From an uncultured Candidatus Saccharibacteria bacterium (GTDB lineage Bacteria; Patescibacteriota; Minisyncoccia; Phycocordibacterales; JAACPR01): a DNA stretch of 64,000 nt. Both the position numbers and the translations under genes were made by a program. The stretch covers positions 314,188 to 378,187 of the forward strand of contig CAZIEY010000001.1 of NCBI GenBank assembly GCA_964538855.1. Reading direction: 5' to 3'. The notes beneath the pieces were generated by a model. That model was not told where the DNA came from and did no database searches. It saw nothing but the letters and a program-made list of their open reading frames with translations. This document shows, in pieces, positions 1 through 64,000 of the stretch; the first letter of the stretch is position 1; each line of letters starts with the position of its first letter.

Positions 1-80
1 GGAGCTGGTTTTGTTTTACGATCGTAAAGCAAAAGAAAGTCAAAAATAAACTTTGGTATGTTCTTTGAGGGAGTACGGAC

Positions 81-275
81 ATGGAAGCTGATCCTGTATT
101 GACCAAAGTAGAAGAAATTTTGCGTAAGTATGGATTGAGGATTTATCGGAAAGTTGGCGACAAAATCACTGTCTCTTGTTTACCCGGTAATGCAATTGGT
201 CGAACTGAAAGAGAGGTGATAAGTCAAGAAGTACTTGATGCGACATCGAAAACATTACAATTTAGAAGTTTTTGA
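81..275 (+). CDS. Small hypothetical protein (64 aa)
   Basis: Intact ORF followed by a hairpin terminator. No recognisable motif. Confidence 0.3.
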   Translation: MEADPVLTKVEEILRKYGLRIYRKVGDKITVSCLPGNAIGRTEREVISQEVLDATSKTLQFRSF

Positions 276-301
276 TGTGCACTAATTCACATTACATACT
301 A

Positions 302-333
302 CTCCTCGCCACGATGCGAGGAGTTTTATTTTG
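302..333 (+). terminator. Rho-independent terminator
   Basis: Hairpin ctcctcgccacgatgcgaggag followed by ttttatttt. Confidence 0.55.
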
Positions 334-3153
334 CAAAACCGAACAGGTGCTGCAAATATTTTTGGTATAATTACCTCAATGAATTTTGAAAGCGGAAAAT
401 TTACATCTCCACAGGAAGAACTTTCGTATTTACGAGAGTATATTTCGACTCGCGAAAAAGAAATTGAAAAAGCGGGCGGCAAAATCGAACGTACCGAACA
501 TGTACGTCAAACAGTAAAAGAGTACGCGGAACATACGCCAGAACAAGTGCTCGCCAAAGGTGCACTTGTGCCAGAAAAATTCCGCGACGAAATTGTGCTT
601 CAATTGTCACCAGAAACGCACGACGACAAAATGGCGGAATTAATTTCGCTTGTGTATGAAAAGGGAATCGCAAACGCGCTCGACGTCGTATCGCGTATGG
701 GCAACCCTCACATCGCTGATGACTTTCATCGATTTTTGGTGCAATACATAAAAGAGGGGTATGAAGTGACCGGCTTAAAAGAAAAAACTCCGCTTGCAAA
801 AAACTTGCGCCGCACATTGTTCGAAGTGACATTGTCATACGACAGGGAAGACGAAAGCGACTTCAAACAATTCTGTGTGCACATGGAACAGTTTTATTCT
901 GGTATGTTATCGGTGACCGATTCAGATGCGGACGAATATTTTACAATTGAAATCGCAAATGCAATCGGCAGCAAGGAATTTATTTTTTACATCTCTGTGC
1001 CGGAATATAAAACCGACTTGCTCGAAAAACAATTGATGTCGGTGTTTCCAAACGCAACCTTGAACGAGCAGACAAATGATTTTAATGTGTTCAATGAGCG
1101 CGGGTCTTCAAAAGGTGTATATGTGACGCAAAAAGAGGCACCATTTAATGTGATCCGTGATTCCGAAGAGTTATCGAGTGACCCGATGAAAGTTTTGCTT
1201 AATGTGTTCTCAAAACTTGATGCTGATAGCGAGGCGGCCGCCATTCAAATGGTATTTAAACCAACCGGAGATTTTTACCTCAAACATTACAAATCTGCTC
1301 TCAAAGATTTGGAAAAAGGTGAGAAAAGTCCGAAATCACTCTTTGTTCGCAACACTTTTTCGAGTCGCTTCATGCACGGCTTGTCTGGCATGGCGAAGTC
1401 TATTTCGGAGTTTGCCGCAACTAAAAAGGAGGAAGATAAGCCAGATCCAAAGGTGGACAATCGTCGCGTCGAAAATGTCGAAGCAAAAATCAAAAGCCCG
1501 ATTGTGTCTGCCAATTTTCGTATTGTAGTGTCCGCGGGCAGTGAATCTCGCGCCGAAGCAATTTTGAAAGACTTGGAATCAAGCTTTAATCAATTTGAAA
1601 ATACAGGTGGCAATCGATTTAGATTTGTTGAAATGCGTCCCTCAGCAATCAATAGTTTTTTTAAAGACTTTTCGTTCCGAGAATTTAATCAGAATTATGA
1701 TGTGCCGCTTAACTTGAAGGAAATAGCAACTGTCATGCACTTCCCAGCGGGCGATTCGTTTAATTCTCCAGAAGTGAAGACAAACAAGATGAAGACGTCG
1801 TCAGCGCCACTTGCTATCGCAAAACAGGGCGTGCATTTGGGTACAAACAATCACCGCAATCTGAAAACTGAAATTTACTTTGCACCTGAAGACCGCTTGC
1901 GCCACTTCTATGTCATCGGTCAGACTGGTACTGGTAAGACAAATATTTTGAAGCAAATGATCGTCCAAGACATTCTTGCGGGTGAAGGAGTCTGTTTCAT
2001 TGATCCGCACGGTTCCGACATTCAGGACATCTTGGCAAATATTCCGCCGAGCCGTTATGAGGACGTGATTTATTTCGATCCGTCATCACCGGACCGACCG
2101 ATGGCTTTGAACATGCTTGAATACGACGTACGCAAACCCGAGCAAAAAACATTCGTGGTGAATGAGCTATTTAGTATTTTCCAAAAATTGTACGGCGCGA
2201 ACCCAGAATCAATGGGTCCGATGTTTGAACAATATTTCCGAAACGCGACGATGCTTGTGATCGAGGATCCTGAAACTGGCTCGACATTGCTCGATGTGTC
2301 ACGTGTGATGTCTGATGCGACATTCCGAAATTTGAAATTGTCTCGATGTAAAAATCCAGTCGTCACCACATTCTGGAAAGAAATCGCGACAAAGGCAGGC
2401 GGGGAAGCGTCTCTCGCGAATATCGTGCCGTATATCACAAGTAAATTCGACGTGTTTTTAGCGAACGATATTATGCGACCAATTATCGCACAGGAAAAAT
2501 CTTCGTTCAATTTTCGTGAGATCATGGACAATAAAAAAATTCTCCTCGTCAATTTGTCGAAGGGAAGTTTGGGCGACATCAACTCGCACCTCATCGGTTT
2601 GATTTTGGTTGGCAAGATTTTGATGTCGGCTCTCGCACGTTCCGACAGTATGGACAAGGGTTTTCCGCCATTCTATTTGTATATCGACGAATTCCAGAAC
2701 GTCACCACCGATTCAATTTCAACGATTTTGTCAGAAGCCCGCAAGTACAAATTGTCTCTCAACATTGCGCACCAATTTATCGCGCAGTTGGACGAGAAAA
2801 TTAAAAATTCTGTGTTCGGTAACGTCGGTTCTATGGCGGTATTCCGCGTGGGTGCAGAAGATGCGCAATATCTGGAGACTCAATACAAGCCGAATTTCAT
2901 GGCTCAAGACATCATGAATATTACTAATTTCAATGCGTATGTAAAAATGTTGTCGCACGGTGTCCCTGTCGAACCATTCAACATTTTGGTTCCAAAAGCC
3001 CCAGAAGGGAATCGAGCGCAAATCGCCGACCTCAAACAATTGTCATATCTCAAATTCGGCCGCAATCGCGACGAAATCCAGGCAGAGATTAACAAAAAGT
3101 ACGAAAAGAAACCGACTCCGGCGGATGACTTGGCGAAAAAGTTTGGGTTGTAG
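331..3153 (+). CDS. TrwB/TraD/VirD4-like (type IV coupling protein family) P-loop ATPase with ~500-aa uncharacterised N-terminal domain
   Basis: Walker A GQTGTGKT followed by FIDPHGSD (compare TrwB GTGKS...DPNGD). Walker B LYIDEFQNV. The ORF track starts at TTG 331; an ATG start (MNFESGKF) lies at 379. Confidence 0.5.
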   Translation: MQNRTGAANIFGIITSMNFESGKFTSPQEELSYLREYISTREKEIEKAGGKIERTEHVRQTVKEYAEHTPEQVLAKGALVPEKFRDEIVLQLSPETHDDKMAELISLVYEKGIANALDVVSRMGNPHIADDFHRFLVQYIKEGYEVTGLKEKTPLAKNLRRTLFEVTLSYDREDESDFKQFCVHMEQFYSGMLSVTDSDADEYFTIEIANAIGSKEFIFYISVPEYKTDLLEKQLMSVFPNATLNEQTNDFNVFNERGSSKGVYVTQKEAPFNVIRDSEELSSDPMKVLLNVFSKLDADSEAAAIQMVFKPTGDFYLKHYKSALKDLEKGEKSPKSLFVRNTFSSRFMHGLSGMAKSISEFAATKKEEDKPDPKVDNRRVENVEAKIKSPIVSANFRIVVSAGSESRAEAILKDLESSFNQFENTGGNRFRFVEMRPSAINSFFKDFSFREFNQNYDVPLNLKEIATVMHFPAGDSFNSPEVKTNKMKTSSAPLAIAKQGVHLGTNNHRNLKTEIYFAPEDRLRHFYVIGQTGTGKTNILKQMIVQDILAGEGVCFIDPHGSDIQDILANIPPSRYEDVIYFDPSSPDRPMALNMLEYDVRKPEQKTFVVNELFSIFQKLYGANPESMGPMFEQYFRNATMLVIEDPETGSTLLDVSRVMSDATFRNLKLSRCKNPVVTTFWKEIATKAGGEASLANIVPYITSKFDVFLANDIMRPIIAQEKSSFNFREIMDNKKILLVNLSKGSLGDINSHLIGLILVGKILMSALARSDSMDKGFPPFYLYIDEFQNVTTDSISTILSEARKYKLSLNIAHQFIAQLDEKIKNSVFGNVGSMAVFRVGAEDAQYLETQYKPNFMAQDIMNITNFNAYVKMLSHGVPVEPFNILVPKAPEGNRAQIADLKQLSYLKFGRNRDEIQAEINKKYEKKPTPADDLAKKFGL

Positions 3154-3156
3154 AAG

Positions 3157-3939
3157 TTACACTAAATCCCAAAGATTTTTAAACACCTCTCTCATATCAT
3201 TAGCGAGTGTCGCGTCGTGAATCTCGACCAAATAAAATGGTTGTTTACGTGTATTCACCATAATTAAATAATCTCCAGCAATCCACGTGGTTGAAAGAAA
3301 ATTTCCTGTTTTATTCCAGAATTTGATTGCACGCTGTTTGTATTTCCCAACCATCTTATCTTCGGTAATTGATTGATTGGTGAGAAGCTTTGTCGTTAAT
3401 TCTTTTCCTGATCTTTTCCAATACCAGTCCATTACTTTCGAGTAGTTTTCAACAAAAGTGTGGTCTTGAAAACCGTACCAGGTTGAATTTTTCTCAACGA
3501 TGCTTTTGTGCCATTTCGGAATTTCGTTATAGAAAAAGCTTTCCAATTTATCTTGCTCGACGAAACGTACTTGCGGAACAGAGTACGTTTCCTTTGCGGT
3601 GACACGAGAAAGCTCGGATGCAAATTCACGCAAAAGATTTTCTTTCATACCAAACTTTATTTGCTCATCTTCAATCATGTTTTGAATATCTTCTGATGTT
3701 GCAGGGAGAAAAACTCTCGGTCTTTTGGCTGAATCTTCCACAAGTAGACCCTTATCAACCAGTGTCCGCGCGACATGATACGCAGTTGTTCTCTTAATGC
3801 CAGTTATCTTTCCCAGGGAAGCGGGGGTTGCTCGCCGTGCTTTGAGCACTGCTCTATAAACTTTTACTTCACGGGCCGATAGGTTTAGGACTTCGATTAA
3901 TTTATCGTTCATTTCTGTAGAATACTTTGTTGTCCACAC
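3157..3939 (-). CDS. TrmB-like winged-helix transcriptional regulator
   Basis: N-terminal HTH: LSAREVKVYRAVLKARRATPASLGKITGIKRTTAYHVARTLVDKGLL. Convergent with the ATPase gene. Confidence 0.5.
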   Translation of the reverse strand: MWTTKYSTEMNDKLIEVLNLSAREVKVYRAVLKARRATPASLGKITGIKRTTAYHVARTLVDKGLLVEDSAKRPRVFLPATSEDIQNMIEDEQIKFGMKENLLREFASELSRVTAKETYSVPQVRFVEQDKLESFFYNEIPKWHKSIVEKNSTWYGFQDHTFVENYSKVMDWYWKRSGKELTTKLLTNQSITEDKMVGKYKQRAIKFWNKTGNFLSTTWIAGDYLIMVNTRKQPFYLVEIHDATLANDMREVFKNLWDLV

Positions 3940-3980
3940 ATTGTCAACATATGACCGTCATATATTGACATAAGTATGGA

Positions 3981-5141
3981 GTGATAAGTATAGTATTTGC
4001 CATGATATATAAAATAACTAATTGGTTAATAGGCGGCGCTATTCTTATTGTGTTGGCTTATTTATTCACTATTTCGCAGAGTCGTGTAGTGGAAGATATT
4101 AAGATTGGGTTTGTTCTACCGCTAACGGGGGATGCTGCGACGTATGGAGAGCCGATGAAAAATGCTGCTTCGATTGCGGTTGAAGAAATAAATAAGAGTG
4201 GTGGTATCGACGGGAGAAGAATCGTCGCTATATTCGAGGATAGTAAATGTGAGGGAAAAATTGCTCTTACCGCCGTACAAAAGCTGGTTTCAATCGACAA
4301 TGTAAAGTTGATTAGCGGTTTTACTTGTGCAGAAGATTTACTTTCAGCCTCTCCAGTTCTGGAACAAAATAAAATTTTGGCTCTCGCACCCGGGGCGTCG
4401 AGTCCGCAAGTCACTCTTGCAGGTGATTATATTTTTCAAAATAATCCTTCTGCGACCATAGCCGCAAAGCAGTTGGCTGGGCTTATTATCAAGAAATATA
4501 AAAATATCGCTACTATCAATGAAAAAACTGGGTTTGCGACAGATATTAATGACTATTTCGTCAAAGAATTTAAATCTCTCGGGGGTACTGTCGTGGCTTC
4601 TGAAAGCTACACATCAGATACGCGAGATTTCAGAAACATCGTTACAAAAATAAAGGGTGCAGAACCAGAGGTAATTTTTGTGAATCCTCAGACGGAGATA
4701 TCGGGCGGTGCCATAATTAAGCAAATTAGAGATTTGCAGATAAAAGTCCCTCTCTATGGTATGGATACGATTAGCGGAGAAAAGACTAGAGAAATTGCCG
4801 GCTCTGCGATTGATGGACTGACTATTCTTGCTGTACCAGGTTTGGGTGCTGATAATAAGAAGGCTCACGATTTTCTCGAGAAATATAAAAATCTTTTTGG
4901 CGAACCATCTTTTGATTTGTATATCGGTGCTTCCTACGATTCTGTTTATTTACTCGCGCAGGGGATTCGCGAAGTTGGATACGACGCAACCAAAATTAAA
5001 GACTATCTCTATCAATTGGGGAATTATGACGGAGTGATTGGTAATTACAGTTTTGATCACAATGGCGATCTTGTTGGTATTGATTTTGTTGTGAAGAAAA
5101 TAGTTGGTGGAGAGTTAGTTGAAGAGAGTAGTTCGCAGTAG
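3981..5141 (+). CDS. ABC transporter substrate-binding protein, Leu/Ile/Val-binding (LivJ/LivK-like) family
   Basis: N-terminal signal anchor. IKIGFVLPLTGDAATYGEPMKNAASIAVEEINKSGGIDGRRI is typical of periplasmic binding protein type I. Confidence 0.7.
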   Translation: MISIVFAMIYKITNWLIGGAILIVLAYLFTISQSRVVEDIKIGFVLPLTGDAATYGEPMKNAASIAVEEINKSGGIDGRRIVAIFEDSKCEGKIALTAVQKLVSIDNVKLISGFTCAEDLLSASPVLEQNKILALAPGASSPQVTLAGDYIFQNNPSATIAAKQLAGLIIKKYKNIATINEKTGFATDINDYFVKEFKSLGGTVVASESYTSDTRDFRNIVTKIKGAEPEVIFVNPQTEISGGAIIKQIRDLQIKVPLYGMDTISGEKTREIAGSAIDGLTILAVPGLGADNKKAHDFLEKYKNLFGEPSFDLYIGASYDSVYLLAQGIREVGYDATKIKDYLYQLGNYDGVIGNYSFDHNGDLVGIDFVVKKIVGGELVEESSSQ

Positions 5142-5187
5142 TAGGCGTCGGCTTTGGCAAAGGAGTTTGGATTGTAAGCTTTTAAAA

Positions 5188-5661
5188 TTACTCAAAATCA
5201 GTCATATCCACAATAACCACCTTGGGAACCAACCCGAGCGCACGTTCAATCATAAGCCGCGTATTTCCTGCAACTTTGTGGTATACATCTCCCATTTTCA
5301 TAATGATAGCCACAGGCAAAGCCTCACCGGATTCGAGTGCTGTCTTTTTTGACTCCCACTCACGCTGATTTTGCGAAGCCATATCCGCAACCATTTTCCA
5401 GTCACCTAGTTGTATATCGTACGAATCAGTGTTTTCAAGTTTTGCCCAAATGTCCTCGGTGAGGTCTGTCAATTCAGTTTGTCTTCCTCTCATAACAAAT
5501 TCTCGCACGAAATTTTTTACATTATCTGGTTTAAAAGTAGTTGCAACTCGTTCGATTTCCCCTAATTCATATTCAAACTGCGGCGGGGAATAGTGTCCTT
5601 CGATTGTTCCTGTCTTAGGCGTTTCGTGTCGTTTTGCTGTCATGAATTTATTTTGTACCAC
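5188..5661 (-). CDS. Hypothetical protein
   Basis: 157-aa ORF, start overlapping the stop of the upstream MazG-like gene (ATGA). Confidence 0.4.
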   Translation of the reverse strand: MVQNKFMTAKRHETPKTGTIEGHYSPPQFEYELGEIERVATTFKPDNVKNFVREFVMRGRQTELTDLTEDIWAKLENTDSYDIQLGDWKMVADMASQNQREWESKKTALESGEALPVAIIMKMGDVYHKVAGNTRLMIERALGLVPKVVIVDMTDFE

Positions 5662-5999
5662 TACTTTTGCTTCGCCGCCTCTTTTTTGTCAGCATATCGG
5701 GCCACGATGCTTTTAGAGACGAGGTTAAAGGATTTTTCAATATCGACACCTAATTGATTTGCGAGTCTGCATGTCGCAAAGAATAAATCACCGATGCCGT
5801 CCTCGAACACATCTTTATGTTCTGTGATATATGCCTGCATTTCTCCTGTAGTTTTGTACCGTAAATGTGATGACATTTCGATTAATTCTTCGTGGAGGTG
5901 ATCGAATTTATCAATGTTTGGTTCGTCTACCCAGTTATTACTCTTTGCAAAATCCCTCACAAGTTGTTGTGCCTCTGATATCGTAATTATAGTTGTCAT
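5661..5999 (-). CDS. MazG-like nucleotide pyrophosphohydrolase domain protein
   Basis: Small all-helical protein with an E..E...E..D pattern (HEELIEMSSHL ... EDGIGDLFF) resembling the MazG/HisE fold. Confidence 0.5.
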   Translation of the reverse strand: MTTIITISEAQQLVRDFAKSNNWVDEPNIDKFDHLHEELIEMSSHLRYKTTGEMQAYITEHKDVFEDGIGDLFFATCRLANQLGVDIEKSFNLVSKSIVARYADKKEAAKQK

Positions 6000-6014
6000 G
6001 TGAAAGATTATAGC

Positions 6015-6803
6015 TTATGTCGTCTTCGAAACCAATTTTTTCGAAATCTCCACCAACTTGTCGTGAATCAGTCCGTTTGAAGCAATCAAACCTTTGATTA
6101 CTTGGTCATATTTTTGCTCACCTCCAAATAGGTCTGTGACTTTTCCGCCTGCTTCATCGATAATAATCTTGATTGCCGCGGCGTCATGAAAGGTATTGTG
6201 TGGAAAGATTGCGCATGACAATTCGCCCGCAGCAACGAGCGCCGCAGAGTAGATGAAAGAGTTGAGTTTGAGAGTTTTTACACCCTCCTGTATTTCGAGA
6301 TGGTCAATCAATTTCCCGACGTTATATTGTGCGGTTTTGAAATGTTCGTAACCTGCGACAGATCCTTTGAAAATGTCGAGACTTGATACGTTGATGGGTT
6401 TATCATTGAGAAAAGCACCCTTACCTTTTTCGGCACTAAATAATCGGTCGCTAAACGGATCGTAAACGACGCCAACTATACTTTCGCCGTGATGAACGAG
6501 CGCGAGCGAAAATGTACAAATTGGTATACCGTGCGAAAAGGGGATTGTCCCATCAATAGGATCGCACACCCATAGATATTCAGCATCTTCCTTCAGATTG
6601 CTTTCTTCTTCACCCCAAATACTGTGTGTGGGAAATCGTTCGGTGATCTCTGCAATCAGGAGTGTGTTGATGGTAAGATCAGTCTGTGTAACCGGAGTGC
6701 TGTCACTTTTCCACTCCTTCTTCATGTGTAAGCCAAAGTTTTCCCGAATGATATTGCCGGCTCGTAGCGCAAATTCTTTTGCAAATGTTTGGTATTCTGA
6801 CAT
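6015..6803 (-). CDS. Inositol monophosphatase family protein (SuhB-like)
   Basis: WVCDPIDGTIPFSHGIP and WGEEES motifs of the IMPase family. Confidence 0.8.
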   Translation of the reverse strand: MSEYQTFAKEFALRAGNIIRENFGLHMKKEWKSDSTPVTQTDLTINTLLIAEITERFPTHSIWGEEESNLKEDAEYLWVCDPIDGTIPFSHGIPICTFSLALVHHGESIVGVVYDPFSDRLFSAEKGKGAFLNDKPINVSSLDIFKGSVAGYEHFKTAQYNVGKLIDHLEIQEGVKTLKLNSFIYSAALVAAGELSCAIFPHNTFHDAAAIKIIIDEAGGKVTDLFGGEQKYDQVIKGLIASNGLIHDKLVEISKKLVSKTT

Positions 6804-6895
6804 TGCCTCATTCTAACGCAGATGCTGCGCACCCGCCAGAGAAGCTCGGCTTATAATTTTATTTCCTGTCGCGTAACGCGTGCTATAATTTTCCT

Positions 6896-7348
6896 ATGAA
6901 TTCACGCGGTTTCAGTTTGGCAGAGTTGATTGTGGTTGCGGCCATTATTGGGATTTTGGCAACGATCGGTGTTTCTGCTTTTCTTTCAGCGCGACAATCT
7001 GCCGAGTTCGACAGTGTGAGTGACGGAATTGTTTCAGTATTGGAAAAAGCTCGTGCGGATGCTTTGTCGGGGAAGGGCGGTACAAATTTTGGAGTCAAAT
7101 TCGCCTCCTCGACATATACTGCTTTTATCGGCAATTCATATAATGCTGGTGATTCCACAAATGTTGCGTATCAAGTCTCTAACGGCTTCACCTTGTCGAC
7201 TACACTTGGAGGTGCAGGTAATGTTGTCGTGTTTAATCGTCTCACTGGAACACCAATTGCAACTAGTACCATTACTATCACACGGACGTCGCCCGCAGCA
7301 ACTCGCGCCATCACCGTCGGGAGTCAAGGTAGCTTAACTATTCAATAA
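6896..7348 (+). CDS. Type IV pilin / pseudopilin (prepilin-type N-terminal cleavage/methylation domain)
   Basis: RGFSLAELIVVAAIIGILA: G|F cleavage site with Glu at +5. Confidence 0.75.
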   Translation: MNSRGFSLAELIVVAAIIGILATIGVSAFLSARQSAEFDSVSDGIVSVLEKARADALSGKGGTNFGVKFASSTYTAFIGNSYNAGDSTNVAYQVSNGFTLSTTLGGAGNVVVFNRLTGTPIATSTITITRTSPAATRAITVGSQGSLTIQ

Positions 7349-7349
7349 T

Positions 7350-7844
7350 ATGAATACCGCGCGAAATTTACAAAAAGGTTTTGGAATGGTGGAGATAATT
7401 GTGTCCGCGGCCCTCATTTTGGTGATTGGTGGAGCTGCCGTGGCTGCGTGGACTCAGTATTTGCAGGTGACCACTCGGAGCACGAACTTGACCAAGGCGG
7501 CACTTCTCACTGACGAGGCGGGTGAAGTGCTTGTTATGTTGCGCGACACCAGCTGGACGTCGGAAATTGCGAGTCGCACATTGGGCACGACACATTATTT
7601 GTCGTGGGGCACGACTTCGTATTCTCTCGGGACAACCACGGTGCCATTTCAGAGTCAGGATAATTACGCAGTGAAATTAATTATGAGCGCGGTAAATCGG
7701 GATGGAAGTCGCAACGTTGTTTCGTCGGGTGGAACAGTCGATACGAATACCCGTAAGGTGCAAATCGATGTTGTCCCGATAACTGCGACTTCGACTGTAA
7801 TTTCAACGTCAGAACTTTTACTACACAATGTGTACTCAAATTAA
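7350..7844 (+). CDS. Prepilin-type minor pilin
   Basis: KGFGMVEIIVSAALILVIGG: class III signal with Glu +5. Confidence 0.55.
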   Translation: MNTARNLQKGFGMVEIIVSAALILVIGGAAVAAWTQYLQVTTRSTNLTKAALLTDEAGEVLVMLRDTSWTSEIASRTLGTTHYLSWGTTSYSLGTTTVPFQSQDNYAVKLIMSAVNRDGSRNVVSSGGTVDTNTRKVQIDVVPITATSTVISTSELLLHNVYSN

Positions 7845-8349
7845 AAAAACAACAGGATTCACGTTAATCGAAACACTCTTTTATGTGGTGGGTGCCGTGG
7901 TTTTTCTTGCGCTTATTGTGACAATGTTTACGAGCACAAGAGATTGGTATCGCACCGCGATTATTTATCCGCGCGTTAATCATGATGGGAGTACTATCGT
8001 GACACGAATTGGAAGCGACATTCGATCTGGTGTCACGTTGAACAGTGCGCAGAATGTGTTTGCCACAACAACCGGCGCGATTGGAATTAATGGGCTTGAT
8101 GCGTCACGAACCGCAGTAACTCATCGCTATTATGTACAGAATGGTCGCATTAAGTATCAGCGAAATGGTGGAACCGTAGAGGATGTGAGCCCTGCAAATT
8201 TGTATGTTTCGAAAATGCGATTCGATCAGGTCACTTCGCCAATTTCGACTGGAGTACGATTGGAGTTGAATCTGGATTATGCGACCGAAAACGGGACAAC
8301 CACAAAATCGTACAGTTCGTTTTCAATTTTAAGAAACGCGTATCAATAA
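7828..8349 (+). CDS. Prepilin-type minor pilin
   Basis: TGFTLIETLFYVVGAVVFLAL: class III signal with Glu +5. Confidence 0.65.
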   Translation: MCTQIKKTTGFTLIETLFYVVGAVVFLALIVTMFTSTRDWYRTAIIYPRVNHDGSTIVTRIGSDIRSGVTLNSAQNVFATTTGAIGINGLDASRTAVTHRYYVQNGRIKYQRNGGTVEDVSPANLYVSKMRFDQVTSPISTGVRLELNLDYATENGTTTKSYSSFSILRNAYQ

Positions 8350-8350
8350 C

Positions 8351-10120
8351 ATGAAAAAATTTCTACATACAATTACAAATAGTCGACAGAGCGGGTATGT
8401 GTTGCTTGTGAATATTGTACTATTCACTGCGATTACACTTGTAATTGTGCTTGGTGGAGTGAATCCGATTTTGGCGCAGTATTCGACTGCATCAGGATTG
8501 CTTTCTTCGAAACAATCATATTTGGTATCGCGCAGTGCAGCCGAAGATGCGTGGTATCGTTTGAAGACTAATCAAGATCTGCCTGCTTCAGTTACACTGA
8601 ATCTCGCGTCTGGATCAGCGACAATTTCAACGGCCGACAGCGGGGGTGTTAAAACAATTACGGTCAGTGGTGAGCAGGAATCGTACGAACGAAATTTGGA
8701 AATGAAAGTCAGCACTGGTGCGGGGATTAACTTCAATTATGGTTTGCAAGGAGGGAATGGAGGTATGACGATCAACGGCGGTTCTTCTATTATCGGAAAT
8801 GTGTACGCAAACGGGACAGTGAACGCAATTAGCGCGACTATTACTGGTACTGCGATTGCGGCTGACAGCTCGGCGCTGACCGCGGATGAAGTAAACGATA
8901 CCCCATCGACACCACCAACTTCGACAAATTTTAGAAATGCCGCAGCGACACAGGATTTCGCGCAAAGCTTTCAAGTTTCAAGCACAAATCCCATCAACAA
9001 AGTACAATTTTATATGAAGAAAACCGGTGCGCCTGCGAACGCGACTGTTCGTATTACGACCGACAACGCGGGTTCTCCTGCAAGTACTGCTTTGACTACA
9101 CAGGCTCTCAGTTCAGGTCTTGTGACGACTAGTTATGGTTGGGTTGAAGTAGTTTTTGCAACACCAGTTTCACTTATTCCAGGAGTTACCTATTGGGTGA
9201 TGATTCAAAATGGTTCGCAGAGCGCGAGCGCATATTATACAATCGGAACAAACACGGCTTATACAAATGGTTTGGCAAAGACTGGAAAAAACGGAGGTAC
9301 GTGGAATGCGACGGGTACAGATGGATATTTTAAATTATACACAGGAGGAATCTCGTCATATATCGGCGGTGCGACGTATGTTGGCGGAGTGTCTATTGGT
9401 TCTGCGGGTGTAGGCGATGCGTGGGCGAGTTCGGTCAAAGGTGCTTCGGTGCAAGGAAATTTGTACTGTACAACGGGAACAAATAATAATAAGGCTTGTA
9501 ACACGACACATGGTTTACCACCAGCACTCGGTATGCCATTTTCTGATGGTAATATTCAAGATTGGAAAGACGACGCGGCAGCAGGTGGTAGTCAGAGCAC
9601 AACGACTATTGGGTGGGCTGGCGGAACTTTGGGGCCAAGAAAAATTAATGGGGACCTAACAGTTAATGGTGGGGGAACACTGACTTTGAATGGGCCTTTG
9701 TGGGTGACCGGAAATGTCACTATTACAAATGGTGGTAGAGTGCAAATTCCTGTTGGTTACGGTGCAAATAGCGAAAGTATTGTTGCAGATGGAACAATTA
9801 CCGTGAGTGGTGGTGGGTCGGCCGGTTCCGGAACGAGCGGTAGTCATTTGTTCATGGTCTCTACAAGCCGATGTCCAAACGACGCTGGTTGTTCTGGTGC
9901 AAGTGCAATAACTATTACAGGCGGTGCTGGTGCAATTGCTGCAGCCGCCCAGGAAGGGAACGTAGCTCTCAGTGGTGGTGCCGCGATAAAGGCGGTGGTT
10001 GGAAATTCTATCTCAGTAACAGGAGGAAGCACGGTGACCTATGACAGCGGTCTCGCGAGTCCAAGCTTCACAAGTGGTCCGTCAGGAGGATATGTATTGC
10101 AGTCGTGGGTTGAGAATTAA
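8351..10120 (+). CDS. Large pilus-associated protein (PilX/tip-adhesin-like), Gly/Thr-rich
   Basis: N-terminal pilin-like TM (SGYVLLVNIVLFTAITLVIV) without Glu5. C-terminal Gly-rich repeats (GGGTLTLNGPLWVTGNVTITNGG...) suggest a beta-helix. Last gene of the pilin operon. Confidence 0.5.
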   Translation: MKKFLHTITNSRQSGYVLLVNIVLFTAITLVIVLGGVNPILAQYSTASGLLSSKQSYLVSRSAAEDAWYRLKTNQDLPASVTLNLASGSATISTADSGGVKTITVSGEQESYERNLEMKVSTGAGINFNYGLQGGNGGMTINGGSSIIGNVYANGTVNAISATITGTAIAADSSALTADEVNDTPSTPPTSTNFRNAAATQDFAQSFQVSSTNPINKVQFYMKKTGAPANATVRITTDNAGSPASTALTTQALSSGLVTTSYGWVEVVFATPVSLIPGVTYWVMIQNGSQSASAYYTIGTNTAYTNGLAKTGKNGGTWNATGTDGYFKLYTGGISSYIGGATYVGGVSIGSAGVGDAWASSVKGASVQGNLYCTTGTNNNKACNTTHGLPPALGMPFSDGNIQDWKDDAAAGGSQSTTTIGWAGGTLGPRKINGDLTVNGGGTLTLNGPLWVTGNVTITNGGRVQIPVGYGANSESIVADGTITVSGGGSAGSGTSGSHLFMVSTSRCPNDAGCSGASAITITGGAGAIAAAAQEGNVALSGGAAIKAVVGNSISVTGGSTVTYDSGLASPSFTSGPSGGYVLQSWVEN

Positions 10121-10461
10121 TTTTGTGCAAGGTGGTCTACAATTTTATCGAAGCTCGCACGATCCCTCTTGTGAATGATTAATCTGTACAGTAATTGTCT
10201 AACAATAAACGATCTGTCTATATCTCGATCATTTGGATCTATTTTGTCATTGAGGATTGCGTCTCTCGATATTTCGTATAATTCATTCAAGTGTTCATTG
10301 CCTGGTCGTTTCACGAACGCGCTGACCTCATTACACATTTCTTCATCCGCCACTATTTTATCTATAAAAGGTTCTACTTCCACCAGGTCTTTATCGAGTC
10401 TTGCGCGAAAAGCGATACCCTCTGCTTCTTGTTTACGTAGTGATTCGGGTGATAAGTCCAT
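10117..10461 (-). CDS. Hypothetical protein
   Basis: The ORF is shortened to the internal Met (MDLSPE...) because the annotated 5' part overlaps a tRNA gene. Confidence 0.4.
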   Translation of the reverse strand: MDLSPESLRKQEAEGIAFRARLDKDLVEVEPFIDKIVADEEMCNEVSAFVKRPGNEHLNELYEISRDAILNDKIDPNDRDIDRSFIVRQLLYRLIIHKRDRASFDKIVDHLAQN

Positions 10462-10478
10462 ATGTTTGTAATTGTTAG

Positions 10479-10550
10479 TGCTCCCGCCAGGAATCGAACC
10501 TGGATCGCAAGTTCCGCAAACTTGCGTTCTATCCATTGAACTACGGGAGC
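10479..10550 (-). tRNA. tRNA-Arg (anticodon GCG)
   Basis: Reverse complement folds as a cloverleaf: acceptor GCTCCCG/CGGGAGC, D-arm GTTC-AATGGATA-GAAC, anticodon arm CAAGT-TTGCGGA-ACTTG, T-arm CCAGG-TTCGATT-CCTGG, discriminator A. CCA is not encoded. Confidence 0.7.
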
Positions 10551-10551
10551 T

Positions 10552-11100
10552 TTATTTTTTCAGATTAAGTATTTGTTTCTGCGCTCGCTGTTTCTGTGCG
10601 ATCGTCGCATCGAACATACGTTTCGCCGTCACTTTTTGCATCATCACTGCATCGAACTGACGTTTCGCGACCACGTTTTGCGCGAGGATTTCTTCCTCTA
10701 CCACATCTTCTTCCTGTTCCTGCTGTCGTTTTTGGAGGATTACTGCGTCGAGCTGGCGTTTTGCGACTACTTTTTGCACGAGAGCTTTTTCTTCCGCCAT
10801 CTTTTTTTCTTGCGCAGCTTTTTCTGCAGCATTCTCTTCTTTGCGATTGGTCACAATGGTCGTTATTACACCAGCTGTGACTGCGGGCAAGATACTGAGT
10901 CCTGGAATAAACTCGACCAAGTTTCCTACGAGGCTATAGTGGCTTTTCTTAACCCCTTTCATAAAGAAATAGGTCTGGAAGAAAAATGTCGACGCGGCAC
11001 TCGCAACAACATTGAGAAGGGGAAACGCGTTTGATAAATCGAATAAGGGTGCGGCGATTACCAAGATGATAATATCGATGGATGATAATTTTCGCTTCAT
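10552..11100 (-). CDS. Membrane protein with C-terminal tandem VAKRQ(L/F)DAV repeats
   Basis: Two N-terminal TM helices, then three or four degenerate ~15-aa repeats (VVAKRQLDAVILQKRQ / VVAKRQFDAVMMQKV / TAKRMFDATIAQKQR). Confidence 0.5.
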   Translation of the reverse strand: MKRKLSSIDIIILVIAAPLFDLSNAFPLLNVVASAASTFFFQTYFFMKGVKKSHYSLVGNLVEFIPGLSILPAVTAGVITTIVTNRKEENAAEKAAQEKKMAEEKALVQKVVAKRQLDAVILQKRQQEQEEDVVEEEILAQNVVAKRQFDAVMMQKVTAKRMFDATIAQKQRAQKQILNLKK

Positions 11101-11131
11101 GCCATTTATTGTAGCATTTCCTTTCTATCTC

Positions 11132-11288
11132 GAATTCTAACTTGCACAATGAGGTTTCGGAAGGCTTTCGGAGTGCGACTGCAATGCGTTTGAAAATATT
11201 TGTCGAAGTCGCACGAGAACGAGCTGATTTTTCTTGATAAGGAAAAATACAGTGTCCTTCCTGAAACCTCATTGTGCAAGTTAGAATC
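11132..11288. repeat. Long inverted repeat (31-33 bp arms, 25 bp perfect core) flanking ~90 bp
   Basis: attctaacttgcacaatgaggtttc at 11134-11158 is the exact reverse complement of 11263-11287. The right arm overlaps the stop codon of the upstream gene. Confidence 0.8.
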
Positions 11289-11754
11289 CTAACCTATCCA
11301 TGACCTTTTGAAAAGTGGGCTCCTGCAAATATTCTTCCTTCATAAATTGTGCGAGAAATTCTTGTGCGGCAGTTACAGTAATGTCTTGACCGAGCGGGAT
11401 TACAATAAGAGGCATGAAAACCTTCTTTGACTTGATCAAAATACGGTCACGATCCCAACCATCTTCATCAACTACACAAAAACTTTCAAGTGTAGTGAAG
11501 GGGTAGAGTATTTTACCGATAACGACACCACGACGGCTCATTTCAAAATTAACCATGTGTGGCGGAATGTGCGATTGCATATAGGTTGCAAAGACACCAA
11601 TCAAAATGAGGAGTGCAAAGAGGAAATTTCCAAAATAAATCGATACAATCGAAATCGCGATTGCGGTGATGCCCACAACCCAGAACCAGTCGGCGGTTTT
11701 TTCCGGCTTAATGTGATTTAACGCTTGCCACTGTAATTTTTCAGGAACGTTCAT
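11281..11754 (-). CDS. Hypothetical membrane protein
   Basis: 157-aa ORF with two predicted TM helices. Confidence 0.5.
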   Translation of the reverse strand: MNVPEKLQWQALNHIKPEKTADWFWVVGITAIAISIVSIYFGNFLFALLILIGVFATYMQSHIPPHMVNFEMSRRGVVIGKILYPFTTLESFCVVDEDGWDRDRILIKSKKVFMPLIVIPLGQDITVTAAQEFLAQFMKEEYLQEPTFQKVMDRLGF

Positions 11755-11827
11755 TGCACTAATTATCTATGAAAAAACACCCTGTGTCGAGGTGTTTTTC
11801 CGCTGCAGATGTTAGGTCGCGAGGTAC

Positions 11828-12769
11828 TTACATAAAGCTCATCCACACCAACGCATACCACGCGATAAGGGATACTGCTGATTGTACAAACGCAACGCCG
11901 CGCAATCTGCGTGTGTCATCAACGTGAAGCGACTCGAGGCTCGTATATTTTTTCGCCAATTCCGGCATTGTCTGCAAGCTCGAGAAAAGGGAATTGAGAA
12001 TGATGACGATCACAAGCACTGCTTCGACTGTTATTCTTGCGAGCATCGCGTCATTGACCGGCCCAATCAAAAAGATACCGACATTGCTGAGGATAAAGAG
12101 AAACAACACGAACCAGTTAATTTGCGACAAGTTTTTAATAATCGCATGTTCGTGCGCATCAACCACCAAATCCTTAAGAAATTTAAAGACGGAAAATTCC
12201 TGATATGTCGCGATGATGACTGCGGCAATGAGCGCAATAATTTCAACGATGCCGATAAGGCCTGCTACCTGCGGCAAGTACGCGAGAAATTCACTTCCGC
12301 TTTCGAGCACTTTCATAAATGCGAAAATAAAAATCAGAGTAGAAGACAGCGCCGAGCCCAAACACCATGTACAAAAGTTTTTGAGACGGAACACCTGGAT
12401 CGCGGTCAAATAAATAGAAAAGAGAAGTCCGCCGAATGTGAGACCGAGCGAAATAAAGAGTACGAAATTCGTAATCAGGGTAGGGGCGACAATGCCGACC
12501 GCGTACACGAGCGCCGTCACGGCATAATACACAAACCCCATCTTTTCCAAATCGAGTCCGAAAAATTTCGAGTACTCGCTGAAAACGACCTTGGTGCAAT
12601 CTGCGCCGACCATGCACACCATGGCACCACCTTGCTTGACCTTTTGCTTTTCCTTGCGAATTCGATACGTGATGTAGAGGCCCGCGAGGGAAGCGACCAC
12701 AATCAAAATATTAAAGATGTTCATGTAAATATTGTAACACAGAGCAGTGCGCCTAACCCATGCAGTCAA
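11828..12769 (-). CDS. VKOR-family (vitamin K epoxide reductase-like) disulfide bond formation membrane protein with extra C-terminal TM region
   Basis: Loop Cys pair CMVGADC, then SEYSKFFGL, and a CTWC (CXXC) motif inside a TM helix. An alternative start MNIFNIL lies at 12724. Confidence 0.6.
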   Translation of the reverse strand: MTAWVRRTALCYNIYMNIFNILIVVASLAGLYITYRIRKEKQKVKQGGAMVCMVGADCTKVVFSEYSKFFGLDLEKMGFVYYAVTALVYAVGIVAPTLITNFVLFISLGLTFGGLLFSIYLTAIQVFRLKNFCTWCLGSALSSTLIFIFAFMKVLESGSEFLAYLPQVAGLIGIVEIIALIAAVIIATYQEFSVFKFLKDLVVDAHEHAIIKNLSQINWFVLFLFILSNVGIFLIGPVNDAMLARITVEAVLVIVIILNSLFSSLQTMPELAKKYTSLESLHVDDTRRLRGVAFVQSAVSLIAWYALVWMSFM

Positions 12770-13032
12770 TTTGACATATCTGACTCGACTGATATTATGT
12801 CTTTACTATGCGAAAGATGTTCACATCATACAACCCTTCTTATCGACGCTATCTTACTCAACAAACGCCGAGGGTATTTTTAGTTGTTACATAACAAACA
12901 CACAATCGTAAAAGGATGTTTGAGACAACAAGAGACCTCGGCATGGAGGTCTCTTGTTTTGTGTGGAGGAGGGGAGGGTGAAAGACGGAAAACGAAATCA
13001 TTAATTACTTGAATTAACATTATAATAAAAAT

Positions 13033-14058
13033 ATGAAACACAAAGACAATAATAAGTTAACATTCGGCATTATCGGGTACGGCAGATTCGGGTCACTGTG
13101 GGCAAATCATTTGTCGACACTCGGAACTGTTTTTGTGTTTGATGCAAAAAATAAAGTGACAGAAAAAACTCCGCGTATTATCTCGGCAAGTTTACACGAG
13201 ACAGTTTCCGCTGACATTGTATTTCTTGCGGTGCCCATGTCTGAATTGCAAAATTGTTGCGAAAATATTAGCCCTCTTTTGTCACCACACACATTGGTGG
13301 TAGACGTATGCTCAATCAAAACATGGCCGATTACTATCATGAAGAAATGTTTGCCAAAAAAACAACCTATATTGGCGACACACCCATTGTTTGGGCCAGA
13401 TGCTGCAAAAATGAATGGAGGCATCCATGGGTTGAAAATCGTTGTGTGTCCAACAAAAAGAGAAGGTGCGCTCGGAAAAAAGTTGCTCGACATATTTAAA
13501 AAATTACAGCTGAATGTTATTACTGCGACTGCTCGGCAGCATGATCAGCAAATGGCTAACTCACAAGCCCTGATGCATTTTATCGGTCGAAGTCTGGTAG
13601 ATTTGAAATTACATCAGCAGGACATTTCTACGCCGAGCTATGATAATTTGGTGCGAATGTGTCAGACAGTCAATAATGATACGTTGCAATTATTTTTTGA
13701 TATGCAGACCAAGAATCCGTTTGCGAGTGTCATCCGGGATACGTTTGTGCACAATGTGGGCGCACTCAATGAATCAATAATGTTGCACGACGATACATTG
13801 CAAGGATTGAGGTTGCACATAGAAAAAATCGATCGCACTATTATCAGACTTTTATCGACTCGATTACAAATTGCAAAAAAGATAGGTGTTCTGAAACAGG
13901 CGCAGGGGATAGCAGTGGTAGATCCTAATCGAGAAGCGCAGCTTAAGGATTTGCATCGTACATATAGTGAGCATGATAAAATCGATTATGAATTTATTAG
14001 CAACATCTTTAATCTAGTTATCAATCATTCGCGCTCCGTTCAACATAAAAATATATGA
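13033..14058 (+). CDS. tyrA: Prephenate dehydrogenase fused to C-terminal chorismate mutase (TyrA-like)
   Basis: NAD-binding IIGYGRFG. HPLFGP motif of prephenate dehydrogenase. C-terminal AroQ-type chorismate mutase helix (IDRTIIRLLSTRLQIAKKIG). Confidence 0.75.
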   Translation: MKHKDNNKLTFGIIGYGRFGSLWANHLSTLGTVFVFDAKNKVTEKTPRIISASLHETVSADIVFLAVPMSELQNCCENISPLLSPHTLVVDVCSIKTWPITIMKKCLPKKQPILATHPLFGPDAAKMNGGIHGLKIVVCPTKREGALGKKLLDIFKKLQLNVITATARQHDQQMANSQALMHFIGRSLVDLKLHQQDISTPSYDNLVRMCQTVNNDTLQLFFDMQTKNPFASVIRDTFVHNVGALNESIMLHDDTLQGLRLHIEKIDRTIIRLLSTRLQIAKKIGVLKQAQGIAVVDPNREAQLKDLHRTYSEHDKIDYEFISNIFNLVINHSRSVQHKNI

Positions 14059-15221
14059 AAAAATTAGACATCTTACAAATTCCACCTTCTGAAACCGTCG
14101 CAATCAATACTATTGCGCTTGAAAAAATTCGCGCCGGAGAAAAGATATACAATTTGAGCGCCGGGGAACCAATGATGCCTGCTCCAGACGTCGCGACACG
14201 CGCATTAGTGCAAGCAGTGCAAGAAGAAAAAACTCATTATCCTCCAGTAGCAGGTCTTCCAGAATTGCGACAAATTGCCGCCGAGTGGATGAATGAGCTT
14301 TATGGTTCTCAATTTAAAAAAGAAACTACGCTCGTTGTGAACGGCGGAAAATTCGGTATTTTTATGTTGCTTCAAGCACTTCTCAAGCCAGGTGATGAGG
14401 TTTTGATTCAAGCACCATACTGGGTTTCATACCCCAATATAGTTCGATTGTTTAAGGGGGTACCGATAATACTATCATCGTCGCAAAAGAATGGATGGAA
14501 AATTACACCCGAAGATATTATTAAAAACACCACCGAAAAAACGAAGGTTCTCATATTAAATAATGCAGGGAACCCGACGGGCGCGCTCTACAACGCGTCA
14601 GAAATCAAAGATATTTTGGATACTGCCCACAAGCTCGGCCTATTTGTGATTTCAGATGAAGTATATAGCGGGCTCGTGTATGACGACGCAACATTTGCAT
14701 CGTGCGCATCATTCGGAGAATTTCGTGAAAATGTCGCAATTATTCAAAGCTGCTCAAAGAATTTTGCTATGACAGGTTTTCGAATTGGATTTGTGTTTGC
14801 GAGCGAGGTTGTGATAAAAACACTTGGCGATCTCGTCAGTCAAAGTACGAGCGGTGTGACTACTATGTGCCAACATGCTGCTATAGAGGTGTTCAAAGAT
14901 GCACAACGTGTAACCCGCGAAGTGAATGCCGAGATGAAACGACGACGTGATATTTTTGTGAATGAATTTAACGCAGCGTTCGGTTCGTCGGTTACAATGC
15001 CGGAATCAGGACTTTATGTATTTGTGCCGCTCTCTGTGATGGGATGGAAGGGTGGGGATTCTGCTGCATTTTGCAAATGGGCGATTGAAAAGGCTGGCGT
15101 CGCATCCGTGCCGGGCAGCGCATTTGGATCAGAAGGATATGTGCGTTTTTCTTTTGGTGAACGACCAGATGTGTTAAAGGAGGGTGTTCGTGCATTAGCA
15201 CAATGTATCAAAAACATGTAA
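14055..15221 (+). CDS. PLP-dependent aminotransferase class I (aspartate/aromatic aminotransferase family)
   Basis: SCSKNFAMTGFRIGF (lysine-containing SxSK...G(W/F)RxG motif). Start overlaps the tyrA stop. Confidence 0.8.
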   Translation: MKKLDILQIPPSETVAINTIALEKIRAGEKIYNLSAGEPMMPAPDVATRALVQAVQEEKTHYPPVAGLPELRQIAAEWMNELYGSQFKKETTLVVNGGKFGIFMLLQALLKPGDEVLIQAPYWVSYPNIVRLFKGVPIILSSSQKNGWKITPEDIIKNTTEKTKVLILNNAGNPTGALYNASEIKDILDTAHKLGLFVISDEVYSGLVYDDATFASCASFGEFRENVAIIQSCSKNFAMTGFRIGFVFASEVVIKTLGDLVSQSTSGVTTMCQHAAIEVFKDAQRVTREVNAEMKRRRDIFVNEFNAAFGSSVTMPESGLYVFVPLSVMGWKGGDSAAFCKWAIEKAGVASVPGSAFGSEGYVRFSFGERPDVLKEGVRALAQCIKNM

Positions 15222-15277
15222 TGCATTGCCGCAGGTGGTTGCGCGGTTTCGTTTTTTCCGTTAATATGCAATGCATT

Positions 15278-15367
15278 GGAGAGATGGCAGAGTGGTTGAA
15301 TGCACCGGTCTTGAAAACCGGAATATCCTAACGGGTATCGTGAGTTCGAATCTCACTCTCTCCGCCA
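15278..15367 (+). tRNA. tRNA-Ser (anticodon TGA)
   Basis: Acceptor GGAGAGA/TCTCTCC. Anticodon loop CTTGAAA. Long variable arm. T-arm GTGAG-TTCGAAT-CTCAC. Discriminator G and CCA are encoded. Confidence 0.85.
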
Positions 15368-15393
15368 AGTCGTATTAGTATGATGCAAGCGTC

Positions 15394-16392
15394 ATGACCC
15401 TTAAAACTTTAACAGAAAATGATTTACGAGAGAGTGACTTCGTGAATACATTTGCTGATTTTATCGTTTTTGATAAAGATAGTTGCACGTTAATAATAAA
15501 AAAACTGAAACTGCATTCATCTGATAGTAATAAGATGCTGCTAACACAGGTTAAGAGTAAGTTTGTCCCCAATAATCTCGAAGTAAAGATTTTGCACCTT
15601 AGTGAGGTTGAATTTGAGGCTGACAACGTAACTTTTCTGTCGGCTGATAAGTTGGTTTTATCATCATGTTCAATAACGAAAGAGGCTACGTTCGCTGGAT
15701 ACCCAAGAGAGGTTGAGATCATTAACTGCGATATCCCGAAATTTAACTTCTATTTAGGCATACCAAGCTTAAAAGTAATTGATAGTAATATAGGTGTTAT
15801 TTCTATCGGGTTTGGTGCTTCGGGTGAATCAAATGTAAAAACCATAAATATTCAAGGCAAAAGTAGTATTTATAAAATAACCGGTCTGCATACGTTGTTA
15901 AGGAATGAGACTGGTACTGTAGTTATCTTCTCTCAAGAATCTAAAATTGTTGCTGATGCTGAAGAAAGTTATCGAATTATGAGACTTATTTCAAATAAGT
16001 TTGGAGACGCTGTTCAATCTCATATTTTTCATACCAAAGCTGTCGAATTATATTCTCGATATGCAGATGATGACACCAAAACATTATTATTTTTTGAAAA
16101 GTGGACAAATGATTTTGGTAGATCGATATTTTTACCCATTTTCTGGATGATAATATTCAATTTTCTTTCGATACTTATATTGGTATATTTCTCGAATAAT
16201 TTTTGCGTGGATGGCTTCTGGGATTTATTTGGTTCCATCTTGAACATTGGACCTTGGAGCAGTTTTATACCCGAAGATGTGAACAGAATCAGTTGGGAAT
16301 TCTCACTCGATTCGATTAGAAGGGTTTTGCTTGCAATACTCACTTATCAAGTTATTATTTCTGCACGAAGATTTTCATTTTCAAGAAAGTAG
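15394..16392 (+). CDS. Hypothetical protein with C-terminal TM helices
   Basis: 332-aa AT-rich ORF immediately downstream of tRNA-Ser. No recognisable motif. Confidence 0.4.
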   Translation: MTLKTLTENDLRESDFVNTFADFIVFDKDSCTLIIKKLKLHSSDSNKMLLTQVKSKFVPNNLEVKILHLSEVEFEADNVTFLSADKLVLSSCSITKEATFAGYPREVEIINCDIPKFNFYLGIPSLKVIDSNIGVISIGFGASGESNVKTINIQGKSSIYKITGLHTLLRNETGTVVIFSQESKIVADAEESYRIMRLISNKFGDAVQSHIFHTKAVELYSRYADDDTKTLLFFEKWTNDFGRSIFLPIFWMIIFNFLSILILVYFSNNFCVDGFWDLFGSILNIGPWSSFIPEDVNRISWEFSLDSIRRVLLAILTYQVIISARRFSFSRK

Positions 16393-16443
16393 TAAAGAGG
16401 ATTTCCTAAGATCGTATGTTGTAAAGATTCATCATACCACCTC

Positions 16444-17103
16444 ATGCTCCACCCAACCAACTTCCATTCCATCCCGCGCCAAGCCAAGAGGCTTGATGAA
16501 AGGCACGCCGACAACTCGCTCGAGGTTAATGTGTGTGGAATGAAAATCGCCGTGGAGCCAGGCGTGTATCAAACATCGGGGGACTCTGAATTGATGATTG
16601 AATCGGTGCAGATAACCAAAGAACAGAATTTTCTCGAGGTTGGATGTGGTACGGGTGTTATTTCGATTGCCGTGGCGCAACGATCATCCGGCGGTGTTGC
16701 TGTTGATATCAACGAAAGAGCGGTGGCGAACGCACAGCGAAATGCGGTCGCTCATAAAATCGACAATGTGAAATTCGCAGTATCGAATGTGTTTGAAAAT
16801 GTGACAGGTCTGTTTGATGTAATTATCTGCAATCCTCCGTACACACAGCACGAAGTTCGAGATACTATTGACCGCATGTTTTGGGATCCTCAAGATGAAA
16901 TGAAGAAAACTTTTTTCAAAAACGTCGGCAACCATCTGCGACCAACAGGGAAGATATATTTCGGTTGGGCGGATTTTGCCGACATCGATGTGAACTTGCC
17001 GTTCAAACTCGCCGCAGAGTACGGCTACACGCTCGTGAACACCTTTAAAAAACCTCACAAAAATGATTTTAGTTTTTATGTTTTAGAGTTTGCGAGAGGG
17101 TGA
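16444..17103 (+). CDS. Class I SAM-dependent methyltransferase (HemK/MTS-like, NPPY motif)
   Basis: SAM-binding LEVGCGTGVISIA and the catalytic VIICNPPY motif. Confidence 0.65.
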   Translation: MLHPTNFHSIPRQAKRLDERHADNSLEVNVCGMKIAVEPGVYQTSGDSELMIESVQITKEQNFLEVGCGTGVISIAVAQRSSGGVAVDINERAVANAQRNAVAHKIDNVKFAVSNVFENVTGLFDVIICNPPYTQHEVRDTIDRMFWDPQDEMKKTFFKNVGNHLRPTGKIYFGWADFADIDVNLPFKLAAEYGYTLVNTFKKPHKNDFSFYVLEFARG

Positions 17104-17121
17104 CGCGTAGTGTAAGTGTTC

Positions 17122-17472
17122 TTACTTCTCCCAATATTTTATTTGTCCCAATACGAATGTGATTGCAAATATACTGTAAATTAACAAGAAAGAAATTTCC
17201 GTTAAGAAAAAACCGCAATCGATAATTAATTTTTCGTTAGATAATCTCATAATAAAACCAAGAGAAAATAGTGCTACAGGTATTGATGTGTAGACAACTA
17301 AATCTTTTCTTTCGAAATGGCGCAGTAAATTAAAGAGTAGGCGTAGTATTCCGATGCAGATAACTACGACAAACAATACTTGGTATATAAACATGCGGTA
17401 AGTGTAGAATTTTAAAATATATAAACAAGCTCTAAAAGTATTACGCAATTTTAAATATTTAATGCAAATCAT
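17122..17472 (-). CDS. Small hypothetical membrane protein
   Basis: AT-rich 116-aa ORF with hydrophobic segments. Weak support. Confidence 0.25.
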   Translation of the reverse strand: MICIKYLKLRNTFRACLYILKFYTYRMFIYQVLFVVVICIGILRLLFNLLRHFERKDLVVYTSIPVALFSLGFIMRLSNEKLIIDCGFFLTEISFLLIYSIFAITFVLGQIKYWEK

Positions 17473-17498
17473 ACGCCGAAAAATGTTATTATATAAGC

Positions 17499-17909
17499 AT
17501 GTCCATAAAAATATTCACCAAACTTTATCTCATCGCACTCCCAACTTTCCTCGCCATCGACGCGTTGTGGCTCGGGCTTGTTGCGAGTGATTTTTACGAT
17601 CGTTATATCGGCGGGTTGTTAAAGGACGACGTGAATTGGGTTGCCGCGTTGCTGTTCTATCTCGTGTTCATCGCGGGGCTTGTGGTGTTTGTGATTATGC
17701 CCGCCATTGAAAAGTCTTCAGCGTCGCGAGCCTTTATGCTCGGCGCATTTTTCGGCTTTGTTTGTTATGCCACCTATGACCTCACAAATCTCGCCGTCGC
17801 CAAAGATTGGCCTGTCATCGTGACTATCGTCGATTTGGCGTGGGGAGCAGTGATTGGTGGTGTGGTGTCGTGGGTGACAGTTGGGGTGGGGAGGAAGATT
17901 GAGAAGTAA
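17499..17909 (+). CDS. Small integral membrane protein (DUF2177-like)
   Basis: Four predicted TM helices. Resemblance to DUF2177 is from memory only. Confidence 0.45.
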   Translation: MSIKIFTKLYLIALPTFLAIDALWLGLVASDFYDRYIGGLLKDDVNWVAALLFYLVFIAGLVVFVIMPAIEKSSASRAFMLGAFFGFVCYATYDLTNLAVAKDWPVIVTIVDLAWGAVIGGVVSWVTVGVGRKIEK

Positions 17910-17927
17910 GTTATCTACTAGTAACAA

Positions 17928-18281
17928 TTATTTGTGATTGCAAGTACCTCGAACGATTATTTCAAACTCTCGTACCTGGAAGTCTTTTAAGCCGAGCAGC
18001 TTTTTAATTTTTTCATCTGGGGCTTTGAAGTGAATTATTTTCTCACAATTCGTACACACCGCATGGTGATGAGGGTGTTGTTGATATTCATACAAAGCTT
18101 CGGTGTTATTCAGATGTAGTTTCTTAACGATACCTTCTTGTGCAAAAGCATCCACGTTACGATAAATTGTAACAGGGTCTATATCAGGCAACATTGTATG
18201 GAGTGTTTTAACGGAAGCAGCCACACCGATTTTTTGTAGTGTAGCGAGTATTTTTTCACGTTTTTTACTGTATCGTTTCAT
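17928..18281 (-). CDS. fur: Fur family transcriptional regulator
   Basis: HTH followed by HPHHHAVCTNCEK and a C-terminal GTCNH metal site, typical of Fur/Zur/PerR. Confidence 0.75.
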   Translation of the reverse strand: MKRYSKKREKILATLQKIGVAASVKTLHTMLPDIDPVTIYRNVDAFAQEGIVKKLHLNNTEALYEYQQHPHHHAVCTNCEKIIHFKAPDEKIKKLLGLKDFQVREFEIIVRGTCNHK

Positions 18282-18355
18282 TGTAGTACTCAGTATAACT
18301 TAAAAAAATATACCCCACCAGTTGCCCAGTGAGGTATATGCATTCCGCGCTGCTG

Positions 18356-19156
18356 TTACGCAGCGGGGTAACGTGCCACGGTGTCGCCCAGCAGAAACCT
18401 CCGAGCCCTCTCGCGCTCAGCTGTCATGTCAGGTGTAACGGGATTTTCCGTAAGAATCGTCTGAGCCACGTCAGTCATTCGCAGATAGCTTTTGACTTCC
18501 GCTGGCCCAAAATCAGCCGTCGCGGCGAGAATTTTATCCGGAATGCCTCGGACCGAAGGGGACTCAAAGAGTCCTTCGCCCGTCAACACATCCGAATCAA
18601 ACGCCCGCCCCAAACCCTCGCGGGTATTGTAGTAGTCTGATCCGTACAGCGCCGCACGGTCGTCGTGGTGGAGAGCAATCACACAGCAGCTGCATGCATG
18701 CGTGATGTGAAGTCCGTCTTGCGCCCAGAGTAGGGCGTTGATGTCTTTCATGCTCCGTCGCCGTAACGCCATTTTTTCGGCGGCGATGTGCATCAATTCC
18801 GTTTCCGGGGTTTTAATCCGATAAACGGCATTGTGTTTGCGTGACCAGAACAGGATGGACAAGGGGTTGATTGCCACCTTGATATCCGCACCACCTCGTA
18901 CACTCGAGAAACTGCTTTCACGGAACCTTTGAACCATTTCAACTGTGCCGAGGACTTCAGCCATGCGGGGATTATTGATCGCCCCCGCAATACCTTCAAT
19001 GGTCTGCCGGTCGACGTTGGGATAATGCCGAGCCATAATCTCGGCGTCGCGCGGGTCGTAAAACCCGTGCAAGGTCCTTGCACCTGTCCGACTTAGCGCT
19101 GGTGCGCTTTTGTGGGCGGGCGTAAGGGTCTCATACCAATCACATACGTTGCACAT
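18356..19156 (-). CDS. Hypothetical protein, markedly GC-rich relative to neighbours
   Basis: 266-aa ORF, same strand as the flanking Fur and ParA-like genes. Contains a CSCC...HHDD cysteine/histidine cluster. No family recognised. Confidence 0.45.
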   Translation of the reverse strand: MCNVCDWYETLTPAHKSAPALSRTGARTLHGFYDPRDAEIMARHYPNVDRQTIEGIAGAINNPRMAEVLGTVEMVQRFRESSFSSVRGGADIKVAINPLSILFWSRKHNAVYRIKTPETELMHIAAEKMALRRRSMKDINALLWAQDGLHITHACSCCVIALHHDDRAALYGSDYYNTREGLGRAFDSDVLTGEGLFESPSVRGIPDKILAATADFGPAEVKSYLRMTDVAQTILTENPVTPDMTAERERARRFLLGDTVARYPAA

Positions 19157-19269
19157 GTGGTCTCCTCCATATTGCGCTGTTGCGCGGGTTTCAAAGAACT
19201 CCTATCGATGATCGTTTCCAATCATCCACAAACAGACACTCGATGTGCATATCTGTGGATGGTAAGAAA

Positions 19270-20121
19270 TTATTTTTGTGTATTGAAGTTGGCGTGTCGA
19301 ATAAATTTTGCTTTAGTGCGTTCCATACGATCGTTGCGATTTAATTGGGAAGCTTTTGTATATAGAAGCGCCAATTCGTCCTGCCAATCCATAGCAGACG
19401 CGCTCGGATCAGTACGCACACTGTTGTTGTGACGTAAATATATATCGACGCCTTTCGCGAGGTGTGTAGAAATAAAGGCAAGGTCGTCATCTGTCATAAT
19501 TTTGTTTGCAACCAGGACATGCGGTGTATTGTAAAATTTAAGCAAATCAATTATTTGTTGTGCGGTCTTAATGCTGTGTAGTGTTGGTTCACACACAACT
19601 ACTGCAACATCGACGCCAGTAACGATACCTGTAGTGACGCCATCGGCACCCGCTTTTTCGTCTACAATTACGTCTTGATTTTCACCTAAATCCAAAAGTG
19701 GCAGATAAATTTTTAGTGGCGTCGTCAAAATGTGGCTGCATGATTGTCCGTACATCACTTGGTCTGTTTGTGGACCTGCGGCCATGATTCTCATCTGTGA
19801 TGTTGGGTAGGAATATTTTTTCGTAAAAGCATCTATACGTTCCTTTTGAAATGAGAAACGAACATTGGTCTCTCGCAAAAATACTTGAGAATATTTTTCA
19901 TGGGATTTTACACCGACATAATATTGCAATTCGAGGAGGGAGGCACCTAGATAGGGCATATCACGAGGTATTTCACCATGTGTCAGGTTAAAACTCAGAT
20001 CCATATTGTGATCTGCATCAATCGCCAAAACATCTTTTTCTTGGCGACACAAAAAAAGTGCCATCTGAGTCGCTACAGATGATTTGCCACTTCCTCCTTT
20101 ACCTAAAAAACCTAGTATCAT
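19270..20121 (-). CDS. ParA/MinD/CooC-like (SIMIBI class) P-loop ATPase
   Basis: Deviant Walker A LGKGGSGKSS. Walker B-like DADHN. VVVCEPT segment. Confidence 0.65.
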   Translation of the reverse strand: MILGFLGKGGSGKSSVATQMALFLCRQEKDVLAIDADHNMDLSFNLTHGEIPRDMPYLGASLLELQYYVGVKSHEKYSQVFLRETNVRFSFQKERIDAFTKKYSYPTSQMRIMAAGPQTDQVMYGQSCSHILTTPLKIYLPLLDLGENQDVIVDEKAGADGVTTGIVTGVDVAVVVCEPTLHSIKTAQQIIDLLKFYNTPHVLVANKIMTDDDLAFISTHLAKGVDIYLRHNNSVRTDPSASAMDWQDELALLYTKASQLNRNDRMERTKAKFIRHANFNTQK

Positions 20122-20445
20122 GCTTTGTTGTAATTCACCCAGTATTGTGTTCGAACCTAATACAAGTGAGTTGCATTTAGATTATCACGATGTTGTTGTA
20201 GTTGCAAGTTATTTGCATTACGCTGTTGTGATAGTATATATTTACATGCCCCCAACTTTTTCGCTCCCGGTACACATATCAAAATGTTTGTTGTGAAAAA
20301 CGTGAATCCATCAAACCTTAATTTGCGTGAGGGTAAAAGCATAAAGAAAATGACTATCGAAGAAGCTCAGCAACATTCAGAAGTGACTGATTTTACTAAA
20401 GAGGTTTTGATTAAATACAAGTCATAGATTTGCTAAACTACCCAC

Positions 20446-20862
20446 ATGAACCCATCACAAGAAAAACTTCAATCCGCAATGAAATTCGCAATGGAACATC
20501 GTCCCAAAGTCGGCGGGTTTCCATTTCTTGCGGAGTGTTTGCGACGTGCAGGTGTAAAGAAAAACATCTGGTCTCTGCCGGGCGCCCAGAGTGTCTATAT
20601 TTTTGAAAACGACGCCGTTGTGATGCAGGGAACTCCTCTCATTACGGGCATGGCAGCGATTCCAACTTTTAATAAAGAAGCACTCGTCACCGCGTTGCGC
20701 ATAGACCAAGCAGGGCAGAGTACATTTCCAGAATTTCTCATGTTGGCCTGGCATGTCGGTGTTGTCGGATATAATGTCGATTGTGAAGCTCGTGTTGTCA
20801 CATATTACGGAGCGCACGGTGAAATGTATGAAGAATCATACGATGCCGTAGAGACATGGTAA
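20446..20862 (+). CDS. Hypothetical protein
   Basis: 138-aa ORF of moderately elevated GC. No family assigned with confidence. Confidence 0.45.
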   Translation: MNPSQEKLQSAMKFAMEHRPKVGGFPFLAECLRRAGVKKNIWSLPGAQSVYIFENDAVVMQGTPLITGMAAIPTFNKEALVTALRIDQAGQSTFPEFLMLAWHVGVVGYNVDCEARVVTYYGAHGEMYEESYDAVETW

Positions 20863-20876
20863 AATAGAGTTACGTT

Positions 20877-22505
20877 ATGTCGCAAAGCTCCTCGCAAAAA
20901 AACAATTGGTCTCGCACCGCTGTCGTCTATCAAATTTATCCGCGCAGTTTTAAGGACTCGAACAATGACGGAATAGGGGATCTCGCCGGCATTATTGAAA
21001 AGTTGGACTATTTGAATGATGGCACAGAAAAATCTCTTGGTGTCACTGCGATCTGGATTAACCCAGTTTTTCCTTCGCCAATGTGGGATTTTGGATATGA
21101 CATTTCAAACTATTGTGACATTGATCCACTTTTTGGAGACTTGCAGACGTTCGATCGATTGGTTGCCGAGGCACATAAACGCGGCATTAAAATTATTATG
21201 GATTTCGTGGCGAATCACACATCGGAAGAACATCCATGGTTTGTTGAATCTCGCTCTTCAAAAAATAATCCGAAACGCGATTGGTATATTTGGCGCGACC
21301 CAAAACCGAATGGACGGGCACCGAACAATTGGTTGTCGGTTTTCGGAGGTTCGGCGTGGAAGCTCGACCCGACGACAGGGCAATATTACATGCACAGTTT
21401 TTTGTCATGCCAGCCTGATTTGAATTGGAGAAATCCAGAGGTGCGCGCCGCGATGTCGGACGTTTTGAAATTTTGGCTTGCGCGCGGAGTCGATGGGTTC
21501 CGCTCTGACGCTGCGTATTTTTTAATTAAAGACGATCAATTCCGCGATGACCCAATCAACCCCGAATATATTGCAGGCGTTGATGATCCGTATGAATCGC
21601 TCGTGCACACCTACAGCCAAGGTCGTCCTGAATTATTGGAAACGACAAATCATATTTGTAATGTCTTGGGCGAGCACGGTGCGGACGCGTTTTTGATGAG
21701 CGAAGCCTACTTGGAACTTCCTCAAATGATTAATTTGTATGGTGCATGCAGTAATGATTTACAAGCTCCCCTCAATTTTAATTTGATGGGTTTGATGTGG
21801 GATGCTGGAATTTTTAAAAAGTTTGTCGATGAATTTGAAGCGAAGCTCGATCCATCTGATTGGCCGAATTATGTTTTGGGAAATCACGACAGGTCGCGTC
21901 TCGCGACACGTCTTGGTCCTGACAGGGCACGGGTGGCGGCGATGCTCATTTTTACGTTGCGCGGAATGCCTTTTATTTATTACGGTGATGAATTGGGGAT
22001 GACTGATGTCGCAATTTCTGCTCAATCAGAAAAAGATCCATTTGGAAAAAACGTGCCAGGTTTGGATGTGGGGCGTGATCCAGAGCGAACTCCGATGCAG
22101 TGGGACAATTCGTACGGTGCTGGTTTTACTAAAGGCCAGTTGTGGTTACCAGTCGCACCGGATTTCGCCACAAAAAATGTCGCGGTTGAATCGGCCGACA
22201 CGAATTCGATGTTATCGTTTTACAAAAAGATGATTCATTTCCGTACGAAATCACAAGTACTTTTACACGGCGTATATACACCAGTCGATAGTGGTAATGA
22301 AAGTATATTTGCTTTTATCAGGGAACTCGACGGTCAAAAGATTCTTGTGATGTTAAATTTTACAAATTCAAAACAGCGCGCAAAGCCGTCTCATCTGGGT
22401 TCTATCGCGATTAGCACTCATACCAATCGCGTGGTCGGGGAAGAGGTGCAAACAAAAGAATTTGTGATGCAACCATACGAGGGTGTTGTGATTAGGGTTG
22501 TGTAA
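20877..22505 (+). CDS. GH13 alpha-glucosidase / oligo-1,6-glucosidase family
   Basis: YQIYPRSFKDSNNDGIGDLAGIIEKLDYL, GVDGFRSDAA (catalytic Asp), and NHD motifs. Confidence 0.85.
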   Translation: MSQSSSQKNNWSRTAVVYQIYPRSFKDSNNDGIGDLAGIIEKLDYLNDGTEKSLGVTAIWINPVFPSPMWDFGYDISNYCDIDPLFGDLQTFDRLVAEAHKRGIKIIMDFVANHTSEEHPWFVESRSSKNNPKRDWYIWRDPKPNGRAPNNWLSVFGGSAWKLDPTTGQYYMHSFLSCQPDLNWRNPEVRAAMSDVLKFWLARGVDGFRSDAAYFLIKDDQFRDDPINPEYIAGVDDPYESLVHTYSQGRPELLETTNHICNVLGEHGADAFLMSEAYLELPQMINLYGACSNDLQAPLNFNLMGLMWDAGIFKKFVDEFEAKLDPSDWPNYVLGNHDRSRLATRLGPDRARVAAMLIFTLRGMPFIYYGDELGMTDVAISAQSEKDPFGKNVPGLDVGRDPERTPMQWDNSYGAGFTKGQLWLPVAPDFATKNVAVESADTNSMLSFYKKMIHFRTKSQVLLHGVYTPVDSGNESIFAFIRELDGQKILVMLNFTNSKQRAKPSHLGSIAISTHTNRVVGEEVQTKEFVMQPYEGVVIRVV

Positions 22506-22601
22506 CACATTACCTTTTATTGTTGACTGGGTACATCAAATATTATAATGTGTAATTTGGTGCTGAACTGAACATCAACAACGCAATGGAAAGGAATTGC
22601 C

Positions 22602-23087
22602 GTGGATTCATCTCTCATATCGGAAATAAAGGAACTTGCGGAGCGAGGTTACCATGAGGCAGTCAACCTGCACAAGACGCCTTACAAGGGCGGCTGGATG
22701 TGTGTGGTCGACGAACATCTCTGCACGACGGACGTGTTTGCGGTTGGTCAGCCGATCCATCATGATGAAAAGACTGGCGGGTGGAATAGTAACTGCCAGA
22801 ATAAGTCCACGCGCCTGAAGCAAAATCCCGACCATGTTTCTGCCTACCAAAGCTTCGACTTGGAAAAAAAGCGTTACTTTGGTGGAATCAGGATTCGACG
22901 CTTGAGCCTCATCATCACCTTTTCGGGTTTGTCTCAGGAGTTGGATGAAGCCCTCTGCGCCTGGATCGCAGTGCAACTGCGGAGTGTTACCGGCATGACG
23001 CACGAGGAATGGTGGGAGATCCGCGACCTCAGCGGCAACCTGCACATGGTTGAGTACGGGATGATCTCTCCTGCGACTGCTGCATAG
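22602..23087 (+). CDS. Hypothetical protein (GC-rich)
   Basis: 161-aa ORF. The + strand is supported by a downstream intrinsic terminator. No recognisable domain. Confidence 0.4.
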   Translation: MDSSLISEIKELAERGYHEAVNLHKTPYKGGWMCVVDEHLCTTDVFAVGQPIHHDEKTGGWNSNCQNKSTRLKQNPDHVSAYQSFDLEKKRYFGGIRIRRLSLIITFSGLSQELDEALCAWIAVQLRSVTGMTHEEWWEIRDLSGNLHMVEYGMISPATAA

Positions 23088-23111
23088 CAACCCTCAAGGT
23101 TGCGTATGCAA

Positions 23112-23140
23112 AAGCCCGACCGTAAGGCCGGGCTTTTTTA
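23112..23140 (+). terminator. Rho-independent terminator
   Basis: gcccgaccgtaaggccgggc hairpin followed by tttttt. Confidence 0.6.
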
Positions 23141-23189
23141 AATTAAAATCCACTACCAGCGCCACATGATCTGATACTTCATCCGATAC

Positions 23190-23774
23190 CTAACCTTTCT
23201 TATAATATCTTTTCGCGATCCCAAAAATGACAACAACCACTGTCGCCCCTACAATCACCATCCAAGCATTTTTACCAAGTATGTCACGCAAGAGAAATCC
23301 TCCCCATGTGCCAGCGAAACCCCAGAGCGCAGAACCGCCGAGGCTGTACCACACGTAACGTTTGACGGGAATTTGTCGAGCACCTGCAAGGAGAGAGGGG
23401 ATTGATCGAACTACAGGAATCAAACGCCCGAGTACTACGAAATAAAAGAGGCGGCGTTCGAATATATCCCATGCACTTGAAAACTTTTCCTTCTCCAGCA
23501 CATTTTTAATCATCGAAAATCTCTGACCATATCTCCCTAAATAATATCCGAACATATCACCAGTAAAATTTCCGGCAATTAGCAATATCATTGCAACCCA
23601 AGGACTGAATGCTCCAGCCTCGGCGTACGTTCCAATTAGAAAAGAAATTGTTCCGCCAGGGTAGAGCGAGCCAATAATTGGCGCTCCTTCAACGAGTCCA
23701 GATAAAAGAATCACCAGATATTTCCAGTCGTTTGCAAGTAGAGTAGTGATTACATTTGAAACCCAGTCAATCAT
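23190..23774 (-). CDS. DedA/TVP38 family membrane protein
   Basis: Matches the DedA pattern: LLSGLVEGAPIIGSLYPGGTISFLIG ... GRLIPVVRSIPSLLAG. Confidence 0.75.
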   Translation of the reverse strand: MIDWVSNVITTLLANDWKYLVILLSGLVEGAPIIGSLYPGGTISFLIGTYAEAGAFSPWVAMILLIAGNFTGDMFGYYLGRYGQRFSMIKNVLEKEKFSSAWDIFERRLFYFVVLGRLIPVVRSIPSLLAGARQIPVKRYVWYSLGGSALWGFAGTWGGFLLRDILGKNAWMVIVGATVVVVIFGIAKRYYKKG

Positions 23775-24070
23775 AGCGATATTGTAGCATAGGTGTACCG
23801 TCTTTGACGTGCTGTGAGGGTTTTGGTATTCTCTATATTAGAGGAACCATATCGGTTCTATTGCAATTGAAAGGGTCTGTTCAATGTCTCTTGTCCAACA
23901 GTCTGAAGGGTCGGCACTGCCTGGTGAGCCGATCATCGATTTTTACGATACCATGTATGATTTTGGTTTTTTGGTGCCGTGGCATTTATTCTGGGATGAG
24001 CTTCCACCTTTTAACCCAACCTTAGTGAGGTAACCTGCGCAGACGGGGATATCTTCACTCAACCCAATTC

Positions 24071-24110
24071 GCCACGCCCCAGGAGGAGCGTGGCAGTTTT
24101 CTTTTTTTTC
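24071..24110 (+). terminator. Orphan rho-independent terminator with no upstream CDS
   Basis: gccacgc-cccaggaggag-gcgtggc hairpin followed by agttttcttttttttc. It ends a ~300-nt non-coding stretch. Confidence 0.55.
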
Positions 24111-24126
24111 GTGTAATATACAAAAT

Positions 24127-25014
24127 ATGTTAATCACCAAACCTTCCGCAGATTACGAGCTTCTCGATTCCGGCAACCTTCACAAATTAGAGCGTTTCGG
24201 AAATTTTGTGCTGTCTCGACCTGACCCGCAGGCGATTTGGCTTCCAAAAATGACAGAGGCAGAATGGCAAGAGCGCGCTGATGCGTGGTTTGTTCGCGAG
24301 GGAAAAAAGACTGATTGGAAAACCAAGGTTGATTTTCCAAAAGAGTGGCCGATTGAATTTGGTGGGCTAAAGTTTTTGATTCGACCGAACTTGTTCAAGC
24401 ACACAGGACTTTTCCCAGAGCAATTATCAAATTGGGAATGGATGGCGGATTTGATTTCAAAGCGAATCGAGAGCGCTCCGACTGCGACACCACCGAATGT
24501 GCTCAATCTTTTTGGTTACACTGGCGGGGCGAGTCTCGCGTGCGTCAAAGCTGGTGCGACCGTTACACATCTCGATGGATCGAAATCTGTGATTGCGTGG
24601 GTACGCGAAAATGCAGAATTGTCGGGACTTGCAGAGAAACCGCTTCGTTCAATTTGCGATGATGCAATTGTGTTTGTGAAGCGCGAAATAAAACGAGGGA
24701 ATAGATATGACGGAATTTTGCTCGACCCACCAGCATTCGGAAACGGTCCGACCGGAGAAAAATGGCTCATTGAAGAAGATTTGCCAGAATTAATTTCGCT
24801 TTTGCGCGAAGTGTTAACCGACAAACCTCTCTTTTTCCTCGTGAATGGTTACGCGAGTGGATATTCTTCGACTGGTTACATGAACTTGGTGCGGCCGACT
24901 CTCGAAAAATTTGGTGGCACTTTTGAAAATGGGGAATTGGGAATTCAGGAATCTGGCGACAATGCGCGAATTTTACCGTGTGGAATTTATGCAAGGTGGA
25001 GTGCAGAGCGATAA
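24127..25014 (+). CDS. Class I SAM-dependent methyltransferase (RlmI/YccW-like, PF10672-type)
   Basis: FGYTGGASLACVKAGA (SAM pocket) and ILLDPPAFG motif. Confidence 0.65.
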   Translation: MLITKPSADYELLDSGNLHKLERFGNFVLSRPDPQAIWLPKMTEAEWQERADAWFVREGKKTDWKTKVDFPKEWPIEFGGLKFLIRPNLFKHTGLFPEQLSNWEWMADLISKRIESAPTATPPNVLNLFGYTGGASLACVKAGATVTHLDGSKSVIAWVRENAELSGLAEKPLRSICDDAIVFVKREIKRGNRYDGILLDPPAFGNGPTGEKWLIEEDLPELISLLREVLTDKPLFFLVNGYASGYSSTGYMNLVRPTLEKFGGTFENGELGIQESGDNARILPCGIYARWSAER

Positions 25015-25275
25015 ACTCGCTTGCAGCTTTCGTAAAAAGTGATTTGATTATATGAGGAGGTGGTGTATGGAACCTGCATCGATCCAGTACAAAATATTTC
25101 TTGTGCTCTGCATTCTGGTCTTTGTGATAGGTCTGACAGCCCACTTTGTGGGTGATGAGGACTTCTCAAAGCAGGAACGCCGCGGCAGGGCAAGAATCAT
25201 GCTAAATCTTTTACAAGGGCGCGCGCCCTGATGCACCATCACACGGTGCATTTTCAAATTGTGTATACTATACCT

Positions 25276-26208
25276 ATGAACAAAGCATATTTCGCCGGTG
25301 GATGTTTTTGGTGTATGGAGCCAGCATTTCGAATTAAAAAAGGTGTGACTGATGTTCGCGTTGGTTACATTGGTCCAGAGAGCACGCGAGGCACAGTGAC
25401 CTACGATGACTTGCACGCAGGTAATTCTGGTTACGTCGAAGGCGCCGAAGTCTCTTATGACGAATCAAAAACTTCGTACGCAGAATTAGTCGAAGTTTTT
25501 TGGCGAGGCATTGATCCGACCGACGCAGGCGGGCAGTTTCATGACAGGGGAGATGAATATAAAACCGCAATTTACTTTACAACCGACGCAGAACACGCCG
25601 CTGCCGAACGCTCCAAAAAGATGCTCGCCGATTCCGGAAAATTCGACAAACCAATCGCGACCGCTATTTTGCCCTTCGACCATTTCTATCCTGCCGAAGA
25701 TTATCATCAGCGATATTTCGAAACGAACGCCGAACATTATAATGCGTATGCAAAAGGGTCTGGCCGGAAAGATTTTATAAAAAAGACATGGGGCGATGTC
25801 GAAAAATTGACTCCGCTTCAATATAAAGTGACACAAACCTGCGGAACCGAAATTCCTTTTCAAAATGAATATTGGGACAATCATCGCGACGGAATTTATG
25901 TCGATGTCGTTTCTGGCGAACCACTTTTTTCTTCGCACGACAAATTTGATTCTGGCACCGGCTGGCCAAGTTTTGTGAAGCCAATTAAACAGGGGAGTGT
26001 GAAAGAATACCTTGATGAATCGCACGGCATGATTCGTACCGAAGTAAAAAGTGTGGTCGGAAATTCGCATCTTGGGCATGTATTTGATTATGGCTCTCTT
26101 AAAAAAGGCGAGCGACATTATTGTGTTAATTCCGCGTCGCTCCGATTTATTTCGAAAGAGGATTTGGAGAAGGAGGGGTATGGGGAGTATCTTGCGCTAT
26201 TTAAATAA
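25276..26208 (+). CDS. msrAB: Bifunctional peptide methionine sulfoxide reductase MsrA/MsrB
   Basis: MsrA active site AGGCFWCME at the N-terminus. C-terminal MsrB domain with GHVF...RYCVNSASL. Start chosen at MNKAYF. Confidence 0.85.
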
Positions 26209-26222
26209 GTTACAATGCAATT

Positions 26223-27431
26223 ATGAAAAAAGACCGATACTTGTGGTATTTATATGACTTCGCGAATTCAATTGCACTTATCAGCGTGCTTTATTATTTC
26301 AGTTTATGGGCGGTTGTCCAAAACGGCATGAGTCAATGGATTGTGAGCATTCCAGTTTCTTTATCAACAATAGTTTTGTTGTTTGTAATGCCGGGTATTG
26401 CTCGCCGAGTCGATCAAAAACAGACGCACAAAAAAGTTATGCTTACATTCAGTGCTCTCGCAGCTCTGTGTATTTTGATTTTGTCTCTTCTGAAGCCATC
26501 ATCGTATTTACCATATCTGGTGTTCATTATTTATTTTCTCTTTTATTTTTGTTACAACAGCGGGTACGTATTTTTCACTTCATTTATTCAGACCGTGAGC
26601 GAAGAAAAAGATAGAGTAGCAACATCTGGTTTTGGACAGATGTGGGGTCAGCTCGGAAATTTGGCTGGTGTCATGCTCTCATTCGCGACTGCAGGCCTCG
26701 CGCTGTTTGGAATTATTGGTGCGCAACAAGTTTTTCTATGGGCAGCAATCGTGTTCATAGTCCTGCTGATTCCAATGTTGTGGTTTAGAAACAATCCCGT
26801 CGCCGATGTGCGAATTGAAACGGATGAACCACAAGTGAATCTTTCTACTATTAAAAAAATCTATCAAAATAAAAAAGCGTTTTGGTTTTTGATGTCATAC
26901 ATTTTTTATGCCGATTCAATGATGACGATCTCATTCTTTCTCACGCTTTATTTAAGCAAGGCAGTTGGGTTAAGGGATGACATTATTAAAATCGCAGGTG
27001 TCTCGATGTTAGTCGGAACAATCGTGGGGGCATTGCTTACTGCAGCATTACGTAAGAAGGGGCAGTTAGTATCGCTTAAAAACATTCTGTTTATTTGGCC
27101 AGTTCTCGTACTTGCAACCGCACTTGTGAGTGGTAAGGGTGTAGTTTTGGCGCTTCTATTTGTGACTGGTATTGTATTCAGTATGATATTTGCGATGTCT
27201 CGTTCGTTTTATTCAACACTTGTTCCTGTCGCAGAGCGCGCTGAATTTTTTTCAGTCTACGTTATTTTCGAAAGAATGGGTGCGATTGTCGGACCTCTTA
27301 TTTGGTCTGCGACCATTTCGATTTTTATGTTTATGGGGGAAAGTGTCGCGTATCGGATCGCGATGGGTGTCACCGCGCTCATTACTATCGGCTCAATAAT
27401 TATGTTGAGGAAAGTCGAGCGAATTGATTAA
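26223..27431 (+). CDS. MFS-type transporter
   Basis: 402 aa with about 12 TM helices and a central cytoplasmic loop. Confidence 0.6.
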   Translation: MKKDRYLWYLYDFANSIALISVLYYFSLWAVVQNGMSQWIVSIPVSLSTIVLLFVMPGIARRVDQKQTHKKVMLTFSALAALCILILSLLKPSSYLPYLVFIIYFLFYFCYNSGYVFFTSFIQTVSEEKDRVATSGFGQMWGQLGNLAGVMLSFATAGLALFGIIGAQQVFLWAAIVFIVLLIPMLWFRNNPVADVRIETDEPQVNLSTIKKIYQNKKAFWFLMSYIFYADSMMTISFFLTLYLSKAVGLRDDIIKIAGVSMLVGTIVGALLTAALRKKGQLVSLKNILFIWPVLVLATALVSGKGVVLALLFVTGIVFSMIFAMSRSFYSTLVPVAERAEFFSVYVIFERMGAIVGPLIWSATISIFMFMGESVAYRIAMGVTALITIGSIIMLRKVERID

Positions 27432-27458
27432 TTTCATTTTTCTGGCAATATACATCAC

Positions 27459-27848
27459 ATGAGATACCTCGGCATCGATTATGGAACAAAACGCGTCGGC
27501 ATCGCCATGTCGGATGAAAACGGCGAGATGGCTTTCCCGAAAGAAGTTTTAAAAAACGACGCCCGCCTCGTGGAGAATTTGCGAAAGATCGTCATTGAAA
27601 ATGAGATTAAAAAAGTCGTCATTGGCGAATCAAAAGACTTCAAGATGCAAGACAACGACATAATGGGGGACATCATCGACCTGCACGACGTGATTGAAAA
27701 AGACATCGGCGTCGACACAGAACTTCATCCTGAATTCATGTCGTCACAGCAAGCCGAATTTTTTCAAGGCAAAACCGCCACTACCGACGCATCTGCCGCA
27801 ACAATCATTTTGCAAAGCTACCTCGACACACTTAAACATAAAAAATAA
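27459..27848 (+). CDS. ruvX: Holliday-junction resolvase-like protein RuvX/YqgF
   Basis: MRYLGIDYGTKRVGIAMSD N-terminal signature. Confidence 0.8.
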   Translation: MRYLGIDYGTKRVGIAMSDENGEMAFPKEVLKNDARLVENLRKIVIENEIKKVVIGESKDFKMQDNDIMGDIIDLHDVIEKDIGVDTELHPEFMSSQQAEFFQGKTATTDASAATIILQSYLDTLKHKK

Positions 27849-27853
27849 AACAC

Positions 27854-28279
27854 ATGACAGACCAACAAAAACCAATTGAAACTACTGCGCCAGTCGTACC
27901 GGCTACACCCGCGACACCTGTTGAACCTGCTACGCCTGCCGCGCCAGCTTCTCCAAAAATTTCAATCGATGATCTCGCCAAAGTGGAAATTTCCGTCGGC
28001 CAAATTAAAACCGCAGAAAAAGTTCCAAACGCTGACCGACTCTTGCGCCTCACTGTTGATTTCGGTACAGAAGTCCGCCAAATCGTTTCAGGTATCGCAG
28101 AATATTACACCCCAGAACAAATCATCGGTAAAAAATGTCCGTTCATCACCAATTTGCAACCGCGTGTCATCAAAGGCCTCGAGAGCAACGGCATGATTTT
28201 GGCCGCTAAAGACACAGCAGGGAATTTCTCACTCCTCGACGTCGATCAGAAAATTTTGCCGGGTACGAAACTTTCGTAA
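27854..28279 (+). CDS. Stand-alone tRNA-binding domain protein (CsaA/Trbp111/MetRS C-terminal-like) with Pro/Thr-rich N-terminal linker
   Basis: LAKVEISVGQIKTAEKVPNADRLLRLTVDFG...IVSGIAEYYTPEQIIGKK matches the OB-fold tRNA-binding domain. Confidence 0.7.
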   Translation: MTDQQKPIETTAPVVPATPATPVEPATPAAPASPKISIDDLAKVEISVGQIKTAEKVPNADRLLRLTVDFGTEVRQIVSGIAEYYTPEQIIGKKCPFITNLQPRVIKGLESNGMILAAKDTAGNFSLLDVDQKILPGTKLS

Positions 28280-28331
28280 CCCCTTAATATTTTCGGCTTG
28301 GCGCGCATTTTTTGCGGTATAATAGTGGCAC

Positions 28332-37119: not shown

Positions 37120-37158
37120 AAATAAACCGGCTCGAGCGAGCTTTTAACCAAGAAAAAA

Positions 37159-37344
37159 ATGAGAACTTTAATTAATTATTTTAAGGAGACAAAAGAAGAG
37201 ATGAGTCACGTCAGCTGGCCGACTCGACGTCAGACCGTGAATTACACTGTGCTCGTGGTAGTGATCGCGGTTTTCATCGCAGCATTTTTAGGAGTTTTTG
37301 ACGCACTCTTCACAAAGATTATTGGAATGTTTGTAAGCTTCTAA
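37159..37344 (+). CDS. secE: Preprotein translocase subunit SecE
   Basis: 61 aa with a single TM helix. Position immediately upstream of nusG-rplK. Confidence 0.75.
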   Translation: MRTLINYFKETKEEMSHVSWPTRRQTVNYTVLVVVIAVFIAAFLGVFDALFTKIIGMFVSF

Positions 37345-37348
37345 ATAT

Positions 37349-37948
37349 ATGGATACTCCTACAAATTCAGGTGAAAACACAGTTCAAAGCGTGAATACAA
37401 ATACAGTAAAACAGCAATCTGCACGTGATCGAAATTGGTATGCGATTCACACATATGCTGGATATGAAAATGCGGTGGCGAAAAACTTGCAACAACGTGT
37501 GGAATCTTTGGCGATGGAAAATTTCATCTTTAATGTGCTCGTGCCGATGGAAAAGAAAATCAAAATCAAAGCCGGCAAACGTGTCGAGGTTTCTGAAAAG
37601 ATTTACCCAGGTTATGTACTCGTGGATATGATTGTGAATGATGATTCTTGGTATGTCGTTCGAAACACACCTCGTGTAACAGGGTTCGTTGGTTCTGGTG
37701 TGCATCCTGTGCCACTTTCTCAGAAAGAAGTCGACGCATTGTTTGCTCGAATGAACACCGATATGGCAAAACACAAGATCGATATCATAGTTGGGGAAGT
37801 AATTGTGATCACTGATGGTCCATTCAAGGAATTAGAAGGTCGAGTTGAAGAAGTCGACGAAGAACGCGGTAAGGTCAAAGTCAACGTTTCAATGTTCGGT
37901 CGAGAAACACCAGTTGAGATTGACTTCTTGCAAGTTAAGAAGATTTAA
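37349..37948 (+). CDS. nusG: Transcription termination/antitermination factor NusG
   Basis: NGN domain NWYAIHTYAGYENAV. KOW motif GEVIVITDGPFKELEGRVEEVD. Confidence 0.9.
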   Translation: MDTPTNSGENTVQSVNTNTVKQQSARDRNWYAIHTYAGYENAVAKNLQQRVESLAMENFIFNVLVPMEKKIKIKAGKRVEVSEKIYPGYVLVDMIVNDDSWYVVRNTPRVTGFVGSGVHPVPLSQKEVDALFARMNTDMAKHKIDIIVGEVIVITDGPFKELEGRVEEVDEERGKVKVNVSMFGRETPVEIDFLQVKKI

Positions 37949-37973
37949 TATAGTATAAGCGAACCACAAAAAT

Positions 37974-38399
37974 ATGGCTAAAAAAATTCAAAAAGTAATT
38001 AAAGTTCAAGCGATTGGCGGGCGCGCAACGCCAGCTCCACCACTAGGTCCTGCACTCGGTCAGGCCGGTGTTAACATTGGTGAATTCGTCAAGATTTTCA
38101 ACGATGCTACTCGCGACCGTATGGGTGAAATCGTTCCAACAATCGTAACAGTATTCGAGGATCGAACATTCAAACTCGCATACAAACAAGCCCCCGCGTC
38201 TCGGATGATTCTCAAGGAGCTTGGTTTGGAAAAAGGCTCAAGCACTAATGCCACAAAGAAAGTCGGCAAAATCACAAAGGCTCAAATCCGCAAAATCGCA
38301 GAACAAAAAATGGTTGACCTTTCAGCAGCTTCTGTCGAAACAGCAATGAAGACAATCGAAGGAACTTGCCGATCTATGGGTATTGAAGTGAAGGGGTAG
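37974..38399 (+). CDS. rplK: 50S ribosomal protein L11
   Basis: KVQAIGGRATPAPPLGPALGQAGVNI... is the L11 signature. Confidence 0.9.
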   Translation: MAKKIQKVIKVQAIGGRATPAPPLGPALGQAGVNIGEFVKIFNDATRDRMGEIVPTIVTVFEDRTFKLAYKQAPASRMILKELGLEKGSSTNATKKVGKITKAQIRKIAEQKMVDLSAASVETAMKTIEGTCRSMGIEVKG

Positions 38400-38405
38400 T
38401 AGTGT

Positions 38406-38527
38406 TAAAAAATAAAAGAGTTAAAATTTTGAAAGTCTGGTTGAGCATCAACACAAAACGCACATTCATTTCTAAACGTGTGTGATGCGACCCGAGGACT
38501 TCAAAATTTTAACTCTTTTATTTTTTG
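38406..38527. repeat. ~120-nt palindromic structured intergenic element, copy B (inverted orientation relative to copy A)
   Basis: Outer stem aaaagagttaaaattttgaa/ttcaaaattttaactctttt. Core gtctggttgagcatcaacacaaaacgcac...gtgatgcgacccgaggac matches the reverse complement of copy A. Flanking A- and T-runs. Confidence 0.7.
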
Positions 38528-39085
38528 CTATACTATACCCATTACTACTTAATTAATTTTATGAGAAAAATAGCCGATATATCAGCGTTTGTATTTATTT
38601 GTGCGATGGCAATATTGAGCATTGTTGCGATTTTTGGTGTGTGGGACGTGTTTGCGCAGGATGTTATTGAAAAGTCTTTCAAAACAATGGGACTTCTCGC
38701 ATTCTTTTCAGTCGTGATCTTGATTGCAGAAAAATTCGTTGCAGTCGATGAGACAGAATCGGCGGGCGGTGCACCTCACGATGTGACATTGTTTACAACG
38801 ACTCGTTTGACGACTGTAGTCGTGTTGATTATTTCCGCTGCAGTGCTCGCGTTTTTAGGGGTACTCTCTATCTGGGAGGTGTTTTCTTCAGAAGTCGTGT
38901 GGAAGAGTGTTACGTCGCTTGGAATTGTTGCCTTTTCTTCTGCGATTATCTCTGCGCTTTGTCTCAAGCGTGAAAATCATCCAATGCTAAAGAATGGTGC
39001 ATTCAAAATGTCTGGTCCTACTGCTTTCGTTGCGCTCGTCGTGTTTGTGTGGATTGCAGTAGCCTTTATCGGTATGTTGTTCTAG
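38525..39085 (+). CDS. Membrane protein with internal tandem duplication
   Basis: Two homologous halves: AILSIVAIFGVWDVFAQDVIEKSFKTMGLLAFFSVVILIAE and AVLAFLGVLSIWEVFSSEVVWKSVTSLGIVAFSSAIISALC. Confidence 0.45.
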   Translation: MLYYTHYYLINFMRKIADISAFVFICAMAILSIVAIFGVWDVFAQDVIEKSFKTMGLLAFFSVVILIAEKFVAVDETESAGGAPHDVTLFTTTRLTTVVVLIISAAVLAFLGVLSIWEVFSSEVVWKSVTSLGIVAFSSAIISALCLKRENHPMLKNGAFKMSGPTAFVALVVFVWIAVAFIGMLF

Positions 39086-39087
39086 GG

Positions 39088-39591
39088 TTACCTTTCTAGC
39101 ACCACAAACTCATATGCAAAATTATCGTCTTTCGACATGCGTCGGGAGACGATTTTGCTAAAACGCGATTCATATTCTGGGAAAGTGACTGATCCTGCGA
39201 TGTCTGTATTAACGAGCGTTAGGTATAGACGATCGGCGAAGGGAAGTCCGGCCGTATAAATTTGTCCGCCACCGATGATGAAGATTTCACCAGAATCAAT
39301 TTTTGATCCCCATGCAATCGCTTCTTCGATAGAGTGGGCAATAATGACACCTTCTGGTGCGTTGTAATCTTCCTGTCGCGTGACCACGATGTGCGTGCGA
39401 CCTGGCAATAATTTCCCGCCAAATTCCTCGAATGTGGTGCGACCCATGATCATCGGGTGACCCATAGTTGTTTCCTTGAAATGTTTGAAATCCTCAGGAA
39501 TATGCCACGGTAAATGCCCGCCTTCTTTGCCGATGACACGGCTCGTGCGGCCAATTGCGGCGATGAGGCTGATTCGTGGATTGTTTGACAT
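39088..39591 (-). CDS. folA: Dihydrofolate reductase
   Basis: ISLIAAIGRTSRVIGKEGGHLPWHIPEDFKHFKETTMGHPMIMGRTTFE matches FolA. Start chosen at MSNNPR to avoid overlap with the upstream gene. Confidence 0.8.
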   Translation of the reverse strand: MSNNPRISLIAAIGRTSRVIGKEGGHLPWHIPEDFKHFKETTMGHPMIMGRTTFEEFGGKLLPGRTHIVVTRQEDYNAPEGVIIAHSIEEAIAWGSKIDSGEIFIIGGGQIYTAGLPFADRLYLTLVNTDIAGSVTFPEYESRFSKIVSRRMSKDDNFAYEFVVLER

Positions 39592-39592
39592 G

Positions 39593-40267
39593 CTAATTTC
39601 TAATTTCCCAGTCCTTATCAAGTCTAGGCAACATCATAGTAGGATTCCAAGCCTTTTTCATTTCTTTCAAGTTAGTCGTCGAATTATATTTACCTGATTT
39701 ATTATAATCGTTACTGATGATTTCTCCTGTCTCAAAGAAAATAATCTGAGCGATACGACGTCCGACTACAAGGGGGATAGTGTAACTTTTAGAGTTATTG
39801 GTAATTTCCATTGTCCATCGATTTACATAACCGACATCGCCCCATCCGGCACATTTACAGACTTCGATAAAACTACGACCGAGAGATGAGCGAGCTTTCA
39901 TCATAGTCGTGATGTGATCCTTGCCCCCGATAAATTCGTTGGTGTGAGCGAGAATTGTTTCACCAGGTTCGAGCAAAATAACCTTGTCAGTCGGCTTCAT
40001 GTTTTTAAATTCAAAATTGAAGTTTTGAAATGCCTCCTTTGCGGTCATTGCTCTGTGGAATTTTGTACCCCAAACACGATCGATGTGATTTTTGTCCCAG
40101 ATGTTATAAATTTTATTGTGATATTTATCAGGAATCTGCTCGCGGAAATAATATTCTCCGAGTGTTACATCGTAACTTGAGGTCGCGAGGTTTCTCCTGT
40201 TAAAAGGTTCAATAATAATTTCTCCCTTTTTCTTCGCTTCTAGAATTTTTTTATCAGATAGTGCCAT
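39593..40267 (-). CDS. dCTP deaminase family protein (Dcd-like, extended)
   Basis: N-terminus MALSDKKILEAKKKGEIIIEPF...SSYDVTLG resembles dCTP deaminase/dUTPase. Sits in a thyA-folA cluster. Confidence 0.55.
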   Translation of the reverse strand: MALSDKKILEAKKKGEIIIEPFNRRNLATSSYDVTLGEYYFREQIPDKYHNKIYNIWDKNHIDRVWGTKFHRAMTAKEAFQNFNFEFKNMKPTDKVILLEPGETILAHTNEFIGGKDHITTMMKARSSLGRSFIEVCKCAGWGDVGYVNRWTMEITNNSKSYTIPLVVGRRIAQIIFFETGEIISNDYNKSGKYNSTTNLKEMKKAWNPTMMLPRLDKDWEIRN

Positions 40268-40304
40268 ATGAGCATTGTACATTTTTCAACAACTCGCGCA
40301 ACCT

Positions 40305-41222
40305 CTAAACGGCAATTGGGGCCTTGATTGTGGGGTGAGGGTCATATCCAACGAGTTTAAAATCTTCTGAAGTAAACGCGAATAGGTCAGTAACTTGTGG
40401 ATTAATAACGAGTTTTGGTAGTGTTTTGAAATCTCGCGACAACTGCTCCTTAACTTGTTCGTAGTGATTTTGATATATATGTACATCACCACCAGTCCAT
40501 ATAAATTCATCGGCTTCAAGTCCAGCGATCTGTGCCACCATCATAAGGAGAAGGGAGTACGATGCGATGTTGAAAGGTACTCCTAAAAATGTGTCGCAGG
40601 ATCTCTGGTAGAGTTGGAGTGATAATTTTTTGTTGTAAACCTTGAATTGGAAAAGACAGTGACATGGCGGCAATCCGGCTTTTGCCATTTCATCAATTTG
40701 TGCTGGGTTCCATGCAGATACAATGATACGCCGACTGTCCGGAGAATTTTTAAGTTGATCGATTACATTTTGCAATTGGTCAATTTTCTTTCCGTCTGGA
40801 GTTGGCCACGATCGCCATTGAAATCCATACACAGGTCCGAGATCGCCCCACTTTTTATTGAAGGCTTCGTCTGATATTATTTTTTCGGTAAACGTTTTTA
40901 GTTGTACATTCCATTCGTCGCTATTTGTTTTTGGAATCGGAAGATTTTCTGCTTTTAGATACCATTTGAAAGGCCACTCATCCCAGATGTGCACGTTTTT
41001 TTCGAGAAGTGATTTAAGTTTCGTGTCGCCCTTGATGAACCATAGCAATTCCTCGAGGATGATGCGGAAAGGAATTTTCTTGGTAGTGAGGAGAGGGAAG
41101 CCATCTTTCATCTTGAAACGCATCTGATATCCGAACACAGATTTTGTGCCGGTGCCAGTCCGGTCTGTGGTAACTTCACCAGTTTCCATTATGTGGCGCA
41201 ATAAATCGTGGTATTGTCTCAT
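40305..41222 (-). CDS. thyA: Thymidylate synthase (ThyA type)
   Basis: [16 protein letters not shown] and [10 protein letters not shown] (active-site Cys) motifs. Confidence 0.9.
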
Positions 41223-41308
41223 ATTGTTTTTTTGGGTTTATAATTCTCCACTGAAGTATAACAAAATCAAGGTATGGAGTGCATCTATTTTGTGGTACCA
41301 TATTTTGT

Positions 41309-42508
41309 ATGAAAGACATCAAAATTGCTGCCCTTATAAAGAAAGAAGCTGCGCGCCAGAAAAAAGCGATTAACCTTATCCCATCAGAAAATTATTGTTC
41401 GCGTGATTGTTTGGACGCGCTTGGGTCTGTGTTTGATAATAAATATGCCGAAGGGTATCCACGTGCCAGATATTACGGCGGTCAGGAATTTACGGACGAA
41501 GTAGAAGAGTTGTGTCAGGCTCGCGCGTTGAAATTGTTTGGGCTTGGTGCGAATGAGTGGCATATGAACGTGCAGCCGTGGAGCGGGGCGAATGCGAATC
41601 TCGCGGTGTATCTCGGGCTTGTGCCAATCGGCGGCAAAATCATGGGACTCGAATTGTCGTCAGGAGGGCACTTGTCGCATGGCCAGAAGGTCTCCATCAC
41701 AGGCAAAGCTTGGGCTCGTGTCCCATACACAGTTAATGCGCAGACAGAATTGCTCGATTACGAAGAGCTCATGAAAATTGCTATGACTGAAAAACCAGCG
41801 CTCATCGTGTGCGGATTTACGGCGTATCCACGTATTGTTGATTGGAAAAAGTTCCGTGAAATCGCAGATGCATGTGGAGCAATTTTGATGGCAGACATGT
41901 CACACATCGCAGGTCTCATTGCAGGTGGCGCGTATCCTTCACCATTTCCATTTGTTGATGTTGCAACCACGACAACGCACAAAACTCTGCGAGGTCCACG
42001 CGCCGCGATGATCTTCACAAAGATTGACGCACGAGAGTTCCACAAAAAAGTAGACAAGGCTCTTTTCCCGGGCTTGCAAGGTGGCCCGCACATGAGCCAA
42101 ATCGCGGCAGTCGCTGTCGCACTCGGCGAGGCGCTTTCTCCAAAATTTAAATCCTACGCAAGACAGGTAGTAAAAAATGCACAGGCGCTCGCGAGCGAAT
42201 TAGGCAAACTAGGTTGGAGAATCGTCTCTGGTGGAACAGACTCGCATTTGATTTTGGTTGATACTTGGATGGGTGGTGTGCGCGACGCAAATGGTCGTGG
42301 TGGCATGCCCGGCAAAGACGCCGAAGCACTTCTCGAAAAAGCCGGTATTATTTGTAACAAAAATACTATTCCAGGAGAAACTCGCAGTGCGTTCGATCCA
42401 TCAGGAATTCGCCTCGGAAGCCCAGCTGAAACCACTCGTGGTGCAAAAGAAAAACAATTCCGCGCGATTGCACAGAAGATCGACAAGGTGTTACGAAATG
42501 TAAAATAA
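41309..42508 (+). CDS. glyA: Serine hydroxymethyltransferase
   Basis: LIPSENYCS. TTTTHKTLRGPR (PLP lysine). Start set at MKDIKIA. Confidence 0.9.
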   Translation: MKDIKIAALIKKEAARQKKAINLIPSENYCSRDCLDALGSVFDNKYAEGYPRARYYGGQEFTDEVEELCQARALKLFGLGANEWHMNVQPWSGANANLAVYLGLVPIGGKIMGLELSSGGHLSHGQKVSITGKAWARVPYTVNAQTELLDYEELMKIAMTEKPALIVCGFTAYPRIVDWKKFREIADACGAILMADMSHIAGLIAGGAYPSPFPFVDVATTTTHKTLRGPRAAMIFTKIDAREFHKKVDKALFPGLQGGPHMSQIAAVAVALGEALSPKFKSYARQVVKNAQALASELGKLGWRIVSGGTDSHLILVDTWMGGVRDANGRGGMPGKDAEALLEKAGIICNKNTIPGETRSAFDPSGIRLGSPAETTRGAKEKQFRAIAQKIDKVLRNVK

Positions 42509-42513
42509 AAAAT

Positions 42514-43191
42514 ATGAAAAAACGCGGACTATTTATTGTTGTCGAGGGAACAGATGGATCTGGAAAGGGGACGCAAGTTCGGCTATTGGTCGACAAATTA
42601 GTTGCAGAAGGACGCGCCGTTGAAATGTTGGATTTTCCTCAGTATGAATTGCCGTCATCTTTTTTTGTACAGAAATATTTGCGTGGTGAATATGGGACTG
42701 CCGAAGAAGTCGGAGCACAACGCGCTTCTATTTTTTACGCACTTGATCGGTATGATAAATCGTTCGATGTAAAGCGCTTTCTTAAAGAAGGTAAGATCGT
42801 TATCAGTAATCGGTATGTGTCTGCGAACATGGGCCATCAGACAGCCAACATAAAAGGCAAGTCAAAAAGAGATGAGTTTTTGAAATGGCTTCATGATTTG
42901 GAATATAAATTATTTGGAATTCCACAACCAGATGCGACCATTTTTCTCCATGTAGAACCAGAAATCGCGCAACAGATGGTGGACAAAAAAATTCCGCGCG
43001 CTTACATTAGGGGACAAAAGCGCGATCTCCTCGAGGCGGATTTGGATCACCTTACAAAGGCTTCTGAAGCTTACAAATATGTGGCCAAAAAATATAAGTG
43101 GAAAACTATTGAGTGCGTGAAGGGTGACACGATGCTCCCGATCGAAGAAATCCATCAAAAAATTTACGGTGTGGTCAAGAAGCTAATGTAA
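42514..43191 (+). CDS. tmk: Thymidylate kinase
   Basis: FIVVEGTDGSGKGTQ P-loop and DRY-like segment. Confidence 0.8.
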   Translation: MKKRGLFIVVEGTDGSGKGTQVRLLVDKLVAEGRAVEMLDFPQYELPSSFFVQKYLRGEYGTAEEVGAQRASIFYALDRYDKSFDVKRFLKEGKIVISNRYVSANMGHQTANIKGKSKRDEFLKWLHDLEYKLFGIPQPDATIFLHVEPEIAQQMVDKKIPRAYIRGQKRDLLEADLDHLTKASEAYKYVAKKYKWKTIECVKGDTMLPIEEIHQKIYGVVKKLM

Positions 43192-43216
43192 TTATTTTTT
43201 GCTATAATTTCACAGT

Positions 43217-43639
43217 ATGAAATTAAAGATCAAAAAGATGAATCCTGCCGCGGTTATTCCCAAATATGCGTATGCTGACGATGCGGCTTTTGATTTGTTT
43301 TCTATTGAAACCATTACGATTGAACCAGGCGCGCGGGTTCAAATACCGACTGGGATCGCTATGCAGATTCCTACTGGTCATGTGGGAATGATTTGGGACA
43401 AGAGTGGTCTTTCACATAATTTCGGTTTGAAAGTGATGGGCGGAGTGATTGATTCCGGATATCGCGGGGAAATCAAGGTCGGCATGATCAACCTCAGTAC
43501 CGAGCCATATACCGTAGAAAAGGGGCACAAGATTACTCAGATGGTCATTCAGCAGAAAGAGACTTGTGAAATTGAAGAAGTGTCAGAGCTCGAAGATAGT
43601 CACCGCGGTACGTCTGGTTTTGGAAGTTCTGGAAAATAA
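43217..43639 (+). CDS. dut: dUTP diphosphatase
   Basis: AGFDLFS-like ADDAAFDLFS, GVIDSGYRGEI, and C-terminal RGTSGFGSSG motifs. Confidence 0.85.
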   Translation: MKLKIKKMNPAAVIPKYAYADDAAFDLFSIETITIEPGARVQIPTGIAMQIPTGHVGMIWDKSGLSHNFGLKVMGGVIDSGYRGEIKVGMINLSTEPYTVEKGHKITQMVIQQKETCEIEEVSELEDSHRGTSGFGSSGK

Positions 43640-43640
43640 A

Positions 43641-45377
43641 ATGATTGAAATCGAAAAGAAGATCAGAAAAATAATCGAAGCAGCATTTGAAGGGACTGAA
43701 ATCAGCCTAGTTGATTTTATTGTGGAACACCCAGCGGAACTTTCGCATGGAGATTATTCGACAAACGTGGCGCTAGTCGTCGCAAAACAGTTGAAGGCAA
43801 AACCAACTGACGTTGCGAAATTGCTCGTTGAAAAAATGAGCAAGACTTTGCCGCCAGAAATTACCGCGATTTCTTTTGCAGGTCCGGGCTTCATCAATTT
43901 TTCGCTCGCGCCAGATTTTTTTAGAAAAAGCCTCGCGGAAATTCTTGATCAAGAAGAATCGTTCGGGAAAAACAAAAATCTCGCAGGTAAAAAAGTTGTG
44001 ATTGAATACACCGATCCGAATCCATTCAAGGTTTTTCATATTGGACATCTCATGGCAAACACAGTCGGAGAAATTATGTCACGTCTGCTCGACTGGAGTG
44101 GTGCGCATGTGACACGCGTGTGTTATCAGGGTGACGTTGGTTTGCACATTGCAAAATCGTTGTGGGGTGTACTTAAAACTATTGATACATTTCCAGCGGA
44201 AACGGCGCCTTTGTCAGTAAAGACAAAATATTTAGGCGATGCATACGTACTCGGTTCTACACAATATGAAAACGATGTAACCGCAAAATCAGAAATCGAA
44301 ATTATCAACAAAAAAGTGTATGATTTTTTTGATGAAAAAGTAACCACTGATCCTGAATTGGAACGTCTCTACGAAATCGGCAAAAAATGGAGTATGCAAC
44401 ATTTCGATGAAATTTATGCAAAGCTCGGAACACACTTCAATCATTTTGTTGGAGAAAGTTCTGTTGCTGGTGCCGCGCTTGAAATTGTTCGCAAAAATGT
44501 TGGACCTGTTTTTGAAGAGAGTAACGGCGCGATTGTGTATAAAGGTGAACAAGATGGTCTGCATACGCGTGTGTTTATCAATAGCCTTGGTTTGCCGACA
44601 TATGATGCAAAAGAAATCGGACTTGCGTTTCGTAAAGAAAAGCTCGGGTCTTTTGATACATCGATTGTCATTACTGCATCTGAACAACAAGAATATTTCA
44701 AGGTGGTGATGGCTGCACTTGCAAAAATCGAACCTAAAATTGCAGCAAAAACTCAACACATCACCCACGGTATGATGCAATTTGCCGATGGAAAGATGTC
44801 ATCTCGAAAAGGGAATATAATCAGCGGCGATGGATTGCTCGATGAATTGGCGGATGTGGTTGGTGAAAAAGTCGCTGATCGAAGTTTTGAAATTGCTGAG
44901 GCTGATGAAATCAAAACGATGATTGCAGTGGCGGCTCTCAAATATTCGGTGCTCAAACAATCACCCGGAAAGAATATTATTTTTGATCGCGACAAGGCAC
45001 TTTCATTTGAGGGGGATTCCGGTCCTTACATTCAATATTCATGTGTGCGCGCGAAATCGGTGCTCGAAAAAGCTCACGATAGAAAACTGATACCGAATCC
45101 GCACAAATTGCCAGATGGATGGGTGACACGACCGCTTGAGAAAATGTTGTATCGATTTCCAGAATTGGTCGAGAAAGCTCTCACCGAGGTTGCCCCTCAA
45201 AATATTGTGACATATGTGACGCACATCGCGAGCGAGTTCAATAGTTTTTATGCAAACGAACAAGTCATGGATGGTACTGCCGCCGAAGGGTATCGCCTCG
45301 CCATTGTACGCGCCACATTAACCGTCATGGCAAATTGTCTCGCGATTATGGGTGTGCGTATTCCAAAGAGGATGTAA
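43641..45377 (+). CDS. argS: Arginine--tRNA ligase
   Basis: HIGH-type motif FHIGHLMAN and C-terminal anticodon-binding domain. Start set at MIEIEKK directly after the dut stop. Confidence 0.9.
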   Translation: MIEIEKKIRKIIEAAFEGTEISLVDFIVEHPAELSHGDYSTNVALVVAKQLKAKPTDVAKLLVEKMSKTLPPEITAISFAGPGFINFSLAPDFFRKSLAEILDQEESFGKNKNLAGKKVVIEYTDPNPFKVFHIGHLMANTVGEIMSRLLDWSGAHVTRVCYQGDVGLHIAKSLWGVLKTIDTFPAETAPLSVKTKYLGDAYVLGSTQYENDVTAKSEIEIINKKVYDFFDEKVTTDPELERLYEIGKKWSMQHFDEIYAKLGTHFNHFVGESSVAGAALEIVRKNVGPVFEESNGAIVYKGEQDGLHTRVFINSLGLPTYDAKEIGLAFRKEKLGSFDTSIVITASEQQEYFKVVMAALAKIEPKIAAKTQHITHGMMQFADGKMSSRKGNIISGDGLLDELADVVGEKVADRSFEIAEADEIKTMIAVAALKYSVLKQSPGKNIIFDRDKALSFEGDSGPYIQYSCVRAKSVLEKAHDRKLIPNPHKLPDGWVTRPLEKMLYRFPELVEKALTEVAPQNIVTYVTHIASEFNSFYANEQVMDGTAAEGYRLAIVRATLTVMANCLAIMGVRIPKRM

Positions 45378-45428
45378 AACAAAAGCGCGTGTGGTGCGCG
45401 CTCTGGTCGAGTGGATTTTTATCTCACT

Positions 45429-45755
45429 CTACAATTTCTTTATAGTTCTCTCCATCAACCGCCACACACCATACAGTATGCCAAGAGCAAATACCACAAG
45501 TCCGCTCAGACATACCGCGACGCCGATTCTCTCTGGTAAGTGCGGTGAAATTAGGGCGGCAGCTATTCCTAGACTCATCGGCGTTTGAGCCTCGGGCATC
45601 ATGATGCCAAAGACCAGGACATGTAGCGCAATGAACATTAAGAAGAGTATCACTGGCCAGTCAGTATCATCCATGGGGATGAACTTTCGAGCGAGTAATA
45701 TTCCAGCCATGGCAACGATTACACTCGCAACGATCTTTGATTTGTTTTTCATCAC
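45429..45755 (-). CDS. Small hypothetical membrane protein
   Basis: 108 aa with three predicted TM helices. Confidence 0.4.
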   Translation of the reverse strand: MMKNKSKIVASVIVAMAGILLARKFIPMDDTDWPVILFLMFIALHVLVFGIMMPEAQTPMSLGIAAALISPHLPERIGVAVCLSGLVVFALGILYGVWRLMERTIKKL

Positions 45756-45818
45756 ATTCTCCTAAAACGGGTTTCGGTTGGGTTGGTCTAATGGAGAGTT
45801 TATACTTTTTTGTATTAT

Positions 45819-45847
45819 TTGCAATACAGGTAAAAGCTCTTTAAAAT
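45819..45847 (+). promoter_or_regulatory. Sigma-70-like promoter upstream of ileS
   Basis: TTGCAA, a 17-nt spacer, then TAAAAT. Confidence 0.45.
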
Positions 45848-45874
45848 TTCTAAAAAAATGCTAATATCATACCC

Positions 45875-48800
45875 ATGAAGCAAAAAAATGAACAGGCTTT
45901 GAAGAAGCCTGAAAACGGTCCTGATATGACCGGTCAGAAACACTCTGAGAATCGCGGAAAAAGCGAAATAGCATTATTAGAAGAAAACGTATTAAAATTT
46001 TGGCAGGATAGTGATATTTTTAAAAAGTCAGTCGAGCGCGATGCACCTCGAGGTGAATTCGTCTTTTATGATGGGCCTCCGTTTGCGACTGGTGTGCCAC
46101 ACTACGGTCACATTTTGGCCGGAATTTTGAAAGATGCAATTCCACGATATCAAACCATGCGCGGTCATCGCGTCGAGCGTCGCTGGGGTTGGGACTGTCA
46201 CGGCTTGCCGATCGAAAAATTGGTGCAAGACGAACAAAAGTTGAATACGAAAAAAGATATTGAAAACTTCGGTATCAAAAATTTCAATGCCGCCGCAAAA
46301 GCGACAGTTTTCCGCTACGACAAAGAATGGAAGGAAGTCATTCCGCGCACTGGTCGATGGGTCGACATGGAAAACAGCTACACAACTATGGACGCCTCTT
46401 TCTCCGAATCTGTTATGTGGGCTTTCAAAAATTTGTACGACAAGGGCTTGGTCTACGAAGATTTCAAAACGATGCACATTTCGCCGCCGCTTGAAACTCC
46501 ACTTTCAAACTTTGAAGTAAATCAAAATTACAAAGACATTACGGATATTTCTGTGTATGTGAAATTCGAACTCAAGGACGAGCCGAATACATTTGTGATT
46601 GCGTGGACGACAACACCGTGGACTCTGCCAGGGAACGTGGCGCTCGCGGTTGGAGCAGAGATTGAATATGTGGAAGTAAAATATAATTTCAAAGATGTGG
46701 GCGAACAAAATTACATTGTCGCAAAAGATCGTCTTGCACACGTATTTAAAAACAAAGAATACAGTATTGTTGCAGAATTAAAAGGCACCGACCTCGTTGG
46801 AAAATCATACAAACCCGTCTTTGATTATTATGCAAAAAATCAGACACTTGAAAATCGTGAAAACGGTTGGAAGATTTACGCTGCAGATTTCGTCACGACG
46901 ACTGATGGTTCTGGCGTGGTACATATTGCGCCTGCATTCGGTGAAGATGACTTGAATTTGGGCAAGGCAAATAACTTGCCATTCATACAGCACGTAAACA
47001 TTGACGGTACGATCAAAGCCGAAGTGACTGATTTTGCTGGTCGCCAAGCGAAACCAAAAGCAACTAAAGAAAATCCGAATGCTCATCAAGAGACCGACAT
47101 TGAAGTTGTGAAATATCTCGCGCATCACAGCTCATTATTTGAGAAAGAAAAGTTCACTCACTCATATCCACATTGTTGGAGAACTGATGCGCCACTTTTG
47201 AATTACGCGTTGTCGTCATGGTTTGTTCGTGTGACTGATTTCCGCGACAAGATGGTTAAATTAAATGCAAAAGTAAAGTGGGTTCCCGAAGCAGTGGGGG
47301 AGAAGCGCTTTGGAAATTGGCTCGAAAATATAAAAGACTGGGGAATTTCACGTTCTCGATTTTGGGGAACTCCGATTCCAGTTTGGCAGTCAGAGGACAA
47401 AACCGAGACTGCTGTACTTGGGTCGCTCGAAGAAATTCGTGAAAAAACTCGCGGCACAAATACTTATTTTGTGATGCGTCATGGCGAGGCAGAGCACAAC
47501 ATCAAGCACGTATTGAATTCTGATAATTCTACACCGAGCCACTTGACTGAAAACGGAAAAAATAAAGTACTCAAAACTGCCGAGAATCTGAAGTCGAAAA
47601 AAATCGATCTTATTATTGCGTCGCCCCTCATTCGTACGAAAGAAACCGCTGAATTGGTTGCCGGAGTATGCGGCATTTCCAAAGACTCGATCCTTTATGA
47701 CGATCGAATCCAAGAAGTGCAGGGAGGTACAATGAATGGCTCAACTTCGGAACAGTATGCGAAGTTATTTCCGAATGTAATTGATAAATTTACGGTTACA
47801 CCAGAAGGAGGTGAAAATATATCTGACGTAAAAAAACGCGCTGGGGATTTCATATATGAAATCGATAGGAAATATCAGGGTAAAACTATACTCGTAGTTA
47901 CGCATGAATACGTGATGTGGATGCTCGATTCGGTGCGTCTCGGTTTGACTAATAAAAACGCGTCTCTTCTCAAGGAAAAAAGTGTTGATTATGTCCCAAC
48001 ATCTCACTTGGTGCAATTTGATTTTGCGCCGATTCCGCATAACGACGATTATGAATTGGATTTTCACCGACCATTTATCGACGACGTGACGTTTATGCAG
48101 GCCGGTAAAAAGATGACGCGCATCAAGGATGTCTTCGATACGTGGTTTGATTCTGGTTCAATGCCATTTGCGATTAATCACTATCCGTTCAAAAAGGATG
48201 CGTTTAATCCGGGCGGTCTTTTGACCAAGAGCAAGGGTTTTCCTGCGGATTTTATTGCCGAAGGTCTCGATCAGACGCGCGGATGGTTTTATACATTACT
48301 CGCGCTCAATACTGCGCTCTTTGGAAAAGCCCCATATAAAAACGTGGTGGTGAATGGACTCGTGCTTGCCGAAGATGGCCGCAAAATGTCAAAGCGTCTT
48401 AAAAATTATCCGGATGTAGATGTGGTGCTTAATAAATATGGTGCGGATGCCTTGCGTTACTACATGATTTCGTCGCCAATTGTGCGATCAGAGCCACTTA
48501 ATTTTTCGGAGAAGGGTATCGATGAAGTTGTTAAAAAAATCACCAATCGCCTCCTCAACGTCGTTTCGTTCTACAAAATGTATGGAGCAGAGGAACATGC
48601 GGAAAGCGATGTTCGACCAGGCGGAGATAATCCACTCGATAATTGGATCTTGAATCGCCTTTCAGAGGTTGCTGAAGCTATGACAAAGGGGATGGATCAG
48701 TACGAATTAGATCGCGCATCTCGTCCAATTTTTGATTTCGTCGATGATTTGTCAACGTGGTATGTGCGTCGCTCCCGTGATCGTTTCAAGGATGCGGATA

Positions 48801-49477
48801 TGGCGGACAAAAATATTGCCACAAAGACACTCGCGTATGTTTTGATTAATTTAGCGAAATTGATGGCGCCTTTCATGCCTTTCTTGGCAGAAAAAATCTA
48901 TCAGGAAATTTCCGGAGCGAATTTTACTTCTGCCGATAAAAGCGTCCATCTGTTAGACTGGCCAAAATTGGCGAAGTCAGATGCAGATGTTGTCGTACAA
49001 ATGCAAAAAGTCCGCAATATCGTCGCGGTGTCTCTCGAAGCCCGTGACCGTGCAGCGATAAAAGTGCGCCAACCTCTCGCAACTCTAACTTTGTCTTCTG
49101 AATTTTCTAAAGTGACTGCCGGGCTAGTTGAAATCATCAAAGACGAAGTGAACATTAAAACGGTCGCGTTTGACGCTTCTCTAAAATCGGATGAAGTGCG
49201 CCTCGATACAGTTTTGACTGAAGAATTAAAATCAGAAGGTGTCGCGCGGGATCTCATTCGCCACATTCAATCGATGCGAAAGGATAAGAAGCTCGAACCG
49301 TCCGATGTGATCGAATTAAAAATCGCAACTGACGAAGCCAGCAAAAAAGTTCTCGCTGCATTCGAATCTGAAATCAAAAAAACGGTGAATGCAAAAGCAA
49401 TTGCGTATAGATCGCCAATCGAAAAATCCGATGCAACTTGTACTTCGGGAATACATTCTTTCGATGTGACTTTCTAA
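45875..49477 (+). CDS. ileS: Isoleucine--tRNA ligase (type 2, eukaryote/archaeal-like) carrying an inserted histidine-phosphatase-like domain
   Basis: HIGH motif PHYGH and KMSKR. 1200 aa; residues ~529-705 (YFVMRHGEAEHN...LVVTHEYVMW) are not part of canonical IleS. Confidence 0.9.
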   Translation: MKQKNEQALKKPENGPDMTGQKHSENRGKSEIALLEENVLKFWQDSDIFKKSVERDAPRGEFVFYDGPPFATGVPHYGHILAGILKDAIPRYQTMRGHRVERRWGWDCHGLPIEKLVQDEQKLNTKKDIENFGIKNFNAAAKATVFRYDKEWKEVIPRTGRWVDMENSYTTMDASFSESVMWAFKNLYDKGLVYEDFKTMHISPPLETPLSNFEVNQNYKDITDISVYVKFELKDEPNTFVIAWTTTPWTLPGNVALAVGAEIEYVEVKYNFKDVGEQNYIVAKDRLAHVFKNKEYSIVAELKGTDLVGKSYKPVFDYYAKNQTLENRENGWKIYAADFVTTTDGSGVVHIAPAFGEDDLNLGKANNLPFIQHVNIDGTIKAEVTDFAGRQAKPKATKENPNAHQETDIEVVKYLAHHSSLFEKEKFTHSYPHCWRTDAPLLNYALSSWFVRVTDFRDKMVKLNAKVKWVPEAVGEKRFGNWLENIKDWGISRSRFWGTPIPVWQSEDKTETAVLGSLEEIREKTRGTNTYFVMRHGEAEHNIKHVLNSDNSTPSHLTENGKNKVLKTAENLKSKKIDLIIASPLIRTKETAELVAGVCGISKDSILYDDRIQEVQGGTMNGSTSEQYAKLFPNVIDKFTVTPEGGENISDVKKRAGDFIYEIDRKYQGKTILVVTHEYVMWMLDSVRLGLTNKNASLLKEKSVDYVPTSHLVQFDFAPIPHNDDYELDFHRPFIDDVTFMQAGKKMTRIKDVFDTWFDSGSMPFAINHYPFKKDAFNPGGLLTKSKGFPADFIAEGLDQTRGWFYTLLALNTALFGKAPYKNVVVNGLVLAEDGRKMSKRLKNYPDVDVVLNKYGADALRYYMISSPIVRSEPLNFSEKGIDEVVKKITNRLLNVVSFYKMYGAEEHAESDVRPGGDNPLDNWILNRLSEVAEAMTKGMDQYELDRASRPIFDFVDDLSTWYVRRSRDRFKDADMADKNIATKTLAYVLINLAKLMAPFMPFLAEKIYQEISGANFTSADKSVHLLDWPKLAKSDADVVVQMQKVRNIVAVSLEARDRAAIKVRQPLATLTLSSEFSKVTAGLVEIIKDEVNIKTVAFDASLKSDEVRLDTVLTEELKSEGVARDLIRHIQSMRKDKKLEPSDVIELKIATDEASKKVLAAFESEIKKTVNAKAIAYRSPIEKSDATCTSGIHSFDVTF

Positions 49478-49478
49478 C

Positions 49479-50060
49479 ATGAATCATATTTATCAAACTC
49501 GTGGTTATGTCCTGGCCCATTTCCCGAGTGGGGAATACAACAAACAATTGGTCATTTTGACCGAGCAATTTGGTGTTATTCGTGTGACTGCTCAAGCGGT
49601 CCGTAAAATCGAGTCCAAGCTGCGCACTTCGATTCAGGATTATTCTTATGCAGAATTTTTTCTGGTGCATGGTAAGGGTGGGTGGCGCTTGATTAACACA
49701 ACACAGACTGGAAACTTGTATACTGAAATTACCAAGGAAAGCTTTCCTATGTTTGCGAGAATTTTTTCACTCATCACGAGACTAATTCCAGAGGAAGATA
49801 ATGTGAGCAGGGTTTTCTCTGTGATCGATGAGGCAGTGAAATTTGTGAAAGAACATGAAATTTCTTCGGCAGAATGTGAACACTTGGAAATTCTTGTCGA
49901 TACAAAGATTTTGTTTGACTTGGGGTATATTGAACATCATAGTGAGATTATGAAATCAATCTCAGGAGAAATCACCAGGGACGCTCTTGCGCACATCGGA
50001 TCCAATAAAAGGGAAGCCCTCAAGATTGTGAACCAAGCGATACGAGAAAGCCATCTTTAG
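49479..50060 (+). CDS. recO: DNA repair protein RecO-like (short)
   Basis: N-terminal OB-fold pattern RGYVLAHFPSGEYNKQLVILTEQFGVIRVTAQAVRK...FFLVHGKGGWRL, then a helical domain. Confidence 0.5.
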   Translation: MNHIYQTRGYVLAHFPSGEYNKQLVILTEQFGVIRVTAQAVRKIESKLRTSIQDYSYAEFFLVHGKGGWRLINTTQTGNLYTEITKESFPMFARIFSLITRLIPEEDNVSRVFSVIDEAVKFVKEHEISSAECEHLEILVDTKILFDLGYIEHHSEIMKSISGEITRDALAHIGSNKREALKIVNQAIRESHL

Positions 50061-50071
50061 TGGTATAATTT

Positions 50072-51982
50072 TTGGATATGGAAGATCACAAAAGCCGAAT
50101 TGAACGGGTTCAGCAAAAATTGGACTCGCAAAATTTTCACCCAATTCATGAGGAATTTGTCCTACATGAAAAAGAATATAATTTAAAACCGGATTGGCAG
50201 GAAAACCCTGGGCCAGATTATAAGCCGGGAATCATAGAAAAGATTGGGCTTTTTCGGATATTTCTCGGAGCTGCATTCGTCTTTTTCCTCGGCTCACTTG
50301 CGTATGCCGGATTTATCTTTACTCGTGATAATCAACCAACGAGAGGGGATGATGTAACAATTACTGTTGTTGGACCTGTTTCTGTTGGAGGCGGCGAGAA
50401 ATTATCTGTCGATGTTTTAATTCAAAATAATAATGTGGTACCGGTCGAATTAGCTGATTTGGTTGTTGATTTCCCCGAGGGAACAAAGAGCTCTGATGAC
50501 CTTGCAACCGATATTCGTCATACCCGAGAGGACCTCGGGACAATTGAATCTGGCGCAGTAATTCGTCGTACTATCAATGCGGCACTTTTTGGAGAAGAGA
50601 ATTCCACAAAGACAATTACGGTTGGAACGGACTATCGTGTTCAGGGTTCAACTGCAATTTTTGAAAAACGAAAAAGTTTCGACATCGTCTTGAACGCTTC
50701 ACCAATTCGTCTGACTGTCGAAGCGCTTCGTGAAATTTCGGCGGGTCAAGCACTTGAATTAAAAGTCAAAATTGTTTCAAATTCGAGCAAGCGCCTCGAG
50801 AATGTGATGCTTACCGCAAGCTATCCTTTTGGTTTTATGTTCCAAGATTCCAATATTAAACCTTCATTTGATAAAAATGTGTGGCTGTTTGCCGGTCTCA
50901 ATCCAAAAGAGGAGCAGACTATCGTGATTAGGGGTATTATCGAGGGGCAAAATTCCGAAGATCGTTTCTTCAGATTTAATTCTGGAATTGCCAAGGAGAA
51001 TTCCGCCTCAGAATTGGGTGTTATTTTTAATAGCACGACCCATCTCACTACTATCCAAAAGTCTTTCATTGATTTAGCTCTTGTGGTCAATGGCACCGAA
51101 GGGGAAAATCTTTACATGACGAGTGAGGATGGTGCGAACGGGGAATTGGTCTTTTCAAATAATACTAATGACATGATTCGCGATGTGCGTATCGACATGG
51201 AAATTCTCGGATCTGCGATTGATAAAAAGAGCGTCACGGTTGAGAAGGGTTTCTATAATTCAGGAACCAACATGATTAGTTGGAGCTCAGAGACTGACAG
51301 TGAATTCCAAGTGATGAATCCACGCGATACCTTACGCGTACAATTCAGATTTAATTCACTTAACTTTTCATCTGGCGCGTACAACACCAGAAATCCAGAA
51401 ATAAAATTGCGGGCTGGTGTGACAGGAAAACGAGTTTCTGGTAATAATGTCCAAGAAGAGATCGAGACTATTGCAAGTGCGAATATTCGTATTCAGTCCG
51501 ATGTGCCGATTCTTGCGTATACTGCACACGCAGACGGCGTCTTTACTAATAGCGGGCCGATTCCACCTCGGGTTGAGCAAGAGACAACTTATACCATTGC
51601 ATATCAGGTTTCTAATAATAGTAATGAATTACGCAATGCAAAAATAGAAGGAGTTTTACCGTCGTATGTTTCCTGGAATAATTTGGTTCAACCGGAAAGT
51701 GAAATTGTTACCTTTGATTATCAAACTAGGAAATTTACTTGGAACATCGGCACTATTACGCCGGGGGCAGGTTTTGGTCAAAAAGCCGAAACGCTTTCTT
51801 TCAAAGTTACGTTATTACCAAGTGCAAGTCAGATTGGTAGTGCGCCAGATCTCGTCAGGAATTCGGTGTTCACTGCTACAGACTTGTTCACAAATACTAC
51901 TATTACAAAGGCGGTTCCTCCTATTACAACAAAGATCTACAATCAACCTATTGGAAATAATCATCAAAATGTGGTTGAATAG
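50072..51982 (+). CDS. Hypothetical single-pass surface protein with repeated beta-sandwich-like modules
   Basis: N-terminal cytoplasmic segment, one TM (IGLFRIFLGAAFVFFLGSLAYAGFIF), and a large extracytoplasmic region. Confidence 0.45.
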   Translation: MDMEDHKSRIERVQQKLDSQNFHPIHEEFVLHEKEYNLKPDWQENPGPDYKPGIIEKIGLFRIFLGAAFVFFLGSLAYAGFIFTRDNQPTRGDDVTITVVGPVSVGGGEKLSVDVLIQNNNVVPVELADLVVDFPEGTKSSDDLATDIRHTREDLGTIESGAVIRRTINAALFGEENSTKTITVGTDYRVQGSTAIFEKRKSFDIVLNASPIRLTVEALREISAGQALELKVKIVSNSSKRLENVMLTASYPFGFMFQDSNIKPSFDKNVWLFAGLNPKEEQTIVIRGIIEGQNSEDRFFRFNSGIAKENSASELGVIFNSTTHLTTIQKSFIDLALVVNGTEGENLYMTSEDGANGELVFSNNTNDMIRDVRIDMEILGSAIDKKSVTVEKGFYNSGTNMISWSSETDSEFQVMNPRDTLRVQFRFNSLNFSSGAYNTRNPEIKLRAGVTGKRVSGNNVQEEIETIASANIRIQSDVPILAYTAHADGVFTNSGPIPPRVEQETTYTIAYQVSNNSNELRNAKIEGVLPSYVSWNNLVQPESEIVTFDYQTRKFTWNIGTITPGAGFGQKAETLSFKVTLLPSASQIGSAPDLVRNSVFTATDLFTNTTITKAVPPITTKIYNQPIGNNHQNVVE

Positions 51983-51987
51983 TCTGT

Positions 51988-53373
51988 ATGAAAAAGACAG
52001 ACACACAAAATAATGTAATGGAGGAAATTATCTCGCTTGCAAAACGCCGTGGGTTTATTTTCCAAGGCTCTGAAATTTACGGTGGTCTCGCTGGTACATG
52101 GGATTACGCGCCTCTTGGTGTCGCTCTCAAAAACAATATTAAAAATTTGTGGTGGAAGCGTTTTGTGTCTGATCGCGAAGATATGTACGGAATGGACGCT
52201 GCGATTTTGATGAATCAAAATGTCTGGAAGGCGAGTGGTCACGTGGATACGTTTGCCGATCCTCTCGTTGAAGATTTAAAGACAGGTCGACGATATCGCG
52301 CTGATCATCTTCTTGAAGCTAACAATATTGATCCAAAAGGTATGAAATTGGCTGATATGGATGCGGCAATTAAAAAACACGGCATTAAGAGTCCTGACGG
52401 TCATCCTGTTGGGGAAGTTCGTCAATTTAAAATGATGTTCAAGACTCATGTTGGTGCTATCGAAGACGACACTTCTATCTCATATCTTCGCCCTGAAACT
52501 GCGCAGGGTATGTTTGTGAACTTTAAAAATATCGTCGACACATTTCATCCGAAATTGCCGTTTGGTATGGCACAAATTGGTAAAGCTTTCCGTAATGAAA
52601 TTGCACCTCGTGATTTTACATTCCGTACTCGCGAATTTGAACAAATGGAAATTGAATATTTCGTGGCGCCATCTGATTGGGAAAAAATCTTTGAACATTT
52701 CCGACAACAAGTACATGCGTTCACTGATGACGTCGGTCTGCCAAAAGAAAAAGTCCACGAATTAGAAATTGCAAAAGAAGATTTGGCTCACTATTCAAAA
52801 CGAACTATCGATTTCGAATTTGATTATCCATTTGGTAAAAAAGAACTCTACGGTTTGGCATATCGAACTGATTTCGACTTAAAAGCGCATGCCGACAAAT
52901 CGACAGTGGACCTTTCGTATTTCGACGAAGAAGCAAAAACACGATTCGTGCCACATTGTATCGAACCTTCATTTGGTGTTGATCGAACCGTGCTTGCAGT
53001 ACTCACTGATGCCTACACAGAAGACAGTATGGCTGGCGAAAAACGTGTGTTCTTGAAATTCAAGCCGAGCGTCGCTCCGGTGAAAGTCGCTGTGTTTCCA
53101 CTTCTCAAAAACAAACCAGACCTCGTAACAAAAGCTCGCGAAGTCTACAATCAAATTCGCAAAGCTATTCCTCAAACAATGTTTGATGACAACGGAAATA
53201 TCGGTAAACGATATCGACGTCAGGATGAAATTGGTACACCACTTTGTGTGACTGTTGATTTCGAAACGATTGAACAGGGAACAGGTGTCACTGTGCGCGA
53301 CCGCGATTCTGGAAAACAAGAACGTGTGTCTCTCGAAAATCTCGTATCGTATTTACTCGAAAAACTAAACTAA
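51988..53373 (+). CDS. glyQS: Glycine--tRNA ligase (alpha2 dimeric, GlyQS type)
   Basis: N-terminus RGFIFQGSEIYGGLAGTWDYAPLGV and class II motifs. Confidence 0.9.
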   Translation: MKKTDTQNNVMEEIISLAKRRGFIFQGSEIYGGLAGTWDYAPLGVALKNNIKNLWWKRFVSDREDMYGMDAAILMNQNVWKASGHVDTFADPLVEDLKTGRRYRADHLLEANNIDPKGMKLADMDAAIKKHGIKSPDGHPVGEVRQFKMMFKTHVGAIEDDTSISYLRPETAQGMFVNFKNIVDTFHPKLPFGMAQIGKAFRNEIAPRDFTFRTREFEQMEIEYFVAPSDWEKIFEHFRQQVHAFTDDVGLPKEKVHELEIAKEDLAHYSKRTIDFEFDYPFGKKELYGLAYRTDFDLKAHADKSTVDLSYFDEEAKTRFVPHCIEPSFGVDRTVLAVLTDAYTEDSMAGEKRVFLKFKPSVAPVKVAVFPLLKNKPDLVTKAREVYNQIRKAIPQTMFDDNGNIGKRYRRQDEIGTPLCVTVDFETIEQGTGVTVRDRDSGKQERVSLENLVSYLLEKLN

Positions 53374-53381
53374 TTCGCAAC

Positions 53382-54647
53382 ATGAAATTCAAACGAACTA
53401 TTTTGAAAAACGGCTTGCGCCTCGTTACTGTGCCGATGCCAGAAAATCAGACGGTGACTATGATGGTCATGGCGAATGTCGGTGCGCGATACGAGACTGC
53501 AGAATTGAACGGTATTTCGCATTTTTTGGAACACATGTGTTTCAAGGGGACAACCAAACGCACCTGCGCGCAAATTTCTTTCGAACTCGATGCAATTGGG
53601 GCGAGTTTCAATGCTTTTACAAGCCAAGAGGTGACCGGTTATTATGCCAAGGCTCATTACAAGACGTTTCCAAAAATTACGGAAATTTTGTCAGATATTT
53701 ATTTGAATTCAACTTTTCCTGCTGAAGAATTAGAGAAAGAGCGCGGAGTAATTATCGAAGAAATAAATATGTATGAAGATTTGCCTCAAAGTAAAGTCCT
53801 TGATATTTTCACCGAGGCTTTTTATGGTAATCATCCGATGGGAAAATCGGTAGCAGGTCCGAAAGAGAATATTAAAAAATTTACTCGCAATGATTTTCTT
53901 GCGTATCATAAAAAACATTACACAGCAGCCGCTACTACCGTTGTCGTTGCGGGGAATTTCAAATATGCGGAGGTCAAGAAAATGATCGAAGCATATTTTA
54001 CTGCAGCTAAAAAAGATTCAGTTGTGGTGCCAGAAAAGTTTTCTGCAACACAAATCGCGCCAGTTTCAAGAGTGGTGTTCAAAGAAACTGATCAATCACA
54101 CCTCGTGCTTGGATTTAGAACCTTCGATATGTATAACAAAAAGAGACCAATTCTCAGTGTTTTGTCGGCCGTGCTCGGAGGTGGTATGAGTTCACGTCTC
54201 TTTACGAAGATGCGCGAAGAGTTGGGAATTTGCTATTACATAAAATGTGGCGCGAGTCTCGCAACTGATTCAGGTGCATTCGTAATTCGATCTGGGGTGG
54301 GGAATGGTCGCCTCCAAGAGGCAATCACAGGAATTCTCGGAGAAATTCGCAAAGTTCGTGATGAAAGTGTTTCAAAGCGTGAGCTCGACAAGGTGAAAAA
54401 TGTAATTGTGAGCGATATTGTCATGGGGCTTGAAACTTCAAATCAAAATGCAGATTTTTACGGTGAGCAAGAAATCTTTCACGAGAAAATTAAAGAACCA
54501 ACTGCGCTTATCGCTGCTATTAAAAAGGTCACTGCCGCGCAAATCCGATCCTTGGCACAAGAAATTTTCCAGACCAAAAATATTACCTTCGCAGTGATTG
54601 GTCCAAATAAAAACGAGGCAGAAATCGCTTCACTTCTTAAAGTGTAA
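53382..54647 (+). CDS. M16 family zinc peptidase (insulinase-like)
   Basis: Inverted zinc motif HFLEHMCFKGT (HxxEH). Confidence 0.8.
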   Translation: MKFKRTILKNGLRLVTVPMPENQTVTMMVMANVGARYETAELNGISHFLEHMCFKGTTKRTCAQISFELDAIGASFNAFTSQEVTGYYAKAHYKTFPKITEILSDIYLNSTFPAEELEKERGVIIEEINMYEDLPQSKVLDIFTEAFYGNHPMGKSVAGPKENIKKFTRNDFLAYHKKHYTAAATTVVVAGNFKYAEVKKMIEAYFTAAKKDSVVVPEKFSATQIAPVSRVVFKETDQSHLVLGFRTFDMYNKKRPILSVLSAVLGGGMSSRLFTKMREELGICYYIKCGASLATDSGAFVIRSGVGNGRLQEAITGILGEIRKVRDESVSKRELDKVKNVIVSDIVMGLETSNQNADFYGEQEIFHEKIKEPTALIAAIKKVTAAQIRSLAQEIFQTKNITFAVIGPNKNEAEIASLLKV

Positions 54648-54653
54648 TGTGCG

Positions 54654-55772
54654 TTGTTTTGGCGCTTTTTGCATGGTATAGTGTTACAAATGAACGACAA
54701 ATTACAGCAACCGGTGTTTATTAACATCACTATGGGGACTATTTTTAAGACCTTTTTTGCGATATTTTTGGTGTATTTACTGTTTGTGTTGCGTGACTTA
54801 TTATTAATTTTGATTACGTCTGTTGTTTTTGCCTCGGCGATTGAACCAGCTGCGTTGTGGCTAATGAAGAAGAAAATCCCGCGCACACTCAGCGTTCTGA
54901 CGATCTATTTGGGAATTATCGCAGTCCTTGGCATCATCTTTTATTTTTTCGCACCACCGTTTGTGAACGATTTACAAAGCTTTGTTAAATCTCTCCCTCA
55001 ATATGTAACTACAGCCAATGAAACTGGTGGTATTTCGCAATTTTCTTCTATCCCTACTGTTAATGCTTTTTTGGAGAGCCTCAAAAATATCGAGAGAAGT
55101 GAAATAATCTCTACTATCAGCGGCAATTTTCCGAACACTGCGGCCGGCCTTCTTTCTACTGCAAGCGTTATTTTCGGAGGTATCTTTAGTATGTTACTGA
55201 TTTTCGTACTCTCGTTTTATCTTGCGGTACAGGAAAATGGAATTAATAACCTTATCCAAATTGTGACACCGATTAAGCACGAGAAATACGTAATTGATTT
55301 GTGGAAACGCTCTCAGAAAAAAATTGGACTTTGGGTTCAAGGACAACTATTGCTCAGTATTATTGTCGGGGTTTTAATTTTCCTCGGACTCACTGTGATT
55401 GGTGTGAATAATGCGTTGATGCTCGCTGTGATTGCTGCTGTGTTTGAATTGATTCCAGTGTTTGGTCCAATTCTTTCGGCGATTCCTGCGGTGCTATTTG
55501 GATTGGGGCAAGGTGGAATCACCATGAGTGTTATTGTTCTTGCAATTTATCTCATCGTACAACAGTTTGAAAGCCAACTGATTCACCCGCTCGTGGTCAA
55601 GAAAATCGTCGGAATTCCTGCACTTGTTGCCATTCTTGCTCTTATTATCGGAGGGCAGGTTGCAGGTTTTCTTGGAATTCTCATCGCGGTGCCTGTTGCG
55701 GCGGCGGTTATGGAATACATTAATGATTTGGAAATTCTCCGCAAGCAACAATCCAAAGAGATACAAAGTTAA
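54654..55772 (+). CDS. AI-2E family transporter (UPF0118/PerM-like)
   Basis: ~8 TM helices with Gly/Pro-rich segments matching the family topology. Confidence 0.65.
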   Translation: MFWRFLHGIVLQMNDKLQQPVFINITMGTIFKTFFAIFLVYLLFVLRDLLLILITSVVFASAIEPAALWLMKKKIPRTLSVLTIYLGIIAVLGIIFYFFAPPFVNDLQSFVKSLPQYVTTANETGGISQFSSIPTVNAFLESLKNIERSEIISTISGNFPNTAAGLLSTASVIFGGIFSMLLIFVLSFYLAVQENGINNLIQIVTPIKHEKYVIDLWKRSQKKIGLWVQGQLLLSIIVGVLIFLGLTVIGVNNALMLAVIAAVFELIPVFGPILSAIPAVLFGLGQGGITMSVIVLAIYLIVQQFESQLIHPLVVKKIVGIPALVAILALIIGGQVAGFLGILIAVPVAAAVMEYINDLEILRKQQSKEIQS

Positions 55773-55778
55773 AATAAC

Positions 55779-57209
55779 ATGAAGAATTTCTACATCACCA
55801 CCACATTGCCATATGTGAATGCAAAGCCTCATATTGGCCACGCTATGGAATTCGTACGTGCCGATGTCGTCGCGCGTTATAAAAGGGCGCAAGGGTTCAA
55901 TGTGTTTTTTAATACTGGTACTGACGAGCATGGTACAAAGATCTTTCAAAAAGCCGCTGAACTTGGCATTCCTGTACAACAATACGTCGATGAGGCTGCG
56001 CTCAATTTCAAGAACCTTAAAGAGCAATTAAATATCTCGTACGATAAATTTACTCGTACTACTGACCCGGCACATATTGCTGCCGCCCAAGAATTCTGGA
56101 AACGTTGTAACGACGCCGGCTTTATTTACAAGAAAAAATACAGCGGACTTTACTGTGTCGGTTGCGAAATGTTTATCCCTGAAAAAGATTTAGTGAAGGG
56201 TGAATGCCCAATGCATCCCGGTCGCAAGCTCGAATTTATTGAAGAAGAAAATTATTTTTTCAAATACTCTGCGTTCGCACCACAATTGCTCGCGCTCTAT
56301 GATCGTCCCGACGGTTTTACAATACCAGCGAGCCGCCAGAACGAAATAAAATCATTTGTAAAATCCGGTCTCGAAGATTTCAGTATTTCTCGCCTCGCGT
56401 CAAAAATGCCGTGGGGGATTCCTGTGCCAGGGGACAGTGAGCATGTGATGTATGTGTGGTTTGATGCACTTACTAATTATATTTCGACACTTGGCTGGCC
56501 AAATACGGATGGAAATTTTGAAAAGTTCTGGGTACACGGTACACCGGTTCAATATTGTGGTAAAGACAATTTGCAACATCAATCAGCGCGCTGGCAGGCG
56601 ATGCTCATGGCGGCTGGTGTTCCTGCGTCACACAAAGTCATTGTGAACGGCTTCATCTTGGGTGCCGACGGTCAAAAGATGTCAAAATCAATTGGTAATG
56701 TGGTTGATCCTCTCGACATTGTGAATGAATACGGTATTGATGCTTTCCGTTATATGATGACGCGCGAAATTCATCCATTCGAAGACACTGCGTTCGGGCT
56801 CGACAAATGCAAAGAGATTTACAATGCGCACCTCGCAAACGGTCTCGGCAACGTGGTCAGTCGTGTAATGAAAATGTCAGAGACTCATATCGCACAGCCG
56901 GTCGATGTTTCTAAGGTTATTATTCCTGATTCATATCATGACGCATTTAATGTATATAATTTGCAAGCGGCCGCGAATATAATTTGGGATATTATCGCTG
57001 GTATTGATCAGACTATTACAGAAATGGAACCGTTCAAGTTGATTAAGACGGATCGCGATACAGCCCTGCGTATTATTAGTCAGTTAGTTACCGAGGTTTA
57101 TCAAGTTGGTTTAATGCTTGCGCCATTTATGCCGACTACCGCGACAAAGATTCAAACTGCTGTGTTTGTAAATAAAAAACCAAACTCTCTCTTTGCTCGA
57201 AAAGACTAA
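55779..57209 (+). CDS. metG: Methionine--tRNA ligase (short form, no C-terminal tRNA-binding domain)
   Basis: HIGH motif AKPHIGHAME and KMSKS. Confidence 0.9.
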   Translation: MKNFYITTTLPYVNAKPHIGHAMEFVRADVVARYKRAQGFNVFFNTGTDEHGTKIFQKAAELGIPVQQYVDEAALNFKNLKEQLNISYDKFTRTTDPAHIAAAQEFWKRCNDAGFIYKKKYSGLYCVGCEMFIPEKDLVKGECPMHPGRKLEFIEEENYFFKYSAFAPQLLALYDRPDGFTIPASRQNEIKSFVKSGLEDFSISRLASKMPWGIPVPGDSEHVMYVWFDALTNYISTLGWPNTDGNFEKFWVHGTPVQYCGKDNLQHQSARWQAMLMAAGVPASHKVIVNGFILGADGQKMSKSIGNVVDPLDIVNEYGIDAFRYMMTREIHPFEDTAFGLDKCKEIYNAHLANGLGNVVSRVMKMSETHIAQPVDVSKVIIPDSYHDAFNVYNLQAAANIIWDIIAGIDQTITEMEPFKLIKTDRDTALRIISQLVTEVYQVGLMLAPFMPTTATKIQTAVFVNKKPNSLFARKD

Positions 57210-57210
57210 T

Positions 57211-58020
57211 ATGAAATTACGTTATATCGACATACATTCGCATGTGAACTTCTCGGCATTTGATGAGGACAGAGAGGCAGTCATTGCGCGTGCCAAGGAC
57301 AACGGCGTGTCATTTATTGGTATTGGTACCGACATTCAGACATCGCGCCAAGTTGTGCAAATGGCAGAGCAATATGAAAACGCGTACGCTATTGTTGGCT
57401 TGCATCCTGTATATGTAAATGCGACGCGCGACAAGGCGGGCCTACCTGGCGAAGATTTTAATCTCGACGAATATCGTACTCTCGCACAACATCCGCGTGT
57501 GGTTGGAATAGGGGAATGCGGTCTCGACTTTTTTCATATCGAAGGCGATACTGGCGATTTTAAAGCTCGTCAACAAGCCGCATTTGAAGCGCAACTCTCG
57601 CTTGCACTTGAGCTCGACAAACCCGTCATGATTCACTGTCGCGACGCGTACACATCGACCATTAAGACATTGCGAGCCTTCCAAGAAAAATCTGGCGGCA
57701 AATTGCGTGGTAACTTTCACTTCTTTGCCGGCACACTACAAAACGCAAAAGACATTCTCGAACTCGGCTTTACCGTGTCGTTTACGGGCGTCATTACATT
57801 CGCACCTCAATACAAAGAACTCGTTGAATTTGTACCTCTTGATAAAATGCATGCAGAAACGGACTCGCCATACGTGGCGCCGGTCCCATTCCGCGGTAAG
57901 CGCAATGAACCCCTCTACGTCATCGAAGTAGTCAAAAAAATCGCTGAAATTAAGGGTATTTCAATCAAAGAGGTATCGGAACAGTTGGAGAAAAACTCTA
58001 AACAATTGTTCGGAATTTGA
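57211..58020 (+). CDS. tatD: TatD-family metal-dependent hydrolase
   Basis: IDIHSHVNF metal-binding motif. Start chosen at MKLRYID after the metG stop. Confidence 0.8.
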   Translation: MKLRYIDIHSHVNFSAFDEDREAVIARAKDNGVSFIGIGTDIQTSRQVVQMAEQYENAYAIVGLHPVYVNATRDKAGLPGEDFNLDEYRTLAQHPRVVGIGECGLDFFHIEGDTGDFKARQQAAFEAQLSLALELDKPVMIHCRDAYTSTIKTLRAFQEKSGGKLRGNFHFFAGTLQNAKDILELGFTVSFTGVITFAPQYKELVEFVPLDKMHAETDSPYVAPVPFRGKRNEPLYVIEVVKKIAEIKGISIKEVSEQLEKNSKQLFGI

Positions 58021-58039
58021 TCTTGCGTGCTATAATTAT

Positions 58040-59215
58040 ATGATGCCATTCGAACAACCATCTTCAGATGAAAAACCTATTCGCATAGATCCGGAATCTG
58101 CCGCATATAAAAAGCTATATCGAGAAGGTGTTGATATGCCTATGGATGCAATCGACAAAAGTATTTTGCGTATTTTAAAGGCGGCTTGTGCATATGTATC
58201 TCAATCCGTTGATGGTATAAACGAATCTATTAAAGAAATTGACGAAGATGAAGTGCTTCCAATGGTTAATGAGGCAGACGCTCTACACATAATGTTTGAT
58301 TCCAGAAAACCAGAGGCTTATGATGTGCTCATGAATTTTTTTCGAAATAACCTACATTTTTCAGACAGAGATACGCTAGAGAAATTTGAGAGAAGGTTAG
58401 AATCAATCCCTATGCTTGATAGTTATACTCCGGCAGATTTCGCATGGATTGATGAGTCTGCGGGTATTGCACCCGATGATCATGAAACAGCACATGTGTG
58501 GTTCAGAGATAAATTACAAGATACTATTCGAGCACGAGGTAAGTTTCAAGTACCACCAGAGATACCAATGGAAAATTTAGTTATTAGTTTGATGAATTAT
58601 GTGGAAGAAGTAAAGAAAGATTTTCCTGAATCTTCAGCTACGATTCGACAGGCTGAAGATATGTTCCTTAGATTTTCATCTGAGGGAGACAGCATAATAA
58701 AAGATGTTCTACGTCATCAAAAATATCAAACACCTGATTTACAAGGGGTGGCATATGCTACATTACGTAAAATGTCCATGCTTCTAACTGCGTTAAGAGT
58801 GGCCTTACGTGAAGGCAGTGATTTTGATACCTTTCTATCAGCAGATCAAATCTTAATACAGACAGATTTGTCGGAAGTTCTACGTCAATTTACGAGAGAT
58901 ATTTCTAAAGCACAACGTGAGCGTGCTAATATTGAAATACCATCATATTTACAAAGATTACGTAATGATACACGTAATCACATAGCTAATCTTTGCGCCA
59001 ATGTTGCTACTGGACGTAATATTAAAGATACTTTGACTAGGGAACAAAATCAGGAGATCAAAAAAACATTGGAGAATGTTTTGAATTACACAGAAGCTTT
59101 ATGCTATCCAGGCGATTTATTATGTAAAAGAGAACTTTCGAAAGCATTTGCCGTGATTGATGATGGTGAAATCATGCATAAATTATCAGAAATATATAGA
59201 TTATACAAGGATTAA
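58040..59215 (+). CDS. Hypothetical protein (391 aa)
   Basis: Soluble, mostly helical ORF with no recognisable motif. Confidence 0.45.
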   Translation: MMPFEQPSSDEKPIRIDPESAAYKKLYREGVDMPMDAIDKSILRILKAACAYVSQSVDGINESIKEIDEDEVLPMVNEADALHIMFDSRKPEAYDVLMNFFRNNLHFSDRDTLEKFERRLESIPMLDSYTPADFAWIDESAGIAPDDHETAHVWFRDKLQDTIRARGKFQVPPEIPMENLVISLMNYVEEVKKDFPESSATIRQAEDMFLRFSSEGDSIIKDVLRHQKYQTPDLQGVAYATLRKMSMLLTALRVALREGSDFDTFLSADQILIQTDLSEVLRQFTRDISKAQRERANIEIPSYLQRLRNDTRNHIANLCANVATGRNIKDTLTREQNQEIKKTLENVLNYTEALCYPGDLLCKRELSKAFAVIDDGEIMHKLSEIYRLYKD

Positions 59216-59257
59216 TTCAGTCTTTACTTTCCTCCATTTTCTGGTAATCTTTACCCC

Positions 59258-59761
59258 ATGTCGAAAAAAGAAACCAAAACGACTGAAAACGCACAGCTCT
59301 ACGAGCTTGGATTTCACATCAATCCGACATTAGCCGAAGATAAGGCTGATGCCGTGTTTTCTAAAATTAAGGGTGTGATTACTAGTAACAAAGGGGAAGT
59401 AGTCAAAGAAGGGGCTTTAAAAAACATCAAATTCGCATACACAATCATCAAAAAGATTGAAGGTGTAAACGAGCGATTTACAAATGGATATTTCGGTTGG
59501 GTAAAATTCAACGCAGAATCTCCAGTCATTGAAAAAATCAAAAAATCAATGGATGATAATGTGTCTGTTATTCGATACATCTTCGTGAAAACGGTAGATG
59601 ATTTTGAACACAGCACCGAAAAATTGGCGGCTGAAATGACCGAAACAACAGACGAATCTTCAGAAGGAGAAGAGAAATCTGACGAAAAATCTGAAACTTC
59701 AAAGGCCAAAGATTCTTCAAAAGACGAAGTAGACAAAGCGATCGACAAGATTACTGAATAA
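59258..59761 (+). CDS. rpsF: 30S ribosomal protein S6 with acidic C-terminal tail
   Basis: YELGFHINPTL... core, followed by an E/D/K-rich extension. Confidence 0.85.
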   Translation: MSKKETKTTENAQLYELGFHINPTLAEDKADAVFSKIKGVITSNKGEVVKEGALKNIKFAYTIIKKIEGVNERFTNGYFGWVKFNAESPVIEKIKKSMDDNVSVIRYIFVKTVDDFEHSTEKLAAEMTETTDESSEGEEKSDEKSETSKAKDSSKDEVDKAIDKITE

Positions 59762-59823
59762 AGTCTAAAGAAATTATAAAGTTTTTTGTTGACGACCTAG
59801 TCGCATTCTGACACACTATACGC

Positions 59824-60279
59824 ATGTACTTAAATAAAGCAATAATCATTGGAAACTTAACACGAGATCCTGAGAAAAAAGCATTACCATCAGGAATCGC
59901 TGTTACTTCTTTCAGTGTCGCGACAAATCGCACTTATAAGGATAAAAATGGGGCAAAGCAGGACGCAACTGAATTTCACAACATTGTGGTCTTTGGACGT
60001 CAGGCTGAAACCGCAGGGCAATATTTAAAGAAGGGTCAGAGTGTGCTCGTCGAGGGTCGCTTACAAACACGAAGTTGGGAACAGGACGGTGTTAAAAAAT
60101 ACAGAACAGAGATTCTCGCAAGTACAATCCAATTTGGTCCAAAGGCAGGTGCCAGCGGAGCAGCAGGTGGAGCTGGACAAAGCGGGCCGTCAAAATCTGA
60201 AGCACAACCGAGCCCAGCAAGTGAAGACGCAATTGAATATCCGGAGGACGAAATTAATCCAGAGGATATTCCATTCTAA
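59824..60279 (+). CDS. ssb: Single-stranded DNA-binding protein
   Basis: OB fold NKAIIIGNLTRDPE...FHNIVVFGRQAE and C-terminal acidic tail ending DIPF. Confidence 0.85.
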   Translation: MYLNKAIIIGNLTRDPEKKALPSGIAVTSFSVATNRTYKDKNGAKQDATEFHNIVVFGRQAETAGQYLKKGQSVLVEGRLQTRSWEQDGVKKYRTEILASTIQFGPKAGASGAAGGAGQSGPSKSEAQPSPASEDAIEYPEDEINPEDIPF

Positions 60280-60299
60280 ATTAATTCAAATCAATCAAT

Positions 60300-60500
60300 A
60301 TGAAAGAGTGTTATTTCAAGAAGAACAACGTGTATCATATCGACTACAAGGACACCGCAGTACTTAAACAATTCATCAACCCACACGGTCGAATTCTCGG
60401 TACAAAGCGAACTTCAGTCAGCGCAAAGAATCAGCGAAATCTGGCTATGGCCATCAAACGCGCGCGATTCATGGCGTTACTACCATTCGTAGAACGATAG
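60300..60500 (+). CDS. rpsR: 30S ribosomal protein S18
   Basis: KRTSVSAKNQRNLAMAIKRARFMALLP matches S18. Confidence 0.9.
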   Translation: MKECYFKKNNVYHIDYKDTAVLKQFINPHGRILGTKRTSVSAKNQRNLAMAIKRARFMALLPFVER

Positions 60501-60512
60501 CATAAAATAAAA

Positions 60513-60545
60513 AAACCGCCGGTTGATTGGCGGTTTTTTTATTTT
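60513..60545. terminator. Bidirectional rho-independent terminator between rpsR and efp
   Basis: aaaaaccgccggttgattggcggttttttt: hairpin flanked by an A-run and a T-run. Confidence 0.65.
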
Positions 60546-60548
60546 ATG

Positions 60549-61139
60549 CTACTTTTGCACCCGCTCTACATACTCGCCAGTCTCGGTATTAACACGCACA
60601 ATTTCGCCTTCGGTAATGAAAATTGGGGCATTTACAGTGGCACCAGTTTCGAGCGTGATGATTTTGGTGATTGCGCCGGCAGTGTTACCACGAGTCGCTG
60701 GAGGGGCGTCAGTCACCTTTAATTCGACTTTAATAGGGACTTTAACACCAAACACCTTATCATCAAAGAGGAGGGCATCAACCTCAGAATTGGCCTTCAT
60801 GAATTTTGAAGCATCACCAATGAGGGCTTCAACTAGAAAGAAACGCTGCGCAGGATTATTGATCTCACAGAACCAATACTCCGTGACTTCGGTCTGGCGG
60901 TTTTCTTTTTTGTACATGAATTTGATTTTGCGCTTATCAATTTCAGCCTCCTCGATAGTGTCAGCACCGTGAAAGGTTTGGTTTGTTACGCTACCGTTCA
61001 AAAGATTTCGCAATTTCGTCTGATTAACCGGTTTGCGCATTTGTTTGCGAAAAACGTGCGAACTTAGGACTTCGTAGGGTTGACCCTCCAAGATGATATA
61101 TTTTCGCTCTTTAACTTCGTTGTAACTTAACATTGCCAT
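60549..61139 (-). CDS. efp: Elongation factor P
   Basis: Three-domain EF-P pattern (KOW-like N-domain and two OB-like domains). C-terminal GEIVRVNTETGEYVERV. Confidence 0.8.
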   Translation of the reverse strand: MAMLSYNEVKERKYIILEGQPYEVLSSHVFRKQMRKPVNQTKLRNLLNGSVTNQTFHGADTIEEAEIDKRKIKFMYKKENRQTEVTEYWFCEINNPAQRFFLVEALIGDASKFMKANSEVDALLFDDKVFGVKVPIKVELKVTDAPPATRGNTAGAITKIITLETGATVNAPIFITEGEIVRVNTETGEYVERVQK

Positions 61140-61171
61140 ATAATCGTTTGGTTTAAAGTTTATTTCAGTAA

Positions 61172-62221
61172 TTATGCCGCTTCTGCCATCTTTTTATCTA
61201 TTTCGCGTAGTATATCATTAGCAATTTTTTGGTTTTCTTGCAAGAAGGTACGCGTTGCATCGTAACCTCGTCCTAATTTTACATCACCGTATGCGTAACT
61301 CGCACCAGATTTTGAGACGATGCCATATTTTTCACCAAGCGCAATGATCTCGCCTTCACGAGAGATACCTTCGTTATACATCAAGTCGAACTCGGTTTGT
61401 TTGAATGGGGCAGCGACCTTGTTTTTGACGACTTTGACGCGAACGCGGCCGCCCATGATTTCTTCGCCTTTTTTAATTTGGGCAATACGACGGATGTCGA
61501 GGCGAACCGAAGTGTAGAATTTCAAAGCCTTTCCGCCCGGGGTAGTCTCTGGGTTACCAAACATCACACCAATTTGCATACGAATTTGGTTGATGAAAAT
61601 GACGACGGTTTTTGATTTCGCTACAATCGCTGTCAATTTTCGCAAAGCTTGTGACATAAGGCGCGCTTGCTTACCAACGTGATGAGCACCCATATCTCCC
61701 TCGATTTCATCTTTTGGGGTCAGAGCTGCGACCGAGTCAATCACCACCACATCGATTTTTCCAGTTCGCACGAGGCTCTCTACGATTTCGAGAGATTGTT
61801 CGCCAGTGTCAGGTTGAGAAATCAGCAATTCATCCAATTTCACACCAATCTTTTTTGCATATTCTGGATCGAGTGCATGCTCGGCATCAACGAATGCACA
61901 GACACCGTTTTGTTTTTGTGATTCAGCAATGATGTGGAGCGAAAGGGTAGTCTTGCCTGATGATTCCGGTCCAAAGATTTCGAGAATTCTGCCTCGAGGC
62001 ACACCGCCGATCCCAAGTGCCTTGTCCAAACCTATTGATCCTGTTGGAATGACATCGACATTAACACGTCGAGAATCCCCGAGTTTCATAATAGAGTCCT
62101 CGCCGAACTTTGTTTTAATTTCCGACAAAGTATCTTCGATTTTCGAATTTTTCTCCTCTTTATTTTTAGTCTTATCGCTCGCAACGACCGCTGGTTTTTG
62201 TGTTTTTGGTTTTTTTTGCAT
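61172..62221 (-). CDS. recA: Recombinase RecA
   Basis: Walker [10 protein letters not shown]. Also [12 protein letters not shown] and L2 loop regions. Confidence 0.95.
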
Positions 62222-62287
62222 AGTCTTATTATACTGATCCTGTGTGAAGAAACTTTAAAAGAAGTCTAAAGAAATTATGAAATTCGT

Positions 62288-62680
62288 TTAGATTTCTTCT
62301 AAAGTCGCCTCAATTTTTACTGCGGGCTTATCGGTCTTATAAAATAAGTCCAATCGCTCGCTTATGTGCCTATCGAACTTATCTTCTGCTTCAATCATGA
62401 TTATATTATAACCGGGGACAAGGAGCAAAGATTCCTTGAAATTGCCGCTCTCATCAATCAAAATCGGTCTGTCATTGATGGAAATAGAGCTCGTGTGTTC
62501 GGTATTTCCAATAATTTCCACTATATTTTTATCTGTACTACTGCCATTTTCTGGGGAAGATACGTTGATTTTTGGGCCCGCAATAAAAACCCGGGAATTA
62601 AAGAAAACATACGACACCACCATGACAATTGCAATAAGAGCTAGGATAATTCTCACAAATGCCGGGGTGTGCTTACTCAT
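62288..62680 (-). CDS. Hypothetical single-pass membrane protein
   Basis: 130 aa with an N-terminal TM anchor. Confidence 0.4.
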   Translation of the reverse strand: MSKHTPAFVRIILALIAIVMVVSYVFFNSRVFIAGPKINVSSPENGSSTDKNIVEIIGNTEHTSSISINDRPILIDESGNFKESLLLVPGYNIIMIEAEDKFDRHISERLDLFYKTDKPAVKIEATLEEI

Positions 62681-62682
62681 AT

Positions 62683-64000
62683 CTATCGATTAAGGCTTTC
62701 TTCATCCGTATGTTCCATTTCAACTTCGTCACCATCGTTTGTGCTTTCACTAGGAGATGTTTTTCCTCCTCCAACCAGAATTTCCCGAGGTTTCGAGCCA
62801 TTTGCTGGCCCGATGACGCCTTTTTCTTCGAGAAGGTCAATTAATTTCGCAGCACGGGAATAGCCGACCCCTAATTTTCGTTGCAAGTAGCTGGTAGAAG
62901 CCTTACCTGCTCCGACCACTACTTCTTTAGCTTCGCCATACAATTCGTCATCATCCGCGTCTTCATCAGCACTGCCGACTGAATCGAAAATATTGTTTCG
63001 CTCGTTAACACCTTCTAAATCGATGTTACTTTCCGGCACTTCGTTTTGATATTGATCAACGAGGAATTTCACGACAGTTTTAATCTCGTCTTCGGAAATG
63101 AACGCAGATTGAATACGTCGAGGTTGCGCCATGTCTCCACCGAGGAAGAGCATATCACCCTGACCGAGCAATTTTTCCGCACCCGGTTGGTCCAAAATGG
63201 TTCGTGAGTCGATTTGCGATGCAACCTGGAGGGCAACACGAGTCGGAACGTTCGCTTTGATGAGACCTGTAATGACGTTTACGCTTGGACGTTGTGTTGA
63301 AATGATGAGGTGAATACCAATAGCTCGAGACATTTGAGCAAGTCGCACAATTCCAGATTCCAATTCACGCGGATAGGTTTGCATAATATCTGCCAATTCA
63401 TCGATAACAATCACGATAAAAGGCATAGTCTCGGGTAGTTCTGGAGCAGGTTCACCCTCGATACGGATTTCTTTTTTAGCCTTCTCCATAGCAGGGGTCA
63501 ATATTTTTGCGTGATATGAGGAAATATCGCGTACGCCGTAACCTTGTAGTACATCATATCGTCTGTCCATTTCTTTTGCAGCCCATTTGAGCGAAAGAAT
63601 GGTTTTCTTGGCGTCAGTAATAACAGGTGTCAGTAGGTGTGGAATTTTGTTGTAGAGAGTTAATTCGACGCGCTTTGGGTCGATCATAATAAATTTGAGC
63701 AAGTCCGGTGAATTTTTGAAGAGGAGGGAAGTAATGAGTGTATGAATAGTCACTGATTTTCCAGAACCAGTTGCACCAGCAATCAGCATGTGAGGGGCTT
63801 TACCAAGGTCGGTGAAATGCGAATGACCTGTGACACCTTTACCAAGTCCGATCATGAGAGGTTTGTGCGACTCTTGGAATTCGGCCTGTTTGAGTAATGT
63901 CCCAAGCCCAACCTTGGTCTTTGAGGTATTCGGAATTTCGATACCCACAAGAGATTTGCCGGGAATTGGTGCTTCGATACGAATAGGATGGGCCGCAAGT
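62683..64000 (-). CDS. ftsK: FtsK/SpoIIIE-family DNA translocase (C-terminal motor and gamma domain; 5' end beyond window)
   Basis: Walker A LIAGATGSGKSV. Walker B VIVIDELADIM. C-terminal winged-helix gamma domain (YLQRKLGVGYSRAAKLIDLLEE). The reading frame continues to the window edge. Confidence 0.8.
   Translation of the reverse strand, partial: LAAHPIRIEAPIPGKSLVGIEIPNTSKTKVGLGTLLKQAEFQESHKPLMIGLGKGVTGHSHFTDLGKAPHMLIAGATGSGKSVTIHTLITSLLFKNSPDLLKFIMIDPKRVELTLYNKIPHLLTPVITDAKKTILSLKWAAKEMDRRYDVLQGYGVRDISSYHAKILTPAMEKAKKEIRIEGEPAPELPETMPFIVIVIDELADIMQTYPRELESGIVRLAQMSRAIGIHLIISTQRPSVNVITGLIKANVPTRVALQVASQIDSRTILDQPGAEKLLGQGDMLFLGGDMAQPRRIQSAFISEDEIKTVVKFLVDQYQNEVPESNIDLEGVNERNNIFDSVGSADEDADDDELYGEAKEVVVGAGKASTSYLQRKLGVGYSRAAKLIDLLEEKGVIGPANGSKPREILVGGGKTSPSESTNDGDEVEMEHTDEESLNR

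Follow-up and report, generated by a model that had tools for sequence, protein, structure and literature searches.

A histidine phosphatase domain nested in the CP3 loop of a type-2 isoleucyl-tRNA synthetase of Patescibacteria

The ileS locus and its extra block

The window, by which we mean the whole stretch of 64,000 nucleotides that was analysed, carries an ileS gene with exactly the extent and length given for it in an earlier reading of the same letters, here called the first-pass annotation (Table 1). Judged from its sequence, the product is a genuine type-2, eukaryote-like isoleucyl-tRNA synthetase (IleRS), and it is predicted to charge tRNA-Ile. In an NCBIfam profile search it scored 878.1 bits against the ileS equivalog TIGR00392, for which the cut-off is 621.4 (E 7e-264). 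The N-terminal part comprises the first Rossmann half, the CP core, the CP1 editing domain, CP2 and the first half of CP3, the last being a beta-hairpin followed by a helix at aa 518-525 in the secondary structure of the AF2 model. The C-terminal part holds the second halves of CP3 and of the Rossmann fold, the stem-contact (SC) fold, the anticodon-binding domain and the C-terminal domains, with Pfam matches to Anticodon_1 (aa 922-1069) and DUF5915 (aa 1108-1185). The class I signatures are present, H76, G78, K837 and K840 being invariant in 120 homologues, as are W244, T245-T247, W249 and T250 of the editing motif WTTTPWT. A second CP1 editing motif (GxGxVHxAPxxGxxD) reads GSGVVHIAPAFGEDD at aa 345-359 and is conserved among homologues. 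Such proteins are under-annotated by NCBI, where they bear the name 'class I tRNA ligase family protein'.

The type-2 enzymes of known structure, from S. cerevisiae (7D5C, 8WND), Priestia megaterium (IleRS2, 8C8U/V) and T. thermophilus (1ILE), have the same domain order as the window protein, with the HIGH and KMSKS signatures, CP1 editing, CP2, CP3, anticodon-binding and C-terminal domains. Type-2 enzymes were also its best PDB matches by sequence (8WND, 7D5C, 8C8U and 1ILE), at E values of 1e-186 down to 3e-218, compared to 1e-91 to 3e-72 for type-1 IleRS (8C9E, 1FFY, 8WNF/8WNI). Foldseek gave the same order, type-2 IleRS (TMt 0.8-0.89) being closer than type-1 bacterial IleRS; the AF2 model of the whole protein (pLDDT 90.9, pTM 0.84) had a TMt of 0.82 to 8WND_A. 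By contrast, none of the solved IleRS structures contains an enzyme domain of about 200 aa, the longest matched chains having about 1060 residues, and the CP3 zinc knuckle of the T. thermophilus enzyme is absent from the window protein. Two special forms of IleRS were rejected by their profiles: the mupirocin-resistance enzymes MupA/MupB (NF000257/NF000258; 657 and 703 bits, cut-off 1900) and IleRS with GNAT (NF040702; 296 bits against 1999), the window protein showing no acetyltransferase Pfam match.

The borders of the extra block were set by alignment with yeast IleRS (ScIleRS), in which residues 35-526 of the window protein correspond to yeast residues 13-493 and residues 729-1100 to 499-884. 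A five-residue loop of CP3 (yeast 494-498) is replaced by a block of about 200 aa. CP3 of the yeast enzyme comprises residues 459-526 (PMC7955072), and by this alignment the host loop of the insertion lies inside the CP3 subdomain. Insert-free relatives are only 950-1085 aa long, so that the window protein truly has about 200 aa more, in a single block. One contiguous block, distinct from the CP1 editing domain and situated between WGISRSRFWGTPIP (aa 489-502) and DTWFDSGS (aa 755-762), is what the first-pass annotation had described, and this holds, with CP1 separately present. The range it had assigned, 47455-47990, places the block correctly, but its start is off the codon boundary (codon 528 begins at 47456) and its end falls within the domain. 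Inside the block, YFVMRHGEAEHN occupies aa 531-542 and LVVTHEYVMW aa 673-682.

Could the block be an artefact or a selfish element, such as a chimera, a mobile element that was inserted recently or an intein? A single argument can be made for this, as inteins typically are in-frame insertions in essential genes. An intein is recognised by a Hint domain, an N-terminal Cys or Ser, and a C-terminal His-Asn followed by Cys, Ser or Thr. We found no Hint, intein or endonuclease match in the window protein with Pfam, and the junctions, ...EKTRG/TNTYF... and ...DDYEL/DFHRP..., have residues (G/T and L/D) that are not of the intein type. A recent mobile insertion was ruled out, as the junctions show neither a GC discontinuity nor flanking repeats. 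Chimeric assembly, about which the first-pass annotation had been cautious, was ruled out by the recurrence of the same in-frame junctions in 80/80 independent genomes and 120/120 homologues, and its rejection of an intein was borne out. The probability of an artefact or selfish element is thus close to nil.

Clustering of the ORFs at 80 loci revealed a housekeeping synteny of argS, ileS, a recO-like gene, a gene for a 636-aa unknown protein, glyS, glyA, tmk and dut, and no kinase or toxin neighbours were found at these loci. A free-standing His_Phos gene was likewise not found beside an insert-free Paceibacterota ileS locus. Of the four synthetases encoded in the window, IleRS alone has a nested domain; ArgRS, the GlyRS-type class II synthetase and MetRS were found to have no extra domains.

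Table 1. Features of the ileS gene, in window coordinates
Feature	Position	Strand	Basis
ileS, type-2 (eukaryote-like) IleRS with nested phosphatase, 1200 aa	45875..49477	+	ORF list, TIGR00392
IleRS N-terminal part, aa 1-526	45875..47452	+	ScIleRS 13-493 alignment
HIGH signature, HYGH, aa 76-79	46100..46111	+	motif position
CP1 editing-site motif WTTTPWT, aa 244-250	46604..46624	+	motif position
Nested branch-1 histidine-phosphatase domain with linkers, aa 527-728	47453..48058	+	Pfam PF00300, yeast IleRS alignment break
RHGEAEHN motif: R535, nucleophile H536, G537, N542	47477..47500	+	motif position, conservation
R587, second phosphate-binding Arg (SPLIR motif)	47633..47635	+	aligns with matching PhoE Arg
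E614, putative proton donor	47714..47716	+	aligns with Glu of PhoE 'LREIHLG'
H677, second catalytic His (VVTHEY)	47903..47905	+	conservation
IleRS C-terminal part, aa 729-1200	48059..49474	+	ScIleRS 499-884 and 972-1051 alignment
KMSKS signature, KMSKR, aa 837-841	48383..48397	+	motif position

Family, fold and catalytic residues of the nested domain

A strong Pfam match to His_Phos_1 (PF00300) covers aa 532-695 (E 9.8e-30, 104.1 bits against a gathering threshold of 21.7, profile positions 2-165 of 194) and cuts the tRNA-synt_1 match into two stretches, in agreement with the histidine phosphatase proposed in the first-pass annotation. In the model of the whole protein, pLDDT is 92-97 over aa 530-730, linkers included; folded alone with AF2, the domain reached a pLDDT of 96.4 and a pTM of 0.93. 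The top structural matches of the domain in Foldseek were PspA (4IJ5), GpgP (4PZ9/6S2Q), PhoE (1H2E) and HFP (9MMH). It has the alpha/beta fold of the superfamily, with a Foldseek probability of 1.00 and TM values of 0.70-0.77 to PspA, GpgP and PhoE, and all the nearest structures are small-molecule phosphatases of about 200 aa. The alignment to PhoE residues 3-156 includes the cap region and contains only short gaps.

PhoE from Geobacillus (1EBB/1H2E), PspA (4IJ5) and GpgP Rv2419c (4PZ9) share with the nested domain the fold, the size and the catalytic set R-H-G...N, R, E, H, the likeness in sequence reaching E values of 2e-15 (PhoE) and 1e-11 (PspA). They differ in that they are free-standing, whereas the window domain is nested within another enzyme; identity to them is only 20-28%, and no NCBIfam equivalog threshold was reached. 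Cofactor-dependent PGM (dPGM_arch, NF038349, 71.3 bits against 225; GpmB, PRK03482, 48.7 against 261), PspA-type phosphoserine phosphatase (NF045917, 59.7 against 350) and alpha-ribazole phosphatase CobC (TIGR03162, 63.8 against 162.9) were rejected as specific identities on these scores, and true mutases ranked below phosphatases in the structure search. SixA, whose domain is short and has no cap, was also rejected, being absent from the 25 best NCBIfam matches and the top 50 structures; the only SixA-like chain, 3F2I, gave a weak match (E 1e-4, aa 5-70 only). The earlier label 'PGM/SixA-like' is therefore right about the histidine phosphatase superfamily and wrong about SixA or a true PGM, the domain being nearer to PhoE, PspA and GpgP. 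A word-index search for homologues of the domain alone returned only 24 proteins, missing the IleRS copies, and the free-standing relatives were at most 37% identical. The domain is mildly acidic, with a mean pI of 5.8. Comparisons of its sequence and of its model place it in branch 1, in the class of PhoE/PspA/GpgP-like small-molecule phosphomonoesterases.

R535, H536, G537, N542, R587, E614 and H677 were invariant in 120/120 close homologues. Over a further set of sequences, R535, H536, R587, E614 and H677 were invariant in 81/81 and G537 in 80/81, and the full invariance of the catalytic set spans more than 200 sequences. All of these residues apart from N542 align to catalytic residues of PhoE. 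The first-pass annotation had pointed to the His of the RHG motif and to the second His, whose loss in homologues would have spoken against a phosphatase; both are retained throughout, as are the two Arg and the Glu proton donor, which it had not listed.

Distribution and variation among Patescibacteria

The domain was found in all 120 closest homologues (sources NCBI, JGI, ENA and Logan) and in all 80 species-representative Patescibacteria genomes examined, in frame and at the same point each time, although the IleRS cores of these genomes are only 38-68% identical. At least 164 GTDB species genomes have it, as do 102 of the best 150 representatives of 50%-identity clusters. Sister IleRS at 59-67% core identity are cleanly without it, and the domain is accessory for this reason; it is not needed for aminoacylation, and any coupling may be loose. 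The question raised earlier, whether the insertion is lineage-wide, can thus be answered in that it is widespread but not universal. On these sequences, the insertion appears to have been repeatedly lost within the lineage, and the domain to be an accessory module of Patescibacteria IleRS that is old yet can be dispensed with. A neighbour-joining tree of the domains was star-like, which is compatible with one origin or several.

Other Patescibacteria IleRS have the phosphatase at a second site (about aa 904/915) or a third (about aa 771/790). Some contain tandem or duplicated His_Phos copies, up to two per protein, and the catalytic set is intact in nearly all copies across the insertion sites. 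In one relative, a single example, a HAD phosphatase is present and His_Phos is absent. In relatives the domain co-occurs with nested GNAT, P-loop kinase (AAA_33/Zeta-toxin type) and alpha/beta-hydrolase domains, the GNAT lying in or near CP1 (about window aa 234-297) or after the first IleRS core block (protein P0244). Nested DUF559 endonuclease-like and IS200-type transposase domains also occur, suggesting that IleRS loops may simply tolerate insertions. The zinc-knuckle cysteines of CP3 are gone in the clade of the window protein, but retained in other insert-bearing IleRS. In a PADLOC search the insert matched no defence family, which rules out a known anti-phage defence protein; two multi-domain relatives gave marginal matches, to their kinase and endonuclease parts only.

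We found no published account of an IleRS with a nested histidine phosphatase, in line with the first-pass annotation, which knew of no such architecture, and the arrangement seems never to have been studied. The family NF040702 ('ileS_w_GNAT') is a curator-recognised precedent for an IleRS with an extra enzymatic domain within the polypeptide, and some relatives of the window protein have both GNAT and His_Phos; the window protein itself lacks GNAT, and the GNAT of its relatives is not in CP3. Proteins of the Rv2228c/SCO2299 type (RNase H/acid phosphatase, PRK07238) also join a histidine phosphatase, CobC/PhoE-like, to an enzyme that acts on nucleic acid, and PRK07238 was the best phosphatase-family NCBIfam match (77 bits, aa 522-697), far below its cut-off of 326. 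There the fusion is terminal, whereas here the insertion is nested, and the partner enzymes differ; to our knowledge, the functional coupling of the two enzymes is not settled in that type either. Lineage-specific modules inserted in the catalytic core of class Ia synthetases, such as the leucine-specific domain, are small and non-enzymatic and tune aminoacylation or editing, whereas the insertion described here is an entire enzyme, and one that belongs to an unrelated superfamily.

Possible roles of the nested phosphatase

The reading that we favour, at a probability of about one half, is that this IleRS is bifunctional, a phosphomonoesterase nested in its CP3 being active and linked to it in cis. 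The synthetase part, with all signatures kept, would charge tRNA-Ile as usual. We infer that the nested domain is enzymatically active; retention of the whole catalytic set makes hydrolysis of a phosphomonoester its most likely reaction, which would proceed through a phospho-His536 intermediate, with R535, R587 and H677 holding the phosphoryl group and E614 donating the proton. The fixation of the domain at three IleRS loops, its duplications and the one HAD replacement suggest that the physical linkage of phosphatase and IleRS has been selected. Since the linkage is apparently under selection, the phosphatase may be expected to act in cis, and its substrate would be a small compound with a phosphoryl group that arises, binds or is met with at the synthetase; pyrophosphate, a product of nucleotide type and an inhibitor that has been phosphorylated are candidates. 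A functional coupling of the phosphatase to IleRS, of which the link to tRNA charging suggested in the first-pass annotation would be an instance, is thereby weakly hinted at. Several observations count against this reading: the clean absence of the domain from sister IleRS, the nested DUF559 and IS200-type domains of relatives, the fact that the HAD replacement is a single case, the plain housekeeping neighbourhood of ileS, which gives no hint of the function of the domain, and the mild acidity of the domain.

What other reasons could there be for a phosphatase inside IleRS? It may be an ordinary metabolic phosphatase or mutase that merely uses an abundant, essential protein as its carrier in a tiny genome and has no mechanistic link to charging; it could be a phosphoserine phosphatase like PspA, a sugar-acid phosphatase like GpgP, or the PGM that is reported as missing in some Parcubacteria. 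That the nearest structures are metabolic small-molecule phosphatases is consistent with this, as is the second place of dPGM_arch among the phosphatase-family NCBIfam matches, and several shallow Parcubacteria clades are described as lacking PGM (PMC7304191). Equally, the domain is dispensable for IleRS, being cleanly present or absent between sister proteins, and IleRS loops house many unrelated domains. However, the equivalog cut-offs of dPGM_arch, GpmB, PspA and CobC were all widely missed, and no His_Phos gene lies near the insert-free Paceibacterota ileS locus examined. Chance carriage also leaves unexplained the three insertion sites, the presence of up to two copies per protein, the HAD phosphatase in the same protein and the occurrence in IleRS alone among the four synthetases of the window. 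We regard a mere carrier role as possible, though rather unlikely. A non-catalytic module, which would bind a phosphorylated metabolite and modulate IleRS allosterically, or would just take over from the lost zinc knuckle in stabilising CP3, without turnover, appears very improbable. The loss of the knuckle cysteines in the clade agrees with it, and the conserved, confidently modelled linkers suggest rigid packing on CP3. Yet other insert-bearing IleRS keep these cysteines, and the invariance of the nucleophile His, both Arg, the Glu and the second His in more than 200 sequences is typical of active enzymes, while pseudo-enzymes usually drop at least the nucleophile or the acid.

The phosphatase could instead be a repair or antidote module that strips a blocking phosphate from the IleRS system and restores chargeability, a proposal to which we assign a low probability. 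It would act on the CCA end of tRNA, where toxSAS enzymes install, or ribotoxins leave, a 3'-phosphate or 3'-pyrophosphate, or on a phospho-serine that a HipA-type kinase has placed in the KMSKS loop. An accessory role driven by conflict fits the architecture, which is patchy, labile and variable. Relatives also carry GNAT domains or, in one case, a HAD phosphatase, and those relatives that pair the phosphatase with a P-loop kinase resemble the polynucleotide kinase-phosphatases in their kinase and phosphatase make-up. Toxins of the toxSAS type are known to pyrophosphorylate tRNA at its 3'-CCA end and so to block aminoacylation (10.1101/2021.04.30.441581; PMC11559606). On the other hand, the structural neighbours of the domain are capped small-molecule phosphatases, and the protein or open-site phosphatases SixA, Sts and PGAM5 are not among the best 50 structures. 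We know of no histidine-phosphatase-fold enzyme in RNA end healing. The acidity of the domain, the lack of a PADLOC match for the insert and the lack of toxin or kinase neighbours at the 80 loci argue in the same direction. It is tempting to speculate further that the nested phosphatase, and likewise the kinase, GNAT, alpha/beta-hydrolase and HAD domains of relatives, make IleRS a self-protecting hub that reverses or pre-empts chemical attacks on isoleucine charging in Patescibacteria. Such attacks may take the form of a 3'-(pyro)phosphate that a toxin has put on the CCA end of the tRNA, of a KMSKS loop that has been phosphorylated, or of inhibitors that are phosphorylated mimics of the adenylate. 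We consider this a long shot; if it is true, there exists a synthetase that comes equipped with its own enzymes for repair or immunity.

Few enzymes are as conserved as the aminoacyl-tRNA synthetases, and most of the domains known to be appended to them serve RNA binding, editing or signalling. With a catalytically intact enzyme of an unrelated superfamily nested in its catalytic core, IleRS would represent a bifunctional synthetase of a new type. The arrangement has been retained over a large bacterial radiation whose members are ultra-small and depend on hosts, and in which the phosphatase was recruited at three loops. In practical terms, the nested domain may mislead metabolic reconstructions that score PF00300 matches as PGM. 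If, as in the bifunctional reading that we favour, the phosphatase acts on a compound made or bound by the synthetase, this would reveal an unrecognised link between tRNA charging and phosphoryl chemistry, which could consist in product removal, nucleotide recycling, inhibitor detoxification or tRNA-end repair. Such a link would also be informative on the physiology or the conflicts of the bacteria within the candidate phyla radiation (CPR).

Host synthetase and site of the insertion

The 1200-aa IleS described in the first-pass annotation is a type-2, eukaryote-like IleRS, and its reading frame and size were confirmed. In PDB sequence matches, E values ranged from 1e-186 to 3e-218 for type-2 enzymes, whereas type-1 enzymes gave 1e-91 or weaker; Foldseek returned TMt values of 0.82 with the tRNA-bound yeast (S. 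cerevisiae) enzyme, ScIleRS (8WND), and 0.81-0.82 with P. megaterium IleRS2. The HIGH (HYGH, aa 76-79), KMSKS (KMSKR, aa 837-841) and editing motifs are intact and conserved, and every type-2 feature that can be judged from sequence was found. MupA/MupB and the curated 'ileS_w_GNAT' family were both rejected as assignments. AlphaFold modelled the whole protein with pLDDT 90.9 and pTM 0.84; across the insert and its linkers, block values of pLDDT were 92-97. At the N-terminus (aa 1 to about 28, window 45875-45960) pLDDT is below 50 for the first 26 residues, and most homologues align from about aa 25-35. The true start may be downstream of the annotated ATG, with M18 as an alternative, or this stretch may be a disordered extension.

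In the Pfam matches the class I catalytic domain is interrupted: His_Phos_1 (PF00300; aa 532-695, E 9.8e-30) lies between its two parts. Residues 35-526 align with 13-493 of ScIleRS, and residues 729-1100 with 499-884, and therefore about 200 residues stand in place of a 5-residue loop. The flanks of the insertion point are the first helix of the connective-peptide subdomain CP3 (aa 518-525) and the DFHRPFID segment. Since CP3 of the yeast enzyme comprises residues 459-526 (PMC7955072), the insertion point lies within CP3, which bears out the view that the block is not the usual CP1. CP3 is the most variable connective-peptide subdomain; its topology is unlike among the Candida, Thermus and Staphylococcus enzymes, of which only that of Thermus has a zinc motif there (PMC7191050). 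Many relatives, insert-bearing and insert-free alike, retain the zinc-knuckle cysteines (CxxC ... CxC), which are missing from the window protein (CP3 halves at 47380-47452 and 48059-48130) and its 120 closest homologues. The block first placed at 47455-47990 is real, but that start is off the codon boundary and that end falls inside the domain.

Features of the window and of the IleRS loops that carry nested phosphatases
Feature	Position	Strand	Remarks
IleRS ORF	45875-49477	+	1200 aa; TIGR00392 878 bits (cut-off 621)
Inserted block	aa 527-728, nt 47453-48058	+	borders from the yeast IleRS alignment
Site 3 (relatives)	~window aa 771/790		between DTWFDSGS and EGLDQTRGWF active-site motifs; e.g. 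Peregrinibacteria PCI25629.1
Site 2 (relatives)	~window aa 904/915		after stem-contact (SC) fold helix, before anticodon-binding domain
recO-like gene	49479-50060		directly after ileS; in 58/80 related loci
636-aa protein	50072-51982	+	no Pfam match; N-terminal hydrophobic segment; conserved ileS neighbour, in 53/80 loci
Class II GlyRS-type synthetase (glyS)	51988-53373		in 37/80 related loci
folD	35332-36162		folate/dTMP cluster
folA	39088-39621	-	folate/dTMP cluster
dCTP deaminase-like gene	39593-40282	-	folate/dTMP cluster
thyA	40305-41222	-	folate/dTMP cluster
glyA	41279-42508		folate/dTMP cluster
tmk	42514-43191		folate/dTMP cluster
Large ORF	331-3153	+	940 aa; no Pfam family
Large ORF	8351-10120	+	589 aa; no Pfam family
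Prephenate dehydrogenase / chorismate mutase fusion, then class I/II aminotransferase	13033-15221		fusion 341 aa
P-loop protein	33819-34376	+	185 aa, free-standing; weak AAA_18 match; adjoins tRNA-His

The gene order argS, ileS, recO-like, 636-aa protein and GlyRS-type synthetase (window 43566-53373) is conserved, with argS in 47 of the 80 best insert-bearing loci of species-representative genomes. Elsewhere in the window, the folate/dTMP genes form a compact cluster (35332-43191), and the prephenate dehydrogenase fusion with its aminotransferase is a piece of aromatic amino-acid metabolism within a genome that is reduced in other respects.

A nested branch-1 histidine phosphatase

An artefact, including the chimeric assembly that was a concern at first, is hardly credible. 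PF00300 was present in all 120 best homologues (1147-1268 aa; 100% down to 55% identity) from a collection of 5.8 billion proteins, their sources being NCBI, JGI, ENA and Logan. With each GTDB species represented by one genome, at least 164 genomes were found to encode a relative of the insert, and in 80/80 best loci it lies in frame between an IleRS N part (ending at about aa 526) and a C part (starting at aa 729). The names on the genome records are Paceibacterota, Parcubacteria, Lloyd-, Nomura-, Zambryski- and Yonath-bacteria, Minisyncoccia and Patescibacteria group. Neither a GC discontinuity nor flanking repeats were seen at the insert. An intein was rejected, as the first-pass annotation had it, for Pfam gave no intein or Hint match and the junction residues are not of the intein type.

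Some database records call for comment. In locus L033 (about 1476-1560) the C part is in another reading frame than the N part and insert, a probable frameshift from sequencing error or a pseudogene. One locus with a Paceibacteria-type ileS is labelled Spirochaetia (L065, QYPD01000003.1), and many TPA MAGs are labelled Saccharibacteria (loci titled 'uncultured Candidatus Saccharibacteria') although the IleRS they encode belongs with Paceibacteria-type proteins; such labels probably reflect mis-binning or mis-labelling. Insert-bearing proteins are named 'class I tRNA ligase family protein', 'GNAT family N-acetyltransferase' or 'hypothetical protein' by the NCBI pipeline, whereas insert-free sisters are named 'isoleucine--tRNA ligase', so that automatic annotation suffers from the nested domain.

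The quoted motifs were found at aa 531-542 (YFVMRHGEAEHN) and aa 673-682 (LVVTHEYVMW). Invariant in 120 homologues are R535, H536, G537, N542, S583, P584, R587, E614, E647, R655 and H677, and six of these (R535, H536, R587, E614, R655 and H677) show no exception in 80 species-representative genomes either, where the IleRS cores share only 38-68% identity with the window protein. The catalytic residues of PhoE align with the conserved positions. Identity to the window sequence is 49% for the insert versus 61% for the rest of the protein, and the strict conservation is therefore centred on the active site. The isolated domain was modelled with pLDDT 96.4 and pTM 0.93; every one of its nearest solved structures is a small-molecule phosphomonoesterase with a size of about 200 aa, namely PspA phosphoserine phosphatase, glucosyl-3-phosphoglycerate phosphatase, PhoE, a riboflavin-pathway histidine-family phosphatase, TIGAR and CobC. 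True mutases ranked below phosphatases, and no protein phosphatase of the SixA, Sts or PGAM5 type was among the top 50 structures.

With all the sequence and fold features of the group found, the insert belongs to branch 1 of the histidine phosphatase superfamily. The label 'PGM/SixA-like' was right as to superfamily, but phosphatases of the PhoE/PspA kind are nearer, and membership of dPGM, SixA, PspA and CobC was rejected. No NCBIfam equivalog threshold was reached, and the insert is therefore a distinct subfamily; its free-standing relatives share at most 37% identity. Every residue needed for phospho-histidine catalysis is kept, and the nested domain is probably an active phosphomonoesterase.

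Distribution, other loops and other nested domains

Such a domain is carried by 102 of the 150 best representatives of 50%-identity IleRS clusters, so that the insertion is widespread but not lineage-wide. The other 48 proteins measure 950-1085 aa, with alignments that are interrupted precisely at aa ~523-526 and 729. Insert-free examples, named Paceibacterota, Peregrinibacteria and Patescibacteria, are scattered among the insert-bearing proteins in a rough neighbour-joining tree built on the IleRS core, and the members of seven sister pairs (59-67% core identity) differ cleanly in having or lacking 182-204 aa in the same loop. Repeated loss is the simplest reading, and the domain is thus an old and widespread one that aminoacylation does not require. 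No free-standing His_Phos gene was found near one insert-free ileS locus.

The wider pattern in relatives is the most informative result. Histidine-phosphatase domains occupy two other loops (sites 2 and 3) in IleRS of the same radiation, and two-copy proteins combine CP3 with site 2, site 3 with site 2, or a tandem pair in CP3 (related proteins P0167, P0172, P0177, P0186, P0229, P0244, P0248, P0250, P0252, P0256, P0257, P0259 and P0260 make up the extra-loop and two-copy set). The catalytic residues are whole in all copies except P0252 site 3 (E to N); the CP3 copy of P0247 has a conservative E to D. When a double-phosphatase protein served as query, PF00300 was found in nearly all of the about 100 best relatives, named Gracilibacteria, Peregrinibacteria and Peribacteria. 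Some relatives also nest GNAT acetyltransferases, P-loop kinases (AAA_33, AAA_18 or Zeta-toxin type), an alpha/beta serine hydrolase (Ser_hydrolase), DUF559 endonuclease-like domains or an IS200-type (Y1) transposase domain; multi-domain proteins of the Gracilibacteria/Peregrinibacteria type reach 1374-1859 aa (P0244, P0248, P0269, P0303, P0315, P0360, P0361, P0377 and P0383), and P0360 alone has HAD-family phosphatase domains and no His_Phos. The free-standing P-loop protein of the window is of the same broad kinase class as those nested in some Gracilibacteria IleRS. The window's other three synthetases (ArgRS, the class II GlyRS-type enzyme and MetRS) carry no extra domain.

One such protein is automatically named 'isoleucyl-tRNA synthetase/phosphohistidine phosphatase SixA/...GNAT' at JGI. 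The closest architectural precedents are GNAT-containing IleRS (NCBIfam) and the actinobacterial RNase H/acid phosphatase fusions, but neither is a phosphatase nested in a synthetase core. The architecture is widespread in public data and no report of it was found in the literature searched, in agreement with the first-pass annotation; journal coverage was incomplete, and an earlier report is possible.

Possible role of the nested domain

The observation is real and its original interpretation is supported. We favour, with a probability of about 0.5, an accessory phosphatase that acts in cis on small molecules and is coupled to IleRS. In such an enzyme H536 would serve as nucleophile, the phosphate would be bound by R535, R587 and H677, and E614 would act as acid/base; candidate substrates are a nucleotide-type product, pyrophosphate or a phosphorylated inhibitor. 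A piggy-backed housekeeping phosphatase or mutase is a less likely possibility, to which the reported lack of PGM in some Parcubacteria clades (PMC7304191) lends some weight. Macromolecular repair or an antidote function, removing either the 3'-(pyro)phosphate that toxSAS installs on tRNA CCA ends or phosphate from the KMSKS loop, seems improbable; the capped PhoE-like pocket and mildly acidic surface may favour a small phosphorylated substrate over protein or structured RNA. A non-catalytic sensor or scaffold is more doubtful still.

Returning to the coupled small-molecule phosphatase, its linkage to IleRS may itself be under selection, because phosphatases are fixed at three IleRS loops, are duplicated, are once of an unrelated fold, and are absent from the neighbouring synthetases. 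That relatives also nest endonuclease-like and transposase-like domains is a warning that such loops are, besides, simply permissive, and IleRS appears to be a hot spot of domain accretion in this radiation.
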